This document shows, piece after piece, positions 1 to 64,000 of a stretch of 64,000 nucleotides of DNA. The position numbers were made by a program, and so were the translations under genes. Under the pieces are notes generated by a model. That model saw nothing but the letters and a program-made list of their open reading frames with translations, did no database searches and was not told the origin of the DNA. Location of the stretch: positions 124,001 to 188,000 of IMG/VR virus record IMGVR_UViG_3300036766_000988. The stretch is one strand, 5' to 3'. Each line of letters begins with the position of its first letter. Position 1 is the first letter of the stretch.

Positions 1-250
1 TTCAGCGGTGACGGTAACGTACGTGGACTTCATCGAAGTACCTGCTGACGCCGTTGGTAGGGGGTGGGGAAAAGCAGCTCAAGCTTCCGCGCCTCCGAGA
101 GGGGCATCAGGAGCGTGCCGCTCTCGGCAAAGTCTTCATCACCCGGGCCGGTTCTGATGTAGATGCGGATGACCGTGGGGGTCGAAGGTGCCTGTTGGCC
201 ACCATCAGGGTAGAGGGTGGCCACGAAGTCCTTCGTGAGATCGAGCAGCA

Positions 251-949
251 TCACCCCTCCGGGTTCTGGTGCCGGGGGCAGTTACGCATCGAGGTCTCGG
301 CGCAGTAACAGGGGATCTTCAACAATGCTCGTGCTTCTTCACCGAGGCGCTGACACCATCCGCATTCCGGAGCCTGAGACGACATATGCAGCGGACAGGA
401 CGGGTTCTGAAGCTCGCCCCGTACCTCGAAGCCACACAGCGACAGGCAGTATCGATACCTGGGGGTGCCGACAGGGTGTGTGCCATCGCCCAGGATACCG
501 CCGCACTTGGGACACGGGTCCGCAGGCTTGGGAGGTTCTTGCTGGCCCGTTCCACGGCAGACGGTGCATGGATACGATTTGAAGTCATGCAGCTCGCCGG
601 AGCCTTCACATTCAGGACAAGGACGAGGTGACTGAGCGAGACGCCGGTTTTTGGTGTTCACGAGGTCGTTGAGCCGCAGGGCAGCCCTGCACGCCACCTC
701 AATGTCCGGCACGGAGCCTGTCGCCAGCATCTCCTTCGATGTTGGAGCGATCGACAACAGGCTCTCGACAGCATGCTGTTCTGCTTCCGTCAGCCCCTCG
801 TACCCGGGTGGAGCAGCTTGCTTCTCTTGTGCCGCCAAGGCCTTGTTGATCGAGCACGAAGCCCGCATTGCACAGGCCTCGGGATCGGCGCACATGTACG
901 GTTTGTCGTTGGCCTTGAGTGGAGCGTGGCATTTACGACACTGGTTCAT
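251..949 (-). CDS. Cys-rich protein with DnaJ-type zinc-finger repeats
   Basis: CPECEGSG and CTVCRGTG (CxxCxGxG) plus further CxxC pairs; start overlaps the upstream ORF stop. Confidence 0.55.
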   Translation of the reverse strand: MNQCRKCHAPLKANDKPYMCADPEACAMRASCSINKALAAQEKQAAPPGYEGLTEAEQHAVESLLSIAPTSKEMLATGSVPDIEVACRAALRLNDLVNTKNRRLAQSPRPCPECEGSGELHDFKSYPCTVCRGTGQQEPPKPADPCPKCGGILGDGTHPVGTPRYRYCLSLCGFEVRGELQNPSCPLHMSSQAPECGWCQRLGEEARALLKIPCYCAETSMRNCPRHQNPEG

Positions 950-1884
950 CCCGGGTTCCCGCTCCCCTCCGGCTTACGATCTCGTTCAGGGCCCCCAGTC
1001 CGCAGCTCACTGCATCGGGTACTCTGACACCAACCTTGACGAGCATCTGGACCGTCCACGTTGTTCAGGAAGGCACAGACCCAGCACCGCCACGGAACGA
1101 ACTTGGGGGTCTCCTTCTCAACCATGGCAGGCGCGTAGTCGCAAACATCGTGGCGCTCTCCATCCGCGCAGTCGTAGCAGATGGTACCTGGAGGGGGCTT
1201 TCTTGCCTGAACCAGAGCCGCGAGCTTTCCCCGCAGCACGTACGCGACCTCCTGACCGGTCTGGCGGCTGAGCATCTTGCTGTCCTCAGCCCATCGGGCG
1301 CAGTCCTCGACCAGAGCTTCCAGCTCATCCACCCGGGTGCGCTCGACCGTGAGGTTGGCTTCGAGGTCGTTGCGCCATGCCTGGAAGTCGTCGTCTAGTT
1401 GGGACCAGCGCTCGATGATGGGCTGATGCCGTTCGAGGATGTCCTCAACGTGCTTGAGCTTCTCCTGGGTCTCTTCCAGGGCGTTCTCGGCCACCTGACG
1501 GGCGTTGCGTTCCAGCCACAACAGGGCCGACGGAGGATGAGGCCCCATCGCCGCCCTGACGGCCTCGATGCCAGCTCGCCACTCCGGGTTCAGCGCCATC
1601 GACTGGCGGATGTACTCCCCGAGGCTGGTCAGCAGGGCCTCGCAGGCTTCCATGGCCAGGTCAGCTCGGGCCTGCTCGACACGGGGGGCAGCGGCCTGTG
1701 TCCTTCGCATCTCATCGATGATCCGAAGCAGTGTATCCCGGTCGACATGAGCCTCATGGATCTCGGTCTCGGTGCGGGACTCGGCCCACCCCCGACTCTC
1801 GACCTTGAGACTCCAGTTCTTGCGGATGCGCTCCTGTTCCGCGTGTCGCTTGCGGATCTCAGCTTCAGACTCGGGCGTTGTCAT
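946..1884 (-). CDS. hypothetical coiled-coil-rich protein
   Basis: 312 aa ORF packed end to end with neighbours; helical E/R/A-rich composition. Confidence 0.6.
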   Translation of the reverse strand: MTTPESEAEIRKRHAEQERIRKNWSLKVESRGWAESRTETEIHEAHVDRDTLLRIIDEMRRTQAAAPRVEQARADLAMEACEALLTSLGEYIRQSMALNPEWRAGIEAVRAAMGPHPPSALLWLERNARQVAENALEETQEKLKHVEDILERHQPIIERWSQLDDDFQAWRNDLEANLTVERTRVDELEALVEDCARWAEDSKMLSRQTGQEVAYVLRGKLAALVQARKPPPGTICYDCADGERHDVCDYAPAMVEKETPKFVPWRCWVCAFLNNVDGPDARQGWCQSTRCSELRTGGPERDRKPEGSGNPG

Positions 1885-2176
1885 GGGCTTTCGTTCGATA
1901 GGAGCTGTTTCGCACCGCCTCCATCATCATCAGGAAGTTCCAGCGCGTCTGCATGTACCCGTTCCATCGAGAAAGAGCCGCCCCACACCCACCCAAACCA
2001 CTGACCACCATCCATCCGCACTTGGGGGTGTACTTCATCGCCCACTGATCTGCGCCGTTGATCAGATCAGGATTGAATCCGAGCGACTGCTTGCCCAACA
2101 CAGCGCACATGTGATTGAACACCCCGAGGAGTTCGGTCTTCGTCACCGTCGGGACTGTAACGCGTACGCGTTTCAT
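1865..2176 (-). CDS. hypothetical protein
   Basis: 103 aa ORF whose start overlaps the clpX stop. Confidence 0.55.
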   Translation of the reverse strand: MKRVRVTVPTVTKTELLGVFNHMCAVLGKQSLGFNPDLINGADQWAMKYTPKCGWMVVSGLGGCGAALSRWNGYMQTRWNFLMMMEAVRNSSYRTKAHDNARV

Positions 2177-3450
2177 CCCGATGCCTGTTTGACGGTCTTC
2201 GGCTCCTTCGTGACGATCACGGCCTTGCCCTTCTTCTCGACGACTTCCTCGGTGATCCGGATGGCCTTGATGTTGGGCTGGCTGCGGCTCTCGAACGAGT
2301 ATGGCTGCAAAATCGACTCGACGATGCTCCGGAGCGCACGAGCCCCAGTGGGGCGCTTCTTGGCTTCACGCCCGATTGCCTTGAGGGCAGCCTCGTCGAA
2401 CTGGAGGTCGATGCCATCGAGGCCGAAGAGCGCCTTGAACTGACGGATGATCGCGTTCTTGGGCTCGGTCAGGATCTGGACCATCTCGCCTTCGGTCAGG
2501 TCGATGGTGGTGGTCAGGACGGGCAAACGGCCCATCACTTCGGGAATGAGCCCGAACTCCAAGACGTCTTCCTCGGTAACCGAGAGGTAGGTCTCCGAAC
2601 CCGAGAGCTTCACGCGCTCGACCGACCCGAACCCAAGGCTCGTATGCCGGTTCACACGCTTGCTGATGACCTCTTCGATGCCCGCAAACGAGCCCGCGCA
2701 GATGAAGAGCACGTTGGTCGTGTCCATCACGTCTACGGCGCCCCCCATCCCGACCCGCATGCCGTTGCCGCGAGGGACAGGTACCTTCGAGCCTTCGAGA
2801 AGCTTCAAGATGGCTTGCTGCACCATCTCGCCGCCAACGTCACGGTAGCCCGTGGCTCCGCGTCCCGACTTGCGGGCGATCTTGTCGAACTCGTCGATCA
2901 GGACGATGCCCCACTGGGCACGCTCCATGTCTCCCCCGGCTTCCTGCATGAGGCCTTGGAGCAAGCTCTCGACGTCATCCCCAACATAGCCCGCCGCCGT
3001 CAGCTTCGTCGCATCACCGACGAAGAACGGGACGTTGAGCATCTTGGCCAGAGCCCGGGCGATGTGGGTCTTGCCCGTGCCGCTCGGCCCCATCAGCAGG
3101 ATGTTCGACTTCTCGATCTCGACATCTCCGAGATCGACGCCCTGTCGGAGAGCTTCACGCCGCCGGTAGTGGTTGTAGATCGCGATGCTGACGTCGGTCT
3201 TGGCCTTGTCCTGCGCGATGACCCGCTCGTCCAGGTAGCTCTTGATCTCGACCGGCTTCTTGAGCGGTGCCTCGTTCTCCTTGGCCGCCTGCTCCTTCTT
3301 CTGCTCTGCCGTGAAGGCCTTGAACCCCTGATCGATGCAGCGGTTGCAGATGAAAGGCCCCTCATCCGATGCGGAAATGAGGCCTTTTACTTCGTTCCGC
3401 GGACGCTTGCAGAACGAGCACTGGGCGATCGTGCTCTTGGGAGGGCTCAT
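2173..3450 (-). CDS. clpX: ATP-dependent Clp protease ATP-binding subunit ClpX
   Basis: N-terminal C4 Zn finger CSFC...ICNRC, Walker A GPSGTGKT, Walker B IVLIDEFDKI, RDVGGEMVQQAILKLLEG, LGF loop, GRLP, TGARALRSIVE. Confidence 0.95.
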   Translation of the reverse strand: MSPPKSTIAQCSFCKRPRNEVKGLISASDEGPFICNRCIDQGFKAFTAEQKKEQAAKENEAPLKKPVEIKSYLDERVIAQDKAKTDVSIAIYNHYRRREALRQGVDLGDVEIEKSNILLMGPSGTGKTHIARALAKMLNVPFFVGDATKLTAAGYVGDDVESLLQGLMQEAGGDMERAQWGIVLIDEFDKIARKSGRGATGYRDVGGEMVQQAILKLLEGSKVPVPRGNGMRVGMGGAVDVMDTTNVLFICAGSFAGIEEVISKRVNRHTSLGFGSVERVKLSGSETYLSVTEEDVLEFGLIPEVMGRLPVLTTTIDLTEGEMVQILTEPKNAIIRQFKALFGLDGIDLQFDEAALKAIGREAKKRPTGARALRSIVESILQPYSFESRSQPNIKAIRITEEVVEKKGKAVIVTKEPKTVKQASG

Positions 3451-3487
3451 GTCTTACCTTACACCAACTAAGGAGGGTCGTCCGCCG

Positions 3488-3694
3488 CTAGTATTCGCCT
3501 GGGTGGGACGGGGATCCCAAGCCGTGGGTGTACTCCCCACAGGTCGAACCCGGAAGCTGCTGGCTGACCTGCCGGGCGTCCTCAGCGGAGTCACAGTAAA
3601 TGACCTGAACGTCCCCGAGGCGGCGTATCCGGTGGCCTTGAACTACCACAAGGTCTGCATCCGGATGCAGAGGCAGGTAACAGCAGTGGGGCAT
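3488..3694 (-). CDS. hypothetical protein
   Basis: GGTGTA motif 11 nt before the ATG. Confidence 0.5.
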   Translation of the reverse strand: MPHCCYLPLHPDADLVVVQGHRIRRLGDVQVIYCDSAEDARQVSQQLPGSTCGEYTHGLGSPSHPGEY

Positions 3695-3710
3695 GGGGCC
3701 CTCTTACACC

Positions 3711-4010
3711 CTAGGGCTTCAAGAACGTGAGGCCACTCCGGGCCAAGGCTGCTTGAAGCGACGGCGGATCTTCCTCGCCCGGCTCGTCATCGAGAAAGCC
3801 CTGACGGACTTTGGCGAAGGCATCCTTGTTCTTCTTCCAGCCATCGACCACATCCCCGAAGGCCTTGGTTACCTGATCCTGCTCTTCCGTGGTTTTGCAC
3901 CGGCGGTACATCACCTCGAAGGCATCCGTGGCGAACTGGGTGAGGCCGTAGGCTTTCGCCCGTGCCTTCATGAGCCCAATCAGGGTGTGCTTGCGATCTC
4001 GGATCCCCAC
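3711..4010 (-). CDS. hypothetical protein (GTG start)
   Basis: 3' part of the 3711..4289 ORF; GGTGTA motif 10 nt before the GTG at 4010. Confidence 0.5.
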   Translation of the reverse strand: MGIRDRKHTLIGLMKARAKAYGLTQFATDAFEVMYRRCKTTEEQDQVTKAFGDVVDGWKKNKDAFAKVRQGFLDDEPGEEDPPSLQAALARSGLTFLKP

Positions 4011-4018
4011 AAGATCCT

Positions 4019-4252
4019 TTACACCGAGCAGTACCCTTGGCGAATGTCCGCTCGACGGCACTCTTCCTTGGTGGCTTGTCGAAGGGTTCCGTCGTGGACC
4101 ATCTCGTCGAGGAGTTCCTCGGTGCCCCGTAAGGTAGACCACCATCCAAACATGAGCGACACGGCACCACTTAGGATCGGCATCGGCTGCTGCTTCCGGG
4201 CGTAATCCAGGACGAGCTGCTTCTGCACATCCCGGGGCGGGATCGGCATCAT
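4019..4252 (-). CDS. small hypothetical protein, possibly winged-helix-like
   Basis: 77 aa ORF coupled to the upstream ORF 4249..4467. Confidence 0.5.
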   Translation of the reverse strand: MMPIPPRDVQKQLVLDYARKQQPMPILSGAVSLMFGWWSTLRGTEELLDEMVHDGTLRQATKEECRRADIRQGYCSV

Positions 4253-4467
4253 TCGAGCTGCTTGGGGGGATCGACCGACTCGAACTCATCGAGACAGTTC
4301 ATCTGAACGATCCTCACCCCCTCCTCTCGAAGGGCCTTCACGAACAGATCGGGGTTCTCGATTTGGGTGTTGAAGACGTTCTGTCCTGTGTCGAGGACAA
4401 GATAGTGCTCGGGGATCATGACGACATCCCCAGACTGGTTGTCCACGATGAGGCTGTAGAAGCCCAT
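4249..4467 (-). CDS. hypothetical protein
   Basis: 72 aa ORF in a tightly packed run. Confidence 0.5.
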   Translation of the reverse strand: MGFYSLIVDNQSGDVVMIPEHYLVLDTGQNVFNTQIENPDLFVKALREEGVRIVQMNCLDEFESVDPPKQLE

Positions 4468-4469
4468 GG

Positions 4470-4709
4470 TCAGATGTTGTTGGGGTCTGGGTAGCCGAGC
4501 GCCATGATGGCCGCCCGGGCTCCGGAGCCCATCAGGGTGGCCTTCGTAGGGTCCACGGTGTCAAAAGCCGCAGAGGTCCAAAATCCCCCTGTCGAGGGTG
4601 GAACCGCAACACGCACTGAAACCGTGACACCTGGGGCCGTGATCTTGCCGAAAGGAGCAGTAAAAGGGGGCAACAGAGGGAGAGGTTGCGGACCGCCGAT
4701 GATGGGCAT
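4470..4709 (-). CDS. Pro/Gly-rich hypothetical protein, possibly structural
   Basis: 79 aa ORF, 2 nt from both neighbours. Confidence 0.5.
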   Translation of the reverse strand: MPIIGGPQPLPLLPPFTAPFGKITAPGVTVSVRVAVPPSTGGFWTSAAFDTVDPTKATLMGSGARAAIMALGYPDPNNI

Positions 4710-4711
4710 GA

Positions 4712-5086
4712 TCAGCCTCGTAGGGGGGTGCCAAGGGTCCCAGGTTGAAAGAAGACAGGCAAATTCGTGAGAGCAGCCACCGTAGCCGCCCCCGGCTGGC
4801 CGATCACGAACGGAGCTGACCGAACTCCTGCGGGGTCTCCCGCAAGAAGGATGAAGAAGAAGCCGTTGGCTCCCACCTGGGCATCCGCCGGAATGGTCAC
4901 GACAATCGCGGTATCAGACCACGACGTTACAGAAAAAGAGAGGTCGACGAAGGCCCCTCCTGCTGGGTAGAACAGGAACTTGGTGGTGCCTTGAACGGCT
5001 CCAAACCCTGTCCCATTGACGGTGGCCGGGAGATTTGGGCGGCCGGTCGGAGTGACCCCAGAGACGCTAGAGATGGTGGCAGGCAT
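4712..5086 (-). CDS. IPT/TIG (Ig-like) domain protein
   Basis: ISSVSG...TVNGTGFG...SWSDTAIVVTIP is the typical IPT/TIG pattern. Confidence 0.6.
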   Translation of the reverse strand: MPATISSVSGVTPTGRPNLPATVNGTGFGAVQGTTKFLFYPAGGAFVDLSFSVTSWSDTAIVVTIPADAQVGANGFFFILLAGDPAGVRSAPFVIGQPGAATVAALTNLPVFFQPGTLGTPLRG

Positions 5087-5110
5087 CGCTTCTGCGATGC
5101 TATCAAAGGC

Positions 5111-6268
5111 CTAAACGATCTCCGTAGGAGGTTCGAACGGGAGGTCTGGCACCTGGAGGCCGACGATCTGCTGGGGATCAACGTAGAGCGTGTAGCTCAA
5201 GGTGGCCTCGACTTCCCACCGGCTAAATACCTCCCGAGCTTGAACCGAATACCCTTCGGGCCCGATTTCGATAGCCCCCACGTGCCCAAGAAGACCTGTG
5301 GGCTCAACGTTCTCGACAGGCAGCAGTCCATCCGTGAACGGGGAGAACGTCGAGTAGGCATGGGGCGGGAGAATCCAGAAGTCTGCGTATTCGAGGGTCT
5401 TCCAGTTGAGGTCCGCCATGTTGATGGGCTTGCGGGGTTCTGCTGCCGACGCTACCCGGCGGGCGATCTCGCGCACCCAAGAGGTTCCAATCCTGGCGGC
5501 AAGAGCCCGGAGGCCGTCATGCCGAAGACTGAACGTAAGAGGATCCCCAATTGACTGTTGACTTCGAGCGACCGCCACCGAGGGAGGGAGCTGCATGAAC
5601 CCCTTTGGGGGTGTATCCCGGACCTCGAAGTGGTCGAGGAACAGCTTGGCTGCCCCCTTGGTCGCATCGAGCAGTCCTGGGAGACTGGTTCGGAGGTCGT
5701 CGATCATGCTGGCGCGTCCCGAGCGGGTGATGACCCGCAATCGGGGATCGCCTCCATCTCGAAGAGCCAGTGTTTGGGGGTACCTGGCTTGAACCCGGGC
5801 GAGCCGCTCGACGTCCTTCGCTTGGTCGAAGTAGTGAGAGACCAGGAAGCCTTCGAGGTCTGGACGCAACCGGGGGAGCGGTTGGGCCATCGAGCCGTCT
5901 TCTCTGGGGACAGGCGCTGGGGTCCAGATGTCGTGATCGGTAAACCGCGCAACGGCCCGACCCGTGACCCGGTTGATGACCAACATCGCGTCCCCAAGCT
6001 GGAAGTACTCGTCCGCCAAGTACTGAGCGACCTGGATGGCTTCCTCGGGGGTGCATTCGAGCACCCGCTCTAGCTCAGGTGTGATGGCGCCAGCAAGCTG
6101 CTCTGGCGTGCTGTTTTGCTGCCTGGCTTGCTCGAAAGAAGCACGCAAGGCCTGGTTCCGTTGAACCTCCCCACGAGCAGCCAACAGAGGGCCGGAGGCC
6201 GGTTGCGCAAGCGTCCTGACCTCGGGGGTGAACCGAGCCAACTCTTGGGAGGGAGGATTGGGCATCAT
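5111..6268 (-). CDS. hypothetical protein; C-terminal half weakly resembles an HK97-fold capsid protein
   Basis: The 385 aa ORF is clear; the fold guess rests only on a long helix (ALAARIGTSWVREIARRVA) and the C-terminal LYVDPQQIVGLQV. Confidence 0.35.
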   Translation of the reverse strand: MMPNPPSQELARFTPEVRTLAQPASGPLLAARGEVQRNQALRASFEQARQQNSTPEQLAGAITPELERVLECTPEEAIQVAQYLADEYFQLGDAMLVINRVTGRAVARFTDHDIWTPAPVPREDGSMAQPLPRLRPDLEGFLVSHYFDQAKDVERLARVQARYPQTLALRDGGDPRLRVITRSGRASMIDDLRTSLPGLLDATKGAAKLFLDHFEVRDTPPKGFMQLPPSVAVARSQQSIGDPLTFSLRHDGLRALAARIGTSWVREIARRVASAAEPRKPINMADLNWKTLEYADFWILPPHAYSTFSPFTDGLLPVENVEPTGLLGHVGAIEIGPEGYSVQAREVFSRWEVEATLSYTLYVDPQQIVGLQVPDLPFEPPTEIV

Positions 6269-6495
6269 TTGAGAATATGGTCCCAGGCCGAGAGACGATC
6301 ATGGTTATCGAACTCTTGTTGGTTGGTGTCTGCCTCGGCCTTCACAGCAGGCTCAGCAACTCTACCCCCATCCCCACCAATATAGGCCGCTGTGGGTGTG
6401 TAAACTCGACGCCGAAGGATTGCTTCGATGGCCCGCAACATGGCCTCAGCCTCAGCTTCCCCAGCAAAATGGATTTCGACTCCCTGATCTGTCAT
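6265..6495 (-). CDS. hypothetical protein ending in SAWDHILK
   Basis: 76 aa ORF; stop overlaps the next start. Confidence 0.55.
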   Translation of the reverse strand: MTDQGVEIHFAGEAEAEAMLRAIEAILRRRVYTPTAAYIGGDGGRVAEPAVKAEADTNQQEFDNHDRLSAWDHILK

Positions 6496-6720
6496 CCGAG
6501 CGAAAGGGATGAAAGAAGAACCCTGCTCTAGGACTTCGAAATGTAGGACAACACCCCCACGATCCTCGACACCATTGGATGTGAAGAGTATCGCGCTTGC
6601 GGTGCCTACAGCTCCCGAAGCGTATTCAACATGTTCAACATCGATGAACGTTGTTGTAGCACGATTTTCCCATTGATCCTCACCCTTGCGAGGTGGTCGA
6701 AATAGTTGTCCCCCAGGTTA

Positions 6721-7659
6721 TTACATCCTGGTAGACGGTCGATGCTGATGATGTCCATGTGTACCTCCGTCCTGGCTTACACCATCCAAGACGAGTCCTA
6801 GTTGCCTTTCCATGAAGGCCTCTACCGGACACGCATGGTAGGGCACCACCAAGAGCCGTACGCCATGGGCAGCGCACTTGACGACCTTCTCGGCGTCTCG
6901 CTGCTGCTGAGCCTCGAAGTCGGCCGTGGATTTGCCGAACCACAAGGCAGGACGGTAATGCTGGGGGCCTTGGTACTCGAAGGCCAGCCTCAGCTCCTCG
7001 TTGTACCCATCAAGCTGTAGCCTGGTGCCACTGCTTCTGCGCAACCATTCCGGATTAGCCTTGGGGAACGGCTTGCCGAAACGTTGCTCCAACCACGCTC
7101 TGCACGAAGCTTCACCGACCAGGTCGCGACAATAAGGGCACCATCGTTTGTTGTTCCGTACGTTGTTGGGCACAGCCTCCCAGGTGTGGCCCTTGGCACA
7201 CTGCCACTGAAGCTTCGTCTCACCGTTGATGTAGGTCTCGGAGAGGCACTTTCCTCCATGGGAGGCAGCCATCTCTTGCATGAGCCCGATGGTGAGCCGG
7301 GCCTTCCCGCTACAGTGGGGGCACCAGTGCTTCTGAATCGTGTTGGGCACTGCTTCCCAGACGTGCCCCTCAGCACACTGCCATCGTAGCTTGGTAGCAG
7401 TGTTGACGTACGTGGTTGAGAGACACTTCCCGCCATGCGCAGCAGCCCGAGCTTGCATGTCCTCCAGGGTGAGAGGAGCGTTGCCGCTACAGAAAGGACA
7501 CCACTGCCGTGGGACCATACTCGGTCGAGCCTCCCAAGTGTGTCCTTCGGAGCACTGCCACGTCAGGTTGGAATGAGCCTCGACGAAGACGATAGAGAGA
7601 CACAGGCCGCCCCGGAGAGCGGCACGAGCGTGCATGTCTTGGAGCGTAAGACGACCCAT
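6721..7659 (-). CDS. zinc-ribbon repeat protein with C-terminal PD-(D/E)xK nuclease (putative freestanding homing endonuclease)
   Basis: Three ~57 aa repeats GGxCLS...WQCxxGHxWEA...WCPxC, then LQLDGYNEELRLAFEYQGPQHY. Confidence 0.8.
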   Translation of the reverse strand: MGRLTLQDMHARAALRGGLCLSIVFVEAHSNLTWQCSEGHTWEARPSMVPRQWCPFCSGNAPLTLEDMQARAAAHGGKCLSTTYVNTATKLRWQCAEGHVWEAVPNTIQKHWCPHCSGKARLTIGLMQEMAASHGGKCLSETYINGETKLQWQCAKGHTWEAVPNNVRNNKRWCPYCRDLVGEASCRAWLEQRFGKPFPKANPEWLRRSSGTRLQLDGYNEELRLAFEYQGPQHYRPALWFGKSTADFEAQQQRDAEKVVKCAAHGVRLLVVPYHACPVEAFMERQLGLVLDGVSQDGGTHGHHQHRPSTRM

Positions 7660-7690
7660 ACCCTACGTCATTCTACCCTATCCCCGAACG

Positions 7691-7725
7691 AAAAGAGGCC
7701 CGAATCTTTCGATCCAGGCCTCTTT
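7691..7725 (-). terminator. intrinsic terminator downstream of the AAA ATPase gene
   Basis: AAAGAGGCC/GGCCTCTTT inverted repeat; inner stem with GAAA loop and a following T-run on the minus strand. Confidence 0.7.
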
Positions 7726-7744
7726 GGGGCTACAGGAAAAACCT

Positions 7745-9328
7745 TCAGTCCTCGGTCTTGACGAGCTTCAAAGCGCCGCTCTTGTTGGGGTCCGCAGCGA
7801 ACCGAGCCCGAACTCCCTCGTTCAGATCCGGATCGTACCCAACCCAGTCGATCACTTCCTTGACCTCGTCGACCATGGTCTTGAGGATGCGGGGCTTCGA
7901 CTCCAGCTCATCCGCGAGGATCGCCTCATCGAGCGTGGCCTTACCCGCCGCGAAGCTTTCGATCATCGCAGCTTTGATGCTCTGCTCGATCTCACGTCCG
8001 ACCATGCCCTGAGCCTTCTCGGAGAGCATCGCAAGATTGAAGTCCTCGATCCTCTGACCGACCTTGACGATGTGGATCTTGAGGATGTCGATGCGGTCTT
8101 CCTCCGACGGGAGGTCGAAGAAGAAACGCTGATCCATGCGGTTGACGAACTCGACCGGCAGGGTCTTGAGGCTGTTCGCCGTCATGGCGAGGCACACGGG
8201 AGCCTTGGTCTCCTGAAGCCACGTGCTCAGGATCCCGATGGTGCGGCTCGTCGTACCGGCGTCCGAGGCCCCACTCGACTGGCCGCCCGAGAGGGACTTC
8301 TCCGCTTCGTCGATCCAGACGATGCAGGGAGCGACCGCTTCGATGATCTTGAGCGCACGGTAGACGTTCGCCTCCGAATCACCGACGCCCGAGCTGCGGA
8401 GCCGACCCATCTCCAGCCCGACCACCGGGAGCCCCCAGGCGTTGCCCAGGGCCTTCGTGGTGAGGCTCTTGCCGGTACCCCAGATGCCGACGCACAGGAT
8501 GCCCTTCGGAGGCACGAGCCCGAACTGACGACCCTTCTCGCTCCACGAAAGAGCCGACTTCCGCGCCCAGTCCTTGAACCGGCCGACGCCGCCGACCGTA
8601 TCGAACGAGCACTCGTCCGTGTTGATGTACTGCACGAGGTCCGTCTTGCGGAGCTGCCGACGACGGAACTCCGAGATGTAGTCGGGGTCGATCCGCTTCG
8701 GGTTCACCGCATCCTTGCGGGTCTTCACGATGCTCTGGGCGATCGACATGTCGATTTCGTAGCTCGTGAGCCCCTTGAAGTGCTTGGCGGAGTCCTTCGG
8801 AGGCGTCATCCCGAGGTAACCGCAGGCCTCTTCGACGGTCGAGAGGATCTCTTCCGAGGAAAGCCCGTTGTCGTGAACGACCTCGATGTAGCGCGAGAGC
8901 TTCTCGGGCACGACCTTGCGGGCGCCGACGAAGATCAGAAGCTTGATCGTCCGGATGTCGTTGTGGACTTGGTGGATGATGTTGAGGATGCGCCGCTGGA
9001 CGTGGGGATCGTTGAGGTAGCGCTCTGGGTCCGTGATGACGTAGAAGTTCTGGTCGTCCTTCGGGTCGTCCTTGTAGACCTGGATGAGCGCAGTGTGGAT
9101 GTCCGCCGCGTCACGGTTCTCCTGGTGGAGACGCGAACCCCAATCCTTGATGAGCTGGTTGAGCGGGACCAGACCGAGCGCCGCATTGAAGACCCACACG
9201 CGATCGGCGAGCTTCTTCAAGGTGTCGCGAAGCGTGATCAAGAAGCGGTCTTCCTCGTCGGTGACGAAGTAGATGCACCGCGACAGGCTTCGGAGGTGGA
9301 ACAGCAGCTCTTCGTTCGTCTTGGCCAT
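7745..9328 (-). CDS. Ycf46-family AAA+ ATPase
   Basis: Degenerate N-terminal AAA-like domain; active domain with GIWGTGKS, IVWIDEAEK, MTANSLKTLPVEF..RMD..FFFDLP. Confidence 0.88.
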   Translation of the reverse strand: MAKTNEELLFHLRSLSRCIYFVTDEEDRFLITLRDTLKKLADRVWVFNAALGLVPLNQLIKDWGSRLHQENRDAADIHTALIQVYKDDPKDDQNFYVITDPERYLNDPHVQRRILNIIHQVHNDIRTIKLLIFVGARKVVPEKLSRYIEVVHDNGLSSEEILSTVEEACGYLGMTPPKDSAKHFKGLTSYEIDMSIAQSIVKTRKDAVNPKRIDPDYISEFRRRQLRKTDLVQYINTDECSFDTVGGVGRFKDWARKSALSWSEKGRQFGLVPPKGILCVGIWGTGKSLTTKALGNAWGLPVVGLEMGRLRSSGVGDSEANVYRALKIIEAVAPCIVWIDEAEKSLSGGQSSGASDAGTTSRTIGILSTWLQETKAPVCLAMTANSLKTLPVEFVNRMDQRFFFDLPSEEDRIDILKIHIVKVGQRIEDFNLAMLSEKAQGMVGREIEQSIKAAMIESFAAGKATLDEAILADELESKPRILKTMVDEVKEVIDWVGYDPDLNEGVRARFAADPNKSGALKLVKTED

Positions 9329-9475
9329 GATCGTTTCTGTATCCTCGTGATCCTAGTACACCGCTTGAGGCTTGTTTTCAGCCAGCTTTTGCCGCTACAA
9401 ACACGAACGCCCGGCCCATGTGGACCGGGCGTCGAGTCCGGGGATCAAGGGCTGATCGTCAGCCCATCACGCACC

Positions 9476-9805
9476 TCAGCCCATCGCGCACATCAGCACG
9501 ATGTTGCCCTGCTGATCGACGACGCGGCTCTCGATGGAGATGCCCTGCTTCATGCACTCCTGGCGGTACTTGCTCTCGCCGTACGCCTGCTTGAGGACGC
9601 CGAGCGCCTCCGACGTGTGGCCGTAGTCGGAATCACCCGTGATGCGGCCCGACCGGAGGTCGAGCGTCGCGTTGTTGAGCTTGCCCGACGTGAAGCGGAG
9701 GCTGTCGTTCCCCTGCTCGACGTAGGAGATGCCCGCCGTCTTGCACGCCTGAATGGCGAGCGTCTTGTCCTTGATCTCGGTGTCGGTGGTTACTCGGTGG
9801 CTCAT
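9476..9805 (-). CDS. DUF1257 (Ycf35-like) protein
   Basis: MSHRVTTDTEIKDKTLAIQAC N-terminus, LKQAYG..., size and position next to the Ycf46-type ATPase. Confidence 0.7.
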   Translation of the reverse strand: MSHRVTTDTEIKDKTLAIQACKTAGISYVEQGNDSLRFTSGKLNNATLDLRSGRITGDSDYGHTSEALGVLKQAYGESKYRQECMKQGISIESRVVDQQGNIVLMCAMG

Positions 9806-9847
9806 GTCTCGTGCCTCTTCCTCTGTGGTGGCCCGGAGGCCGGTTGG

Positions 9848-10030
9848 TCAGCCTTCCCCGGAGATTTCGTGAACGGTGTCGCCCTCGGGCCCGATGTGCT
9901 CATCCGACTCCTGGCGCCCGACCGCGTTCGTCACCTTGTAGATCGACGAGCACAGATGCTCTCCTCGATCGAGAACCTCGGTGACGATCTTGCCGTTCTT
10001 GTCGATGACTGCTTTGAACTTCATGGCCAT
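9848..10030 (-). CDS. DUF2997 protein
   Basis: FKAVIDKNGKIVTEVLDRGEHLCSSI...LG-like pattern, ~60 aa, immediately upstream of DUF1257. Confidence 0.62.
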   Translation of the reverse strand: MAMKFKAVIDKNGKIVTEVLDRGEHLCSSIYKVTNAVGRQESDEHIGPEGDTVHEISGEG

Positions 10031-10108
10031 GGCGCTTGGGTCTCCTGTGGATGTTTGCGTCCTTGCCCCTAACCTATACACCGGTTCCGCGTCCAGACTT
10101 CAGAACGT

Positions 10109-10729
10109 CTAGCTGCTTTTGCGAAATTGCACCGTGGTACCAGGAGAGACAATCTGCTCGGTTGTGTCAGACGGCAAGGGGGTTGTCCAAGGATCTCGCT
10201 TAGGAATAGACGCAGACGGAGGAGATGGCAAGGTCTTCCCCGACTGATCGGGGGCATTGCCGAGCGCTAACCGGGCTGCGGTCGCAGTACTTCGAGTGGA
10301 AGCTGTGTTCTTTTGTGGGCTTGCCGTCCGATCCTCCGGCGACGTTGGTACGTCATTTTTCGTCGCAGGAGCCTGCATTGCAAGAGGGGCGGGCGGGGCA
10401 GGAATTGGGGATAGAGCTGCGGGCTCGACGAGATCCCGTGGATCGTTCCATGCCGAACGGATCTCGGGAGTCCGCCCCACATCGATCGTGATAAACTTCT
10501 GCGCGGTGATCTGCGGGAAACGAGGGTCGTCGGGCGTCATGCGGGAGGGGTTGTTGAAGAGCCTGTCCTCCCAGTTCGACACCCGTACCTCAAACCTCGA
10601 CTTGCCCCCAATGCTCCGGGTGCAGTCGAGGTTGAAGCACCGGGCACACCACTGCTCCTGGAACGTGTCGAGCGCTGTCCCACTCTCTGCGCACTCCGGC
10701 AGTAGATCTCGACGTGTCCCGGCCATCAC
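10109..10729 (-). CDS. hypothetical protein with N-terminal Cys cluster and low-complexity Pro/Ala/Thr tail
   Basis: ECA...WCARCFNLDC; 206 aa ORF. Confidence 0.55.
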   Translation of the reverse strand: MMAGTRRDLLPECAESGTALDTFQEQWCARCFNLDCTRSIGGKSRFEVRVSNWEDRLFNNPSRMTPDDPRFPQITAQKFITIDVGRTPEIRSAWNDPRDLVEPAALSPIPAPPAPLAMQAPATKNDVPTSPEDRTASPQKNTASTRSTATAARLALGNAPDQSGKTLPSPPSASIPKRDPWTTPLPSDTTEQIVSPGTTVQFRKSS

Positions 10730-11001
10730 CTAGGGAATTATATCAAAGTTTCAGGCTCGAAGGGCTACAAAGTGTACCCGAGGAAGCGCGGCTTCTTCGG
10801 CGCATCCTCGGGATCCCTCTTGGCAGCTCGTCGGATCGAGCGGTTCACCAACCGCTTCAAGTAACGACGCGACAGCGTATGATCGTGCCTACTGATCTGC
10901 TCGGCTCTCTTCACGGAAAAACACCTCCAGCGCCCGTTGGAGCGCTGGGTGTGGAATCCATGAGGGCATAAGCATCCCCGTACCCTAGCAGGGAGGCCGG
11001 G

Positions 11002-11874
11002 CTAGAGGAAGGCGCGGATGCAGATCCGCTTCTTGGCCGGAGTCAGGCTGGACTTGTTGATCGCCTCGGTGAGCGTGTAGCCGTCCGTGAGGAGCGTGAA
11101 GATCTCCTTCTGGGCCGACTCGTCGACACCCTTGGACGAGAGCTTGTCGAGAGCCCTCGACAAGGCGACCTGAGCCTCGATGCGCGTCTCGGCGACGTCA
11201 TCGCGGATCGTGTCCTCCCAGTAGTTGTTGTAGCCGCCCGCTGCCGTGTGGAACTGCGGGACGTTGTCCCCAAGAAGGTTCTTGCCGGGCATGGAATCCC
11301 CCGTGCGATCCTTCCACTTGCGCGAGCGGGTACGGCAGAAGTTCGCGAAATGATGGCGAACGCTGGTCCCGAGGTAGTTGAGAAACTGGTACGGCGTTGC
11401 CTTCGGAGCCGAGATCGTGATCTCCCCCTGATCCTTCCACTTCATCTCGTCGTTCCGCGTGGACAGCTCGACGATATCCTCACCACGGTAGGTGGCCTTC
11501 GGCGACGCATAGCCACCCGTGATCGGATCCGGCATCCACTTGCAGATGACCCGAGCGCCGTCCTTCTTCTTCCCCTGCTTGTGCCCCTTGCGGTAGCTCC
11601 ACTGACGAGATCGCCACTGCGTGAAGCGGATGCCGCCGAGGAACGCGCAGGCTTCGAGAGCCGTCATGGTCTCCGGAACAGAGCACGAGACGCGCTCGTG
11701 GAACTTCTCGATCACCTGCGCCTGGAGAAGCTTCTCCCACACATCCTGGCAAGCGTCTTCGAAGTTGGTGACGACCGTGTTCAGCTTGCGAATCTCGTTC
11801 GCAACGAACGGAGCGAAATCCCGGTACAGCTCGGTGTTGTCGCGGGGAATACCCGGACGCACGCGCATCGTCAT
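11002..11874 (-). CDS. ECF-like RNA polymerase sigma factor with internal insertion
   Basis: Region 2-like FAPFVANEIRKL..NFEDACQDVWEKL and FLNYLGTSVRHHFANFCR; region 4-like EIFTLLTDGYTLTEAI; start codon uncertain. Confidence 0.6.
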   Translation of the reverse strand: MTMRVRPGIPRDNTELYRDFAPFVANEIRKLNTVVTNFEDACQDVWEKLLQAQVIEKFHERVSCSVPETMTALEACAFLGGIRFTQWRSRQWSYRKGHKQGKKKDGARVICKWMPDPITGGYASPKATYRGEDIVELSTRNDEMKWKDQGEITISAPKATPYQFLNYLGTSVRHHFANFCRTRSRKWKDRTGDSMPGKNLLGDNVPQFHTAAGGYNNYWEDTIRDDVAETRIEAQVALSRALDKLSSKGVDESAQKEIFTLLTDGYTLTEAINKSSLTPAKKRICIRAFL

Positions 11875-12215
11875 GATGATCGTCCTCTCTCGTAGGTTGA
11901 GGCTACTACGCGGGCGACCCATGCCGTTCAGCCGCCCCCGTACCCAAAACGCCGTGCCCAGCTTTTTGGGAGCCCACTTCGTACCGCTTTCCTGATCTTC
12001 CTGTCAACCTCTACGGAGACGAAAGTAGTAAAAATTAAGGCAGTCCCGTATAGGAACTTTCCTGTGGGCTACGTACCGGTACTTCCTCTCTAGCTGGACT
12101 GTACGTTAGGGTTGAACCTGAGCGATTCCCGGTGTATGGGTGTCGATGTCTCTCGTGCCTCCTTCGGCGATCCCGCTGTCGAAGTGAGTCGTGCCAAGGC
12201 GGGGGCCGCTCCTTC

Positions 12216-12842
12216 ATGCACCGCAAAATGAGGGAGCGGCAGCTCTTTCCGCGACACATCTTTTCCTACATGGACGAACAATTCGGCGAAGGAGATCCCG
12301 AGGTAAAGCGCATCATCGCCGAGATGAACGCGCTCAACACGGCGCTCCAAGCCCTCGACAATCCACAAGAAGTCCCCAACGCACTGCGTCTCGTGCGTCA
12401 AGTCCGAGAGACCCATCTCGAACCGGAGACCTTCGAGGGCTTCGTCATCCTGGTCGCCATGTCGAAAATCGTAGCCGCTCAAGCTCCTACGAATCCCCCC
12501 CGACTTCTTCTGGGGCACCCCTGGACGACCCACGTCTTCGAGCAGGTCGGGTTGGCTTGGGTAGCCTGGACGGCCCAACGCAGCCCCGAAGCCTTGAGGT
12601 GCATCTACCGACTGCGTGATGTCCAGAAGGAGCGCGAGCTGGGGGAAGACCGCTCGGGAGCAATCCAGCTCCTGGCCCTCTACGACTGGGCCCGGGCTGT
12701 CGAGGCCCTGGCCAACGAAATGCCGACAGAGGCCGAACGCTTCTTCAAGCGGGCCACAGCGATCGGGGCAAGTTTCGGTACGGAGAGCCATCCCGTTGTC
12801 CTGTGGACGATGGCGGCGAGTCTTTTCCCACCCACCATCTGA
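12216..12842 (+). CDS. hypothetical all-helical protein
   Basis: GC3-rich long ORF; start uncertain. Confidence 0.55.
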   Translation: MHRKMRERQLFPRHIFSYMDEQFGEGDPEVKRIIAEMNALNTALQALDNPQEVPNALRLVRQVRETHLEPETFEGFVILVAMSKIVAAQAPTNPPRLLLGHPWTTHVFEQVGLAWVAWTAQRSPEALRCIYRLRDVQKERELGEDRSGAIQLLALYDWARAVEALANEMPTEAERFFKRATAIGASFGTESHPVVLWTMAASLFPPTI

Positions 12843-12844
12843 GG

Positions 12845-13285
12845 TCACTTCGGGAGGTTCACCCGGGGCGTCGAACGGACCATCTCGACGTAGTTCGAGA
12901 GCACCGCCTTCTGGGCGGGGTTCAACCTGGGAAGCTTGCTTTCGTAATCGGCTGCGATGTCGATCATGACAACGGGCCTTTTCACGAAGAGGCTGTGGAA
13001 GACCTCGGGAGGCAACGAAGTCTCCAAGCTGGCGAGGTTCATCCCCTTCTTGGCCGTCGGAACGGGCTTCACGCCCACGATCGTGGCCACCCCGAGGTTG
13101 CCCTCGATCTCCACGGAGTTCTCCCCCGAGAGCGCCTGTCGAGCCACCCCCTCAGCACGGAGGTGGGGCTTCACAGCTTCCAGCTCCTGGGTGAGCTGCA
13201 CGATCTCTCGGTGGGTTTCGATGGCGAAGTCGACCACCGAGGCCAGATTCCCTGAAGCCAAGACGTCCTTGGAGGACTTGAGCAT
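12845..13285 (-). CDS. hypothetical protein
   Basis: GC3-rich ORF starting MLKSS with a GGAG-type SD-like sequence upstream. Confidence 0.55.
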   Translation of the reverse strand: MLKSSKDVLASGNLASVVDFAIETHREIVQLTQELEAVKPHLRAEGVARQALSGENSVEIEGNLGVATIVGVKPVPTAKKGMNLASLETSLPPEVFHSLFVKRPVVMIDIAADYESKLPRLNPAQKAVLSNYVEMVRSTPRVNLPK

Positions 13286-13439
13286 CGTTCTCTCCTGCCA
13301 GGAGACGATCCGCTCGATGGTCGAGCTTGGATGGCCTACAAGGCTTCGAGCCCACTCTACACGGGATCTTCGTCGAGGACAAACCCGCCACATCTGAGGC
13401 GCTTCGGCTACCGCTTTTTGCGTCTCTTACCTGGCCTTT

Positions 13440-14040
13440 TGCAGCAGCTCTCGTTCGAGCTGTCGTACTTCCGCTACCTTACACAGCAGCTCTAGATGGA
13501 CTCAGAGTTGCTCTGCTCGGATCCCGACCGTCTGCCGTACATGCCGTACGAAGACTCGCTCTGGTTGTTGCTACTCTACGTGCCATCACTGCTGTCGCTA
13601 CTGCTGTGCCGCTTGAGAAACCACTCGAAGCAGAGCTTCTCGTGAGAATCTTTGAACAGAGAATGGGGTCTCAGGTTTCACTCAGTATCTTCTTCAAGGA
13701 GTGATCCAAGGAGAAGAGTGAAGGATCAGATAGTTTCGGGATGATCCTTCTGCGAGCTACTTCGAAGCCTCTCAGGGGATCCCGACCCTTGAGAGGCTCT
13801 TCCTCGATGTGCAGCTTGAAGTGGCCTTCCTCCAAGCGAGAGATCGAGGTCCGTTGGCAGGTTCTTCCGAGGAAGAGGCTCTCCTGCCACCTGAGCAGTT
13901 GGATTTTTCAGCAGCTTGGGTCCTCGAAGGAAAACCTGAGCTGGCTGTCCCTCCAAAGAGGGTACGGAACCTGGTAACCGTTGGCTGAGCCTCGGAGGGG
14001 ATACACCTCGGTTCCGGGCTTCGCAAGGAAGAAAGAAGAG
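13440..14040 (+). ncRNA. candidate large structured non-coding RNA
   Basis: At least nine complementary stems in ~600 nt with no credible CDS; G-T wobble pairs are compatible only on the plus strand. Confidence 0.55.
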
Positions 14041-14107
14041 ACCGAAAGAACGCGTCTCATAAGGGATTTCTCAAGCGCAGAATCTTCGATGAAAGCGCTC
14101 TAGTAAG

Positions 14108-14440
14108 ATGAAAATGAACCCCGCTACCCTCGTCGAGATGAGCGATGTCGTTGGCCGTCCGAAGGTGAAGATGACGCTCCCTGTTCCTTTGCGGATCGGA
14201 GACCGCATTCACCTGGCGTTTCAGCTTCGTCGTGTAAACGGAGGCCGGTCCGAAGTCTTGGACATCTCAGGGGACTTCCGAATCACAGCCGTCTCGTTCG
14301 ACGCCTCCAACGGCCCCACCCGGCAGATCCTCGCGGTCGAAAGCGCTGGGAAAGCTCCCACCTGGCGTGCCGTGAAGACGGTCCCGGCTCCTGAGCGCAA
14401 GCTCGGGCCGACCCGCTTCCCGCGCACCTCTGTCGTATGA
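14108..14440 (+). CDS. hypothetical beta-rich protein
   Basis: 110 aa ORF coupled to the next ORF (ATGA overlap). Confidence 0.6.
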   Translation: MKMNPATLVEMSDVVGRPKVKMTLPVPLRIGDRIHLAFQLRRVNGGRSEVLDISGDFRITAVSFDASNGPTRQILAVESAGKAPTWRAVKTVPAPERKLGPTRFPRTSVV

Positions 14441-14709
14441 CGTCGGCACTTCCCGAGGCCATTTGGATTCCCGGGCGGAGTCCGTCGGTCTACGTCGGCA
14501 CGCCTTTCGAGATGGTGCGGTCGATGGCCGCCGAGATGGGCGAAGACGTGACGGTACGGGATGCCGTGGAGCTGCTGCTCCACGCGCTGGCCGAGAACCG
14601 ACGCCTCATCATCGGCCTTCCAGCCAACGTGCCGGTGGAAGACCTCACCCGGCTATTCGTCACGGCCTTGCTCGACACAGGGCTCGCCAAGACGATGGCC
14701 GCCGCCTAG
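14437..14709 (+). CDS. hypothetical protein
   Basis: 90 aa ORF, start overlaps the upstream stop. Confidence 0.55.
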   Translation: MTSALPEAIWIPGRSPSVYVGTPFEMVRSMAAEMGEDVTVRDAVELLLHALAENRRLIIGLPANVPVEDLTRLFVTALLDTGLAKTMAAA

Positions 14710-15137
14710 CTCAAGAGCGCCTTGGCTCGCGTCCAGAGAGCCCGCCAGAAGTCGACCTCGGGTTCGGACGCCCTACCGGCGCCTCGGTACGGGTGGGGCC
14801 CTGGAATGGGCAGCACGACGGCAGGGAGGTCGTTCTCCGAGCGGTCCTTGGCCCAGGACTCTTGCAGAGCAGCAAGTCCTATCGGGTAGGGTTTCTGCAC
14901 CTCGTTCAACAGGGAGGGCCTGATGGATGGCTGTCGGGCGGTTTCATTTTCGGCAGCCCACGGGGGACCGGGGATCACCTGGCCGCCGCCCGTGACGCCT
15001 CCTTGAGCTTGGCGCATCTCCGTCATCAGCCGCTGGGACCAGGCCGGAGACGAAGTTCGTTGCGATAGCCGCTTGTCTTGCTCGCGGAGTTCCTTGATCG
15101 TCTCGACCACTTCGTCCGACCACTGTTTTCCCGACAT
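14706..15137 (-). CDS. hypothetical protein
   Basis: 143 aa ORF with upstream GGTGTA motif. Confidence 0.5.
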   Translation of the reverse strand: MSGKQWSDEVVETIKELREQDKRLSQRTSSPAWSQRLMTEMRQAQGGVTGGGQVIPGPPWAAENETARQPSIRPSLLNEVQKPYPIGLAALQESWAKDRSENDLPAVVLPIPGPHPYRGAGRASEPEVDFWRALWTRAKALLS

Positions 15138-15166
15138 CGTGGTTCTTCTTCTACACCTGGAAGGGC

Positions 15167-15892
15167 ATGGATCGTCTCGCCCAGCGGGTGTTGACCCGCT
15201 TCATGACCCGGGTGGCCTTCGAAAAGGGCCTGGTCTCCTTCGGGATCAAGGATCTCGAACAGCTTTCGAAGATGGGGCGCCAGTTCGCGGTCATCTCCGC
15301 CTACCGGCCGCCGGATGAGCACGGCAAGCACGAGAACAAGCAACGCCACGGGGACTTGATGGCTGACCTCCAGCGCATGGGGTACCGCAAGTTCGAGACG
15401 CTCCGCAGCTCCTGGGAGGACATGGCCTCGGGCACCCGCCACGGTGAGCGCTCTATCCTGGTTCCCGGGATGAGCTTCAAGGACGCTACCCACCTGATGA
15501 AGAAGTACAACCAGGACGGGATCCTCTACAAAGATCCCTCCGGGTCGGTCGGCATCTACAAGAAGGACGGCAAGGCCGAGATGGCGTACGACCCCAAGAC
15601 CGGCGATCCCGCCATCTCGAAGGCGCTCGACAAGAGCGAGTACTCGAAGGGCCGTTCGATGAGCTTCGGCCTCCAGCTCGTCGAGGGAGAGATCCCCTGG
15701 TCCGACGGGCCGGTCACCGGCGAGCAGATCAAGAAGCACGTCGAGGCTACGGCCGCGAAAGCAGAGAAAAAGACGCCCAAGGAGTCCCCCAAAGAGGAAG
15801 CTCCCGAATCCTCGAAGTGGTGGGAATCCCAGACCCCCGCCTTCAAGCGGAAGTACATCGAAGAGCACCCGCAGAGCGTGTACGCGCCTTAA
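15167..15892 (+). CDS. DUF3293-like phage protein
   Basis: FAVISAYR...ENKQR..DL..MGY...ERSILV....KKYNQDGIL pattern. Confidence 0.5.
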   Translation: MDRLAQRVLTRFMTRVAFEKGLVSFGIKDLEQLSKMGRQFAVISAYRPPDEHGKHENKQRHGDLMADLQRMGYRKFETLRSSWEDMASGTRHGERSILVPGMSFKDATHLMKKYNQDGILYKDPSGSVGIYKKDGKAEMAYDPKTGDPAISKALDKSEYSKGRSMSFGLQLVEGEIPWSDGPVTGEQIKKHVEATAAKAEKKTPKESPKEEAPESSKWWESQTPAFKRKYIEEHPQSVYAP

Positions 15893-16116
15893 TTCTCCGG
15901 CTGCTTCTTGGTCAGCTCCACCAGCATGGCCTCGGTCTTCTCCAGCAGCTCCTCGGGCGATGCAGCCTCGACCACGATTCCACTCGGGACGAGATCCTGA
16001 AGCACCGGACACCGTCTGCTGGTCAGACTCCCAAGGGTCTGCCGCAGACGGCTCTCGTTGATGGGCTTGTCCGGCGCTTCCGTCCTGGCCCTCTTCTTCG
16101 ATCTCCGATTGCCCAT
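15889..16116 (-). CDS. hypothetical protein
   Basis: GGTGTA motif 11 nt before the ATG at 16116. Confidence 0.5.
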   Translation of the reverse strand: MGNRRSKKRARTEAPDKPINESRLRQTLGSLTSRRCPVLQDLVPSGIVVEAASPEELLEKTEAMLVELTKKQPEN

Positions 16117-16132
16117 CTCGCTCACCTACACC

Positions 16133-16564
16133 TTACAGCACTCTGGACACAGAATGGACCCAGGTGGCGAACGCGTCTTCCGGGGTGATCTCATGGTACG
16201 TCCCGAAGTGGAAGTTCCACTTGTGGTGGTTTGCCGGGAATCCCACCGGGAACGGCCGTTGCGTCGGCTTGCCCCAGTCCTCTTGCTGCTGACGCAGGAT
16301 GTCTTCGAAACTCCCGAAAACGGTCATGTACCCATCGTTGGCGAGCAGCCCCTTCTCACCCTCCCGGTAGTGGATGGTGATGCCGTACGGACCGAACTTG
16401 GTGGGCAGCGTCCAGGTGTACCCGGAAGAAGGGATGTCCTTCACGTAGCCGTCGTTCTTCTTCCCACCGTGGGCCAGCACGAACTCACCGACGAGGGAGA
16501 ACAGCTTGCTGAGCGCAGCATCCGCCTTCTTCTGGGAGAAACGGGGCTTGGGTGAGGTCTTCAT
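16133..16564 (-). CDS. hypothetical protein
   Basis: Class A promoter motif 6 nt before the ATG. Confidence 0.6.
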   Translation of the reverse strand: MKTSPKPRFSQKKADAALSKLFSLVGEFVLAHGGKKNDGYVKDIPSSGYTWTLPTKFGPYGITIHYREGEKGLLANDGYMTVFGSFEDILRQQQEDWGKPTQRPFPVGFPANHHKWNFHFGTYHEITPEDAFATWVHSVSRVL

Positions 16565-16644
16565 GACGGTACTACGTCGGGTGAGGGGAAGCGTTCAACT
16601 TCAAACTGACTTGACTTCTTTGTAGACAACCTGGATGATAAAGG

Positions 16645-17589
16645 ATGCGCAAAGTCCTCTTACAAGGAATCTACCAGATTCGGAACACTACCAACGGGCA
16701 CTCCTACATCGGAAGCTCAGTCAACATTCACAGCCGATGGTCCGGGCACAAGTGCGACTTACGACGGGGCACCCACGACAACCCCATCGTGCAGGCGGCT
16801 TGGTTGAAGTATGGGGAAGACGCCTTCGAATGGCTCGTGCTTGAGACCGTAGAAAACAGGCTGAAGCTGCTTGAGCGTGAAGCTCAACACATGCTCGTTC
16901 TGAAACCCGAGTACAACCTGTCAAACCCCAACGAAGAGACCCTTAACATCGGACATCCCATGTCTGATGAGGCAAAGGCTCGAATCAGCAAGGCCAATAA
17001 GGGACGGAAGCGCACTGAAAAGACCCGCGACTTGATGAGTCGGCTCGCGAAGGTTCGAGGCATGCCTCAAGAAGCACAGGCACGTCAACGAGAGGCGGTG
17101 ACAGGAAGGCATCGTTCTCCCGAAGTGCGGGCGAAGATTGCTGCATCGCATCTCGGGATACGTCCTTCGGAAGAAACGAAGGCGAAGATCAGTCAAGCGT
17201 TGACGGGACAACCTGGTCGAAAGCACTCAGAAGAAGCTAAAGCTAAAATCGGTGCTGGTCGGAGGGGGAAGAAGCACACCCCAGAATCTCGGGCAAAGAT
17301 GTCAGAAGCACACAAAGGACATGAAGTCACCCCCATACATCGGGCCAACATGTCTGCTGGACAGAGGGGTCGAAAACACTCTGAAGAAACGAAAGCCAAA
17401 ATCGGAACTGGGCGAAAGGGAAAACGACACACGGCCGGGGCCAAAGCCAAGATCGCGGCTGCTCGACGTGCCCGATCTACCAGCGGTGTCGCTGCTGTTG
17501 CGCTCGTTGAGCAAGCAGAGTGTCTCGCTGCCAGGAATCCATCCATCCATCCGACGTCTTGTACTGGCCGAACCGACGATGCAGCTTGA
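16645..17589 (+). CDS. GIY-YIG homing endonuclease with NUMOD3 repeats
   Basis: GIYQIRNTTNGHSYIGSS...RW..H...KYGEDAFEWLVLE; repeated KHSEExKAKI / KHTPESRAKMS. Confidence 0.92.
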   Translation: MRKVLLQGIYQIRNTTNGHSYIGSSVNIHSRWSGHKCDLRRGTHDNPIVQAAWLKYGEDAFEWLVLETVENRLKLLEREAQHMLVLKPEYNLSNPNEETLNIGHPMSDEAKARISKANKGRKRTEKTRDLMSRLAKVRGMPQEAQARQREAVTGRHRSPEVRAKIAASHLGIRPSEETKAKISQALTGQPGRKHSEEAKAKIGAGRRGKKHTPESRAKMSEAHKGHEVTPIHRANMSAGQRGRKHSEETKAKIGTGRKGKRHTAGAKAKIAAARRARSTSGVAAVALVEQAECLAARNPSIHPTSCTGRTDDAA

Positions 17590-18088
17590 TCATCTCCGGT
17601 AAATTGTCGAGGGTAACGTACGGCCAGATGTCGTGGTAGATGGTCGAGAACTTGGTACCCTTCACCGGCTTCCACTCGAAGATGTCGGCTTCGACGACCT
17701 CGACCTTCTTGGGGAGGTAGGGTCCGACGAGCTTCACGACGTCGGGGCTCATCTCGACAACCGTCACCTTGGTGACCTCGGGCTTTGCCGCGATGGGGTG
17801 CAGGATCATCCCGAGGCCGAGTCCGGCGATCAGGACGTGACCGTGCGCCTGTCGGATGACCTGACGGTTGGTCCGCTGCTCCATCGGGGTGTCGCTCATC
17901 ATGAGGGTCCCGTTGACGAGCAGGTGCGCGTACACACCTGCCGGAACGTAGTCGTCCATGCGGCGGTGAATCGCGGCTCGGAGCTGCGTCATGTCGGCCG
18001 CCTGCGGGGTGACCTCGACGTGTCGGATCTCCACCTTGCCCGAGATACCCTCGGGGATGATCTTGGCGAGGCTGGGGAACTGGATCAC
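17477..18088 (-). CDS. class I SAM-dependent methyltransferase (spermidine-synthase-like)
   Basis: VLIAGLGLGMI, VTVVEMSPDVVKLV, EADIFEW, IYHDIWP. Confidence 0.8.
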   Translation of the reverse strand: MIQFPSLAKIIPEGISGKVEIRHVEVTPQAADMTQLRAAIHRRMDDYVPAGVYAHLLVNGTLMMSDTPMEQRTNRQVIRQAHGHVLIAGLGLGMILHPIAAKPEVTKVTVVEMSPDVVKLVGPYLPKKVEVVEADIFEWKPVKGTKFSTIYHDIWPYVTLDNLPEMIKLHRRFGQYKTSDGWMDSWQRDTLLAQRAQQQRHRW

Positions 18089-18600
18089 GACTCGTCTCCG
18101 AGGTCGGGGAGGATGCCGGGATTTCGGCGTTCGATGGCCCGGATGGCGGCGGTGATGTCCTTGACCGTCGTGGCAGCGGGAGTCTTGGGAAGCGCTTCGT
18201 AGTAGGCCTTCATCTTGTCGAGGATGTACTCGACTGCGAGATCGACCCTGCCGTAGTTGACGGTGTGCCGACCCTTGTAGGCCTTATCGTTGTAGTCCTT
18301 GAGGGTCGGCGGGTTCATGAAGTGACCCTTGTGGACCCAGCAGTCGATGAAGATGCCGTCGGTGTTTCGGTGCTCCCCAAACGTGATGAGGAGACAGGTC
18401 TTGTCCGAGAAGCTCCGACGGACGTTCAAGCAGACGCCGCGCTCCCGACCGTTGTACCAGGGGGACGTCTCGATCTCGATCTTGTACGTACCAAGATCCT
18501 TGTCGTACTCGGCGAAGGCGGGCTCCCGACGCGAGAGCATCGCCAAGACCGCCAAGGCCTGGGGGTTGAGGTTGAAGGTGGGGTCGCCGATGGTGTTCAT
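18085..18600 (-). CDS. hypothetical protein
   Basis: 171 aa ORF coupled to the methyltransferase. Confidence 0.6.
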   Translation of the reverse strand: MNTIGDPTFNLNPQALAVLAMLSRREPAFAEYDKDLGTYKIEIETSPWYNGRERGVCLNVRRSFSDKTCLLITFGEHRNTDGIFIDCWVHKGHFMNPPTLKDYNDKAYKGRHTVNYGRVDLAVEYILDKMKAYYEALPKTPAATTVKDITAAIRAIERRNPGILPDLGDES

Positions 18601-18607
18601 GGTTGTG

Positions 18608-18970
18608 CTACGCCGGGCAGGTCTCTTCGATCAACCGGCGAAGATCGTCCGGCCGCATCGGTTTCAGGAACACCTTGGTGGCCCCACAGGCGGTCCCGAT
18701 TCGGAAGACCTCCATGTTCCCCGAAATGAGCACCACGGGGATCTCGGGGTATCGAGCCCGCACGATCTCACAGAACTCGTCGCCGTCCATCCTGGGCATT
18801 TCGAGGTCCGACAGGATGAGGTCCGGCCTGAAGCCCCCTTCGAGAAGCGGTAACGCCTCCCCAGGGCACATGCACAGGGTGGAGTCGCAGTTCAGCATCG
18901 AGAGCATCCGGCCGTACGCGGAACGTATCTGCCGATCGTCTTCGACGACGAGAACCTTGGGAGCTGCCAT
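18608..18970 (-). CDS. stand-alone response regulator receiver (CheY-like)
   Basis: VLVVEDD, DLILSDLEMPRMDG (phospho-Asp), VVLISG, FLKP. Confidence 0.9.
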   Translation of the reverse strand: MAAPKVLVVEDDRQIRSAYGRMLSMLNCDSTLCMCPGEALPLLEGGFRPDLILSDLEMPRMDGDEFCEIVRARYPEIPVVLISGNMEVFRIGTACGATKVFLKPMRPDDLRRLIEETCPA

Positions 18971-18995
18971 GGGGGCCTTCTTGGGGGTGAGGGGT

Positions 18996-19493
18996 TCAGG
19001 CGGTGTGGCGGGCGAAGTCGAGCTTCTTCGAGGTGAGCGCCGCCGCAGCCAGCTCGGCCGCGTTGGGGGCACCAGCCGCCACAGCTTCGAGGACGGCTTC
19101 GAAGAGCTTGTCTTCGAGCCCGTGGGCGGCATCGAAGTCGCCAGCACAGGCCATGATCTCGGCGACCTTCTGGGTCACGTCCTTGACCGTCAGGCTGAGA
19201 TGGGCGGCGAGGTACCACTGGCCCTTGTCGAACTTGATGAGCCCGCCCTTGCGGAGGCTCTGAAGGGCGCGGTCGACGACGCGCTCGACGGGCAGCCCGT
19301 GATCGCCATCGACGAAGCGGGTCGTGAAGCCGCACACCACGACGAAGTGGCCCGACGTGCGACCCTGGGTCGGGTTCTTGAGGTACTCCAAGATCTTCGT
19401 CTTGGTGGTCTCGACCGCGAGCTTCTCGGTGCTGCCTTCGGGGGTCTTCATGGGGGTCTCCTGGGGGACGTGAAAGACGGGGAGAGCCCCCAT
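18996..19493 (-). CDS. hypothetical two-domain phage protein
   Basis: Class A promoter upstream; C-terminal GDFDAAHGLEDKLF..VL.A.A pattern. Confidence 0.55.
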   Translation of the reverse strand: MGALPVFHVPQETPMKTPEGSTEKLAVETTKTKILEYLKNPTQGRTSGHFVVVCGFTTRFVDGDHGLPVERVVDRALQSLRKGGLIKFDKGQWYLAAHLSLTVKDVTQKVAEIMACAGDFDAAHGLEDKLFEAVLEAVAAGAPNAAELAAAALTSKKLDFARHTA

Positions 19494-19534
19494 CTAGCAG
19501 TACTACGCCGTGGGGGCCCTTGGTTCAGCAGCTT

Positions 19535-19876
19535 CTAGAAGCTGGGATCGCGGTAGGCCGAGTACTCGCCGAGCGAGAGGAAGCCGCTGCGCTTGTTGCC
19601 CTTCGAGACGTAACGGCCGTTCTTGCGGCGCGTGAAGACGCGGACGGCGCCCTCGGGGTCGGCGACGAACAGGTAGCGCTGCTGCTCCGAGAAGATCGAG
19701 CCCGATGCCAAGCGGCTCTTGGCATCGCGTGTGGTGACCTCGTGGCCGCTCTTCGAGACGGCGACGACCGTCACGGCGTAGCGGTCACTGCCGACCTGGT
19801 AGGAGGCGGGCAGCCCGACGACGGGGACGACGGGGGTTTCTTCGGACGAGAGATTCGAGGCGGTCGAGGTGGGCAT
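19535..19876 (-). CDS. hypothetical protein
   Basis: Class A promoter 6 nt before the ATG. Confidence 0.6.
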   Translation of the reverse strand: MPTSTASNLSSEETPVVPVVGLPASYQVGSDRYAVTVVAVSKSGHEVTTRDAKSRLASGSIFSEQQRYLFVADPEGAVRVFTRRKNGRYVSKGNKRSGFLSLGEYSAYRDPSF

Positions 19877-19905
19877 GAGGCTACTACGCTCCTTGAAGAT
19901 TTGGT

Positions 19906-20187
19906 TCAACCCTGGATCGGATCCCGCGTGTAGGTCGCCAGGATCTCGCCCGTCCGCTGGTCCTTGATTCGAGCCGTCAGGATGTGGGTCAGCCCGATGT
20001 GGCTGTTGACGCCCCCTGGGGAGGTCGAGGCCTCGTACCCAAGAGCGTACTTCTTGAGGTTCTCGGTCGTGGCCTTGCCGTCAGCCGGGATCAGGCCCCG
20101 CTTGCGCATCCTCCACTCGGAGGGAGTCCAGTGCCCACGATCCGTGGTGACCTCGACGACGAACGGGATGAGTCGGCTGTGTCCCAT
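19906..20187 (-). CDS. hypothetical protein
   Basis: Class A promoter 6 nt before the ATG. Confidence 0.6.
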   Translation of the reverse strand: MGHSRLIPFVVEVTTDRGHWTPSEWRMRKRGLIPADGKATTENLKKYALGYEASTSPGGVNSHIGLTHILTARIKDQRTGEILATYTRDPIQG

Positions 20188-20217
20188 GAAGTTACTACGC
20201 CGTCGATCCCTTTGGGT

Positions 20218-20517
20218 TCAGCCGAGAAGATGCAGCACTTCTCGGACGTCGCTGTCGGTCAGCCCACAGGACTCTCCCTCCGCGTCCGCCTTGCAGACGA
20301 AGAAAGTACCCACGATGTGGGTATCGCCGACCACCCGGTTGAACGGCAGCCGTTGGAGGAGCCCTTCCTCGTTGCAGAAGAGGTCGAACCGGCCCAGCCG
20401 GACCAGCTCGATCAAGCCGCCCACGACCGCCTGCATCCCTTCCAAGGACGACGGAATCTCCTGGATCATGGGAAATCCGCCCGGCTTGCAGATGACGACC
20501 TGCATGGTTTTCGGCAT
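20218..20517 (-). CDS. DUF3846 domain protein
   Basis: LEGMQAVVGGLIE...LFCNEEG...LPFNR...IVGTFFV. Confidence 0.75.
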   Translation of the reverse strand: MPKTMQVVICKPGGFPMIQEIPSSLEGMQAVVGGLIELVRLGRFDLFCNEEGLLQRLPFNRVVGDTHIVGTFFVCKADAEGESCGLTDSDVREVLHLLG

Positions 20518-20528
20518 GAAAGTCTCCC

Positions 20529-20735
20529 TCAGATCTTTCGGATGCGGTCCGGCGGACAGACGACCATCAGGGTGCGGCCGTTGTCCCACAGGACATCGAT
20601 TTGGGTGAAGTTGTCGCCGGGCCCGAGCCGCACAGGTTCGACGTGACGAACCGTGCCCTTGGTACCCGGCGCAATCGGATTGGGGTCGTCGCTCATGCGG
20701 ATCATCTCGATCCGGTCACCGGTGGCGAACATCAC
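20529..20735 (-). CDS. DUF4314 domain protein
   Basis: GDRIEMIRMSDDPNPIAPGTKGTV...QIDVLWDNGRTL. Confidence 0.75.
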   Translation of the reverse strand: MMFATGDRIEMIRMSDDPNPIAPGTKGTVRHVEPVRLGPGDNFTQIDVLWDNGRTLMVVCPPDRIRKI

Positions 20736-20946
20736 TCCGCCCCCATGTAGGTGTAGGCGAAGAGCGCACGACGAACCTCTGCCACAGCCGCCTTCTCCTC
20801 GTTCGCACGAGCCACCTTGTCCGCCGCCGGAGCGGGGACAACGACGAACCGGATGACGACAGGGGTAACAGGGGTGAGGACCATCGAAACCATACAGCTA
20901 CTACACCTCGGGATCCCTTAGTTCAGCCAGGATTCGTTCTTGGGTG

Positions 20947-21246
20947 TTACTTGATCAGCTCGACGAAGTCCTCGAAGTAGATGATGACCTCGTGCTTCCC
21001 TTCGGCGTGACCGTGCTCCCAGGCCAGCTCGAAACAGCGCTGTGCCTTCGGGTTTCCGGTGACCCCGTGCTCCTCGAAGAGATCTTGCTTGAATTGCTCG
21101 CGGAGCTGCTGCACCTCGTCCCGGTAGGCCTTCTTGAGGGCCTCTTCCTGGGCGTTGATCTTGGTGGGCCAGGGGCTCTTGGGGGCATAGCAGCCCTGCT
21201 TCAACCTCTCCAACACGGTACGGGTATCCACGATGGTTTTGGGCAT
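20947..21246 (-). CDS. hypothetical protein
   Basis: Class A promoter 6 nt before the ATG. Confidence 0.6.
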   Translation of the reverse strand: MPKTIVDTRTVLERLKQGCYAPKSPWPTKINAQEEALKKAYRDEVQQLREQFKQDLFEEHGVTGNPKAQRCFELAWEHGHAEGKHEVIIYFEDFVELIK

Positions 21247-21275
21247 GCTGCTACTACGCCGCCAAGAGGCTGCGT

Positions 21276-21608
21276 TCAGCGAGCTTCGGGAATGTCGTTG
21301 AGGTCTGCCTCGAACCAGTAGCCGCCCGTCCCCGCCCAGCGAACGCTCGGGTTCGTCAGGGGCACCTTGGTGACGATGAAGTGGTACGGAGGCTCCGTCG
21401 CCTGCTCGTGTTTGGTATCCGTCGAACCAGGGAGGATGTGGTCGACTTTGACCCGGTAGGTACGAGCGGCGACGCGATCCTTCATCTGGGGATGCGTCGT
21501 TCGAAGGTGCGTACCCTTCGGGATCGTCACCGTGTCGCCTCGCTTGACGGGCAGATCCGCGTCCTCGTGGAAGCCGACGTACTTCGGGGTGTTAACAGAA
21601 GGGGCCAT
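21276..21608 (-). CDS. hypothetical SH3-like protein
   Basis: 110 aa ORF; TACTAG variant motif 6 nt upstream. Confidence 0.55.
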   Translation of the reverse strand: MAPSVNTPKYVGFHEDADLPVKRGDTVTIPKGTHLRTTHPQMKDRVAARTYRVKVDHILPGSTDTKHEQATEPPYHFIVTKVPLTNPSVRWAGTGGYWFEADLNDIPEAR

Positions 21609-22086
21609 GAAAGTACTAGGGTGTTGTATATACTTGTTGAACCAAAAAACGACTCCGGAGCGGCTATTTTTATTCAGGGTCTAGGCATCAAGGTAGGAAA
21701 TCTCACTTGATTTGAGCCGGGTTCTAGGACTTAGACCGAATAGGTCACCCCGTTAGTTCTGGGTTATTATGAAAAACGGTTCCGGAGCGGGGATTTGATC
21801 TTGTCCCTAAGTACGACCTACTGATGCGTGCCCAGCTCGACGCCAGCCAGGAAGGCCCAGATGAGCTGCCACAGAGCCAGATCGGTGACTTCCTGGAAGT
21901 TCCCAAGCCAGGCATCGGCGAATCCATCCCGGCGACGAACCTGAAGGTCGTACCCACGCCCTCTTTGGATGAGGGTAAACGTCCAGCCTTCGACGACGAA
22001 CTTGGAAGTGCCGCCTTCCTGGTACCGGACCCAGAAGTCGTGAACCTCCGCAGGAACTGTTTCAGGCGTCAGCGTGGTCCTGGGCA

Positions 22087-22467
22087 TCAGGTGTCGAGCC
22101 CCCAGTAGATCTGGAAGGTCTCCAGCTCTTCGAGCAGCTCCACCAGCCGGGTGTTGAGCCTCACGGCCTTGCGGGCTTGGTCGAGACGCGAGAGGGTTGT
22201 GCCGCACTGGATGCGGAGATTCACGGGCAGCAGGTGCTGCTCCACGGACGAAATCTCCGCCCTGATGAGGGCCTCGTCGCGATGGGCCTGGGGGAGCTTG
22301 GCGAGCTGCACGCATTCGAGCCCCACGCACCAGATGGTACCCACGGGATGATCGTCGCGAACGACGAGCTGCTCGACCGTTGCGTCTTCGGCATCGACCG
22401 CGATGATTTTCCCCAGGGTCTTTTGCCCGTGGAGACGTCCAAACAGCACCCGATCACCCTTCAACAT
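22087..22467 (-). CDS. SH3/KOW-like domain protein, paralog of 23725..24174
   Basis: GDRVLFGRLHGQKTLGKII...VGTIW vs GDKVYFGRAHGEKTLGEVV...VGTIW. Confidence 0.6.
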   Translation of the reverse strand: MLKGDRVLFGRLHGQKTLGKIIAVDAEDATVEQLVVRDDHPVGTIWCVGLECVQLAKLPQAHRDEALIRAEISSVEQHLLPVNLRIQCGTTLSRLDQARKAVRLNTRLVELLEELETFQIYWGLDT

Positions 22468-22732
22468 GGCCTCTACCCTTACTTGGGGTCCCGCAGGATG
22501 GCCCCGAGATCTTGCATGGCCCCATCACCCGAGAGCCCGCTCTTGACGGGCTCCCACTCGTCGTAGAGGGCCTGGATGCGAGCGAGCTTCTGCTCGGCCT
22601 CAGCCAGCCGTTCCTTCGTGCCCTCGAAGCACGCCTCATCCGTGTGGGGCTCGGCCCACTGGCTCATCAAGACAAGGGCCTTGCAGTGCGGACAGAGGAC
22701 GAAGCCGGGGGGCAGCGGTTCAGCCATGGGGA

Positions 22733-23140
22733 TTATACCTTCCGGCGTTTCGAGACGGGTTTCTTGGGCATCGGGGGCGGGTTGCAGCCATCGCAGTCGA
22801 TGCTGAGCGCCCCCACGGGGTGGTCGGGATTGTCCGATGCGACCTCGGCGAACCAGAAGCGCCCGTGGGGGCACTGGTCACCCGCCTTCGTGGGAGGCGG
22901 CGGCTTGTAGTCGACGATGGGAAGCAGATCGAGGGCCATGTTCCACCGGATGATGTCCTGGGTCAGCGAGTTCGCGTTGTGGATCAGGTGGTTGTTGAGC
23001 GGCTTGCCCTCGGCGATTTCCTTGAGGGCAACCTCGACCTCATACGCCAGGCTGCGGAGCCCGTTCTCTAGATGGAGGCGGGCCGAGTCCTGCGCGATCG
23101 TGAGGCGGCTGTGGAGTAGACGCTTGGCTGTGGAGTCCAT
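22733..23140 (-). CDS. hypothetical protein
   Basis: Class A promoter 6 nt before the ATG at 23140. Confidence 0.6.
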   Translation of the reverse strand: MDSTAKRLLHSRLTIAQDSARLHLENGLRSLAYEVEVALKEIAEGKPLNNHLIHNANSLTQDIIRWNMALDLLPIVDYKPPPPTKAGDQCPHGRFWFAEVASDNPDHPVGALSIDCDGCNPPPMPKKPVSKRRKV

Positions 23141-23169
23141 GGCGGTACTACGTTGCCAGAAGCCAGGGT

Positions 23170-23679
23170 TCAGCGAGCGTTCAACTCTTCTTGGGTAGGT
23201 GGTAGGAGATACGGACGAAGCTCGTGTTTGTCGTGTCGCTTGATCCATTGACAGTTCATACAGAGGGTCTGGAATCCTACTGGAAACCCTTGCCGCACAA
23301 GCCATCGGTAGAAGTTGATGCCCCCAAGGGTTCGGCGATGATCCGCACCACCGCTGTCTACGTGGTCGATGGAGAGCGCACGCATGTCAGGGAAACCACA
23401 CCCAACGCATATGACTCCATAGTGCGCAAAGACCCTCTCTTTGGCGCGGTAGTACGAGCTTCGACACGCAACGAGATGCCTGTCGTGGTACCGCTCGCGT
23501 TCGGTCGCGTAATGACCTGTTTTGGCTTTACGAGCCGCCTGGCGACGCTTGTTGTGGCATGTCTTACACTCGGTTTGAAGGCGGTCCCTAGTGGTCCGGT
23601 GGGGATGAAACTCGCTTACAGCGATTGGGCCCCGTTCTGGACCACACATAGCGCATCGTTTCAGTCGTTCTTCACTCAT
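23170..23679 (-). CDS. HNH endonuclease with N-terminal Zn finger
   Basis: CAMC...ECKTC; YGVICVGCGF...LSIDHV...QTLCMNCQWIK. Confidence 0.78.
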   Translation of the reverse strand: MSEERLKRCAMCGPERGPIAVSEFHPHRTTRDRLQTECKTCHNKRRQAARKAKTGHYATERERYHDRHLVACRSSYYRAKERVFAHYGVICVGCGFPDMRALSIDHVDSGGADHRRTLGGINFYRWLVRQGFPVGFQTLCMNCQWIKRHDKHELRPYLLPPTQEELNAR

Positions 23680-23724
23680 GCTTTACGTTCGCCATCGAAA
23701 AACTATTCGATGGCGAACGGGTGT

Positions 23725-24174
23725 TCAGAACGAGCCAGCAAGCCGGTATGCCTCTTCCTCGTCCACCCGACGGCCAATCTCGACGAACAATGTGTTGAGC
23801 TTGGCACGAAGAGCGACCCCATGACGACGAGCAGCCGAGGCTGAGATTTCCCCATCCTGGTGTAAATTCTCGGGACTGAGGTGGCTGTAGACCCCCAGGA
23901 TGTCCTTCAGGATGGCAGCCTCGGGCCTGCGGACCGCCGGGGCCTGAGGAGCCTGCGGGAGGCTCTTGGGCTCGCTGGGGACCGACACGGCACCCGTCAC
24001 CGGGCTCACGAGCGAGAGAGCCACGCGCCAGATGGTGCCCACCGCGAAGTTCTTCATGGTGCCGCGGCTTTCGAGCTGCTTCACCTTGACGGACTTGCCG
24101 TTGACCTTGACCACCTCGCCCAGAGTCTTCTCACCGTGGGCGCGACCGAAGTAGACTTTGTCGCCACGTACCAT
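23725..24174 (-). CDS. SH3/KOW-like domain protein
   Basis: Class A promoter; N-terminal domain shared with 22087..22467. Confidence 0.65.
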   Translation of the reverse strand: MVRGDKVYFGRAHGEKTLGEVVKVNGKSVKVKQLESRGTMKNFAVGTIWRVALSLVSPVTGAVSVPSEPKSLPQAPQAPAVRRPEAAILKDILGVYSHLSPENLHQDGEISASAARRHGVALRAKLNTLFVEIGRRVDEEEAYRLAGSF

Positions 24175-24592
24175 GTAGCTACTACGCCCGTGCCAGCCTC
24201 AGTTCAGCAAGTTTTCGGACAGCGCCCCAGAGCTGTTCCCAGCGAATCTGTGATGTGCTACCCCCAACTTGGGCGAGTAGCTCAGAACCGATTCAGAAGC
24301 GCCGCGTCCAGGAAGCGCAGACGAATTGGGTCACGAGCAGCGGGCTGATAACCCGTCAGGACGCTGGTAGTCGTGACCAGCCTCGTCCTTTTGAACTAGG
24401 GAACAACCCGATGAGGAGCCTCGTCGGGACAATCCCGATCCCAGAGCTTCACGTACTCACGAGCTTCCTTGCGAGTTGCACCGGCTTCGAACTTCTTGCC
24501 CGTGTTGTCCCGCACGTACCACCAGGGCTTCTTGGGGGTCTTGGTCGGCTTCTTGGGCTTCATCCAGCTACTACGCTGGCAGGAGTCCCAGC

Positions 24593-25306
24593 TCAGTCTG
24601 AAGTCCACCAAGCCGAACGAGCGGCCAATTTGACCTTGATCCGGTCGGCCTGCTCCTGGCCTTCCTGCCAGCGCGTCGGGTTGTTCTTCCGCTGGCTGTC
24701 ACAACCAGCCCAGGTCTCGGCAGCGCCCGCACAGGCGGCCTCGAAGGGCATCCCGCTCTTGAGACTGCGGAGGAAGTCCAGAGCCGAAGCCACGCAACCT
24801 CCGGCTCCTGGCACAGCGGTCGCCCCAAGAGCAGCGGCCCAGTTGGACTCCGTGATCGCAAACGCGTCCTCGAAGGTGCGGTAGGTCTCGACGATGCAGT
24901 ACGCGATCGTCACTGGATGGCCGGGGTAGACCGCGAACTCGCCGAGGATGTCCAGGTCGTGCCGGGTATCCTCCCCAGGGTAACGGGGCAGCCTCATGCG
25001 GATGTTGCGAGGAAGCTTCCCCGCCACATCGTAGGTGTCCATGGTGCCCGTGCGGTCGTAGCAGTACCAGCCGTGCAGCTCCGAAGAGTACTCGCTGTCG
25101 TGCTGCCGCCCGTAGAGCTTCGTCAGGCTGTTCGCCGTGTTGATGGCGTCCGCTCGGTTGAGCCAGAGCCGCAGGACGTAGTTTCCCCGAGTCACCCGCA
25201 CTTCCTGGGGCGGTCCCTTGGGAATATCCCGCACCGGCACACGCTTCTTGGCTGCCTTCTTGGGGGTCTTGGCTGCCTTCTTGGATGCGGGGCTCCCGGT
25301 CTTCAT
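24593..25306 (-). CDS. hypothetical protein with Lys-rich N-terminus
   Basis: Class A promoter 7 nt before the ATG; 237 aa. Confidence 0.6.
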   Translation of the reverse strand: MKTGSPASKKAAKTPKKAAKKRVPVRDIPKGPPQEVRVTRGNYVLRLWLNRADAINTANSLTKLYGRQHDSEYSSELHGWYCYDRTGTMDTYDVAGKLPRNIRMRLPRYPGEDTRHDLDILGEFAVYPGHPVTIAYCIVETYRTFEDAFAITESNWAAALGATAVPGAGGCVASALDFLRSLKSGMPFEAACAGAAETWAGCDSQRKNNPTRWQEGQEQADRIKVKLAARSAWWTSD

Positions 25307-25341
25307 GGTGGGTACTACACCTCAGAGGCCCCTGGTTCAGC

Positions 25342-25818
25342 CTACTTGCGTTCGTAAGGCTGGTAGCAGAACAGGCACGAGTCCATGGCGGGGTCGTTCT
25401 CCTGATCGTAACAGCAGTACGTCGTGGGGCTCTTGGGACATTCGTGAACGTGCTCGATCCACAAGTCCTTGGAGTCGAGAGTCCCCTCCGGAGCCCATTC
25501 GGAGTTGTAGATGCCCGTCACGATGCCCCGCAGCAGATCCTGTTGAACCCCGATCTCCTCCATGATCTCGGAGATCTTCTCCCGCATGCCGTCCATTGCG
25601 TTCAGGACCCCAGCAACCCTAGGGTCCGGTTCACGCGGGATGGGCTTCGGGTTCTTTTCCTGACGAGCCTTGTTGCGGCGAGCGTACTGGATGTCGCGAC
25701 AGGGCTTGCATCGAACGATCTGGTGGGTGCGCTTCTTCCTCGCGTGCTCTTCCTGCTCGGCCGCCGTCCAACAGAAGGGTTTTTGACAGTCCCGACAGGT
25801 GAGGTTGAGATCTTCCAT
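25342..25818 (-). CDS. zinc-ribbon (CxxC...CxxC) domain protein
   Basis: LTCRDCQKPFCWTAAEQ...RCKPCR, second Cys/His cluster at the C-terminus. Confidence 0.6.
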   Translation of the reverse strand: MEDLNLTCRDCQKPFCWTAAEQEEHARKKRTHQIVRCKPCRDIQYARRNKARQEKNPKPIPREPDPRVAGVLNAMDGMREKISEIMEEIGVQQDLLRGIVTGIYNSEWAPEGTLDSKDLWIEHVHECPKSPTTYCCYDQENDPAMDSCLFCYQPYERK

Positions 25819-25820
25819 GG

Positions 25821-28800
25821 TTACTCGGCGAGGATCCTGTCCCAAGCAGTTCTGGGCGGAGCTTTGTAGACGTAGATGAGCAGCACCCGCTGGTTGATCT
25901 CCTTGCCCAAAAGATTGTGGCGGATCCAACAGCTCTTCTTGTTGACCTTCGTGACTACGCCGAAACGCCGTCGTCCGTAGGCGTACGGGTAGAACGAAAC
26001 CCGCACCCCCACAGCGAGCCAGAGCAAGTCCATGGCTCAGTCGTGCGTTCCGATGTGCATGGTGCCGTGCTCGGGACAGGTGAACGAGTACATGCAGACG
26101 CAGGGAGAAGGCGTCGCCTTCGAGCAACAGGCGTGCTGCCGGATGTGTTCTTTGCGGCGGCACTCGTCCGAGCAGAGCTGCTGCTCGAAGCGCTTCACCG
26201 CCCACCGGAAAACCTCGTCCGCCACGGGTTGGCCGCAGCAGCGGCACGTGCCGTACTCCTGCATCGCCCTGACAAGCCAGAAGAAGCTCCTGTTCTCCGC
26301 CCGATACTCACCCCTGAACAGGTACTGGTAGGTGGCCAGGTCCGAACGGAGCTTCTTCACGTCGCCTTCGAGCATGCTGAGAAGAAGCAGCACCCGCTCG
26401 TGCATCTCCCCCTTCTTGATCTGCACGGTGACGCGCTTCGGCTTGCTGGAACGCTTCTTGGGAGTGGGCTTCTTGGGGGTCATGGTCTTCCTAGACATTA
26501 CACCTCTACTCCTCGTGTCAGCCGTTACCAGCTTGAGACGGCCCAGTTGAGCAGCGCACGGAGCTTCTCGGGAGCCACCAACACACGGTCACCGCCGTAG
26601 ACCTGAATCGCAAGATGAAGCCCCGACCTGGGAGCATTCACCGTGGTCCGGTACACGAACACTGTCGGGGACTCGCCCAGGAGGTCGTAGGTGGCGTCCG
26701 GCTTCTCCCACCAGAGAAGTAGGCGCTCCACGAGCGCCACGGGTAGCCTGACGTGGTGATGATCGACAGCGATGTGCAGCACCTTCTCGTCCGTCCCCCA
26801 CTCGATGGAGGCCGACTCGCCGGTCTCGAAACAGCAGGCCGAGCCCAAAGGCTGCTGGATCTCGGGGGTCCCCACCGGCTTCGGAGCCGTGTACCCACCC
26901 AAAATCGTGTGGTTGAGGTCGTTCATGACAGTACTACGCCTCCAAAAGTAGGAGTTCAGCTAGGGAACGCCGCCGCCCGCTCCAAGAGCTGGAGAGCTTC
27001 CTCGCATTCGGCCGCCTTCGCCAGCAAAAGCTGGTCAACCTTGCTGCCGACCCCACGAGGAGCCGCTTCGCGGTAGATCTTGGCGTAGCTGCGGAGTAGG
27101 TCCAACGCAGCGTTGGGGCGAACGACGGGGGCAGCAACGGGCTTGGTGTCCATGAGGGTACTACGCCGCCACTTCTTGGGATTCAGCCCGACTTCTTGCG
27201 CTCCCCAGGGAAGTGCCAGCTATCGAGGAGCTTCTGAGGCACCGGCTGGTCGCCAAACATCCGAAGGATCTCGGCCCTGGCCCGGTGACACCGAGCCTCC
27301 TCCCGGTAATACGCCTGACGCTCCCAGTCGGAGAAGATGGCAGCCGCTTCGGCACAGGTCTTGGGTAGGGACGGAGTGCCCATCAGGTGGCCTCTTGAGG
27401 GTTGGGGAGGTTGCTCACGATGTGCGAGACCAACCAGTCGGCCGCGTCGTACATCCCGAGCCGGGACGCCACGAGCCGCAAATCCTCCAACTGGTCGTTC
27501 AGCGAATCCTGACGTTGCGATTGCCGAGGCAGAGCGCGGACAAGAGCGAGAAAGTCTTCGCGGGCCATTTACGCCGCCTTCCTGAGCGCATGGTAGCGCT
27601 GCTGGATCTGGCCGTTCCGGTGCGTCATGCGGGGACTCACCGACCCCAACATGTCGAGCAGGTCTTCACGGGGCCAGCTCCGTAGCTCGGGGAACTCGGC
27701 AAGTAGACGATCGAGGGCGGTGTCCATGAAACTACTACGCCGCCTGGAAGCCCGGTTCAGCGGGCCTTCGCGAGCTTGACGAAGAGCTTGAGCGCCTCGT
27801 CGAACGGAAGGGTGTTGAGAACCACCATCTGGGGATCGAACGGGACAGAGTGTCCGGGCAGGTTCGCCTGGAAAAGCTTTCCGTCACGAACGAAGACGAG
27901 CTTCTTCTTGAAGAGCCTCTTGAGGTCGCGCTCCGCCAGCCAGGTGTCCAGAAGCTCACCGAAAAGAAGCTCGGGGGACTGGGGGAGCGGCCCGAAGGCG
28001 TGATCGACCGGAGGCAGCGTCTTGCAGTAGACCCTGATCTCGTCGGCAAGACTTCCAGGACGAATCAGGTCCGCCCCACCGTGACCGTCGTTCTCGACCG
28101 TCCCGCGCTTCACCCCATCAACCCAGACATCCGCTGCAAAAGCAGACGTCTCGTGGGAAAGTCGCGCGTTGTAGGAGATGCGACGAAGTTCGATCTTCAT
28201 AGGGGTACTACGTCTTGGGTACTGCCGGTTCAGCCAAAATGTTGACCAGTAACGTAGGGTCGCCCGCCTGGGTCCGATGATGCCTGTACTCCCCCGCAGC
28301 CACGGAACGCGTCGAGCCAGACTCCTGCCACCCACAACAGCAGATGGCCGTCCAGCAACGTTCCGCAAGCGACCGCTCGCCGTTTGATTCCAGCGACACC
28401 AACCGGTGCTTCACGCGATGGCCTGAGCCCAGAGGTCGAGCTTGAGTACCAGATCCAAGGTCGCCTGCTCGAACGTGTCCCCCGAGCCCGTGATGTTCGA
28501 CGCTTTGCAGCGGCTCCCACGAAGCTTCACCGGAATACTCATTGTGCAGCCCCAGGCGGCTCACCCGGAACTCGGGCTCACCCAACGGGCCAGGCACCGG
28601 CAGAAGCCGAGGATGAAGACGTACGGCTTCCTCGATCTTGAGGAACAGCGGTTCCAGTTCAGCAGCGGTGGCCATGCAGCTACTACGTCACCATGACCCA
28701 CAGTTCAGCTCGTCCAGCAAGGGTGGAATCCCTACCGCCGGGCGGACAACCAGATGAGGCCGACCGCCAGAAGCCCCACCAGCAAGAGCCCGAAGTCGAC

Positions 28801-29407
28801 CGCGTCCCAGATGCCCATTCTGGGCCCTACACCGAAGGGGAGAAGTACCTGGAAGCCCGGAGCTGCTTGGCGGCTTCCTCGACCGTGTACCGCACCATGA
28901 GGGTCTGCTCCCGCCTGGCTTGCCGCTTCCGCTCCTGTCGATTCAGCTCAAGCTTCACGAGACGCTGAGTCCAATACCCGATCCGGGCAAGATAGCGATC
29001 CCCCAGCCACCGACGATTCGCCCGAGCTGCTTCTTGGCTCAGCCGCTGCTGCTTTCGCTCTCGTCGGGTCTGCTTCACGTCTTGTCTTCCTGAGCGTCCC
29101 CTGGCAGGTCTTCGAGCGGCGTGCGGGTCCCGTCCTCGGCTTCGTACTCGGGCCTGGTGAGCTTCGAGCCCGGCCCAAAACACTTGCTCACGTCGGGATG
29201 ATGCACGATGCGGGTCAGCGGCTTCGCCGTCCTATCGTGATCGACCCGAGCGTACCCCGCCTTCTTCTCGGCCTCGTACTCGGACAACAGCTTCAGGGGG
29301 ACGCCCGGCCAATCACGGCGAAAGCATTCCTCACATCGGGCGCTCTCCCCCATGTGCGAATAGCCCCCGTTCGGCAGCTCCGTCCCGCAGTCTGCACAGT
29401 CTTCCAT
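25821..29407 (-). other. run of small hypothetical genes (25821..26033, 26037..26498, 26525..26926, 26956..27153, 27183..27383, 27383..27568, 27757..28200, 28208..28675, 29075..29407)
   Basis: Contiguous minus-strand ORFs, most preceded by class A or B motifs; no function recognised. Confidence 0.6.
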
Positions 29408-29429
29408 ACGGTACCCCTCCAGTACACCG

Positions 29430-29448
29430 ACTTTCGTTGCACGAAAGT
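29430..29448. promoter_or_regulatory. palindromic operator ACTTTCGT-TGC-ACGAAAGT
   Basis: Perfect 8 bp inverted repeat upstream of an RHH gene; related site at 31141..31169. Confidence 0.6.
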
Positions 29449-29471
29449 AACATCCGTTGTACGAATGTAAC

Positions 29472-29777
29472 GTGGCCCTGGGACGACCTCGCCGAAACCC
29501 CTCCCAAGCAGCTACCGAGTTCGTTGCTTTCCGGCTGACCAAGGACGAGCTGCGGGCCCTCGATGGCTTCGTGGAGCTGAAGAACCAGGAGCTTGCCGCT
29601 TTGGGTAGCTCGATGACCCGAGCTTCGTTCCTGCGAGCCCTGGTGACCCGCAACATCCAGCCCCAGCCGAAGCCAGCCAAACGAAAGCCCGCCCCCGCCC
29701 CAGAGCCGGAGCCCGAGCCCGAAGAAGAAGCTCCCGAACCCGACACCAGCGACATCTTCGAGAACTCACCGCTCTAA
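29472..29777 (+). CDS. ribbon-helix-helix DNA-binding regulator
   Basis: FVAFRLTKDELRALD...MTRASFLRALV; lone plus-strand gene in a minus-strand block; GTG start inferred. Confidence 0.6.
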   Translation: MALGRPRRNPSQAATEFVAFRLTKDELRALDGFVELKNQELAALGSSMTRASFLRALVTRNIQPQPKPAKRKPAPAPEPEPEPEEEAPEPDTSDIFENSPL

Positions 29778-30375
29778 ATGGCTTCGACCCCGGCCTGCTC
29801 TCCTCACCGAGGATAGAAGCAGGACAGGGTCGAGGAAGAGCGGAAAGAAACTGGCCCCTCAGAGCTACTACGCAGGGGCCCGCGGGAGTTCAACCGCTAG
29901 CGAGCAACCCACATGTGTGCGTCGCGATCGTAGGTGGCGAGCCCGTGAAGGACCCGAACCACACGGCGTTCCGACGCCTGGAAGCGCTCGGCGGCAGCCC
30001 AGAGGACGCGAGCCCTGGGGGCAGCGGCGGTGAAGTTGGCCGCACAAAGACGACGTGCCGCCAGGTCACGACGAAGAGCCGAGTGGAGCAGCATGTTCCG
30101 ACGGGCGTTGAGAGTCTTGATCGTGGACATGAAAGGGTCTCCTGGGCCTACTACGCCTCTCATTCAACAAGGTCAGCCCCAAAAAACCTGGGCCGAAACC
30201 CCGACAAGACTACCCGACGAAGTTCGGGTCAATCCCATCGAAGCCTCGGCCCGCTCCCAAGGGAGCCGCCTCGGCAGCACAACCGGCCTCCCAATGAATG
30301 AAAGAGGCAGTTGCGAGGGGCTAGCTGTTCGCCCCTTACCGGAAAAGGTAGCCGGGTCCGCCAGAATCTTGAGCC

Positions 30376-30693
30376 TTAGTAGGCGCCGAGCTTGTCCCAC
30401 CAGACGCGGGGCTGCTTGCGGGACTTGCGGGGAGCGCGGATGGCCACCGGGGGCGGCGAGGTGCCCTGAACCGCCAGCACCTTGCCGGACAGCACGGTCT
30501 GCTGACGGAACGCTTCGAGGTGCTTGCACGAGCGGTTCATCGGATGGTTCTTCTGGAACCGCCAGCTTGGACACGTGCAGTAGATGTTGCCGTCCTTGCC
30601 CAGACGAACCTCGTGAACGTGCAGCGGGTTCGACTTCGAGGCGAAGGTGGCGAGGAGCGTGGGGCGAAAGACTGGAGTCGTCGTCTTGTCCAT
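30376..30693 (-). CDS. SWIM zinc-finger protein
   Basis: HEVRLGKDGNIYCTCPSW...CKHL; class A promoter. Confidence 0.75.
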   Translation of the reverse strand: MDKTTTPVFRPTLLATFASKSNPLHVHEVRLGKDGNIYCTCPSWRFQKNHPMNRSCKHLEAFRQQTVLSGKVLAVQGTSPPPVAIRAPRKSRKQPRVWWDKLGAY

Positions 30694-30891
30694 ACACCTA
30701 CTAGGTCGCTTGACCCCCGCGTTCAGCAGAAAATCGTAACTTTCATCTTAGTCCGTGCGGTCACGGTGTACTGCGGGCCGCCCATGGCCCAAAAGGAAAA
30801 CGCCAGGAAGTACCCGACCACACCTGTGCCCGCAGGATGCGATCCGGTCTTCCTGGCGAAGTTGTTCGAGCCCAGGCCCGTGAGCAGGCGA

Positions 30892-31089
30892 TTACTCGAC
30901 CTCGCTCTGCATGTCCGCCAGAGCCGCCTTGAGGCGAGCCGGGACGTCCTTGCCCGCGGTGGACATGAGAAGGGCGGTCATGGTGATGCCCTCGATCTTG
31001 GCGAGCAGCCGCACCTGACGGGCGAGCTTCTCGGGAAGCGAGATCGAGAGGATGGTGACCTTGGAAGGGGAGCCGGTAGAGGTGTCCAT
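30892..31089 (-). CDS. ribbon-helix-helix (CopG-like) regulator
   Basis: ILSISLPEKLARQVRLLAKIEGITMTALL; class A promoter 6 nt before the ATG. Confidence 0.65.
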   Translation of the reverse strand: MDTSTGSPSKVTILSISLPEKLARQVRLLAKIEGITMTALLMSTAGKDVPARLKAALADMQSEVE

Positions 31090-31316
31090 GGCCCTACTAG
31101 GGCTCTGAACCCGAAGGTTCAGCCTCAAATCGACCCTGTTACTTTCGTGACATTACGTTGCACGAAAGTCGCTAAACTCCGGGCCCCGTTGGCACGGCGA
31201 TTTCCCAACGTTTTGGCACATGGGCCGAACCATTATGACGCACGGCCCATTCGGGCGCAGAGCCCTTAGCCCTCTAATTCCTGGGGGGTCCGGAGGCCGC
31301 ATAAGACTTTCGTCGG

Positions 31317-31955
31317 TCACTCCGAGGCAGCCCGTAGCTTCGCTCGCCGGGCGTAGATCTTCTGCCAACCGGGAGGCAGAGCTGCCCAAGCCTGACGCTC
31401 TTCGGATTCTGCCTGAGCCTGGGACTGCTTCTGAACCCGTAGTCGGTTTTGAGCGGCGACCAGCTTGGCCCTAGTCTCTTCCGAGACTACCCGTCCCATG
31501 CTGGCAGCTTCGCGTCGCTTTCGACCTTCTTCGGATAACCTGAACCTCTGTCGCGGTCTCGACAGCTTCGCTCGGGTTTCAGCGGACGGTCGGAGTCCCT
31601 GGTGAGCCTTCGACATCTTGGCTCGGGCTTCTGGGGTGAGCTTCCAACCGGCCATGGCCGACCATCCCCCTGGGCTCATGTTGAACCCGAGAGCAGGGTC
31701 AGTAGAGCCGAAGTGGGCAACCCACCACAGCTCGGCCTCGTTGGCTTCCTCCAACGTCTCGACCCTCTCTAGGACTTCGGCGGTGAAAGTCTCTGGACCG
31801 AACTCTCGGATCGCCTAGTGGAAGCGTCCTCGACTCCCTCGCTTGAGAGCATCCCCCTTATGCCGAGTCCACCGCTTCTTGGTTGTCTTGGAGGTCTGAC
31901 CAACGTAGCGACGCTGGCTAGCCTGGTGGACGTGGCAGTAGATCTCGAACGGCAT
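31317..31955 (-). pseudogene. GIY-YIG/NUMOD3 endonuclease interrupted by one in-frame TAG
   Basis: FEIYCHVH..RRYVGQT..RW..H..GRFH*AIREFGPETFTAEVLE...GFNM..GG; TAG at 31815..31817, same frame on both sides. Confidence 0.8.
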
Positions 31956-31975
31956 CCCCCGTTCTACACCGCTCC

Positions 31976-32305
31976 CTAGTAGCCGAAGTCGTACGCCACG
32001 ATCCGGCCTGCACGGGTCAGCCCTACTTGCTGGCAGTCGACGTAGTCCGCCCACCTGGGTTGCGCCTCGTCAGGAACGCTGGTGTCGACCCGCTCCATGA
32101 CGAGCCAGCCGTTCTTCAACAACCTGCACCTAGCGTACAGGACCCCGTTCTGGTCCGGCCCACGACCCCACCGCCTTGAGAGCCGGGCTTCGCGGCTGTT
32201 GTCCGCCAGGCCGTAGTCATTGAGCGGCACCTTGATGACCCACCGGCCGTCTGCGTAACAGGCTCGGCTGTAACCACTGCCCAACAAGGTTCCCCTGGGT
32301 TCCAT
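31976..32305 (-). CDS. minimal protein-kinase-like protein, paralog 1
   Basis: GSGYSR Gly loop, VIK, alphaC Glu, LVME hinge, terminal VAYDFGY. Confidence 0.55.
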   Translation of the reverse strand: MEPRGTLLGSGYSRACYADGRWVIKVPLNDYGLADNSREARLSRRWGRGPDQNGVLYARCRLLKNGWLVMERVDTSVPDEAQPRWADYVDCQQVGLTRAGRIVAYDFGY

Positions 32306-32340
32306 CCTGGGACTACTGCGCGAACTTGGGAAGTTCAACC

Positions 32341-32832
32341 TCATCCGTCTTCTCGGCGGATCGTGACCTGACCCTTTCGAATCACGACAGCTTCGAACCC
32401 GACCCCGTGGTCAAGGTACTCGTTGGCGGCGTCGATGCAGGCACAGCAGTAGGGCGCCAGGGCTTCGAAGCTCAGCGGGAAGTCCGCCTCCACCTGTGCC
32501 CCCTCGTGGAAGAACCGTTGGTCCTCTCGGACGAACGCCAACTGGGCACCCTCGATGGTATTATGGTACCGTTGGCTCCACAGAAGCTTCCTAGCTTCAT
32601 CTGCCTTCCAGCACTCGGGGCAAATCCAGTCCCAACACAGCCGTTGGTCGAACCGGGCCGGATCAGGTCTGAACAAGGTGGGCCGGTTGAACTGCCCACC
32701 AAACCTACCAGGGCAGTAGTGGCAATAGGGCGGCGGGTCGTCTTCGACATGATCGGAGCAACGGTAGTCTGGGCGAGGCCTGCCTGGGCTCTTGGGTTGT
32801 TCTCGCCACAAACTACGGAGCCACTCAAGCAT
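32341..32832 (-). CDS. Cys-rich hypothetical protein
   Basis: GGTGTA motif 10 nt before the ATG. Confidence 0.55.
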   Translation of the reverse strand: MLEWLRSLWREQPKSPGRPRPDYRCSDHVEDDPPPYCHYCPGRFGGQFNRPTLFRPDPARFDQRLCWDWICPECWKADEARKLLWSQRYHNTIEGAQLAFVREDQRFFHEGAQVEADFPLSFEALAPYCCACIDAANEYLDHGVGFEAVVIRKGQVTIRREDG

Positions 32833-32852
32833 CTAGTTCAGTACACCGCCCT

Positions 32853-33245
32853 TCACCCGAAGTCGTAGGCGACGATCCTGCCGTCTCGGGCTCTCCCTAC
32901 TTGAGCGCCTTCCACCGCCAAGGCCCACCAAGGAAGCTGCGACCTCTCCAGCATCCTCACCCGTTCCATCACGAGCCAGCCGCAAGGAAGCAACCGACAG
33001 CGGGCGTACCGGACTCCGTTGGAATCAGGGCGATCTCGGAACTCTCGTGACAGGTCAGCTTCCCTGCGGTTGTCTTGGAAGCCCAGCTCGTTCCCCAGTC
33101 CACGTTTGCTGTAGAGCCGACCCACAGGATCGCGTTCGATCCAAAAGTCGACGGAGGTCATCAACGGTACCTTGATGACCCAGGGGCCGTCCGCGTAGCA
33201 GGCTCGGGTGCAGCCTTGACCCAACAAGGTCCCGCGGGGTTCCAT
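32853..33245 (-). CDS. minimal protein-kinase-like protein, paralog 2
   Basis: MEPRGTLLGQGCTRACYADGPWVIKVP...LVMERV...IVAYDFG, clearly homologous to 31976..32305. Confidence 0.55.
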   Translation of the reverse strand: MEPRGTLLGQGCTRACYADGPWVIKVPLMTSVDFWIERDPVGRLYSKRGLGNELGFQDNRREADLSREFRDRPDSNGVRYARCRLLPCGWLVMERVRMLERSQLPWWALAVEGAQVGRARDGRIVAYDFG

Positions 33246-33622
33246 GACCAGCTATTGGCCTGGCCTTTGAGTCCAAGCGGCTTCCAGGACGGCGACGTCC
33301 AGCTCAAAATCCTTCGCTACCTGCCGGAGCAAATGTGGGTAGGCCTCATTCCAGGCCTCAAGCCCCTCGCGGACAACGATGCAGAAAGTCGCGCTAGCCA
33401 TATACTGGACCGCCCGTTGCCGGTGTTCTTCGACGAAGGCAGTTCCGTACAGGAGGACGTGACGCGACCACCAACGTGGCTGGGGACGTTTCAGGTCACA
33501 ACCGCTACACGTCCACTGGTGCTCGTCATGGAGACGCCCGATGCAGCGACAAGCCCAGCGGGTGTCGGCCCACATTCCTCGTCCACGGGTCATCTTTGCA
33601 CGAGCTTCGATGGACATGGGCT

Positions 33623-34102
33623 TCAGTTCAACAGGGTCGAATTGGGCTCCGGCTCACCCGGTTCTCCCAAGCAGGCCAGCATGCAGGCCACGATGGGGGT
33701 CATCCAAGGCCAGAGGTCCGGGATGTCGTCGATCGTATCGGGGTCGGGAAAGTGAACCAGGATCAGCGTGACCTCATGTCCTTCGAACGAGCCTTCGAAG
33801 GACAGCCGTCCTCTTTGCAGCAGAACGTAGGCACTTTCGAACAGCTCCTGGATCCCCGATACCTCGATGGTCTCGATGTCGACCAGATCGTAGTCACCGG
33901 GGTTCTCCTCAGTTGAGAACAGGGGCACCCAGCAAAAGATGGTCAGGCTTTCGTCCGGCGAGTCCCTACCCCAGGCCCAATCGCACGGCATCCCCAGGCA
34001 ATTCATCAGGGGTCCAATTTGGTTGACCAACCGGCCACACCACGGAGGGGCGTCCTTCGAGTTACCGAAGTAGCGGGGCTTCAGGATCGGGCTTTCCGAC
34101 AT
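33623..34102 (-). CDS. hypothetical acidic protein
   Basis: GGTGTA motif upstream; 159 aa. Confidence 0.55.
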   Translation of the reverse strand: MSESPILKPRYFGNSKDAPPWCGRLVNQIGPLMNCLGMPCDWAWGRDSPDESLTIFCWVPLFSTEENPGDYDLVDIETIEVSGIQELFESAYVLLQRGRLSFEGSFEGHEVTLILVHFPDPDTIDDIPDLWPWMTPIVACMLACLGEPGEPEPNSTLLN

Positions 34103-34129
34103 TGGGTTTGTCTTTACACCAACGGGGTC

Positions 34130-34429
34130 TCAGGCGTCGTCCTGGATCAACCGCTCCCAGCAGGTAGGGGCTCCCAAGTGGGCCAGGGTAGCTTCGGCCA
34201 ACTTCAGGACCCGGCGGGCCTCCTGGGGGCGTTCCAGGATGGCCAGTTCATCCGGGTAGGTGTAGATAGAATCTCGACCCTCAAGAGCTTCGATCAAGCG
34301 ACTGCATCGAAGTTCCGCCAACGCGACCCATTGTTGGCATTCCTCGACCCACAGACGGGCTAGCTCAAGTTGTTGAGCTGCCGTGGGGTCTTGCCCCAAT
34401 AGGCGGGTCAACAATTCATCCCGCTCCAT
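34130..34429 (-). CDS. hypothetical helical protein ending in TCWERLIQDDA
   Basis: 99 aa ORF in a packed run. Confidence 0.55.
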   Translation of the reverse strand: MERDELLTRLLGQDPTAAQQLELARLWVEECQQWVALAELRCSRLIEALEGRDSIYTYPDELAILERPQEARRVLKLAEATLAHLGAPTCWERLIQDDA

Positions 34430-34433
34430 TGCG

Positions 34434-34838
34434 CTACCGTTTGACCAGCCGAGGAAGAACCTTCGGGTGCTCCACTGCGTACTCTTGGGGCAAATCCAGG
34501 ATGAGGGTCTGTTGATCGAGCAGGATCTTCACATCGTAGGAGAGCCCGTGCCCGACATTCCTTCGAAGGACCAGTTCGATGTGTTGGGGATCCCCGTCTT
34601 CATCCTCGGGCAAGATGGTCACCTGAAAGGGCCACTCGATGTGGAACCCATCAGGGTCCACCCGCAGAGGGGTGTTCTGAGGCGTGATGTCGAAGAGGCG
34701 CCGGAAACCCTTGGTGTGCCGGAGCTTTTCCCCCTGAAACTCGACGGTACCTACCTTGAAGTCGAACCCAACCTGAAGCTTCGTGGGCTCGTAGTAGGTC
34801 ACGCTCAAGACCCTATCTTCGTTGAAAAAGATTCTCAT
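34434..34838 (-). CDS. hypothetical beta-rich protein
   Basis: 134 aa ORF in a packed run. Confidence 0.55.
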   Translation of the reverse strand: MRIFFNEDRVLSVTYYEPTKLQVGFDFKVGTVEFQGEKLRHTKGFRRLFDITPQNTPLRVDPDGFHIEWPFQVTILPEDEDGDPQHIELVLRRNVGHGLSYDVKILLDQQTLILDLPQEYAVEHPKVLPRLVKR

Positions 34839-34847
34839 GGGGGCTCG

Positions 34848-35612
34848 TCAGACGGCGATGAACAGTTGATCGAGGCTGCGGATCTTGCCCACGAAGGCTT
34901 CCCACGCTCTCACGTAGGCGTCGTGTTGGGCCTCCACTTCTCGGTAGAGCCGTGTGAAGTCCTCGGTCTTTGCCTGAAGCACGCTCTCCGCTGTCACGAG
35001 ATCTTGCGTTCCCTTCCCGACAGAGGTGGCGATTCTTGTCAGATGCGCCGTGAACCACGTGTGGGCCTCTTCTTTACGAGTCATTCCATACTGGTCGTCC
35101 GCATCACATTCGAGAGCGAGGGTGTGTCGCTGGAGACCGTCGTAGGGGCGACCTTCGAATGAACGATCCCATCCCGCTATCTTCATGGGGTCGCCGCTTC
35201 TTTGGTTCTTTTCCGGCCTGGCTCCATCGAGGAAGGCTCGCAGGATGGCGGCTTCCCCGAGTATGTGCATCGCATCCACGCGGTTCTTGAGGTACAGGTA
35301 ATGTTGACCGCCACACTCCCCGTAGTTGGCCTGATGGTTGAAGCACGTGCGCCGAAGCTCGTTCCCCTTCTGCCACACCAGATGCAGATGCCCGTTGCCC
35401 TCCATCCCGCATCCTTGCCAGAAGTAGTTGATGTGCCCCCAAGGCTCCCCCCGAGCCTTTCGTGCCTCGACGTCCCAGATGGGCTCGTTGATGAGCTGTC
35501 GGAAGACCGATTGGGTCATCTGCTTCCGGCCGATCTGCACGGCGTGGATGGTCACCGAGACGGTCCTGACCCCCGCATCCCCCACCTGAACCGCATCCTC
35601 GACGTTCGGCAT
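34848..35612 (-). CDS. hypothetical protein
   Basis: 254 aa; GGTGTA motif 10 nt before the ATG. Confidence 0.65.
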   Translation of the reverse strand: MPNVEDAVQVGDAGVRTVSVTIHAVQIGRKQMTQSVFRQLINEPIWDVEARKARGEPWGHINYFWQGCGMEGNGHLHLVWQKGNELRRTCFNHQANYGECGGQHYLYLKNRVDAMHILGEAAILRAFLDGARPEKNQRSGDPMKIAGWDRSFEGRPYDGLQRHTLALECDADDQYGMTRKEEAHTWFTAHLTRIATSVGKGTQDLVTAESVLQAKTEDFTRLYREVEAQHDAYVRAWEAFVGKIRSLDQLFIAV

Positions 35613-36205
35613 GCCGTACAGTACACCGGGTCCGGAGGCCGTATAAAGAAAACAGCCGCCAGGGCGCTACAGCAGACGTAGCCGCCGAAGGAACCCGGAT
35701 CGGGTGCTTTTACGGCGTGGCCAGAGCCCCAAGCAGGTCTCGGTCGGCTTTGCACCTAAACCCGCCTGACGCCGCTGGTTTCGGTGGAGCCGCCCGCTCT
35801 ACACCGAAACCCAAATGACGCGCCCTCGGACGGGGCCTGAGAGCCGATCTAGACCGGGCCAGCCTCCGACCACCTGGGCCAACGGCCTTGGATTTCGAGC
35901 TGGACGATCCGGCGTAAGTGCGCGAGAATAGGCGCATCATGTCGTACGTTTCCCTCTCTGCGGCCCCGGTCTTCTGTACGCCCTGCCCTCCCTGTCTCGA
36001 CACTTTTTCCGCCCAGCATGACTGGCGACGGAACGTGAGCCGCATCGATGCGGGAGGTTCTCCGGCTCGTGTCCTTGGCTGGACGGCTGCGCTCTTGGCC
36101 GTCGCGGTCGTGGGCAAGAAGCTCCTCGACGGCTGAACCGCCATGGCCCCCCACCGCCGAGGCGGTTGACCCTTGGTGCCGGGACCGCCGGTGTAAGGAT
36201 CAACC

Positions 36206-36571
36206 ATGAGCGACTCGATGTCGAAGAAGGTGGCTGATCGCTTCCTGAAGGAGGCGATGGCAAACATGCGCACGAGGCGAACCGGGATCGATGGGGTCGT
36301 CATCTGGGTCTCCCCCGGGGAGTTCAGCGGCGCGGATAGTCAGCACGGCCCCCGAATCAAGGTGATGCTCGGGGACAAGGTCACGACGGAAGGGCTGGAA
36401 GAGGCAGTCTCGGTGCGGCTCACGAACCCACCCAAGGTGCTTGGAACCCTGCCTGCCAAGGTGGAGAAGCAGGTCGTGAAGTTCATCAACCAGAACCGCA
36501 ATGTTTTGCTCGGTCACTGGAATGGTGAAACGGACACCGAGGAGATGCTGAAGCTCATCGTGAGCATCTAG
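36206..36571 (+). CDS. DUF4160-like phage protein
   Basis: ANMRTRRTG..VIWVS...HGPRIKV...VVKFINQNRNVLLGHWNG; GGTGTA motif upstream. Confidence 0.45.
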   Translation: MSDSMSKKVADRFLKEAMANMRTRRTGIDGVVIWVSPGEFSGADSQHGPRIKVMLGDKVTTEGLEEAVSVRLTNPPKVLGTLPAKVEKQVVKFINQNRNVLLGHWNGETDTEEMLKLIVSI

Positions 36572-36694
36572 ATCGGGGGCAGTGCTGCTCCGCTACTGGA
36601 AGAACGAGATCAGCACCGGCGAGATGCTGGACGCGCTGGCGGCGGGCACGGAGCCGCCCCTGGCTGGATTTGAGCCGTCAAGTCCGCCTGGCCG

Positions 36695-37722
36695 CTAAGG
36701 TGTCGGAACGGGCAGGATCGCGAGCGGGTTGAGCACCAGGCCGGGAGACTGGAACTTGGCGTTCGTTGCGAAGACGTTGCTTGCGTGTGAAAGAACCCCG
36801 GTTCCCTTCGCTGCGTACCCAGCCCCCAGGGGGACGTTGAAGAAGCAGTAGATCAGAAGTCCCGTAGGGAACGGTGGGATGCCCGCCTGGATGATGCCGC
36901 TGTTCCCCGCCGTCCCCTGGGTGATCAAGACGTTGTCGAACTGGTAGGCGCCGCCCGAGGCCACGTTCACGACATCCGGCCCTCTCGCAACCAAGTTCAC
37001 GTTGAAGAACTTAGCGAGTCCGGCGGCGCCGATCTTCAGGCCACGGGCAGCCGCAGCGGCGGAGAGATCGCACGTGACCGCCTGGAGGGTGCCGCTCTCG
37101 ATGTCGTACGCAGTTCCTCCCGCAGCGAGGTTGCCGATGCAGTCCTGCAAGAAGAGCGTCGATCCTGCGTTCCCGTTGATCAGCACGTTTGGTGCGGTGT
37201 TCTCGGCCTTGGTTACGACGCAGTTCCGAACGTAGAGCTGACCGACGTTGGCGCCGAGAAGTTCTACGCAGGGCTTCCCGGCTGGGGCCTGGAGGTAGAG
37301 TCCCTCAACGTGAACTTGGTGAAACAACCCCACGGCGGGCGTGAACGAGATCTTGCCGTTGACGAGGATGCTGTACTCGTCGTTTCCCCAGATGCCTTGG
37401 ATGTGGACGCCCGCCGTCAGGATGATGTCCTCGTTCCAGCCGCCAGCTTTCGGGCTGATGAGGACGACAGCGGAGTTGCCGGAGTCCGTGTGCCCATCGG
37501 CTATTGCTTTTGCCTGAGCTGCGCCAATCGTCGCGAACGGTCCACCTGGGTACACGGGGTAGACAGCACCGGATAACGGGGGGGGGGGCCGCGCCCCCCC
37601 CCCCCCCCCGATTCCGCATCGATCTCATCTTCGACAGCGCGTAGAGCAGCGTCGAGATCTTCTCGGAGATCAGCTTTCCGAAGAAACTTGAAGAGCCGTC
37701 GGCTTCGCTGTTGGTAGCTCAT
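36695..37722 (-). CDS. putative virion appendage / beta-helix fibre protein, split by a frameshift in a G/C homopolymer tract
   Basis: ORFs 37501..37722 and 36695..37555 join at the tract; Gly/Ala/Asn-rich beta-helix-like body (FATIGAAQAKA.. start typical of tailspike-like proteins). Confidence 0.55.
37578..37609. repeat. G11-CCGCG-C16 homopolymer tract
   Basis: Read directly from the sequence. Confidence 0.95.
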
Positions 37723-37893
37723 CAGTCAACGCGATCTTAAAAACAAAAACGGCCCGTGAAGGCTAGGGTACCTACGTTCGCGGCTGCACCCGGCGACGTC
37801 GCCAGTAGGCACGTTCCCAAGCCCAGAAGATGGTGAAGCCGCCCGCGAGCGAGACCATGGTGGCGATGGCCATCAAGATCACGGGCGCCTCAG

Positions 37894-38445
37894 CTACTTC
37901 GGGCAGCAGTAGTTGTTGAAGCTCGGATCCGGCCCCGTTTGGGTGGAGACGTAATGGGCGTGAACGCAGCCTCGGGCGAGCGCCACCTGCTCGTTCTCGG
38001 CGTAGGTGCCGCCCGAGAACTCCAACCCCTTCGGCGGCTTCCCATCGGAGACGCACTTGTCGGACTCGTAGTCCAAGCGGGCGGGCAGGCTCGACGTGTG
38101 GACCTTGGCCTTCAGGACGGCGAGGACGGCTTCCTGCTGCACCGCCTCTGCCGCACGCCTCTCTGCGGCGGCCTTCGCCTTGGTGGCCTGCGCTTCCGCA
38201 TCGGCCCTGTCCTTCGCCGCGAGCTTCGTCTTCAAGCTGAGGAGCTTCTCGGCGGCGGCCTTGCCGCTCTTCGAGTTGGGGTCGAGCATCGTGGCTCCCT
38301 GACACGATTGAACCGCCAAGAGCCAATCTTCCTTCGCTTCCGCCGTCACGCACGCGTCGAACGAGGACTTCGCCTTGTCCTGGCAGCCCGACAGCAGAAC
38401 GAGCACCAGCACCGCGATCACCAAGACCCACGAGTTCTTCACCAT
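37894..38445 (-). CDS. putative lipoprotein
   Basis: MVKNSWVLVIAVLVLVLLSGC signal with LSGC lipobox; strong SD AAGGAGG upstream. Confidence 0.75.
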   Translation of the reverse strand: MVKNSWVLVIAVLVLVLLSGCQDKAKSSFDACVTAEAKEDWLLAVQSCQGATMLDPNSKSGKAAAEKLLSLKTKLAAKDRADAEAQATKAKAAAERRAAEAVQQEAVLAVLKAKVHTSSLPARLDYESDKCVSDGKPPKGLEFSGGTYAENEQVALARGCVHAHYVSTQTGPDPSFNNYCCPK

Positions 38446-38511
38446 CGGCCGAGCCTCCTTGGGTGACAACATATATGAAGGTAGACCCCCAAGGGAAGGG
38501 CCTGTGAACCC

Positions 38512-38781
38512 TTGGGGGTGCCCGAGCATCCCAACGCCTTCGCTGCGAAGATCACCCGCAAGCTCGTCGAGCTGCGGAAGGCCGAAGGGATCACCGTTCA
38601 CGAACTCGCCGAACGCCTCGACACCACCCCGCAAAATATCCAGCGGATCGAGCGCGGTCAGAACATCACCCTCAAGACCCTCGCCAGGATCGCGATGGGG
38701 ATCGGCATGCGGGTCGAGGTGTCGTTCGTACGTGACCCCAAGGGCCCGCGAGCCCCGCCACCAGGACGACCGAAGAAGTGA
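38512..38781 (+). CDS. XRE/Cro-family helix-turn-helix regulator
   Basis: LVELRKAEGITVHELAERLDTTPQNIQRIERGQNITLKTLARIA. Confidence 0.88.
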   Translation: MGVPEHPNAFAAKITRKLVELRKAEGITVHELAERLDTTPQNIQRIERGQNITLKTLARIAMGIGMRVEVSFVRDPKGPRAPPPGRPKK

Positions 38782-38950
38782 TCCCTCTACAGCTCTGACC
38801 TCGGGGTCTTCGCGGGGCCGCCGGGGAGCATCGGATCGCGGGGCAACCCTAGGGACGGTTCGAGCGCCGGACGATCTCGCCGTTCCGGGGATCGACTTCG
38901 GCGAAATACTCTCTCGATAAAATCCCTTCGTCAAAAACGGAGGGATCCCC

Positions 38951-39760
38951 TTGAGCGACAACCAGTACGCCCTCGCGTTCTACAAGCACAACTTCATTGG
39001 CGGGGACCTGGATCCCAACACTGCCCCTCCGGATCCCACCAGGATCTTGCGGACGCCGCACCTGGTGGAGACCTACGGGTACAGTGCGCTCCTGTCAGTG
39101 ATGGACGGGACAAGTCTCGTGGTCACCTGCTGGTTCAACGACCCGCTATCAGGCGTGTGGGTGCCGCTCACCAAGCCTTTGGTGGTGAATGCAGGCGAAC
39201 CCACCTATGTAGTCGTTCCAGCGGATGCCAACATCTTCACCCAGCTCGGGGCCAACGTTGGGGTGGTGACGAAGTTCGGAGTGGGCTGGATGGGGTTGGA
39301 TGCGGTCTCTTCGGAGATGATTGCGGCCCCCATCCCAGCAGGATCAGCAACGGCTGCGAATCAGACCAGCGAGATTGCCGACCTCGACATCATCAAGGCG
39401 CAGCTTGCTCCGAAGATTGCCTACCAGTCGGTGGCACTCGAAGCAGCGGCAGTCATCAAGGCAGGAGCTGGGACAGCGTTTACGGTGTTGGGCCGCGTGG
39501 ACTCCACTGCGGTGAGCGCAACGTACTACGTGCAGTTGGTCAACCGAACGGCGGCCGGAGCCGAAGGCGTCTATGCAGCAGGGGAGCTGCTCAGCGTCCT
39601 CAAGGTGATTCACATTCTCGGTACGGATGACGATTTCGACTTCAAGATCAGCATCGGCGGAATCGTGGCCAGTGTTGGGATCGTCTGCTTGATCTCTTCA
39701 ACCGAGTTCACCAAAACGATCTCAGGGGCTTCTCTGAACGTCTACGCGGAGCACTCATGA
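38951..39760 (+). CDS. hypothetical protein, probably virion-associated
   Basis: 269 aa beta-rich ORF coupled to the downstream tailspike-like gene. Confidence 0.55.
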   Translation: MSDNQYALAFYKHNFIGGDLDPNTAPPDPTRILRTPHLVETYGYSALLSVMDGTSLVVTCWFNDPLSGVWVPLTKPLVVNAGEPTYVVVPADANIFTQLGANVGVVTKFGVGWMGLDAVSSEMIAAPIPAGSATAANQTSEIADLDIIKAQLAPKIAYQSVALEAAAVIKAGAGTAFTVLGRVDSTAVSATYYVQLVNRTAAGAEGVYAAGELLSVLKVIHILGTDDDFDFKISIGGIVASVGIVCLISSTEFTKTISGASLNVYAEHS

Positions 39761-41772
39761 GCGCCGGACGAGGAGGGTATCCGGGTAGGGTCGGACAACA
39801 GCCGAATCAGGTGGTGGCGGCGGCGCTGTCTGCGGTCCCGTTTACCGGTACCGGCGCAGGCGATTGGGCGCGGCTCCACACAATGCTGGTCGCCAATGCG
39901 TACCACCGCCCTGTACTCCTGCTCGGGACGATCACGGCCGACTCGAAGGAATGGATCCCATCCGGCTCTACGATATTGCTCGCCAGCGGCACGATCATCA
40001 ATTCGACGCTGACCAATGCCGTCGACCCGCACGGGGGGACGGGTCACTGGGGGCCGTTCTACGCCGACGACACGGACCTTGGCGCTCGCACTCACGCCAC
40101 TACGCTGGCCGCCGCGTCGCGACCTGGATTCCCCGCACTGGTACTGACCAGCGGCACAGGATACACGGCCGGTGCAGAGATCATCGTCGATGATGCTGGA
40201 CAGCGCGAAGGTGCATACACTGTCGCGAGCGTCGCCGCTGCGTGGCAGGCAGGATATGCGTACGCAGCTTACAATCTCGTCACGAACGATACCGGCAAGG
40301 TCTACGCCTGCATCGTAGCCGGTACGAGCGCTGGCGCTGGAGGTCCCACGGGCACTAGCGCCCAGATCCAAGACAACACCGCGTGGTGGACGTATCTCGG
40401 GACAGGCGCGGGGATCAAACTCGACCGCGCAACGATCAAAACGTTTGCGAACGGCTCTGCCACGGGCGTGTCGGCCGGATTCCCGAAGGACATCTCGATC
40501 ATCGCGGACAAGGGGGCGATCCTTCAGGGTACAGGTCCGCGAGGTATTCAGATCGCCTACGGGCAAAACTGCCTAGTTCGCGGACTGCATATCAAGTCGA
40601 GTTTTGACGCGGCGGCCGGTTCGTTCGACTGGGGAGGGTTCGGCAATACATGGCAGGACATGGCCGTCGAGTACGTGGCGAACAACGGAGGCTGGGGGCT
40701 CGCGCTGGAGGACAACGAAAACGGCGCGTTCGTCCGATGCAACGTCAAGGGGTTCCAGGTCGGGATCCACTTCGAGGGTGCAGTCAACTCGGTCGCCGAC
40801 AATTGCAATGTGGAAGGCTCGACTCAGGCTGGATACTCAGCGAATGAAGATGCTGGAGATACCACCGAGGGCCCGCGTAACATCACGTTCACGGCATGCA
40901 CCGCGACGCGCTGTGGGGTTGGCAGCTACGGAGGTTTCGCATTCGGCATCGGCGCAAACTCGCCAGGGTCCGGCATTCGGCTCATCGGTTGCACGGCGAG
41001 CTACAACTACGTCGGACTCTATAGCTACCTAAGTGGGATCGAGATTGTCGGAGGCCTGTTCGAGAAATCGCAGCAGCAGGCGATGTTTTTTGCGGCGAAC
41101 ACGACCGGACACGTGCTCACGTCGGTGCGCACGACGGGCAACAACACGCAGGTGGCGGCCGGGACGCTGACCGCCACGACGATTTACCTTGGATCCAACG
41201 CCGAGCTCCGGGCCACTGACCTGACCGCGAGCGAGGTGGTCCCCGTGTTCTCATTGCAGAGCGAGACGGGCGTCACGCTGACGCTCGACAATCTTCGAAT
41301 CAATTCGACGTACAGTGGCGGCAATTACTACGGGATCAACGTCGTCGCGACGGGGAGCAAGATCCGCGTCAATGGCTACTCGTTTAACTCTGCTGGCGTC
41401 GGCGGTGTGTACCCGATCGTCGCGACCGCGGCTGCAACGATCTGGCTCAATGGTCTTCGGTCGACGGGATCCGCGCTGACTGGCGCTACGCACGGTGCGG
41501 CTGGGGTCGTGTTCGCATACGGCCCAGACATGAGCGAGGTCACGACTCACGGCAGCGGGCAGACGTACAACTTTGGCACCGTGGTAGCGGCAGGTACGGG
41601 CAACGCGCAGACCGTACCTGCGTCGTGCGCTGCGGGGGGTAGGCCGCCGACGTTTACGCGCACGGTGACCGGAGGGAGCGTGTTCAACCCGCCGATCGTG
41701 GTGATGGGCGCTGGATCATTTACCGCGCAATTCTCGGCGACCGACACCAGCACATACGCGTGGCGGCTGTGA
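39757..41772 (+). CDS. tailspike/tail-fibre-like protein with right-handed beta-helix (pectin-lyase-like) repeats
   Basis: Repeats such as NITFTACTATRCG and GIRLIGCTASYN; CBM-like module AWQAGYAY...KVYACIVAGTS...WWTYLG. Confidence 0.7.
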   Translation: MSAGRGGYPGRVGQQPNQVVAAALSAVPFTGTGAGDWARLHTMLVANAYHRPVLLLGTITADSKEWIPSGSTILLASGTIINSTLTNAVDPHGGTGHWGPFYADDTDLGARTHATTLAAASRPGFPALVLTSGTGYTAGAEIIVDDAGQREGAYTVASVAAAWQAGYAYAAYNLVTNDTGKVYACIVAGTSAGAGGPTGTSAQIQDNTAWWTYLGTGAGIKLDRATIKTFANGSATGVSAGFPKDISIIADKGAILQGTGPRGIQIAYGQNCLVRGLHIKSSFDAAAGSFDWGGFGNTWQDMAVEYVANNGGWGLALEDNENGAFVRCNVKGFQVGIHFEGAVNSVADNCNVEGSTQAGYSANEDAGDTTEGPRNITFTACTATRCGVGSYGGFAFGIGANSPGSGIRLIGCTASYNYVGLYSYLSGIEIVGGLFEKSQQQAMFFAANTTGHVLTSVRTTGNNTQVAAGTLTATTIYLGSNAELRATDLTASEVVPVFSLQSETGVTLTLDNLRINSTYSGGNYYGINVVATGSKIRVNGYSFNSAGVGGVYPIVATAAATIWLNGLRSTGSALTGATHGAAGVVFAYGPDMSEVTTHGSGQTYNFGTVVAAGTGNAQTVPASCAAGGRPPTFTRTVTGGSVFNPPIVVMGAGSFTAQFSATDTSTYAWRL

Positions 41773-41815
41773 CCCCCAGGAGCCCCGATGAGACGAAGCC
41801 CAACTTCAAGCTGCG

Positions 41816-42109
41816 TCATTTGGGCACTCCGTCGTCGGTCAACGACGCAGGGGCATGTCCGCAGTAGGGGCACGCTCCCACGGCCGGGAACCGTCCGGCG
41901 AGAAGGTCATCGAGCGACACGTTGACGAATCTCGACAGACGGAACGCGAGCAGCGGGGTGACCGTGCGGCCCTTCACGATGTTCGTGAGCGTCCTCGGCT
42001 GGAACCGCAGCGTCTCTGCGAGCGGGATCCAGCCGCCGAACCGCGTCCGAAGGAACCGCAAGGCGGCACGTACCCGCACTTGCTCTTCCCGCGTGAGATC
42101 AAGGTTCAT
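41816..42109 (-). CDS. XRE-like HTH protein with C-terminal CxxC
   Basis: ATG overlaps the transposase stop (TGATG); LAETLRFQPRTLTNIVKG...LSRFVNVSLDDLL; CPYC. Confidence 0.65.
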   Translation of the reverse strand: MNLDLTREEQVRVRAALRFLRTRFGGWIPLAETLRFQPRTLTNIVKGRTVTPLLAFRLSRFVNVSLDDLLAGRFPAVGACPYCGHAPASLTDDGVPK

Positions 42110-43356
42110 CACGAGCCTCCCGCCGCCATCAACGGCGGCTCGCCCCAGAACGACGCGTCGATCCCCAACTCGTAGATCGACTGCACCAGCACACGGATGT
42201 TGTGGCAGAGCACCTTCATGTAAATTTCGCTGACCTGCCCCTCGAAGGACTTCGCCCGTACCGAGGATCCGAGCACGCGCTTCACCGAACTGAACGTCGC
42301 CTCGGTCAAGCTGCGCTTGTGGTAGTGCTCCAAGAACGTCGGCCGGTTGTACGTGTAGAACGCGAACAAGCGGTTCCACAGGTCATCGTTGGCGCTCGCC
42401 TTCGAGTTCGACTTGAAGGGGACGAACGGCTCCGCGCCCGCCTTCACGATGGCCTTAAAGTTCTCCCGCGAAAGGTAGCCCATGTCGGCCGAGACCTCGC
42501 GCATCGCGAAGTTCTTCCCGGTCTGTTCGATGAGCCCAGGAAGGAACGGTGAGTCATGCGCGTTGCCTGGCGTGACCTCGGCGCCGGTGATGATCTGCGT
42601 CGTCACGCCGATCATCATGTGGAGCTTGAGCCACTTCTTCTCCCTACGATCCTTCCCCCACTTCTGATCGTGCCACCTGACGTAGCCCTTCGTGGCGATC
42701 CCGGTGCCATCGGCGGCGAAGTCCACCTCGACGGTGCGGAGCGGCTTTGCGCTTTCTTCGATCAGACGACGAAGCACCGGCACGGTCTCGGGCTCCCGCA
42801 TGATGCGGAAGACAGTGTTCGGATGCGGCACCACGTCGGTGAGGCCGCGCTCTTGACACGAACGGATGTCGCTCACGGCGCGGTCGCCGGAGAACAGCGT
42901 GAAGGTCTTGACCCCTGCGGCGAAGATCACGTCGGAAAGCGGGAGCGACGGGCGGCCGTTGCCCTTGTAGCAGGGCTGTTGGACGCCGTCGCAGAGCGCA
43001 CGGAGAAGCTTCTCGAAGATGTCCTTCTCGTTCATCCTCGCCTTGCGGTAGGCAGGCCAGTTCTGCGCGTACGTGATGCGCTTCTCTTCGGTCACGACGT
43101 TCCCGTCCGGCAACGTGATCTCACGGCGGACGATCAAGACCGCGTAGAGGTGCTTGCAGCGGTGCCCTGCCCCATGCTCTTCCGCGTCCGGGCACGAGCA
43201 GGTGCCCGCCACGGGATCCACGAAGTAGCTCCCCGAGTTCTTAGACTGCGAGGGAACGAGGTATTTGCCTTCGAGAACCTGCCGGATCTGCTTGCCCTTA
43301 CCTTGCACGATGGCGAGGCCGCGTTGCGCTCGGTAGTCGATGGCTGCGGTATCCAT
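42109..43356 (-). mobile_element. DDE transposase (IS4/IS5-like DDE_Tnp_1 type) with N-terminal SWIM zinc finger
   Basis: CSCPD..CKH; FAADGTG, KWLKLH, HDSPFL, VSADMGY, YHKRSLTEATFSSVKR. Confidence 0.88.
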
Positions 43357-43361
43357 GTGGA

Positions 43362-43429
43362 CTAATGTTGCCACAACGTAGCAACAGTCAAGACCCGCTT
43401 GACATGTTCCTACGTTGTGGCAACATTAG
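43362..43429. promoter_or_regulatory. 20 bp perfect inverted repeat around divergent promoters
   Basis: CTAATGTTGCCACAACGTAG (43362..43381) and its exact reverse complement (43410..43429); GTCAAG/CTTGAC between them. Confidence 0.85.
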
Positions 43430-43435
43430 CCACGC

Positions 43436-43615
43436 ATGGCACAGAAGAAGACCCGAAAGCCGAAAGCGCTTCGTAAGGAGGACTCGATCCGCATCAGGGT
43501 CACGGAAGAGCAGAAGGAAGGGCTGACCGAAGCGGCTACACGGGCCGGGCTCGGGGTGTCGTCCTGGCTGCTGATGCTCGGGCTGCGCGAAATGAAGAAG
43601 GCCGAAAAGACATAG
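43436..43615 (+). CDS. 59 aa ribbon-helix-helix protein (below the ORF track cut-off)
   Basis: MAQKKTRKPKALRKEDSIRIRVTEEQKEGLTEAATRAGLGVSSWLLMLGLREMKKAEKT. Confidence 0.8.
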   Translation: MAQKKTRKPKALRKEDSIRIRVTEEQKEGLTEAATRAGLGVSSWLLMLGLREMKKAEKT

Positions 43616-43772
43616 ATTTTGGTCACTTGAGAGAGCACGGCTACCTCCGAACACACGTGTACCTTGCGTCCGACGGAGGTGTGGTTAGCTTCGCGCTACC
43701 TTCGACACACACACACACACCGTTTGTGGGGTGAGACAAAGGAAAGCGTGCGGCTTCACCGCCGAACGTGAT

Positions 43773-43796
43773 GAAACCCGGTTGCCACCGGGTTTC
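43773..43796. terminator. hairpin between convergent genes, possible bidirectional terminator
   Basis: GAAACCCGGT-TGCC-ACCGGGTTTC perfect 10 bp stem. Confidence 0.55.
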
Positions 43797-43819
43797 GTCG
43801 TTTGTGGGGTGTAAAGACT

Positions 43820-44470
43820 TCAGACTGCGGGCTGAGCACCTCCGTTCGCGAGCACGAAGAGGCCGCCGTTGTTGGCCCCGACGCCCTTCTGCACGAGCAG
43901 CTTGTCGTGGCGCATCCTGACGAGTTCGGCGTCCACGCTGGGCCGCTTGGCGTCAGGCTTGAGCCGAACGAGACCGTTGAAGATGTCGGTGGCCCCGAGG
44001 GGCGTGTTGGCGGTTGTCAGCACCTCCGTGATCAGGCCTCGCAAAGTCTTCGCCTTGGGCTTGGCGCCTACTACGGGGGCCGAAGAGACAGAGACGGGGT
44101 ACCACTTGCCATCACGGCGTTCGACAGTACCGCGCTTCAGGAGCTGACGAAGCGTACCGTCGGCGTTCGTGGGAGCCTGGCCGATGGCCCTAGCGATCTC
44201 GGTCGTGGTGAGGCCGTTCGGGCTCGCCAAGATGAGCGCCTCGGCCCGATCCACGTAGGTGCGCCGCTTCTGACCGGCCGACGCAGACGTGGGGGGTTCC
44301 TGGGGCTTGGGGGCCGTGACGGGCTGTTCCTCGGCCTCGGCAAGCATGATCAGGTCGGCCAAGACATCGCGGCGCTCATCGAGGGGTAGCCCCATGACGG
44401 CAGCGATGGCTGCCTCCCGACGGGCCTTCTTCTCACGTGCCTGCTGAACGATCTGGTTGACGAGGCTCAA
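43820..44470 (-). CDS. protein with two winged-helix-like segments
   Basis: GLTTTEIARAIG...LRQLLKRGTVERRDGKWY; second HTH-like segment LGATDIFN...VDAELVRM. Confidence 0.55.
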   Translation of the reverse strand: MSLVNQIVQQAREKKARREAAIAAVMGLPLDERRDVLADLIMLAEAEEQPVTAPKPQEPPTSASAGQKRRTYVDRAEALILASPNGLTTTEIARAIGQAPTNADGTLRQLLKRGTVERRDGKWYPVSVSSAPVVGAKPKAKTLRGLITEVLTTANTPLGATDIFNGLVRLKPDAKRPSVDAELVRMRHDKLLVQKGVGANNGGLFVLANGGAQPAV

Positions 44471-44606
44471 GGTTCGTCGAACCTAGCCAACCTTTCAGGT
44501 CTAGCAACCTCTCCGGACCGAAATTCGTACATGACCCTGATGGCTACGCGCTGCGTCAGGTTCTCATGGTTTTGTTACAGCCGATCAGGTTTCGGTGTAG
44601 CGGGGA

Positions 44607-44945
44607 CTAGAACTGCAAAGCCGTCTCGGTCTTGGGCGCCACCTCCGTGTGCCCGAGGTCGACGACCAGAAAGTGGTCGGGCTCTTCTGTCTTGACTCTC
44701 TCGAACTCGGCGTCCGACGCCGCCAAAACGATCTTGCCGTGTTCGCCCGCTTGCCAGAAGCCGAAGTCAGAGAGCCGTAGGGCCTCCAGCTCCGTAGGGA
44801 CAACCGGGTGAACACGCTGACGAAGCCGCACAACTTCGCGGTACAAGTAGTCGACCGCATGGCCGCACTGAGCCCCGACCTTACCCGCGCTGAGATGCAG
44901 GCCAGTACGTACCACGATATACATGACGAAGGGATCGGGATCCAT
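44607..44945 (-). CDS. pth2: peptidyl-tRNA hydrolase type 2, C-terminus apparently short
   Basis: MYIVVRTGLHLSAGKVGAQCGHA...W..GEHGKIVL...VVDLGHTEVAPKTETAL. Confidence 0.8.
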   Translation of the reverse strand: MDPDPFVMYIVVRTGLHLSAGKVGAQCGHAVDYLYREVVRLRQRVHPVVPTELEALRLSDFGFWQAGEHGKIVLAASDAEFERVKTEEPDHFLVVDLGHTEVAPKTETALQF

Positions 44946-45008
44946 GCGGTTGGTCTACACCAAGATCTCGATAGGGATACGGTTCTTCGGGTTGGTGTAC
45001 TGATCCCC

Positions 45009-45344
45009 ATGGATCTCGAAGCTCGTGCCCGGCAGGTGATCGACGATCACTTGTTCGAGGCGTTCTGGGAGAGCGTCGATCACCTTGGGACGACCGATCT
45101 GGTGCTTTGTCTCGACACCACGGTACCCGAGAAAACGCTTCAAGTGTTCGTGCGTGAGCAGCTCATCCAGGATCCCGAAGCTCCCGCGTTCTTGAAGCGA
45201 AAGTTCGCCCGGCCCGCCCGAGAGGTTGCCAGGAAGATGAAGGACGCCTCGACATCCTTCTGGCTCATGATCGCGTTCCCTGACGAACAAGTGCTGGTCC
45301 TGGCTCTCCATGCTCGCCAGATGAGCCCCGGTGGGCAGGCGTAG
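45009..45344 (+). CDS. hypothetical protein
   Basis: GGTGTA motif 10 nt before the ATG. Confidence 0.6.
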   Translation: MDLEARARQVIDDHLFEAFWESVDHLGTTDLVLCLDTTVPEKTLQVFVREQLIQDPEAPAFLKRKFARPAREVARKMKDASTSFWLMIAFPDEQVLVLALHARQMSPGGQA

Positions 45345-45363
45345 CCCCGGTGTAGAGTCTTTC

Positions 45364-45771
45364 ATGAACCTGTGGAAGCGTCTGGTCATGCTGTGGCACG
45401 GGGCGGAAGAGAAGCCCAAGGCTGTCTCCAGTGCATTTGGGGAGGGCCTTCAAAGGTTCGCAGGTCGCCAAGTAGCGGAGGCCAAGGCGGCTCAAGCTAG
45501 GGCCCTGGCTGCAAAAGCCAACTCTCCTGACGGCCAAAATCCCTACACGTTCGAGATCGACTGGGAAGAGCACCAAAAGGTGAAGGCCTTCATGAAGGAG
45601 CACGAGCATCGGGGTCAGTACATGGGGGCCATCGGGGGCCACATCTCGTTCACCTTCTGCCCCACCAGCATCGGGACCGTCGCTAGCGTCCACTGCTCGG
45701 CGTGCGGAGAGCAGTGCTGCAAGAAAGGTTACCGCAAGGGGGCCTCGACCGATTGCTCGGGGATGCTGTAG
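45364..45771 (+). CDS. hypothetical protein with C-terminal Cys cluster
   Basis: GGTGTA motif 10 nt before the ATG; ISFTFCPTSIG..VHCSACG. Confidence 0.6.
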   Translation: MNLWKRLVMLWHGAEEKPKAVSSAFGEGLQRFAGRQVAEAKAAQARALAAKANSPDGQNPYTFEIDWEEHQKVKAFMKEHEHRGQYMGAIGGHISFTFCPTSIGTVASVHCSACGEQCCKKGYRKGASTDCSGML

Positions 45772-45800
45772 AGCTTTAGTCCTTCTCTTGAGGGTCGGGT

Positions 45801-46343
45801 ATGACACTCGACGATTTCAACCGGACTACGCTCCAAGAGTTCCCTGGCTTCAAGCTCGTCTACAAGGAAGAGAGCTTGCTGATGCGCTTTCTGGCGAAGC
45901 TCCTGTGGATCGTGACGTTCGGCCAACAGAAGCTCTTCATGACCCACTTCACCACCACGGTGGGCCAGACGATCTACGTCCCCCTCGGGTGGGATCTGAA
46001 GAATCCTCTCCAACAGCTCCAAGTCTTGCGGCACGAACGCATCCACATGAGGCAGGCAGCCCGCTTGACCTTCCCGCTCTTCATGTTCCTCTACTTGGTG
46101 CCTTTCTTCCCCCTCGGGCTCGCCTACGGGAGGGCCCGGCTCGAATGGGAGGCCTACACAGAGTCGATGCGGGCCATCCGTGATCAGTACGGGGATGAGG
46201 CGCTTCACGATGCCCGGTTCCGGCAGAGCATCGTAGACATGTTCACCACGGGTCAGTACGGCTGGATGTGGCCGTTCCCCACCACGGTCGACCGCTGGTA
46301 CACCGAGACCATGATGCTGATCCTGGCCGAGCCCAAGGGATGA
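45801..46343 (+). CDS. putative zincin-like (HExxH) membrane-associated protein
   Basis: VLRHERIHMRQ, hydrophobic stretch, distal LEWEAY. Confidence 0.6.
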   Translation: MTLDDFNRTTLQEFPGFKLVYKEESLLMRFLAKLLWIVTFGQQKLFMTHFTTTVGQTIYVPLGWDLKNPLQQLQVLRHERIHMRQAARLTFPLFMFLYLVPFFPLGLAYGRARLEWEAYTESMRAIRDQYGDEALHDARFRQSIVDMFTTGQYGWMWPFPTTVDRWYTETMMLILAEPKG

Positions 46344-46344
46344 A

Positions 46345-46410
46345 GCCCGCCTAGTTTAAGCTCCCGGCGGACAGAGAACAGGTTCTGGTGGGGCTCACTC
46401 CCAAGAACCC
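46345..46410 (-). repeat. structured ~65 nt dispersed element, copy A
   Basis: GCCCGCCTAGTTTA...CCCGGCGG...GAGAACAG...GCTCAC shared with 56886 and 57361. Confidence 0.8.
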
Positions 46411-46538
46411 TTCTAATCAAGTTGATAACAGCGAGCTTTTGCCCTCAACTTCTAAAAGGACTGTCCCAACATCGGTCCGTCATGAGACCTAGAAGGGCCA
46501 ATCGAGGACTTGACCAGCCGTCAGAGGCGAGCCCAGAT

Positions 46539-46560
46539 CTCTACACCGGCCGGTGTAGAG
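46539..46560. promoter_or_regulatory. 22 bp perfect palindrome made of two back-to-back GGTGTAG motifs
   Basis: CTCTACACCGGCCGGTGTAGAG; ATG at 46568 lies 11 nt from the plus-strand motif. Confidence 0.75.
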
Positions 46561-46567
46561 TCCCCGC

Positions 46568-46891
46568 ATGAAGCTGACTCGACACCAACACTTCTGGGAG
46601 ATGGCTCGCGAGATCCGAGCCTATTGTCGCGCACAAGGTCTCCAGGTGCTCGTCAAGGACAGCCTCGACAACATGACGTGCGGGTTCGTGACGGACTGCG
46701 CAGAGAACGACCCTCGGCATCGGGAATGGCGCATGCGGCTCGCCGACGTGTCGCTCACGGCCAATGATCGTCGAGGGGGCTTTGATGGGTTGTCCGAAGA
46801 GGACATGATCAAGATCACGCACCCCCACCTGATGGGCTCGACGGGTCGTGAGAAGGTCGCCCAGGCTCTATCTCTCTTGCCCTCCGGGTAG
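46568..46891 (+). CDS. hypothetical protein
   Basis: GGTGTA motif 11 nt before the ATG. Confidence 0.6.
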   Translation: MKLTRHQHFWEMAREIRAYCRAQGLQVLVKDSLDNMTCGFVTDCAENDPRHREWRMRLADVSLTANDRRGGFDGLSEEDMIKITHPHLMGSTGREKVAQALSLLPSG

Positions 46892-47192
46892 AGCCCCCAT
46901 GGATTACGGAGACCGCCAGGCAAGGGCCGAGATGTTGGTCAAGGCCTTCCGTGCCCGAGGCTCAAAAACGATACGCAGTCCGAGGGGCCAGATCCTTACC
47001 TGCGAGGCGGTCGCCGTCGAGATTGAAGGCATGACGGACCTCGGTCGGGATCTGGTGGCCGTTGCGGGGTTGGTTCTTCATGCCATGCAGGCGACCCCCG
47101 AATTCTTCGAAAACCAGGCAGCTCTCGACAAGAGTCCCTGACGCTACGGTGAGCCGGGCAAAGCCGTCCCTTCGGTGTAATGCGGGCGGCCC

Positions 47193-48950
47193 ATGACCCA
47201 ATCCGCCCCGGATCGCCAAGCCCTCGTCTATGAGCAACTGAAGAGCATCCGCGTCTCGAAGACGTGTGCTCTCAAGCCGAGTCCACGGCTCAAACAGGAG
47301 ATCCGCGACCTATCCGGCACGCCGATCCAGTTTCGCCTACGCTACTACCAGGTGCAGGGGATCTACCATCTCTTGCTGATGAAGCGGATGGTGCTCGGGG
47401 ACGGTACCGGGCTCGGCAAGACCGTCGAGATGTTGGGGGCCCTTTGCTACCAGTGGCAAAAGGAGCCAACCAACAAGGTGTTGATCGTCGCCCCGAAGTC
47501 GGCTCTACGGCAGTGGGCTAGCGAGATCGACCGCTTCACGACCGACGTGAAGGTCTTCGTCGTTTCTGGCAAGCTCGATGAACGACGCGAGGTCTGGGAG
47601 GCCTGGGCAGCACACCCGGCGGACTCCGAAACCAAAGCTGTCCTGATCATCAACTACCACTTGCTCATTCGCGACTGGAACGAAGGGGCAGCCCTCCAGA
47701 AGGGAAAGGACGGCAAGCCTGATCCCAAGCTACCGATCATCCCCGGCATGGTCGACAAGATCACTCAGGGGATGAAGGACGTAGTGGTCGTCTACGACGA
47801 GGCTACAGCGTTCAAGAATACGCAGACCAAGACCTGGCAAGTCTGCCGGTTCCTCTCGGACCGGGCTCATCGCTGCTACGGCCTGACGGCGACGCTCCTC
47901 AAGAACAACCTGATGGAGGGCTTCGCGATCTACAAGGTGATCTGCCCGCCTGTCTTCGGGAACAAGACCTCCTTCCTCAAGGAGTACTGCGTCACCAAGA
48001 TGCAGCCTGTGGGGGGCGGTCGAAAGGTACCCATTGTCGTTGGGTATCGGAACCTACAGCACTTCAGGGACCGCATCGATCCGTACTTCCTGGGTCGAGC
48101 GAAGCATATCGTCTCCGATGAGCTACCGACGCTCATCACCAAAGAGATCATCTGCGAGCTGAGCGCCGCCGAGGACGCGAAGTACACGGAAGCTCTCTCG
48201 GGGGTGTTGGAACTCGGGGACGGTGAGGTCAGGGACTTCGAGGAGCACAAGGCATTCGTCAGCCTCATCTATTGCCAGCAGGTCTGCGATTCGATCTCGC
48301 TTTTGCGGTACCAAGATGGCGATGAGGTGCTGACCGGGATCTTCAAGGACGAGGGTCTCAAGGTCAAAGCCACCGGAGCGAAAGAGCAGCAGCTTCTCGA
48401 CATGTTGGCAGACGAACTCGATGGCGAGAAGACCATCATCTACACGCGGTTTGCGAGCCTTGTTCCCCGCCTCCAGAACATCCTCAAGGAGAACGGGATC
48501 AAGTCGGTCGCCATCACCGGCAAGGTGAAGGACACCGCCAAGGATCCCGCACGCCTCCGGGCACAGGAAGCATTCCAGGACATGAACTCCGATGTGAAGG
48601 TCATCTTCATCACGGACGCTGGCAGCGAGGCCATCAACCTACAGGCGGCCTCCGCGATGGTCTTCTACGACGCCCCTTGGTCGTGGGGAAACTACGTGCA
48701 GCTATTGGGGCGTCCTATTCGGATTGGGAGTCCTCATCAGCACGTCGTGGTCTACCATCTGGTGGCCGAGCGGCCCCGAGACAAGGCGAAGGATCGCAAG
48801 ACGATCGACCACCATGTGCTCGCCATGTTGGGCAAGAAGAAAGACCTTGTGGATAAGGTCTTGGGCGAAGCCGCTGTGGGGGCGCTCGATTTCGAGAAAG
48901 AGGGTTCCGGAACCAAGGAACTCGTACGGAAACTACAAGGCAAGGCATGA
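47193..48950 (+). CDS. SNF2/SWI2-family helicase
   Basis: LRYYQVQG, LGDGTGLGKT, VYDEATAFKN, GLTATLLKNN, AGSEAINLQAA, WSWGNYVQLLGR. Confidence 0.92.
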   Translation: MTQSAPDRQALVYEQLKSIRVSKTCALKPSPRLKQEIRDLSGTPIQFRLRYYQVQGIYHLLLMKRMVLGDGTGLGKTVEMLGALCYQWQKEPTNKVLIVAPKSALRQWASEIDRFTTDVKVFVVSGKLDERREVWEAWAAHPADSETKAVLIINYHLLIRDWNEGAALQKGKDGKPDPKLPIIPGMVDKITQGMKDVVVVYDEATAFKNTQTKTWQVCRFLSDRAHRCYGLTATLLKNNLMEGFAIYKVICPPVFGNKTSFLKEYCVTKMQPVGGGRKVPIVVGYRNLQHFRDRIDPYFLGRAKHIVSDELPTLITKEIICELSAAEDAKYTEALSGVLELGDGEVRDFEEHKAFVSLIYCQQVCDSISLLRYQDGDEVLTGIFKDEGLKVKATGAKEQQLLDMLADELDGEKTIIYTRFASLVPRLQNILKENGIKSVAITGKVKDTAKDPARLRAQEAFQDMNSDVKVIFITDAGSEAINLQAASAMVFYDAPWSWGNYVQLLGRPIRIGSPHQHVVVYHLVAERPRDKAKDRKTIDHHVLAMLGKKKDLVDKVLGEAAVGALDFEKEGSGTKELVRKLQGKA

Positions 48951-49527
48951 TCATGAACGCGATCCATCCCAACTCCTACTGGCTCGATGGTACAGTGCAT
49001 CAGTTCGTCGAGAAGCCCACGGTCGTTGACGCAAATGCTTCGACCGCAATCGAGGTCACGAAGGACGAAGCGGAGTCCGTCAACAAGGCCTCCGAACAGG
49101 ACAATTGCCAACCAATGGCGACCGACGCCGAGCAATCCCGGTGGGCCCGAGATACCGCCCGTAAGGAGCATGCTGCTTCCGAGATCGGTCGTCGGAAGCT
49201 CGCCAGGAAACGTCAGCTCGCCAAGGCCGCCCGCAAGGCCCGTAAGGAGAACCGTCGATGAATCACGCCGCTGTCTTCAAGGAAATCGAGATCGAACGTG
49301 AGAAACAAGACCGTATCTGGGGTGGTCAGGACCACGACCGTATTCACACGAGTCACGACTGGATCTCGTACCTCACGAAGCACGTCGGCCGTGCAGTACA
49401 CTGGCCGTGGACGCCCGAGCGTTTTCGGCAGCAGATGATTGTCGTGGCAGCCCTGGCGGTGGCGGCAATCGACTGGTGTGACACGAAGACAGCAACGGTC
49501 GCCAAGCCCTCGGTGTAGAGGCCCCCG

Positions 49528-50403
49528 ATGGCCGAAGCCGAGAAGCCACCCTGCCCTCTTTGTGGGGGCGCCGAGGTCATTTACGTCAATGACTTCGATG
49601 TCGACACGTGCCGTTGTCTCAAGGCTCGGCTGATCAAGCAACATCTAGGATCCGAGATTGCATCGGCTCCCACGATTCTACGAAGCCCTGTGTTCGTCGT
49701 AAAAGACGACGAGGTACGGGTCGACCGCACCAAGGACAACCTCTTCATCAAGGCACCTTGGCAGGACGTGTTACCGCACCTCAAATGGGTGTTCTACTGC
49801 AAGGGGACGCGGTTCCGCTTTCGGATCGTGACCGACGAGAAGATCCGCACGGTCTTCGTAGGGAACGAGAGCTACAGGGCCCGCTCGAAGAGCACCCGAG
49901 ATGACGTCACGACGTTCAATTCTCTTGGGGATCTAGTGGGCTCGGACTTCGACCTCATCATCATCCGGCTAGGGCTCTTGGGACACAAGAACGTGGCCGC
50001 CCCTGGGGCCTTGAAGGAAGCCCTCATGCTCCGTGAGGTCGCATGTCTACCGACCTGGATTGTCGAACAGCCCAACAACCCATTCGGTCCTGGATGCCAT
50101 ACGTACTCTGAGGATGTGGCGGACTACATCGAGCGTCTTTTCGAGGTCGTCAATCTCACCCGAAAAGATCGTCCTGCCCCTGTTCCTCGTCCCCCGGAGA
50201 CCGATGCGGATGAGGTCACGGGGAACGAAGACCCCGCTGCGATGGAATCCCCTGTGGCGGCCGAACCTGTCGAATCCCATTTCGAGACCCCTCCGAGCGC
50301 GATTGACGATGACATGATGTCTCAGCTTGTGGGCAGTGGCGGCAAGAAAAAGTACTCGGGGTCGAGCTGGAAAAAGAAGTCCGGCGGAGGGGGCCCAGTA
50401 TGA
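49528..50403 (+). CDS. DnaC/IstB-like helicase loader (degenerate ATPase) - tentative
   Basis: N-terminal CPLCGG...CRC Zn motif, DLIIIRLG Walker-B-like strand, coupled to dnaB; no Walker A seen. Confidence 0.4.
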   Translation: MAEAEKPPCPLCGGAEVIYVNDFDVDTCRCLKARLIKQHLGSEIASAPTILRSPVFVVKDDEVRVDRTKDNLFIKAPWQDVLPHLKWVFYCKGTRFRFRIVTDEKIRTVFVGNESYRARSKSTRDDVTTFNSLGDLVGSDFDLIIIRLGLLGHKNVAAPGALKEALMLREVACLPTWIVEQPNNPFGPGCHTYSEDVADYIERLFEVVNLTRKDRPAPVPRPPETDADEVTGNEDPAAMESPVAAEPVESHFETPPSAIDDDMMSQLVGSGGKKKYSGSSWKKKSGGGGPV

Positions 50404-51878
50404 AGCGCCTTCTTCGTTCGATCCTCGACTTCGGCGGGATCTCTCAGGAGAACCTCGTTCAGAACTTCCAGAAGCTCTTGGGCGCCCATATCGACTGGAC
50501 GCAGCCTCCGGATCAGAAGATCTACGAATACACGCTCTCGTATTTCCAGCAGCGTTTGGAAATGCCGTCCGGTCAGACGGTGCTCGACTACTACATGACC
50601 GTCGGGGAGTCCGGAGACATCGAGGTCATCGAGCGTCTCAAGGACATCGGGGCGGCTCCTGCGTACATCCGAACGAACTACGTTCAGCTTCTGACCAACC
50701 TGCTCGAAGAGCAGAGCAAAGCGAAGGCAGTCGCTCTCATCAAGGAGACACACGAGATCGTGACTCGTGGTCTCGACGTGCTCGACGGTCGGGAGAAGGT
50801 TCGTCGACAAGGCGTTCGAGATGGGCTCTTGCATTTCGCAGGACGTGCTCACGACCTTCTCTTGCCTGAGTCCAACGCTCGTACGGCCGGGGACATCCGT
50901 CTCGACGGCACTTCCGTGTGGAAGGAGTACGAGCAAGCCAAGATCAACAAGGACAAGGTCTGGGGCAAGTTCACAGGCATCAACGAGATCGACAAGATCT
51001 GTCACGGAATCAAGAAGGGCGAGCTATGGGTACACGCCGCCTTCCCAGGTGAGCTGAAGACCACATTCGCCCTTAATTGGTGCTACAACCTCGTCACCCG
51101 CTACAAGTCGAATGTCCTCTACTTCTCGATGGAGATGCCTTACGAGCAGCTTCGGTTGCAGACGTACGTCATTCACAGCGCCAACGCGAAATGGAAGCAG
51201 TATGGGTACAAGCCTCTCGACTACCGCAAGGTGCGTGACGGTGAGCTGACGCCCGCCGAGGAGGCCTTCTACCAGAAGGTCATCGAGGACTTCTGCACCA
51301 ACCCCGACTACTGTCACTTCGAGATTCGTGCGCCGGATCGAGACTTCACGATTGACGACATCCGGCTCGAAGCCGAGCTGACCCACAAGCAACTCGAAGT
51401 CGGATTGGTTGTTGTGGACCACGGGCAGTTGGTCGAGGCTCGCAAGACGAAGCGGTCGAAGGACTACGTCATCGAGCTGAACTCGGTGGTCCGCGACATG
51501 AAGAAGTTCGCTCTGCACTTCAACCATGGGGAGAAGATCCCTGTCCTAATGCTCTTCCAGATCAACCGTCAGGGGAAGGAAGACGCAGCGAAAAACGAAG
51601 GCCGCTACAAGGCCAGTGCGCTCGCGTACGCCAACGAAGTCGAGAAGTCGGCCGACACGATCACCACATCATATCTCGATGACGACCACCGGCGGAACGG
51701 GACGTCTCTCTTCTGCAACCTCAAGAACAGAGACAATCCGATCTTCGATCCCTTCATGTGCCGGGTCGAGTTTCAATGTCGCCGGATCTACAACCTCAAC
51801 GCGCTCGATGCCCCAATCGGCCGTGGTATGGGGGTCGAGGAACACCAGAGCGTTCTGGATGCGATGGCGAATCTCTAG
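50400..51878 (+). CDS. dnaB: replicative DnaB-like helicase
   Basis: FTGINEIDKICHGIKKGEL, AFPGELKTT, YFSMEM, VVVDHGQL, FQINRQG, EKSADTI. Confidence 0.85.
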   Translation: MKRLLRSILDFGGISQENLVQNFQKLLGAHIDWTQPPDQKIYEYTLSYFQQRLEMPSGQTVLDYYMTVGESGDIEVIERLKDIGAAPAYIRTNYVQLLTNLLEEQSKAKAVALIKETHEIVTRGLDVLDGREKVRRQGVRDGLLHFAGRAHDLLLPESNARTAGDIRLDGTSVWKEYEQAKINKDKVWGKFTGINEIDKICHGIKKGELWVHAAFPGELKTTFALNWCYNLVTRYKSNVLYFSMEMPYEQLRLQTYVIHSANAKWKQYGYKPLDYRKVRDGELTPAEEAFYQKVIEDFCTNPDYCHFEIRAPDRDFTIDDIRLEAELTHKQLEVGLVVVDHGQLVEARKTKRSKDYVIELNSVVRDMKKFALHFNHGEKIPVLMLFQINRQGKEDAAKNEGRYKASALAYANEVEKSADTITTSYLDDDHRRNGTSLFCNLKNRDNPIFDPFMCRVEFQCRRIYNLNALDAPIGRGMGVEEHQSVLDAMANL

Positions 51879-52143
51879 GGGGTTTCGATGGCCAAGCGCA
51901 CCCTTTTGGAACGCATTGAGACCGAGCGGGATCAGTGGATGGAGACAGCCGCTGCCGAATCGCGGAACACTGCCTACTACCGAGGGTTGCTTGACGAGGT
52001 TGCTGCCTATCTGGGTCCCGAAGTATTCATTTCGGACGATGGTACCGTAAATGAGAACCCTCTGCGGTCCAAGATCCCCGAGCTGGTCGCAAGGCTAGCT
52101 GCCTCCAATGTCACATGCACGGTAGAGGTGAACGTGACTCGCC

Positions 52144-52779
52144 ATGGCAAGTAAATACGAAGAAGAAGCTCGGCGAGAGATCGCGCAGCAAGAGGGCTTT
52201 CGACGGTGGATCGCTGAGCGGATCACAATGATCCACGCCACAGCGTCTGCGGCCGATGTCCTGCGACGTAATGGGGTGAGCCTACGGTACGGCGGCCAGC
52301 GGGCGGAGCAGATCTTCTGCCCTTTCCATGGGAACTCGAAGACACCTGCGGCGAGGTTCCACCCCCCGGACGCGAAAAGATCCGACCACGTGTGGTGTTT
52401 CGTCTGCAACGAGCAGTGGGATGCCATCACACTTTTCAAGAAGTTCGCGAACTACACGGGCAAGTTCTCGGGCTTACTCCGGCTCATCGAGCGGGATTAC
52501 GGGATCACGCCGCCCGAAGCCCCTTCGGCTGTACCTGACGACGAACCGGCTGAGCATGAGCTGGCTGAAGCGCATGTCATGCTCGATGTGTGCGAGCGCC
52601 GTCTCGTAAGCTCTCGACGGGCTTTCGAGATGAAGGGCTATTTGGTCCTAGGCTCCGTGCTCGACCGAATAACCCATGGTCTCGACGCTGGTACGCTGCC
52701 TCTGCCAACAGCACGAGAAACCATGCAACGAGTGCTTGACAAGATCGGTGAGAAGAGGCGGGTGTGCCCCGACGGTTGA
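52144..52779 (+). CDS. CHC2 zinc-finger protein (primase Zn-binding domain without TOPRIM)
   Basis: IFCPFHGNSKTPA...VWCFVC...DAITL. Confidence 0.8.
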   Translation: MASKYEEEARREIAQQEGFRRWIAERITMIHATASAADVLRRNGVSLRYGGQRAEQIFCPFHGNSKTPAARFHPPDAKRSDHVWCFVCNEQWDAITLFKKFANYTGKFSGLLRLIERDYGITPPEAPSAVPDDEPAEHELAEAHVMLDVCERRLVSSRRAFEMKGYLVLGSVLDRITHGLDAGTLPLPTARETMQRVLDKIGEKRRVCPDG

Positions 52780-53231
52780 AGCTCTCCACCCGAGAGATGG
52801 GCAATGTTGAGTTGCAGCTCATCTACCAGGTGGGGGAGCTGTGGGAGCCAACGTGGAGGCCTTTACAGGGGTCGACTTTCGCGGCCATTCTGCCGGTGGT
52901 CTCTGACGAGACGATGAACCATGCGCTCCGGGGATGGACGAAGCCTCTCGTGTCGTCGCTCGGGCTGCCTCCCCAGGGCTCTCTACGGAAGCTGCCCAAG
53001 GAGTACCAGCAGTGTGAGCACCGGAATCACTGTCCGTTTTATGCGCCGCACAACTGTGTCCCGATCGCTAAGAAATTGCAGGACTGTTTTCAGCCGGAAA
53101 ACCTAGCAGGAGACGACGCTCGAACTCTTGCCTACGATGCCATTCGGCTTTGGCGAGAAGGGGTGTATATCGTGGTCGTCCAGGAGGCTTCTGATGCCCA
53201 TCGATCCTACCCAAGATCCGACCGAACTTGA
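52764..53231 (+). CDS. hypothetical protein with Cys/His cluster
   Basis: CEHRNHCPFY..NC...DC; overlaps neighbours in the replication operon. Confidence 0.55.
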   Translation: MPRRLKLSTREMGNVELQLIYQVGELWEPTWRPLQGSTFAAILPVVSDETMNHALRGWTKPLVSSLGLPPQGSLRKLPKEYQQCEHRNHCPFYAPHNCVPIAKKLQDCFQPENLAGDDARTLAYDAIRLWREGVYIVVVQEASDAHRSYPRSDRT

Positions 53232-56088
53232 TGAAGATGGTCTAAACGAAGTCTTCGACCTGATGCACGAGAACAGGGACGTGGCGAAGCCTGTGCCCAA
53301 TCTTGATGCTGACGACGATGACGGAACCTCAGCGACTGACTTCCTCGACAACAACGTCTTGCAGGAGCGCGAAGTTCCTGACATCACGAAGCCGTGGATG
53401 AAGCACCACAACTTCGTCCTCGTCCGGACCCTCGAAGAGGTCAACGGCATCGTGGATGCAGCTCTGGCGAACGGGCATTGCTCGCTCGACCTAGAGTGTG
53501 AGGGACTCGACAACCGTATCTTCTACACGGAGATGCCGCCGGATATCGATCCGGTGAGTGGTGTCGAACGAAAGGTGCATGGCAAGCCCTATACGAAGCA
53601 CAAGGTCGTAGGCTTTTGCCTGGCGGTCGGAGACGCCAAGACCGGTTACTACATCCCAATCCGGCACACTCCGCTCGATGGAGGGGTCGATCTCAATGTC
53701 AAGCCTGTCGAGGAGGTCGAGGCGGCTATCAAGCGTCTATGCTTGGCGGCGCAGCCTATCCCTAAACCTGGGGTGAAAGATCCTCTCGCCTTTCGGGAGT
53801 TCGAGAAACCGCCGCAGGTCATCATCGATTTCTGGCACTCGGCGTTCGATCAGGAGTTCCTATTCCCCATCACGGGTATCGACTTCTGGCATCCGGATGG
53901 CTTCGAAGACGGCAACCTGGCAGCCTTCGTGAAGTACTCAGGAGACCGAAATCTCGGGCTCAAGGCGAAGTCCGCTGAGATGCTCCGTGACCCGGATGGG
54001 CACCCCTACGAAATGATCGAGCTGAAAGAACTCTTCCCCCATCGTGGGAGCAAGATCGAGTTCCATCTTCTGGCGCCGGATGAACCCGGCGTCATCAAGT
54101 ACGGCTGCTCGGACGGCATCTGCACGCGGCTCATCTGCGCCCATAAGGATCTCGTCCCGCTGGTGAAGGAGAAGTACAACTTCACGTACCGTCTCGAAAA
54201 GCAGGTCGCTCAGGTGAAGCGGGCGATGGAGCGGCACCGGGTCAAGATCAACCGAACCCGCATCATCGAGCTGCGAGCCCAGCACGAGAAAGCTCGGGAT
54301 GAGATTCGAGCGAAGATCCAGGAGTTCGCTCAGTCGAAGGGGTTCAACAGCTTCGAGCCAGGCTCGCCGAAGCAGCTCTCCGACATGCTCTTCGGAAAAG
54401 ATCCTGGGCTCGACATCACGCTCCCAGGACGCGGCCCTGACGATGCGGACTTCCCCAACGGGAAGCCCCCGATGAACGAGAAGTCGAAGCAGTACAAGAC
54501 GGGCGCCGACGTTCTCGACGAGATGGCGAAGATCATGGGGGACAATGCGCCCCCGATTCTCAAGTGGATCGTTGCCTTCCGTGAGGAAGACAAGATGCTG
54601 GGCACGTACCTCGATAGCCTGGCCAACCATCCGGATGCGGGGACCGACGAGCTTCGGTTCCAGTTCAAGCAGACCGGGGCCGCCACCGGTCGTTTCTCAG
54701 CTCCGGCAGGGGACAACGCCCATGGATACTCGGGCGTTCCGATCCACGGAATCCCGGCGACGTCGGACATCCGGACGTGCTTCGTGGCCCGCGAGGGCTA
54801 CACGATGGTCAAGTGCGACTACTCGGGTGAAGAGCTGCGCATCGTCACCAACCTCTCCAACGAGCGGGTGTGGATCAAGGAGTTCCATGAAGGAACTGGT
54901 GATCTTCACAGCATCACGGCCCGAGCGTTCTTCGGCAAGCAAGAGGTCTCGAAGGACGAGCGCAAGATGGGCAAGATTGCCAACTTCGCGCTCGTCTACG
55001 GTGGGGGTCCCGCAGCCGTCATGCGTGCCACCGGGTGCGACCGTATGGAAGGTCAGCGCCGGAAGCAGGCCTTCGATAAGGCCGTGCCTGACTTCGCCAA
55101 ATGGGTGAAGGTTCAACACGCAAAGGTGAAGAAAGAGTTGGGGGTCTGGACGGCATTCGGTCGTTGGATTCAGATCCCCGATGCGTGCTCTCCGGATAAC
55201 GCGATCAAGGCTGCCTGCGAGCGTCACGCGACCAACTACCCGATTCAGGGTTCGGGCGCGGACATCATGAAGATCGCGATGGTTCTCGTCCACAAGGAGA
55301 TGTGGCGCCGTGGGTGGCTACAGGACGACTCCGTTCGGTTGCTCTTGACGGTACACGACGAGTTGGTCTTCGAGATCAAGCACGCCAGGGTGGTGGAAGC
55401 TGTGCCGCTCATCGTCGAGCAAATGGAGCTGCCGACCATGATGGCTCGACCTCCCTACTCCCCTCAGTGGCAGGTGCCGCTGGTGACCGAGCCGCTGGTG
55501 GGCCCTACGTGGGGGACCGGCTATCCGTGTGAGCGAGCGACGGAGGCCCACAAGCTCAAGGAGGGCGAGGTCGTCGTCAACGGTTTCGTCTACGGCGCGA
55601 TCCGAACCGTCGATCTGGGCAAGGAGATTCCAGGGGTAGGGGAAGTCGAGCATCACCGCGACGAGAAGAACAAGAAGGTCAAGATCCGCATCCTCGAACC
55701 GCAGTGGCTCGTGGGGGTCTCGGACATGAAGTTTGAGCCTGCGCCCCCTCCTAAGAAGGACGAGTCCGGTGGCGGTGGGGGAGGAAGCAACGGAGCTGGG
55801 GGTCCTGGTGAGCCCCAGCGAGCTTCGGCCACCGAGTCCACCAAGAACGGGGCGTCCAAGACAGCTACGTTGAAGTTGAAGCTGCTCACGAAGCAGTCGG
55901 TACAGCAGGTTCGAGGTCTGTGTATGGAGTGGATCGATCCCGACCATGGGGTTCTGCTCAAGCTCATCGATCCGGTGAGCGGACAGATCCTCATCGACCC
56001 CAAGCACGGGGTGCGGATCAACGCCGAGAAGTTCAGGCAGGCGATGTTCGAGAAGAACCTCAGCGACGGGAAAATGGTCGTTTCTTAG
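53194..56088 (+). CDS. polA: family A DNA polymerase with 3'-5' exonuclease
   Basis: ExoI DLECEGL, ExoII AFDQEF, ExoIII YGCSD; motif A DYSGEELR, motif B ERKMGKIANFALVYG, motif C VHDELVF. Confidence 0.95.
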   Translation: MPIDPTQDPTELDEDGLNEVFDLMHENRDVAKPVPNLDADDDDGTSATDFLDNNVLQEREVPDITKPWMKHHNFVLVRTLEEVNGIVDAALANGHCSLDLECEGLDNRIFYTEMPPDIDPVSGVERKVHGKPYTKHKVVGFCLAVGDAKTGYYIPIRHTPLDGGVDLNVKPVEEVEAAIKRLCLAAQPIPKPGVKDPLAFREFEKPPQVIIDFWHSAFDQEFLFPITGIDFWHPDGFEDGNLAAFVKYSGDRNLGLKAKSAEMLRDPDGHPYEMIELKELFPHRGSKIEFHLLAPDEPGVIKYGCSDGICTRLICAHKDLVPLVKEKYNFTYRLEKQVAQVKRAMERHRVKINRTRIIELRAQHEKARDEIRAKIQEFAQSKGFNSFEPGSPKQLSDMLFGKDPGLDITLPGRGPDDADFPNGKPPMNEKSKQYKTGADVLDEMAKIMGDNAPPILKWIVAFREEDKMLGTYLDSLANHPDAGTDELRFQFKQTGAATGRFSAPAGDNAHGYSGVPIHGIPATSDIRTCFVAREGYTMVKCDYSGEELRIVTNLSNERVWIKEFHEGTGDLHSITARAFFGKQEVSKDERKMGKIANFALVYGGGPAAVMRATGCDRMEGQRRKQAFDKAVPDFAKWVKVQHAKVKKELGVWTAFGRWIQIPDACSPDNAIKAACERHATNYPIQGSGADIMKIAMVLVHKEMWRRGWLQDDSVRLLLTVHDELVFEIKHARVVEAVPLIVEQMELPTMMARPPYSPQWQVPLVTEPLVGPTWGTGYPCERATEAHKLKEGEVVVNGFVYGAIRTVDLGKEIPGVGEVEHHRDEKNKKVKIRILEPQWLVGVSDMKFEPAPPPKKDESGGGGGGSNGAGGPGEPQRASATESTKNGASKTATLKLKLLTKQSVQQVRGLCMEWIDPDHGVLLKLIDPVSGQILIDPKHGVRINAEKFRQAMFEKNLSDGKMVVS

Positions 56089-56114
56089 GGGGCAACCCCG
56101 GTGTAGGGCGAGCC

Positions 56115-56570
56115 ATGCCCTCAGCTCTCTCATGCTTTCGAGTCGACACCCTGGTGTTGGCCGAGTCCAGGCCTTGGTACGCAATGGAACAAGGCAGCTT
56201 GGTTGTCGTCGCGCTCGACGGGCAAAACCTAGCTACTTGTCGTATCAGCTCGAATCGAGTGCTGATCCCCATGTGGGAGGTCGGGGATGTGGAGCTGGTA
56301 GCGGGGGAGCTGCTCTACTGCGCCGGATTACAGCAAGGAGTCCGGCGCGCAACGGCCAAGCAAGCGGCTCTAGGGCACCGTCAAGTCCTCACTCATCAAG
56401 ACCATCCAGCGATCCCTCTCGGGATGGCGTTGGGTCTCGATTCACCGGAATATGTAGGAATCCACGTGGTGCGCGGTTCCCAGAAGGGGCTCGTGGTCTT
56501 CCCCGAGGGGGGTGATAACGGCAGGACTGTCGTGCTTTACGATGGTCACGACATGAACGAGTCTGACTGA
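56115..56570 (+). CDS. hypothetical protein
   Basis: GGTGTA motif 10 nt before the ATG. Confidence 0.55.
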   Translation: MPSALSCFRVDTLVLAESRPWYAMEQGSLVVVALDGQNLATCRISSNRVLIPMWEVGDVELVAGELLYCAGLQQGVRRATAKQAALGHRQVLTHQDHPAIPLGMALGLDSPEYVGIHVVRGSQKGLVVFPEGGDNGRTVVLYDGHDMNESD

Positions 56571-56572
56571 CG

Positions 56573-56875
56573 CTAGACGGCGGGCCGCTGCACCCGAGCC
56601 CAACAGGTCTGGGCTCGACGGGCTTCGATACGTTCTTGGTAGAAGCCGATGCTCTTTTGGAGCTTCACCACGTGCTGCCTGAGCAAGGCCCGGATGTGGT
56701 AGTTGCATCCGAGTTGGGTCCTCAGTCGACGTCGAGTCGACCCTCGATGAAGCTTGCTGGCCGAGGCCTCTTGTCGGGAGATCCGCTGTTCGAGGTCGCG
56801 GAGTTCGTTCGAGCGCTTCCGCAACAGATCGTGCGCAGCGTTGAGCTTCTGCTCCCAGAACGTGAGATCTCGCAT
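56573..56875 (-). CDS. 100 aa coiled-coil protein, paralog 1
   Basis: MRDLTFWEQKL...FYQERIE..R..CW. Confidence 0.7.
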   Translation of the reverse strand: MRDLTFWEQKLNAAHDLLRKRSNELRDLEQRISRQEASASKLHRGSTRRRLRTQLGCNYHIRALLRQHVVKLQKSIGFYQERIEARRAQTCWARVQRPAV

Positions 56876-56885
56876 CGGAGTTGAA

Positions 56886-56950
56886 GCCCGCCTAGTTTAG
56901 CGTTCCCGGCGGGCAAGAGAACAGGGCCGATGTCCCGCTCACCAGCACCC
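56886..56950 (-). repeat. structured dispersed element, copy B
   Basis: Same conserved blocks as 46345; ends ~10 nt before the ATG at 56875. Confidence 0.8.
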
Positions 56951-57047
56951 ACGTATTTTAGGCAACCGACCGTCTGGTTCAGCCAAGGAGGCCTTTATCC
57001 TGACGGAGGCGGCGGGCGTAGTTTCTCTACACCAGTCGGGCAGGCCG

Positions 57048-57350
57048 CTACAACATCGGCCGCTGGATCACGTTCCAACAGCTCCGTCGCATCCGGGTTT
57101 CGATGCGCTCTTGGTAGAACACAGCCTGCTGCTCAAGACGTGCGATCTCACGCCGCTGCCGGGCCCGCATGCGGTACGCCACGACGAGCTGCGCCCGTAA
57201 CCGACGCTTCTCCGAACCCTTCGGAAGCTTGAGTGCGGCAGCCTCATGACGTTGAATGACGTTGTGAAGGGTTTTCTGGTTTTCGTGAAACCGCTTCAAG
57301 CGACCCTGACAGTCCTTGAGCTTCTGCTCCCAGAAGGTGCGGTCTCGCAT
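57048..57350 (-). CDS. 100 aa coiled-coil protein, paralog 2
   Basis: MRDRTFWEQKL...FYQERIE..R..CW. Confidence 0.7.
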   Translation of the reverse strand: MRDRTFWEQKLKDCQGRLKRFHENQKTLHNVIQRHEAAALKLPKGSEKRRLRAQLVVAYRMRARQRREIARLEQQAVFYQERIETRMRRSCWNVIQRPML

Positions 57351-57360
57351 GGTAGTAGGG

Positions 57361-57423
57361 GCCCGCCTAGTTTACGGTTCCCAGCGGGCGGAGAACAGAT
57401 GCTTGTGCCCCGCTCACAAGCGA
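57361..57423 (-). repeat. structured dispersed element, copy C
   Basis: Same conserved blocks; ends ~10 nt before the ATG at 57350. Confidence 0.8.
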
Positions 57424-58214
57424 TCCCAACAATAGCGGCTCCCGATGTCCAGGTCGGCCCCCGATACCCTTCCACAAGAGATGTCTTGCCAAATGATGGG
57501 GTAAGACAATTTGCACCGAGGCATCAGAAAGCTTCCCCGACCACCAGTGGCGGGCATCTCTTCTCTACACCGGTTGTCCGAGAAACCCTACGAAGGACGG
57601 GCTCAATTTGGTTTGTTCAAGGTCTCGAAAGTAACCGGTTGTCCATCCCATACTTTCGGAATGTGCCTCTGCTCATCGAACAGAAGTACAGAGCGCACGA
57701 CGTGGATTCCTGAGCGGGAATCCACACTTATCCTTGTCCACTTCCAGTCTCGGGGGATGATCTTCATGAGATAGCGTAACAAGCGTGCGGCAGAGGATCC
57801 CGTAAGTTTCACCGCCATCAACCCTTCCTTGGGTATCTGAGCCTGATGTGCCTCAGCACCCCCAACCAGTAGGTGGTGGTGAGCCGCCCGCTGGCCGAAC
57901 TCTCGTGGTACAATCCCCCATCGTCGGGGTCGAAGTGGATCCAGTCCCCGTGGTCGACGGGCAGCCGATGCTCCCGCACACCAGACATCCCATGGGGTCT
58001 GCGAAGGCTGCGGGCAGCTTCCAGTCTGGACATCGGCATGGGGCTCCTTGCTCACCGGTAGGGCGTTGGGGGCTGGGGTCTCAAGACCGCTTCGAGGATA
58101 GCGCGGAAATCAGCCGTCTCTCGGATGTAGGTGATCGCCAAGCGAAGCTCGTCCACGGACAAGCTCATAAAGCCGCCTTGCTTCGCTTTCCAGTAGAGTT
58201 CTTCGCGATGGGAT

Positions 58215-58445
58215 CTAGGTTGGGTTGAACTGGGCATGTTCCCACTCTTCGTGGACAGCATTGATGAAATGAGACTTGGACAGCCCTGCGGCCTTGAAAA
58301 GAAGAGTCGTGGCGTGAACGGCGGCTGTGGCCAGGAGTAAGCCTGCATCGGGCTCATTCTCTGGAATGGCCTGAGCCGCTTCGTTCATGACGCCATCGAA
58401 AAAAGCTGTGGCAACTCGCTTAACGATCTTAGCGTCGTAGGGCAT
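58215..58445 (-). CDS. hypothetical protein
   Basis: GGTGTA motif 10 nt before the ATG. Confidence 0.55.
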   Translation of the reverse strand: MPYDAKIVKRVATAFFDGVMNEAAQAIPENEPDAGLLLATAAVHATTLLFKAAGLSKSHFINAVHEEWEHAQFNPT

Positions 58446-58516
58446 GAAAGTCTCTACACCAACGGCGTCAGATGGCTTTGGGTGCCAGTCCTAAACCTCT
58501 TATCCAGCATGTCAGC

Positions 58517-58816
58517 ATGACCCTCTCGTACGACCGCCGCGTAGCTGCCCGTCCTGCCCCGGACCAGGATGACCGCCAGCCCTACTACGTCGAGGTCAAG
58601 GTGGGGGTTGCAGTCTTGGCCTCCAACAAGGAAGAGGCGAAGCAGATCGCCCTCCAGAAAACGTTCACGACCTTGGGGTTGACCATGGAGCCCGAAGCTC
58701 AGGCGCGGCGGGCCTCCAAGCTTTCCGACTTCCCTCGGGACTGGCACTCCGGTACCTTCGTCACGGACAAGTCGCGTGAGATGATCGAGCTGAAGGACTA
58801 CTTCACGGACAAGTAG
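58517..58816 (+). CDS. hypothetical protein
   Basis: GC3-rich ORF starting MTLSYDRRVAAR. Confidence 0.55.
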   Translation: MTLSYDRRVAARPAPDQDDRQPYYVEVKVGVAVLASNKEEAKQIALQKTFTTLGLTMEPEAQARRASKLSDFPRDWHSGTFVTDKSREMIELKDYFTDK

Positions 58817-60135
58817 CCGGGCCCTACTGGGCTTTTCTCGACCAGATCACTGAGGGCGTCCCAGTAGCAGTCACTACAGGACGGGCTGCTCTCGTGAAGC
58901 TCTGCCGAGCATGCCTTGCATCGTTGCCTCTTGGACACCCGATGGGCTGTCAGATCGAGACGGGCGAACTGATCGAGGGTGTAGGCCATCGATCTACCCG
59001 GATTGAGGCACTTCGGATGTGTAGACCACGCGGACCGCATGCAACTCGCTCCACATCATGACCAACTCGTCGTACTCCATCCTGCAAATCGACTCGATAG
59101 TCTCACCAAGCCTGTAGGGTAGCTTGTCTGTGAGTTCGAATTTGTGCTCATCGGGGTGAATCAGCCTGTAGGGTTCGGCCCAAGCGGATCCATCAGCTTG
59201 CTCAAGGTGGATTGTCATTGACTCGCGAAGGTCTGGACGAGCCACACCCGACAGGTCCCCAGACAGAAACCTACGGAAAAACGCATCCACCTCGGGCATA
59301 CACCCGAGACAGGCACAGAAACCCTTCGTACGCCGGTGCAAACAGAATCCCTCAAGTCTGAAGCTCCACGTCGCCTGGGTCTGCCGTGCTAGGGCTACGC
59401 CCGGCACAAAGTACACGAGCCCAGCAGCGATCGTCTTGAGTGATGTTCGTCGATTCATGGTGGAGTAGGGTCCTTCTTTGCGGCCTTCCTAGCCCTCTCA
59501 GCTTCCAAGAGCCCCAGCACCTCTTCTACGATGAGGGCGGCGTCTTTCTGGAAGTCTTGCTCGTCAAGCAGGGCACTGTACCAACTCCCATCCGCTTGAA
59601 CGGTCAGCAAGAGCCCTGCAACACCTGGGGGCGGGAGCGTGAACCCATGGTGCTGACCCGAGGGGGGCTGGATCTTGGTGGTCAGGAGCTGGAGAACTTC
59701 GTAGGCGGTCTTCATGGTCTTGATTTCAGCCGCCTGGGCTTCCAGTTCTCCGGTACCCCACACGCCAACACGGCTCGCCACGCATCCCAAAGGGAGTTGT
59801 AGCGAGCGGCCTTCCCTGGGCGGTTGGATCGAGCGGTACCGGCACCGGTCTTCGCATCGAGGTACCACTTCGCTCGGTCACTGCGTCGAACGACCCACAT
59901 CGATCAGCCTCTGAGGTACGGCGGTCGAATGCTGAGGTATCCCAGCAGATACGGGCCTGCTACCGCAGCCGGGGGCCAGCCATGCTCTGCATCTATCCAG
60001 CCCCGTTCGAACTCCAACTGCCGAATCCGATCCGAATCGGGCGGGGTGTTCTGCGGATCTTTGGCGTCCATAGGCTTCACCAAGTTAGCACGAGGGCTTC
60101 TACACCGGAAGAGTCCAGACCTCGCCGCGTTCGGG

Positions 60136-61008
60136 TTAGGCGGCAACCCGGCGCTCATCCAGGTAGCCCACGGCACTTTCAAGGGTTTGAAGCCCCTCCC
60201 GTGAGTGCCCGAGCCCGAGGTTGCAGGAACGGCAGAGGAGCCCCCGCAGACCGGCCTTCTTGCCGACCGTGTGATCGTGGTCGATGTGGGTGCCTGCCCC
60301 TGGCTTCAACGGGTCACGACAGATGCCGCAGGCCCCACCCTGACGGTCGAGCAGCACCTGGAAGGACTCCAGCGTGAGCCCGTAGCCGTACCAGAGGTTG
60401 GAGACTCGGGTACCGGTCTTCTCGGCCCCCTGCGGCCTCTCGGCAGGGATGGGTAACCCCACCACGAATCCTTGGCTGAGGTAGACGAGGGCGTTCTTGA
60501 GCAGCGCAGGATCATCTCGGAAGTGTCCGAGCATCACGTTGCACAGACCGCAAAGCAGCCCCCGTACCTTCCCGGTCGTGTGGTCGTGGTCGAGATGTGT
60601 TCCGGTGCGGCCTGGCTTCAAGAGGTCGGAACAGACGGCGCACTTCCCATCCTGCTTCTCGAACAGAGCTTGCTTGTCCTCGGGGGTGAGGCCGTACCGA
60701 CAGAGAAGCTGCCAGGCCCGTACTTTTTCAGGGTTCTTGGTTTGGTAAGCAAATACCCGGGCTTTTTCACCTTCGGGGTTTGCGGCATAGCGAGCGGCGT
60801 CCTTGGCTTTCAAGTGCTCAGCATTCGAGGCAGCCCAGTTCACCCAAGTCTCGGGGTGCTTTGCTCTGTAGGCCGTTTGCTTCTCGGCGCAGCACTTCTT
60901 GCAGTGGCTCTTGAGCCCATCCTTGGCGACTTTGGATCGTCCGAACGGGCCAGGCCCTTCGCAATTTGAACAAGTCTTCTTGGGTACTACCAACTCGGAA
61001 TCACCCAT
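60136..61008 (-). CDS. endonuclease VII-like (His-Me finger) protein with two tandem nuclease domains
   Basis: YGLT...Q.GKCAVC...LDHDH.TGKVRGLLC..CN..LG twice; N-terminal CSNC...HCKKC. Confidence 0.88.
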   Translation of the reverse strand: MGDSELVVPKKTCSNCEGPGPFGRSKVAKDGLKSHCKKCCAEKQTAYRAKHPETWVNWAASNAEHLKAKDAARYAANPEGEKARVFAYQTKNPEKVRAWQLLCRYGLTPEDKQALFEKQDGKCAVCSDLLKPGRTGTHLDHDHTTGKVRGLLCGLCNVMLGHFRDDPALLKNALVYLSQGFVVGLPIPAERPQGAEKTGTRVSNLWYGYGLTLESFQVLLDRQGGACGICRDPLKPGAGTHIDHDHTVGKKAGLRGLLCRSCNLGLGHSREGLQTLESAVGYLDERRVAA

Positions 61009-61118
61009 GACAACAGAGTAGATCCGACCTAATAATAGTCAAGTATCCCGAGGATTTAGCCACCTATGGCAACTTGACTTCAAAATATCTCCAAAAGAGT
61101 TTGGAGCCTCGTAAGTGC

Positions 61119-61745
61119 CTATACGCACTCATCTCCGCCACGATTGGCCCATTGCGGCAACTTAACCTCGCGAAGAATGTTGAACTTTTTGCCGCCTGAG
61201 AGTGCTGAGAAGACCTTGTGGTAGGGCTCGAACTTCGGGTCACGGGCGGAGGCCTCTTTGAGCACCTTGACGGCCTTGAAGAAGCGATGCCGAACGCGTC
61301 CCTGGGTGAGCTTGAGCTGATTGGCGACTTCGCTTTGGCATGTTGTCTTCCACATGCCGACCAGGATTGAGACGTCGATTGGCTTGAAGATGTCAGGTAG
61401 GTCGCGCCGGATGTCCTCTTCCTGGATTTGGGGGATCGATAGGAGGAACTTGATCCTCTTGAGCCCACGGTCGAGTCGATAGCTGATGGCCGCTTGGGTC
61501 ACGTTGAAGATGACTGCGATGTCGGCCTGACGCTTCTTTTCGACGAAGTAGAGGTAGATGAGGTCTGCTTCCCGTTGGGGAATCCGGTCGAGTAGAGGAG
61601 CAATGCGCTCTTCGTAACTCATCCCGCCGGATAGGAGGGACTGGACCTCTTCGGTATCGTCGTCCTCCTCGGCGTCCTGATCGGGAACTTGGAAGCGGTT
61701 CGAAAGCTGTGCAGGATCGATAGGGATGACATACCCAGTGCTCAT
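61119..61745 (-). CDS. protein with two tandem sigma70 region-4-like HTH domains
   Basis: LLDRIPQREADLIYLYFVEKKRQADIAVIFNVTQAAISYRL and CQSEVANQLKLTQGRVRHRF. Confidence 0.7.
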   Translation of the reverse strand: MSTGYVIPIDPAQLSNRFQVPDQDAEEDDDTEEVQSLLSGGMSYEERIAPLLDRIPQREADLIYLYFVEKKRQADIAVIFNVTQAAISYRLDRGLKRIKFLLSIPQIQEEDIRRDLPDIFKPIDVSILVGMWKTTCQSEVANQLKLTQGRVRHRFFKAVKVLKEASARDPKFEPYHKVFSALSGGKKFNILREVKLPQWANRGGDECV

Positions 61746-61759
61746 CGTGCCCTCCATCG

Positions 61760-63691
61760 TTAGGCTCCGTCCCCAGCCGGGAAGAATACCGGGAGGATCG
61801 ATTCGACTTTCACATCTACATCTAGGAGCCGCTGGGAAGCGACATTTTGATCTGGGTCTGGCGTAGTGATGGTGAGCTGAAGGTCTTGCTGGAGGGTCAT
61901 CAGCTCCACATTGAGTCGAACCTGTTGCTCGGCTGCACGAAGCTTCTGGTACTGCACCGGAGTCAGTCCCGCCAGGTTCGACGAGAAGATGCCGTCCACC
62001 GTACCATAGAGTTTCAGGAGCTTCGAGGCCATTTTCGGGCCGAAGCCGGGGACACCGGGGATGTTGTCAGACGTATCACCGTCGATGGCTCGGAAATGGA
62101 CCATCCTGTCCGGCGTCGTCCCGTATTCCTTCTCGACCAGTGCGGCGTTGTAGAGCTTCTCTTTGCCCGCCCCCACGGCAGGAACCCACACCTGATCTGT
62201 GGCTGAAACGAGCTGCAAAAAGTCCCGATCTGTCGAGATAACGACGTTTTGCTGACCTCGGTACGCCCCTCGGACGAGCGTCGCCACGACGTCATCGGCC
62301 TCTTCCTCGACGTTCCACGCCTGCTTGATCCCGAGCAAGGGGAGGGTTTCGCGAAGCCAGTGGAACTGATCCCACTCGTCGTGAGCTGGGTAGAACGTCC
62401 GCCCCCGAAGACGATTCGCCTTATAGGACGTAAACATTCGGGTCCGCCGCTGGCTCGACCCGTCCCATACGACGGTGATCTTTCCCCCTGGGAAGCGTTT
62501 GAGGAACGAGCCGAGGCTCCGGAGAAAGCCGACGATGGCCCCCGTAGGACGGCCCTTCGAGTCCTTGAGCGTATCCAATCCAGGGCTCATGGAGCATCGA
62601 ACTGCGAGGTTGTGGCCGTCGATGATGATGTTGTCGGTCATGGTCTTTCCCAAAAGGGTCCTCTCGATGGCCTCTACTTCATCATTCAGCACGGCAACTT
62701 TGCCGAGCATCTCCTCAAACCACATCCACTTGAGGTACTGCGCTTCGATCGTCGCAAGCCTGTAGGAGGGCGGCGTGAAGAGAGGCAGGATTCCCAGTAG
62801 ACGGTCTGCCCACCGGTGAAGCACCTCGAAGGATCGGAAGTTTTCTCGTATCGGGGTGGGGTCGAGCTGCTTTTCGGCAGCCTTCACCATCCCCACCAAT
62901 TGGGTACCTCGCTGGTACCATCCGTGAAGCTTGTGCGCTGCTACGAAGGCACGAGCCACGGGGCGTGCATCCAAAGGTTCCCGCTCGACCACCTGTAGCT
63001 CGGCTTGCAACCCCAGCTCTTTGGCGATCCACCCGTCAAACTGATCCACGATCTGGAACCGTTGTCGGATCGGAACGATGCGGGCGTCGTCGAAGAGCAC
63101 GAAGGGCTTGACCTTCTTGAGCCAATCCCGGAGCGCCGCCAGCCTGGGCAGGAAGCTCGTTCGAGGAGCCTTCTCGACGAGCCGTAGGAATGACCTCGGT
63201 AGGGTGACGATCGACTCCTTGGAACGGAGTTTCACGTGGATCTGAACGCTTAGGTTCTCGGGGATGTCCTCGATGACCACCGCTCGGATTTGACGGTAGG
63301 GCCCGCTGGTGACTAGCACCGTATCGCCGACGTCAATTCCTTGGTCTTCCTTGTCGTGGATCTGGGACTTGAACCGGTCGATATCGGCATCGGTCGCGCA
63401 CGCAAGCTTCCTGACGGCACGGTAGCCTGAGCGGTCGATCTTGGTGATGACCGATTGCACGTAGCGGGAGCCTTCGAGCTTGTAGTACTTCTCGTCCGGC
63501 TGGGCGCGCTTGATGAAGGCGTACCCATCCACGAGGTAGTTGATCAGCCGATCCTCTCCCACGTTGGTCACCGACACGGGGAGGTAGATCTCGGCGTCCC
63601 GTATCTGATGCCGAATCGAGGCCCGAATGAAGTCGGGATCTTCGCCCTCAGCCTTCGGACTCAGCTCAAGAACAACCCATTCGTTCGCCAC
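61760..63691 (-). CDS. NusG/RfaH-like (NGN+KOW) domain fused to a 5'-3' exonuclease (PolI N-terminal/FEN type)
   Basis: WVVLEL...LVDGYAFI...VGDTVLVTSGPY; IIIDGHNL, VVWDG, YKANR, EADDVVATL, STDRDFLQL, GDTSDNIPGVPGFGPKMA. Confidence 0.82.
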   Translation of the reverse strand: MANEWVVLELSPKAEGEDPDFIRASIRHQIRDAEIYLPVSVTNVGEDRLINYLVDGYAFIKRAQPDEKYYKLEGSRYVQSVITKIDRSGYRAVRKLACATDADIDRFKSQIHDKEDQGIDVGDTVLVTSGPYRQIRAVVIEDIPENLSVQIHVKLRSKESIVTLPRSFLRLVEKAPRTSFLPRLAALRDWLKKVKPFVLFDDARIVPIRQRFQIVDQFDGWIAKELGLQAELQVVEREPLDARPVARAFVAAHKLHGWYQRGTQLVGMVKAAEKQLDPTPIRENFRSFEVLHRWADRLLGILPLFTPPSYRLATIEAQYLKWMWFEEMLGKVAVLNDEVEAIERTLLGKTMTDNIIIDGHNLAVRCSMSPGLDTLKDSKGRPTGAIVGFLRSLGSFLKRFPGGKITVVWDGSSQRRTRMFTSYKANRLRGRTFYPAHDEWDQFHWLRETLPLLGIKQAWNVEEEADDVVATLVRGAYRGQQNVVISTDRDFLQLVSATDQVWVPAVGAGKEKLYNAALVEKEYGTTPDRMVHFRAIDGDTSDNIPGVPGFGPKMASKLLKLYGTVDGIFSSNLAGLTPVQYQKLRAAEQQVRLNVELMTLQQDLQLTITTPDPDQNVASQRLLDVDVKVESILPVFFPAGDGA

Positions 63692-63692
63692 G

Positions 63693-64000
63693 TTACCCCC
63701 GTCCTGGCCAGGTACGCTCGAACTCCCGACGCCATTCGTCTGGCATGAGTACCCTGAGATCTGCATCTTGGTTTGGATCCGAGGTGAAGATCACCTGGGT
63801 CGGCTGATTGCTTCGTCCCCGAGCCTTCTCCAACGGGACGGTCTTGTGGTCAAGTTCTGTGAGCGCTTCGACATCACTGGACCCGAGAGAACCAATGCCG
63901 TCGGGGCGCAAACCCCGTCCAACGGGCTTCGGAGGCTGAACCGGTGCAGCCGTTACCACGGGGGGAGTAGCAGGAGCAGAGGCCACAGGAGCAGTTTGCA
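63693..64000 (-). CDS. 3' end of a gene that starts beyond the window
   Basis: Open frame runs to the window edge. Confidence 0.5.
   Translation of the reverse strand, partial: QTAPVASAPATPPVVTAAPVQPPKPVGRGLRPDGIGSLGSSDVEALTELDHKTVPLEKARGRSNQPTQVIFTSDPNQDADLRVLMPDEWRREFERTWPGRG

What the first reader, a model, noticed from the sequence alone, without database searches (positions are those of the whole stretch)
36695..37722. G11/C16 tract frameshifts a fibre-like gene: possible phase variation of a receptor-binding appendage
Seen: the N-terminal ORF (MSYQQRSRRLFKFLRKADLREDLDAALRAVEDEIDAES...) enters G16-CGCGG-C11 on the coding strand and leaves out of frame with the 286 aa beta-helix-like body (LSGAVYPVYPGGPFATIG...). 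Adding 1 or removing 2 nt restores one ~340 aa protein with a Gly/Pro linker. The two tracts can also pair as a hairpin. Established: homopolymer slippage drives ON/OFF phase variation. Caveat: long homopolymers are also classic sequencing/assembly errors.
Basis: partly seen in the sequence, partly recalled or inferred. Interest (0 to 1): 0.6.

Follow-up and report, generated by a model that had tools for sequence, protein, structure and literature searches.

The report
Poly-G/poly-C block splitting a phage gene
A 32-base run of G's then C's breaks the frame of a tailspike-like gene in a huge sediment phage, but it most likely comes from sequencing or assembly junk, so it is not good evidence for a phase-variation switch.

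Summary
On the + strand, G11 (37578-37588), CCGCG and C16 (37594-37609) separate a 38-codon ATG-started frame from a 293-codon body on the - strand. A block of 33 or 30 nt would be in frame; the record has 32. No other homopolymer in the 252-kb virus record exceeds 7 nt.

The body is a confident right-handed beta-helix (pLDDT 92.6; Z 20-25 to phage tailspikes and polysaccharide lyases). Relatives carry variable short N-terminal modules and Gly-rich linkers, so "one fibre-like gene" is plausible.

The block itself is poorly supported:
- An independent assembly of the one public run that holds this DNA stops at 37575 and restarts 3 nt before 37594. Nothing bridges the gap.
- About 900 unrelated junk G/C contigs of that run pile onto the 32 nt (depth about 14,870 against 9).
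- The same kind of G-run/C-run block sits mostly at contig ends across IMG/VR.
- Six related contigs have ordinary mixed codons at this point.
- Leaving the block out gives one open 331-codon frame.

Best reading: an intact gene mis-rendered at a GC-rich spot (about 0.72). A real hypermutable tract is not excluded (about 0.2). Only raw reads or an amplicon can settle it.

The parts
37578..37609 (.). G11-CCGCG-C16 block (+ strand), which reads G16-CGCGG-C11 on the coding strand. It is 32 nt long and self-complementary.
   Evidence: Searches show the sequence, its uniqueness in 252 kb and the inverted repeat. One search shows that no contig of the independent assembly bridges it and that about 900 junk contigs pile on it.
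37610..37722 (-). N-terminal piece: the ATG at 37722 plus 37 codons of unique sequence, ending ..DAES at the block.
   Evidence: GC3 is 0.50, against 0.72 on average for the first 38 codons of 191 likely genes; only 2.6% of those are as low. It has no significant similarity to relatives' N-termini and no second copy in the record.
36695..37577 (-). Beta-helix body (293 codons from LSG-AVYPVY.. plus the TAG stop). It has no start codon of its own before the conserved first strand.
   Evidence: 64 relatives; pLDDT 92.6; Z 20-25 to tailspikes and lyases; pectinesterase, E 6.5e-6. Homology with relatives ends at 37564-37576, directly beside the block.
37501..37722 (-). The 73-aa ORF as it reads in the record. 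It runs in frame 1 through the block and then out of frame over the start of the body.
37894..38445 (-). Upstream neighbour on the same strand: a 183-aa predicted lipoprotein (context only).
   Evidence: One search shows the signal peptide with Cys. One search gives the gene call on the independent contig. One search gives a weak PHROG hit to superinfection exclusion (E 0.005).

Best explanation
The block is most likely not the true sequence of the phage. The N-terminal piece (37610-37722) and the beta-helix body (36695-37577) are probably one intact gene of about 330-345 codons. It would encode a small tailspike-like protein with a short N-terminal module. In the source data, the stretch between 37577 and 37610 was not read cleanly. 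Reads coming from either side ran into G calls, which gives G's after the left flank and C's before the right flank on the + strand. Alternatively, abundant G/C junk k-mers were used to close a small gap at a GC-rich Gly/Pro linker. Either way the original assembler joined the two flanks through that junk. On this reading the length of 32, and with it the frameshift, is arbitrary. Shown: the block is unsupported by a second assembly, it resembles abundant junk in the same run, and the flanks are in register with each other. Inferred: the cause (dark-cycle poly-G or junk bridging) and the true sequence in between.
For: (1) Logan's independent assembly of the only public run holding this DNA has a 4,302-nt contig ending at 37575 and a 17,178-nt contig starting 3 nt before 37594. 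The depths are similar (9.0 and 9.6). Those first 3 letters do not match the record's GCG, and no contig spans both flanks.
(2) The 134-nt bin that holds the block has a summed depth of about 14,870, against 9 elsewhere. About 900 contigs match the 32 nt at 90% or more. Their loose ends continue as more G's or more C's, not as the window's flanks. One is a 554-nt contig that lies on nothing else in the 4-kb stretch.
(3) The orientation, G's after the left flank and C's before the right flank, is what 3' poly-G read tails from both strands produce. Poly-G tails are a documented artefact of two-colour Illumina chemistry (fastp paper).
(4) In IMG/VR, G10-N5-C10 occurs in 62 stretches of DNA, and in 46 of them it lies within 200 nt of a locus end. 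For C10-N5-G10 the figure is 30 of 39. One junk block at a contig start contains the same G-run-CCGCG-C-run string.
(5) No other homopolymer in the 252 kb exceeds 7 nt.
(6) Relatives have mixed codons at the homologous point: P0002, P0003 on four contigs, L106 and P0004.
(7) Leaving out the whole block gives one open 331-codon frame with the junction ..AES|LSG-AVYPVY. Relatives have ..SELSP-AVYPVY there.
(8) Both sides of the block have the same tetranucleotide signature (r 0.98, as high as within a side), so this is one genome and not a cross-genome chimera.
Against: Only contigs could be laid, not raw reads, and the run may be the source of the record. The evidence is therefore an independent assembler on the same data, not independent data. 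The instrument model is not on record, so two-colour chemistry is assumed. A real G16/C11 hairpin would also break a k=31 assembly at 9x coverage. The independent right-hand contig does carry C16 directly before the unique flank, so a long C-run next to that flank is the main state in the reads and not a rare chimera. That rules out simple abutment of the flanks. Gly-rich linkers, and Gly-then-Pro runs, occur naturally at this place in relatives. A real G/C-rich coding stretch here is therefore plausible. A few G10-loop-C10 hairpins in IMG/VR look genuine: one is identical in two assemblies and one is followed by T8.
Confidence: 0.72

Rival explanations
1. The block is real and is a hypermutable contingency tract inside the linker of the gene. 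Replication slippage in G16 or C11 would switch the gene between an in-frame form (33 or 30 nt) and out-of-frame forms, and the record has captured an OFF length of 32. Slippage by RNA polymerase or a -1 ribosomal slip on the G-run would also give some full-length protein from an OFF template.
For: The frame arithmetic fits: +1 or -2 nt gives one frame, and the frame change needed equals a -1 shift. The block sits where relatives have a Gly-rich linker, and it would encode Gly5..Pro4. The independent contig carries C16 next to the right flank and differs from the record just beside it, which could reflect length heterogeneity. Hypermutable poly-G tracts in phage receptor-binding genes are reported for Campylobacter phages (Sorensen et al. 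2021, Cell Rep 35:109214, seen in the reference list). Contingency loci are also reported in T-even phages (bioRxiv 10.1101/2025.10.21.683753).
Against: No contig links the block to both flanks. No relative has a tract. Two complementary runs forming a -44 kcal/mol hairpin inside a coding region are unlike known contingency loci, which use one run. It is the only long run in 252 kb. The sequence is indistinguishable from junk that is abundant in the same run and in the database.
Confidence: 0.18
2. The junction is a misjoin of two places of the same genome that are not neighbours. The 38-codon frame would then be the start of a different gene, and the true 5' end of the beta-helix gene would lie elsewhere, in unassembled sequence.
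For: The N-terminal piece has an atypical GC3 of 0.50. It has no similarity to any relative's N-terminus. Homology with relatives stops exactly at the block. Junk G/C blocks do join or end contigs elsewhere in IMG/VR. The record is judged only 53% complete.
Against: Both flanks code on the same strand and in the same direction. The ATG-started piece has the size of a relative's N-terminal module. The flanks are in register, and the joined junction resembles the relatives' junction. Depths on the two sides are nearly equal and composition is identical.
Confidence: 0.07
3. The block is a real structural hairpin, such as a terminator or other regulatory stem, between two separate genes.
For: G10-loop-C10 hairpins that look genuine exist in other viral contigs (L029 is followed by T8, and L035 and L041 are identical).
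Against: No T-run follows the stem on either strand, and no terminator was called there. The body has no start codon between the block and its conserved first beta-strand AVYPV, so it cannot be translated as a separate gene.
Confidence: 0.03

Closest known systems
Poly-G read tails of two-colour Illumina chemistry (NextSeq/NovaSeq) and the G/C junk they leave in assemblies
   Same: Pure G-run on the 3' side of one flank and a C-run (the poly-G of the other strand) before the other flank. G/C k-mers are very abundant in the same run. The graph breaks at the site. The same block type lies at contig ends across IMG/VR.
   Different: Here the block is internal to a 252-kb contig, not at an end. 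The instrument model of the run is not on record, so the chemistry is assumed.
Hypermutable poly-G tracts in receptor-binding protein genes of Campylobacter phages (Sorensen et al. 2021, Cell Rep 35:109214) and phage contingency loci (Gomez, Barrick and Waters 2025, bioRxiv 10.1101/2025.10.21.683753)
   Same: A homopolymer inside a phage gene whose length decides the reading frame. The protein has the beta-helix fold of receptor-binding tailspikes.
   Different: Those tracts are single runs whose variable length was shown in reads from cultured phages (my recollection of those papers, not read here). Here there are two complementary runs, no read-level data, no support from a second assembly and no tract in relatives.
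Right-handed beta-helix tailspikes and depolymerases (Sf6 tailspike, CBA120 TSP2, Acinetobacter phage Fri1 gp49, Klebsiella K2-2 TSP) and polysaccharide lyases or pectinesterases
   Same: Same fold over 250-260 residues: Z 20-25, rmsd about 3 A. The profile matches the pectinesterase N-terminal motif (1xg2, E 6.5e-6). In a relative, the N-terminal module is shared with neighbouring collagen-like fibres.
   Different: It is much smaller (about 290-residue helix), with no Pfam or PHROG match and 8-14% identity to solved structures. Catalytic residues and trimer formation were not examined. The gene here is not in a structural gene cluster.
Programmed -1 ribosomal frameshifting and transcriptional slippage
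   Same: The frame change needed equals -1. A run of G's could act as a slippery site or as a slippage-prone template.
   Different: The stimulatory stem would be formed by the slippery run itself, not lie 5-9 nt downstream. Known slippage runs are mostly A or T (from general knowledge, not tested here).

Membership tests
Phase-variable contingency locus (homopolymer slippage) | A long homopolymer or simple repeat within the coding region | tested here: met
   G16 and C11 lie on the coding strand in the record. This is met for the record only.
Phase-variable contingency locus (homopolymer slippage) | Alternative tract lengths switch the frame ON and OFF | tested here: met
   32 nt is out of frame, and 33, 30 or 0 nt give one frame.
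Phase-variable contingency locus (homopolymer slippage) | The tract exists in the DNA and varies in length within the population | tested here: not met
   Only contigs were available. No contig spans the block, and the two long contigs end at its edges. A length distribution could not be measured.
Phase-variable contingency locus (homopolymer slippage) | The tract, or its position, recurs in related genes or strains | tested here: not met
   P0002, P0003 (four contigs), L106 and P0004 have mixed Gly/Ser/Pro codons there.
Poly-G / G-C junk assembly artefact | G-run follows the left flank and C-run precedes the right flank | tested here: met
Poly-G / G-C junk assembly artefact | The source run holds abundant G/C junk matching the block, joined to other sequence | tested here: met
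   Depth is about 14,870 against 9. About 900 contigs match, and their loose ends are more G's or C's. One is a 554-nt contig that lies on nothing else in the 4-kb stretch.
Poly-G / G-C junk assembly artefact | An independent assembly does not reproduce the join | tested here: met
   Contigs end at 37575 and start 3 nt before 37594, and those first letters disagree with the record.
Poly-G / G-C junk assembly artefact | The run was made on a two-colour instrument, with base qualities collapsing in the runs | not testable with these tools
Phage tailspike / fibre with right-handed beta-helix | Right-handed parallel beta-helix fold | tested here: met
   pLDDT 92.6 and pTM 0.90. Z 20-25 over about 255 residues to tailspikes and lyases. 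BFVD best E 3.5e-10.
Phage tailspike / fibre with right-handed beta-helix | N-terminal virion-attachment module shared with other fibres of the same phage | tested here: inconclusive
   This is met in relative L106, where three adjacent genes share a module of about 35 aa. No second copy of the N-terminal piece was found in this record, but the record is judged only 53% complete.
Phage tailspike / fibre with right-handed beta-helix | Location among structural or tail genes | tested here: not met
   The neighbours are a lipoprotein, an HTH protein, an IS transposase, another beta-helix protein, and then SNF2, DnaB and PolA.
Phage tailspike / fibre with right-handed beta-helix | Trimer formation and glycan binding or cleavage | not tested
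   This needs a complex prediction or biochemistry.
Canonical -1 programmed ribosomal frameshift site | Slippery heptamer followed 5-9 nt downstream by a separate stem or pseudoknot | tested here: not met
   The G-run could be slippery, but the only stem is formed by that run itself with C11.

The most novel reading that the evidence does not exclude
The double tract is real. A huge sediment phage would then carry a contingency switch in the linker of a small beta-helix fibre gene, built from two complementary homopolymers (G16 and C11) that also form a very stable hairpin. Slippage at either run, in replication, transcription or translation, would set how much full-length appendage is made.
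Probability: 0.18. Interest if true: 0.55.

Novelty: not a real feature. Interest (0 to 1): 0.15.

Why it matters
If the block were real, it would extend phage contingency loci, so far shown in cultured Campylobacter and T-even phages, to an uncultured huge phage, in an unusual two-run hairpin form. As it stands, the value is practical. The case shows how G/C junk inside a metagenomic viral contig can imitate a frameshifted, phase-variable gene. It also gives simple warning signs: the only long homopolymer in the genome, G's then C's, a break in a second assembly, a pile-up of junk depth, and flanks that are in register. The gene itself adds a compact member to a family of small viral beta-helix proteins that has no Pfam or PHROG model.

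Tried and rejected
- Pfam and PHROG scans of both ORFs found nothing.
- The word-index protein search found only one relative. The exhaustive search was therefore used and found 64.
- A protein-based search of viral contigs for related loci found none.
- Exact searches for each flank in viral contigs, and for the left flank in metagenome contigs, found no second assembly of this phage.
- A degenerate pattern for the conserved AVYPV..GGP motif in metagenome contigs found one relative, L106.
- Neighbours of the relatives (L002, L004, L008) have no counterparts in this record, so synteny could not test the join.
- The N-terminal piece has no similarity to relatives' N-termini (BLASTP nothing; shuffle test p 0.47). 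It also has no paralogue in the record.
- The neighbouring 671-aa beta-helix protein is not related to the body family.
- A cross-genome chimera is rejected, because composition is the same on both sides.
- A terminator is rejected, because there is no T-run.
- TAG recoding was considered because a tRNA with anticodon CUA exists elsewhere in the record. It is rejected for this gene, because its TAG stop falls where the 62%-identical relative also ends. No other genetic code was used.
- DNA of the independent contigs could not be fetched because the sample file is too large, so the three disagreeing letters are unknown.

Full report
**What is in the record.**
The window is bases 124,001-188,000 of a 252,183-nt linear IMG/VR virus record, judged 53% complete. 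On the + strand, G11 occupies 37578-37588, CCGCG follows, and C16 occupies 37594-37609. On the - strand an ATG at 37722 opens a frame that runs 38 codons to the block. It passes through the block as Gly5-Arg-Gly-Pro3 and ends out of frame at a TAG at 37501-37503. The frame two bases further on is open from inside the block to the TAG at 36695-36697. A block of 33 or 30 nt would give a single frame; the record has 32. The runs pair into a hairpin, about -44 kcal/mol in a 71-nt context. No other homopolymer in the whole record exceeds 7 nt, and the chance expectation for such a pair is about 1e-8.

**What the gene is.**
- The body has no Pfam or PHROG match.
- An exhaustive profile-free search found 64 relatives. 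The closest are P0002 (62% identity) and P0003 (51%).
- With 28 of them aligned, AlphaFold2 gives a right-handed beta-helix at pLDDT 92.6.
- Structural alignment gives Z 20-25 over about 255 residues to phage tailspikes (Fri1 gp49, CBA120 TSP2, Sf6, K2-2 TSP) and to alginate or pectate lyases.
- The best viral models match at E 3.5e-10. The family profile touches pectinesterase 1xg2 at E 6.5e-6.
- Relatives carry N-terminal extensions of about 11 to 200 residues before a conserved first strand, AVYPV-like.
- In one relative's contig (L106), three adjacent genes share the same N-terminal module of about 35 aa followed by a Gly-rich linker. Two continue as collagen-like fibres and one as the small beta-helix.

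This is the modular layout of phage fibres, so "fibre-like" is reasonable by fold and by relatives. In this record, however, the neighbours are not structural genes. They are a lipoprotein, an HTH protein, a 269-aa and a 671-aa beta-helix protein, an IS transposase, and then SNF2, DnaB and PolA.

**Is it one gene?**
The body cannot start on its own. Its conserved first strand lies upstream of the first possible start codon (GTG at 37555), and there is no start between the block and that strand. Homology with relatives ends at 37564-37576, directly beside the block. Leaving out the whole block yields one open 331-codon frame with the junction ..AES|LSG-AVYPVY. The closest long relatives have ..SELSP-AVYPVY after a Gly-rich linker. 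Both sides of the block have the same tetranucleotide signature and nearly the same depth.

Two results argue against a single gene. The 38-codon piece has GC3 of 0.50, which only 2.6% of gene starts in this genome reach. It also resembles no relative's N-terminus and no other gene of the record. I judge one gene the likelier reading and a misjoin within the genome a minor rival.

**Is the block real?**
Only one public run holds this DNA, a sediment metagenome that may be the source of the record. It is served as Logan contigs, not reads. Laid on 35200-39200, those contigs show five things:
- A 4,302-nt contig ends at 37575.
- A 17,178-nt contig begins 3 nt before 37594, and its first three letters do not match the record.
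- No contig reaches both flanks.
- About 900 other contigs match the 32 nt at 90% or more. They lift the summed depth of that bin to about 14,870, against 9 elsewhere.
- The loose ends of those contigs continue as more G's or more C's, never as the window's flanks.

G/C junk of exactly this kind is therefore abundant in the run, and a second assembler did not make the join. The orientation, G's after the left flank and C's before the right flank, is what poly-G tails on reads of both strands would give. Such tails are a known artefact of two-colour Illumina chemistry.

In IMG/VR, G10-N5-C10 occurs in 62 stretches of DNA, and in 46 of them it lies within 200 nt of a locus end. For C10-N5-G10 the figure is 30 of 39. 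One terminal junk block contains the same G-run-CCGCG-C-run string. Relatives encode the homologous linker with ordinary mixed codons.

**What keeps the real-tract reading alive.**
- A true G16/C11 hairpin would also break a short-read assembly at 9x coverage.
- The independent right-hand contig does carry C16 directly before the unique flank. A long C-run there is therefore the main state in the data and not a rare chimera, and simple abutment of the flanks is unlikely.
- Gly-then-Pro runs occur naturally in this family.
- A few G10-loop-C10 hairpins in other viral contigs look genuine.
- The instrument model is unknown.

Poly-G contingency tracts in phage receptor-binding genes are on record (for the reference; for T-even phages). 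The idea is therefore legitimate, though not new in kind.

**Verdict.**
The most likely explanation (about 0.72) is an intact tailspike-like gene whose GC-rich linker region was mis-rendered by junk G/C sequence, so that the frameshift is an artefact. A real hypermutable double tract has about 0.18, a within-genome misjoin about 0.07, and a regulatory hairpin between two genes about 0.03. Raw reads of the run or an amplicon across 37,450-37,750 would decide the matter. Interest is low unless the tract is confirmed.

**Limits.**
No raw reads were available. The independent assembly uses the same run.

Noticed in passing
whole record outside the window: G000 C1 about 62,800-88,500 and 36,908-36,981: ARAGORN finds 54 tRNA genes and one tmRNA on the minus strand, almost all in one cluster. 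It also finds a lone tRNA with anticodon CUA, labelled Pyl. This is a very large tRNA set, as in huge phages.
   Followed up: partly
window 36695-36697: The beta-helix gene stops at a TAG exactly where its 62%-identical relative also ends. TAG therefore acts as a stop here despite the CUA-anticodon tRNA elsewhere in the record.
   Followed up: partly
window 42109-43374 (-): An IS-type transposase (DDE_Tnp_1, E 1e-22, plus a SWIM zinc finger) sits inside the phage genome, between the beta-helix genes and the replication genes.
   Followed up: no
window 38951-39760 (+) and 39757-41772 (+): A 269-aa protein of unknown family overlaps the start of a 671-aa protein with a Pfam Beta_helix domain. 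The pair is transcribed divergently from the gene studied, and the 671-aa protein is unrelated to its family by profile comparison.
   Followed up: partly
window 47193-48950, 50400-51878, 53128-56088 (+): A replication module: an SNF2-type helicase, a DnaB-like helicase and a family A DNA polymerase.
   Followed up: no
L106 338-2770, 2953-3981, 3994-6630 (+): Three adjacent genes of a related phage share one N-terminal module of about 35 aa followed by a Gly-rich linker. Two continue as long collagen-like Gly-Pro-X repeats and one as the small beta-helix. This looks like a set of fibres on a common anchor.
   Followed up: partly
L077, L078, L080, L099 (IMG/VR contigs): C-run/G-run blocks recur every 0.4-1.2 kb within single contigs and are flanked by the same short motif. 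They look like concatenated tailed fragments, a second kind of library or assembly artefact in viral contigs.
   Followed up: no
L035 8209-8239, L041 3-32, L029 4164-4189: Some G10-loop-C10 hairpins in viral contigs look genuine. One is identical in two separate assemblies, and one is followed by T8 like an intrinsic terminator.
   Followed up: no
window 37894-38445 (-): A predicted lipoprotein lies just upstream on the same strand, with a weak PHROG hit to superinfection exclusion (E 0.005).
   Followed up: no

What the first reader, a model, noticed from the sequence alone, without database searches (positions are those of the whole stretch)
46345..46410. Three-copy ~65 nt element with conserved hairpin + pseudoknot potential: candidate new cis-regulatory RNA or ribozyme
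Seen: copies at 46345..46410, 56886..56950 and 57361..57423, all in the same orientation. Minus-strand consensus: variable stem around GTGAGC (GCTTGTG/CACAAGC in C, GCTGGTG/CATCGGC in B, GGTTCT/AGAACC in A: different sequence, pairing kept), then CTGTTCTC, then G(C/T)CCGC(C/T)-GGGA(A/G)C-NN-TAAACTA-GGCGGGC. GTTCTC can pair with GGGAAC/GGGAGC in the loop of the second stem (H-type pseudoknot; the A-to-G change stays a wobble). In B and C the loop GCGGG could alternatively pair with CCCGC, a switch-like option. Each copy lies downstream of a minus-strand GGTGTAG motif (46541..46546 region, ~57025, ~57565); B and C end about 10 nt before paralogous ATGs, while A has no gene behind it and faces the 3' end of the HExxH gene. 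I could not match it to a riboswitch or ribozyme family I know.
Basis: partly seen in the sequence, partly recalled or inferred. Interest (0 to 1): 0.75.

Follow-up and report, generated by a model that had tools for sequence, protein, structure and literature searches.

The report
New pseudoknot leader RNA in huge phage
The three repeats are real copies of a previously undescribed folded RNA (a hairpin plus a pseudoknot) that sits just before the start codon of a small, very basic protein in a few giant phages and most likely controls how much of that protein is made.

Summary
Three same-strand copies (minus strand, 46345-46409, 56886-56950, 57361-57425) are the only ones in the 252 kb virus record.

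They are more than a duplication remnant. A profile of the two downstream 100-aa paralogs found three remote homologues in unrelated metagenome contigs. A covariance model built only from the window's copies hits immediately upstream of each homologue, ending 8-11 nt before the start codon.

Across the six copies, hairpin P1 and stem S2 change sequence but keep pairing. Non-Watson-Crick cells are 7 G.U against 1 C.A, which points to sense-strand RNA. The crossing stem S1 pairs in all six copies, but with thin covariation.

Rfam has no match, even at E<=10.

It normally sits 6-7 nt before an ATG (leaderless mRNAs), so these are rare leadered transcripts.

The protein is a helical hairpin of pI about 11 with no known family.

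Best reading: a new cis-regulatory leader RNA acting on translation initiation, probably operated by its own protein. A riboswitch is not excluded. There is no support for a ribozyme or for the proposed switch pairing. Copy A is an intact, promoter-driven orphan.

The parts
46539..46547 (-). Copy A: promoter-like -10 element GGTGTAGAG. It is half of a perfect back-to-back palindrome (46539-46560) whose other half drives the + strand gene starting at 46568.
   Evidence: The same palindrome heads the leader in L023.
46526..46534 (-). Copy A: 5' box GGGCUCGCC at the predicted 5' end of the transcript. It is complementary to A's own P1 loop/3' arm and to S2b.
   Evidence: cognate duplex -21.9 kcal/mol; 8% of shuffles as good.
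46381..46409 (-). Copy A: hairpin P1 (GGUUCU+UGGG / CCCA+AGAACC, loop AGUGAGC).
   Evidence: -13.2 kcal/mol.
46345..46379 (-). Copy A: H-type pseudoknot. S1a 46374-46379, S2a 46366-46372, S1b 46360-46365, L3 46352-46359, S2b 46345-46351. No ORF follows; it abuts the stop codon of the convergent gene 45801-46343.
57025..57033 (-). Copy B: promoter-like GGTGTAGAG, 15 nt after the stop codon of gene C.
57011..57017 (-). Copy B: 5' box GCCCGCC (same heptamer as S2a).
56924..56950 (-). Copy B: hairpin P1 (loop AGCGGGA; two G.U pairs).
56886..56922 (-). Copy B: pseudoknot. S1a 56917-56922, S2a 56908-56914, S1b 56902-56907, L3 56893-56901, S2b 56886-56892. A 10-nt pyrimidine-rich spacer follows (56876-56885).
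56573..56875 (-). Gene B: 100-aa basic helical-hairpin protein.
57563..57571 (-). Copy C: promoter-like GGTGTAGAG.
57549..57555 (-). Copy C: 5' box GCCCGCC.
57398..57425 (-). Copy C: hairpin P1 (loop AGCGGGG).
57361..57396 (-). Copy C: pseudoknot. S1a 57391-57396, S2a 57383-57389, S1b 57377-57382, L3 57368-57376, S2b 57361-57367. A 10-nt spacer follows (57351-57360).
57048..57350 (-). Gene C: 100-aa basic helical-hairpin protein, paralog of B.

Best explanation
The repeats are the 3' domain of a conserved, structured 5' leader RNA. Reading 5' to 3' on the gene's strand, the leader has:
- a -10-like promoter element, then a C-rich 5' box;
- a variable stretch of 50-170 nt;
- hairpin P1, whose loop is conserved (GAGYGGGA);
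- one linker nucleotide, then a canonical H-type pseudoknot: S1 of 6 bp, L1 of 1-4 nt, S2 of 6-7 bp with no junction nucleotide, and an A-rich L3 of 8-9 nt containing AAACUA;
- 8-11 pyrimidine-rich nucleotides, then the start codon of a ~100-aa arginine-rich helical-hairpin protein.

Proposed mechanism (inferred). The genome shows no Shine-Dalgarno signal and most of its mRNAs look leaderless. The folded pseudoknot would occupy the part of the mRNA that a 30S subunit must hold just upstream of the AUG. A bound factor that stabilises it would shut off initiation. The most likely factor is the encoded basic protein itself (autogenous feedback), perhaps as a dimer reading the CGGGA(A)C sequence that occurs in both the P1 loop and the S2 loop.

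Copy A keeps promoter, 5' box, P1 and pseudoknot intact but has no ORF. It would be a promoter-driven non-coding version that binds the same factor (decoy or sink).

Shown: the repeat; its conservation in other contigs; pairing with covariation; its strand; its fixed position before the start codon; its exclusive association with this protein family.

Inferred: transcription from the GGTGTAGAG element; action on translation; the identity of the effector.
For: 1. Homology. R1 was built from the window's three copies only. It hits directly upstream of all three remote homologues of the gene: L022 47 bits, L023 44 bits, L024 16 bits (57 bits with R2). All hits are on the sense strand and end 8-11 nt before the start codon.
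2. Structure. 97% of cells are paired over P1, S1 and S2, and 7 pairs change on both sides. None of 500 shuffles reached the observed value on any of the five measures, and slid controls pair at 36-48%. In L024, S2 is GGCGUC/GACGCC instead of GCCCGCC/GGCGGGC, and S1 is (U)CUCCU/GGGAG(G) instead of GUUCUC/GGGAAC.
3. Strand. There are 7 G.U cells against 1 C.A. All three substitutions in S2 are C-to-U in the C-rich arm.
4. Selection. The core is about 90% identical between B and C, while their coding sequences are 55% identical.
5. Leader context. GGTGTAGAG ends 5-8 nt before an ATG in 11 of 19 exact occurrences. That is the signature of leaderless genes (PMC3160421). There is no SD enrichment. 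These transcripts are therefore exceptional in having 140-205 nt leaders.
6. Protein. pI is 10.4-11.5 with 23-31 Arg+Lys per 100 residues. The model shows two long helices at pLDDT 89.
7. Co-occurrence. All 5 known genes of the family carry the element. The element was found nowhere else apart from orphan copy A.
Against: - No expression data exist for any copy; no RNA run was listed.
- The protein fold is a generic coiled-coil hairpin, and no RNA-binding family was matched.
- S1 covariation rests on one lineage (L024) in a pyrimidine/purine-rich context where pairing is easy. The model-fitted alignment counts no both-side change in S1.
- MFE folding of single copies does not single out the proposed fold (z-scores -0.2 to -1.95). 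Alternative pairings with the 5' box exist.
- Only six copies from four lineages are known.
- Copy A has nothing to regulate in cis.
Confidence: 0.45

Rival explanations
1. It is a riboswitch. The pseudoknot with the P1 loop forms an aptamer for a small molecule, ion or nucleotide second messenger. Ligand binding stabilises the pseudoknot and blocks (or frees) the ribosome landing site.
For: The size and topology are those of pseudoknot riboswitches (established knowledge: SAM-II, preQ1-II/III, fluoride, guanidine-III). Unpaired positions are invariant (L3 AAACUA, CGGGA, P1 loop). The 3' strand ends 8-11 nt before the AUG. An orphan copy is tolerated, as with some riboswitch-derived sRNAs.
Against: No Rfam aptamer matches, even at E<=10. 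The only regulated gene is one family of small basic structural-looking proteins, with no enzyme or transporter to hint at a ligand.
Confidence: 0.17
2. It acts on transcription. Either it is an attenuator or terminator (P1 followed by the U-rich GUUCUCU, or S2 followed by a U tract), with the 5' box acting as anti-terminator. Or it is a processive antitermination RNA of the lambda nut / HK022 put kind.
For: A lenient scan flags P1 plus its U-rich tail as terminator-like in B and C. S2 is followed by U4-U6 in L022, L023 and L024. The 5' box can pair with P1 better than shuffles in A, C and L023. The protein is small and Arg-rich like lambda N (own knowledge).
Against: The tails are poor U tracts in the window's copies, and the S2 loop is 15 nt. 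A terminator at P1 would not explain the stronger conservation of the pseudoknot downstream of it. In the window there is no operon to antiterminate: gene B is followed at 2 nt by a convergent gene and A by nothing.
Confidence: 0.12
3. It is a constitutive structural element with no effector: a 5' stabiliser, a processing site or a ribosome standby/enhancer structure for an SD-less internal start.
For: The genome lacks SD motifs. The spacer after the pseudoknot is pyrimidine/U-rich, and an A/U-rich single-stranded stretch precedes P1.
Against: Sequence-level invariance of loops across proteins only 29-45% identical goes beyond what a generic stabiliser needs. The orphan copy A with its own promoter is hard to explain.
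Confidence: 0.12
4. It is a DNA-level site. GCCCGCC heptamers (the 5' box at the promoter plus an inverted pair before the ATG) would be operators for a DNA-binding repressor, or the hairpins would be recombination or origin structures.
For: The heptamer occurs just downstream of the -10 element and again as an inverted repeat. Copy A lies beside the replication operon.
Against: Asymmetric mismatches argue against it: 7 G.U against 1 C.A, and all S2 changes are C-to-U in one arm only. The P1 stems differ completely between copies while keeping pairing. L024 changes S2 without a matching 5' box.
Confidence: 0.05
5. It is a self-cleaving ribozyme.
For: It is a compact pseudoknotted fold with invariant unpaired nucleotides.
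Against: There is no similarity to any ribozyme family in Rfam at E<=10. Its fixed position directly before a start codon fits a translational operator better.
Confidence: 0.03

Closest known systems
Translational operator of phage T4/RB69 gene 32 (pseudoknot-nucleated autogenous repression; PMC535899, PMC3014915)
   Same: It is a phage mRNA leader with an H-type pseudoknot 5' of the initiation region. The gene product is a nucleic-acid-binding protein that would repress its own translation.
   Different: The T4 operator needs a >40-nt unstructured UUAAA-rich tract between pseudoknot and AUG for cooperative gp32 binding; here the spacer is 8-11 nt. The protein here is a helical hairpin, not an OB-fold SSB. 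An extra hairpin P1 and a 5' box are conserved. No sequence similarity.
Ribosomal-protein leaders with pseudoknots (E. coli rpsO/S15, alpha-operon/S4; own knowledge)
   Same: A pseudoknot overlaps or abuts the ribosome-binding region and is stabilised by the encoded basic protein. RNA and gene co-occur strictly.
   Different: There is no relation to ribosomal proteins (Pfam/NCBIfam negative) and no SD in the structure. It is phage-borne, duplicated in tandem, and has an orphan promoter-driven copy.
Pseudoknot riboswitches (SAM-II/V, preQ1-II/III, fluoride, guanidine-III; own knowledge, all in Rfam)
   Same: An H-type pseudoknot of about 40 nt whose 3' strand lies next to the start codon, with an A-rich loop able to line the S1 minor groove.
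   Different: No covariance-model match. No metabolic gene association. An additional conserved hairpin is stacked 1 nt upstream.
Lambda nut / HK022 put leader RNAs with small Arg-rich N proteins (own knowledge)
   Same: A structured RNA about 100 nt downstream of a phage promoter, upstream of a ~100-aa Arg-rich protein gene, with a further copy behind another promoter.
   Different: There is no downstream operon or terminators to overcome in the window. The pyrimidine tract pairs into a pseudoknot instead of acting as boxA. The predicted protein is folded, not disordered.

Membership tests
Any Rfam 15 family (riboswitches, ribozymes, leaders, frameshift elements) | Covariance-model score at or near the family's gathering threshold | tested here: not met
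   No hit in the window at gathering thresholds. With permissive filters at E<=10 on the loci holding all three copies, no hit overlaps an element.
H-type RNA pseudoknot (structural class) | Two stems with crossing topology, both supported by conserved or compensated pairing | tested here: met
   S2: 100% of cells paired, with 2 (alignment) to 3 (manual) pairs changed on both sides. S1: 100% paired, with 3 one-sided changes; the manual parse of L024 adds 1-2 compensated pairs. S1 support is modest.
H-type RNA pseudoknot (structural class) | Sterically permissible loops (short L1 over the S2 deep groove, 0-1 nt junction, L3 long enough to cross S1) | tested here: met
   L1 is 1-4 nt, the junction is 0 nt, and L3 is 8-9 nt and A-rich, in all six copies.
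T4 gene 32-type translational operator | Pseudoknot followed by a >40-nt unstructured tract with UUAAA/UAAA repeats that includes the RBS (PMC535899) | tested here: not met
   Only 8-11 nt separate the pseudoknot from the start codon, with no UUAAA repeats.
T4 gene 32-type translational operator | The regulated gene encodes the ssDNA-binding protein that binds the operator | tested here: not met
   The protein is a two-helix hairpin with no Pfam, PHROG or NCBIfam match. Binding is not testable here.
Riboswitch | Specific ligand binding by the aptamer with a change in the expression platform | not testable with these tools
   It needs in-line probing or reporter assays. The only indirect test is negative: the proposed alternative helix (P1 loop with S2a) is not kept in L024.
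Intrinsic (Rho-independent) terminator | GC-rich stem with a short loop, immediately followed by a U tract | tested here: inconclusive
   P1 with its GUUCUCU tail passes a lenient scan in B and C but not in A. S2 has a 15-nt loop, and a clear U tract follows it in only 3 of 6 copies.
Lambda nut / HK022 put antitermination RNA | Lies in an operon leader upstream of terminators and distal genes whose expression depends on it | tested here: not met
   Units B and C are monocistronic and end against a convergent gene. A has no downstream gene.
Type III toxin-antitoxin RNA (ToxI-like) | Tandem array of short pseudoknot repeats upstream of an endoribonuclease toxin | tested here: not met
   There is a single copy per gene. 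The protein is a helical hairpin with no ToxN-like match.
Leaderless-type promoter (-10-like element about 10 nt before the start codon; PMC3160421) | TA-containing motif at a fixed short distance upstream of many start codons | tested here: met
   GGTGTAGAG (<=1 mismatch) ends mostly 6-7 nt before the start of 31 predicted genes. 11 of 19 exact copies precede an ATG by 5-8 nt. This concerns the motif upstream of the element, not the element itself.

The most novel reading that the evidence does not exclude
The leader is a new riboswitch class carried by huge phages. The hairpin-plus-pseudoknot aptamer would sense a host or defence-derived small molecule (for example a nucleotide second messenger) and set the level of a small basic effector protein. 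Copy A would be a free-standing sensor RNA next to the replication operon.
Probability: 0.12. Interest if true: 0.85.

Novelty: new member of a known kind. Interest (0 to 1): 0.6.

Why it matters
Structured regulatory RNAs of huge phages are almost unexplored. This one has a compact, testable architecture and comparative support from four lineages. It is linked one-to-one with an uncharacterised family of arginine-rich helical-hairpin proteins, so it gives that family a probable ligand (RNA) and a simple assay. The genome otherwise appears to run on leaderless mRNAs from two promoter classes. The exception therefore marks genes that need post-transcriptional control. The intact orphan copy suggests an RNA decoy or sensor layer. 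If the effector proves to be a small molecule, this would be a new riboswitch class.

Tried and rejected
- Exact-pattern scans for the core found no true homologue: viral contigs, metagenome contigs and genome contigs. The early patterns required the T before AAAC and so would have missed L022/L023-type copies.
- One genome hit looked hairpin-like (Hymenobacter, L016 3155-3241). It scores only 16 bits and its downstream ORF is unrelated, so it was rejected as chance.
- Close-relative protein searches found nothing beyond the five proteins.
- The nearest phage by DNA polymerase (LR745208.1, 34% identity) has neither the RNA nor the protein.
- An upstream ORF or read-through was considered. TGA in P1 and TAA in L3 are in frame with the gene in B and C. 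L023 has an open frame through the leader, and C has a possible leaderless 47-codon uORF. Neither the ATG nor the peptide is conserved, so this was rejected.
- A long-range helix enclosing the variable middle of the leader is plausible in B, L022 and L023 but not in A or C. It remains unresolved.
- Fold and profile searches for the protein gave only generic coiled coils.
- SD mimicry by AGGCGGG was rejected, because L024 lacks it and the genome shows no SD signal.

Full report
**Setting**

The window is bases 124001-188000 of a 252 kb IMG/VR virus record from a sediment metagenome. The record is about 60% G+C and CheckV rates it 53% complete, so it is probably half of a huge phage. The element lies beside the replication module: SNF2 helicase, DnaB-like helicase, primase-like protein and family A DNA polymerase on the + strand. 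The nearest GenBank phage by polymerase is the 485 kb uncultured phage LR745208.1, at 34% identity.

**The observation**

The three copies are real, lie on the minus strand and are non-random.
- The invariant 14-mer occurs 3 times against 0.13 expected.
- Nothing else in the 252 kb record resembles the element.

B and C each end 10 nt before the ATG of tandem 100-aa paralogs that share 45% identity. A ends 2 nt from the stop codon of the convergent HExxH gene and has no ORF behind it.

B and C are about 90% identical in the 38-nt core. Their coding regions are 55% identical (43% at third positions), and the leader upstream of P1 is largely unalignable. The core is therefore held by selection and is not simply young.

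**The upstream motif**

GGTGTAGAG is not specific to the element.
- With at most one mismatch it ends mostly 6-7 nt before the start codon of 31 predicted genes.
- 11 of its 19 exact occurrences precede an ATG by 5-8 nt.

A TA-containing motif at that distance is the recognised signature of leaderless genes, the motif being the -10 element (PMC3160421).

A second class, CTGAAC-N15-18-(C)GTAGTA, sits 4-7 nt before an ATG in 17 of its 21 occurrences. It heads about 30 further genes, has an ECF-sigma look, and occurs 12 times in the window against 0.01 expected. A sigma-like gene lies at 61119-61757. No Shine-Dalgarno enrichment is seen upstream of genes.

On this reading A, B and C are rare transcripts that start just after a promoter but carry leaders of about 140-205 nt. 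This is inference from sequence. No RNA run was listed for the region.

**Homologues**

The word-indexed protein search found only the two paralogs. The exhaustive profile search with the two paralogs found three proteins of the same length:
- P0003, E = 1e-15.
- P0005, E = 1e-8.
- P0010, E = 3e-4.

Their contigs come from three different sources (ENA, JGI, Logan). Model R1 was built only from the window's copies. It hits directly upstream of each gene on the sense strand (47, 44 and 16 bits; 76, 70 and 57 bits after rebuilding as R2). Each hit ends 8-11 nt before the start codon.

L023 also keeps the back-to-back promoter palindrome seen at copy A, followed by a GCCCGCC box. L024 shares two further genes with the window's genome. 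The element and the protein family therefore travel together in a small lineage of phages. All five genes carry the element, and the element was found nowhere else except as orphan A.

**Structure**

On the model-fitted six-sequence alignment (P1 and S2 alone):
- 97% of cells in P1, S1 and S2 form standard pairs.
- Seven pairs change on both sides.
- No shuffle of 500 reaches the observed value on any of the five measures.
- Sliding the partners by 1-3 columns drops pairing to 36-48%.

Stem by stem:
- P1 carries most of the covariation, with 5 of its 7 pairs changing on both sides.
- S2 is invariant or wobble-compatible in five copies and is rewritten in L024 (GGCGUC/GACGCC).
- S1 pairs in all 36 cells of my manual parse. 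In L024 it reads (U)CUCCU/GGGAG(G), which gives one clear U-A to C-G exchange and a possible second. The fitted alignment splits that strand and so counts none. I therefore rate S1 as consistent but only modestly supported.

Loop lengths are those of a canonical H-type pseudoknot with an A-rich L3.

Non-Watson-Crick cells are 7 G.U against 1 C.A. All three S2 substitutions are C-to-U in the C-rich arm, as expected for RNA of the gene's strand and not for a DNA palindrome.

Single-sequence folding is not decisive (z-scores -0.2 to -1.95).

The P1-loop GCGGG can pair with CCCGC of S2a in B, C and L023. In L024, S2a changes and the loop does not, so that helix is not conserved.

Two other regularities emerged and remain unexplained:
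- The P1 loop resembles S1b in every copy and changes with it: CGGGAC with CGGGAAC, GUGAGC with GGGAGC in A, GGGAGC with GGGAGG in L024.
- The 5' box at the start of the leader is a copy of S2a. It can pair with S2b, or with P1, better than shuffles in A, C and L023.

Either a dimeric factor reads two similar loops, or the leader has alternative folds. I cannot tell which.

**The protein**

- It has 100 residues, pI 10.4-11.5 and 23-31 Arg+Lys.
- AlphaFold predicts two long antiparallel helices at pLDDT 89.
- Foldseek, PDB profiles, Pfam, PHROGs, NCBIfam and the ESM Atlas give only generic coiled-coil hairpins.

The composition fits a nucleic-acid binder (Rev-, Rop- or N-like by analogy, from my own knowledge), but nothing shows this.

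**Mechanism**

I commit to a cis-acting translational operator. A pseudoknot parked 8-11 nt upstream of an SD-less start would obstruct or trap the 30S subunit when stabilised, most probably by the encoded protein (confidence 0.45 for the whole chain).

On the separate links in that chain:
- That it is a functional sense-strand structured RNA I hold at about 0.85.
- That it regulates the adjacent gene I hold at about 0.7.

Rivals are a riboswitch (0.17), a transcription-level device (0.12), a constitutive structural element (0.12), a DNA site (0.05) and a ribozyme (0.03).

Copy A is intact in every conserved part, so it is not a decaying relic. A decoy or free-standing sensor RNA is my best guess. 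A role as a barrier against the convergent gene is possible.

**Comparison and novelty**

The element works most like the T4 gene 32 operator and the S15-type pseudoknot leaders, but it fails their defining features (spacer tract, protein family). It matches no Rfam family. I file it as a new family of a known kind, the structured 5' leader or translational operator.

Noticed in passing
Whole record; in the window e.g. 45349-45357(+), 46552-46560(+), 49512-49520(+), 58452-58460(-): GGTGTAGAG is a promoter-like -10 element that ends 6-7 nt before the ATG of about 30 genes. This implies widespread leaderless mRNAs. No Shine-Dalgarno enrichment is seen upstream of genes.
   Followed up: partly
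Window 11904-28708 minus strand (12 exact sites), and elsewhere in the record: A second, bipartite promoter class: CTGAAC, 15-18 nt, (C)GTAGTA, then 4-7 nt to the ATG (17 of its 21 occurrences). It resembles ECF-sigma promoters and heads about 30 small genes in a block (12 sites in the window against 0.01 expected).
   Followed up: partly
Window 61119-61757 (-): A phage gene with Sigma70 region 4 matches. It is a candidate for the factor that reads one of the two promoter classes.
   Followed up: no
Window 46539-46560; L023 1028-1043: A perfect palindrome of two back-to-back -10-like elements (CTCTACACCGGCCGGTGTAGAG) between copy A and the replication operon. The core TACACCGGCCGGTGTA is conserved in the unrelated contig L023, where the divergent gene is PemK-like.
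   Followed up: partly
Window 57549-57555, 57011-57017, 46526-46534 (-); L023 1052-1058: A C-rich box (GCCCGCC; GGGCUCGCC in A) sits right at the predicted 5' end of each leader. It is identical to the 5' arm of S2 and complementary to S2b and to the P1 loop. A's variant matches A's own variant loop.
   Followed up: partly
Window 57414-57556 (-): In copy C only, an ATG 5 nt after the promoter element opens a 47-codon frame that stops at the TGA in the P1 loop. It is not conserved in the other copies.
   Followed up: yes
Window 56570/56573: Gene B (-) and the + strand gene 56115-56570 converge with only 2 nt between their stop codons and no terminator hairpin.
   Followed up: no
Window 60136-61008 (-): A 290-aa protein with two endonuclease VII domain matches.
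   Followed up: no
L018 (LR745208.1 285080-289930): The closest phage DNA polymerase aligns in four separate pieces over 4.9 kb, which suggests inserts (inteins or introns) in that relative's gene.
   Followed up: no
L016 3155-3241 (Hymenobacter sp. contig): An intergenic hairpin CGCCGCC...GGGAGCGUAAACUA...GGCGGCG superficially resembles S2 with its loop. The model score is weak and the neighbouring gene is unrelated, so it is probably chance.
   Followed up: yes
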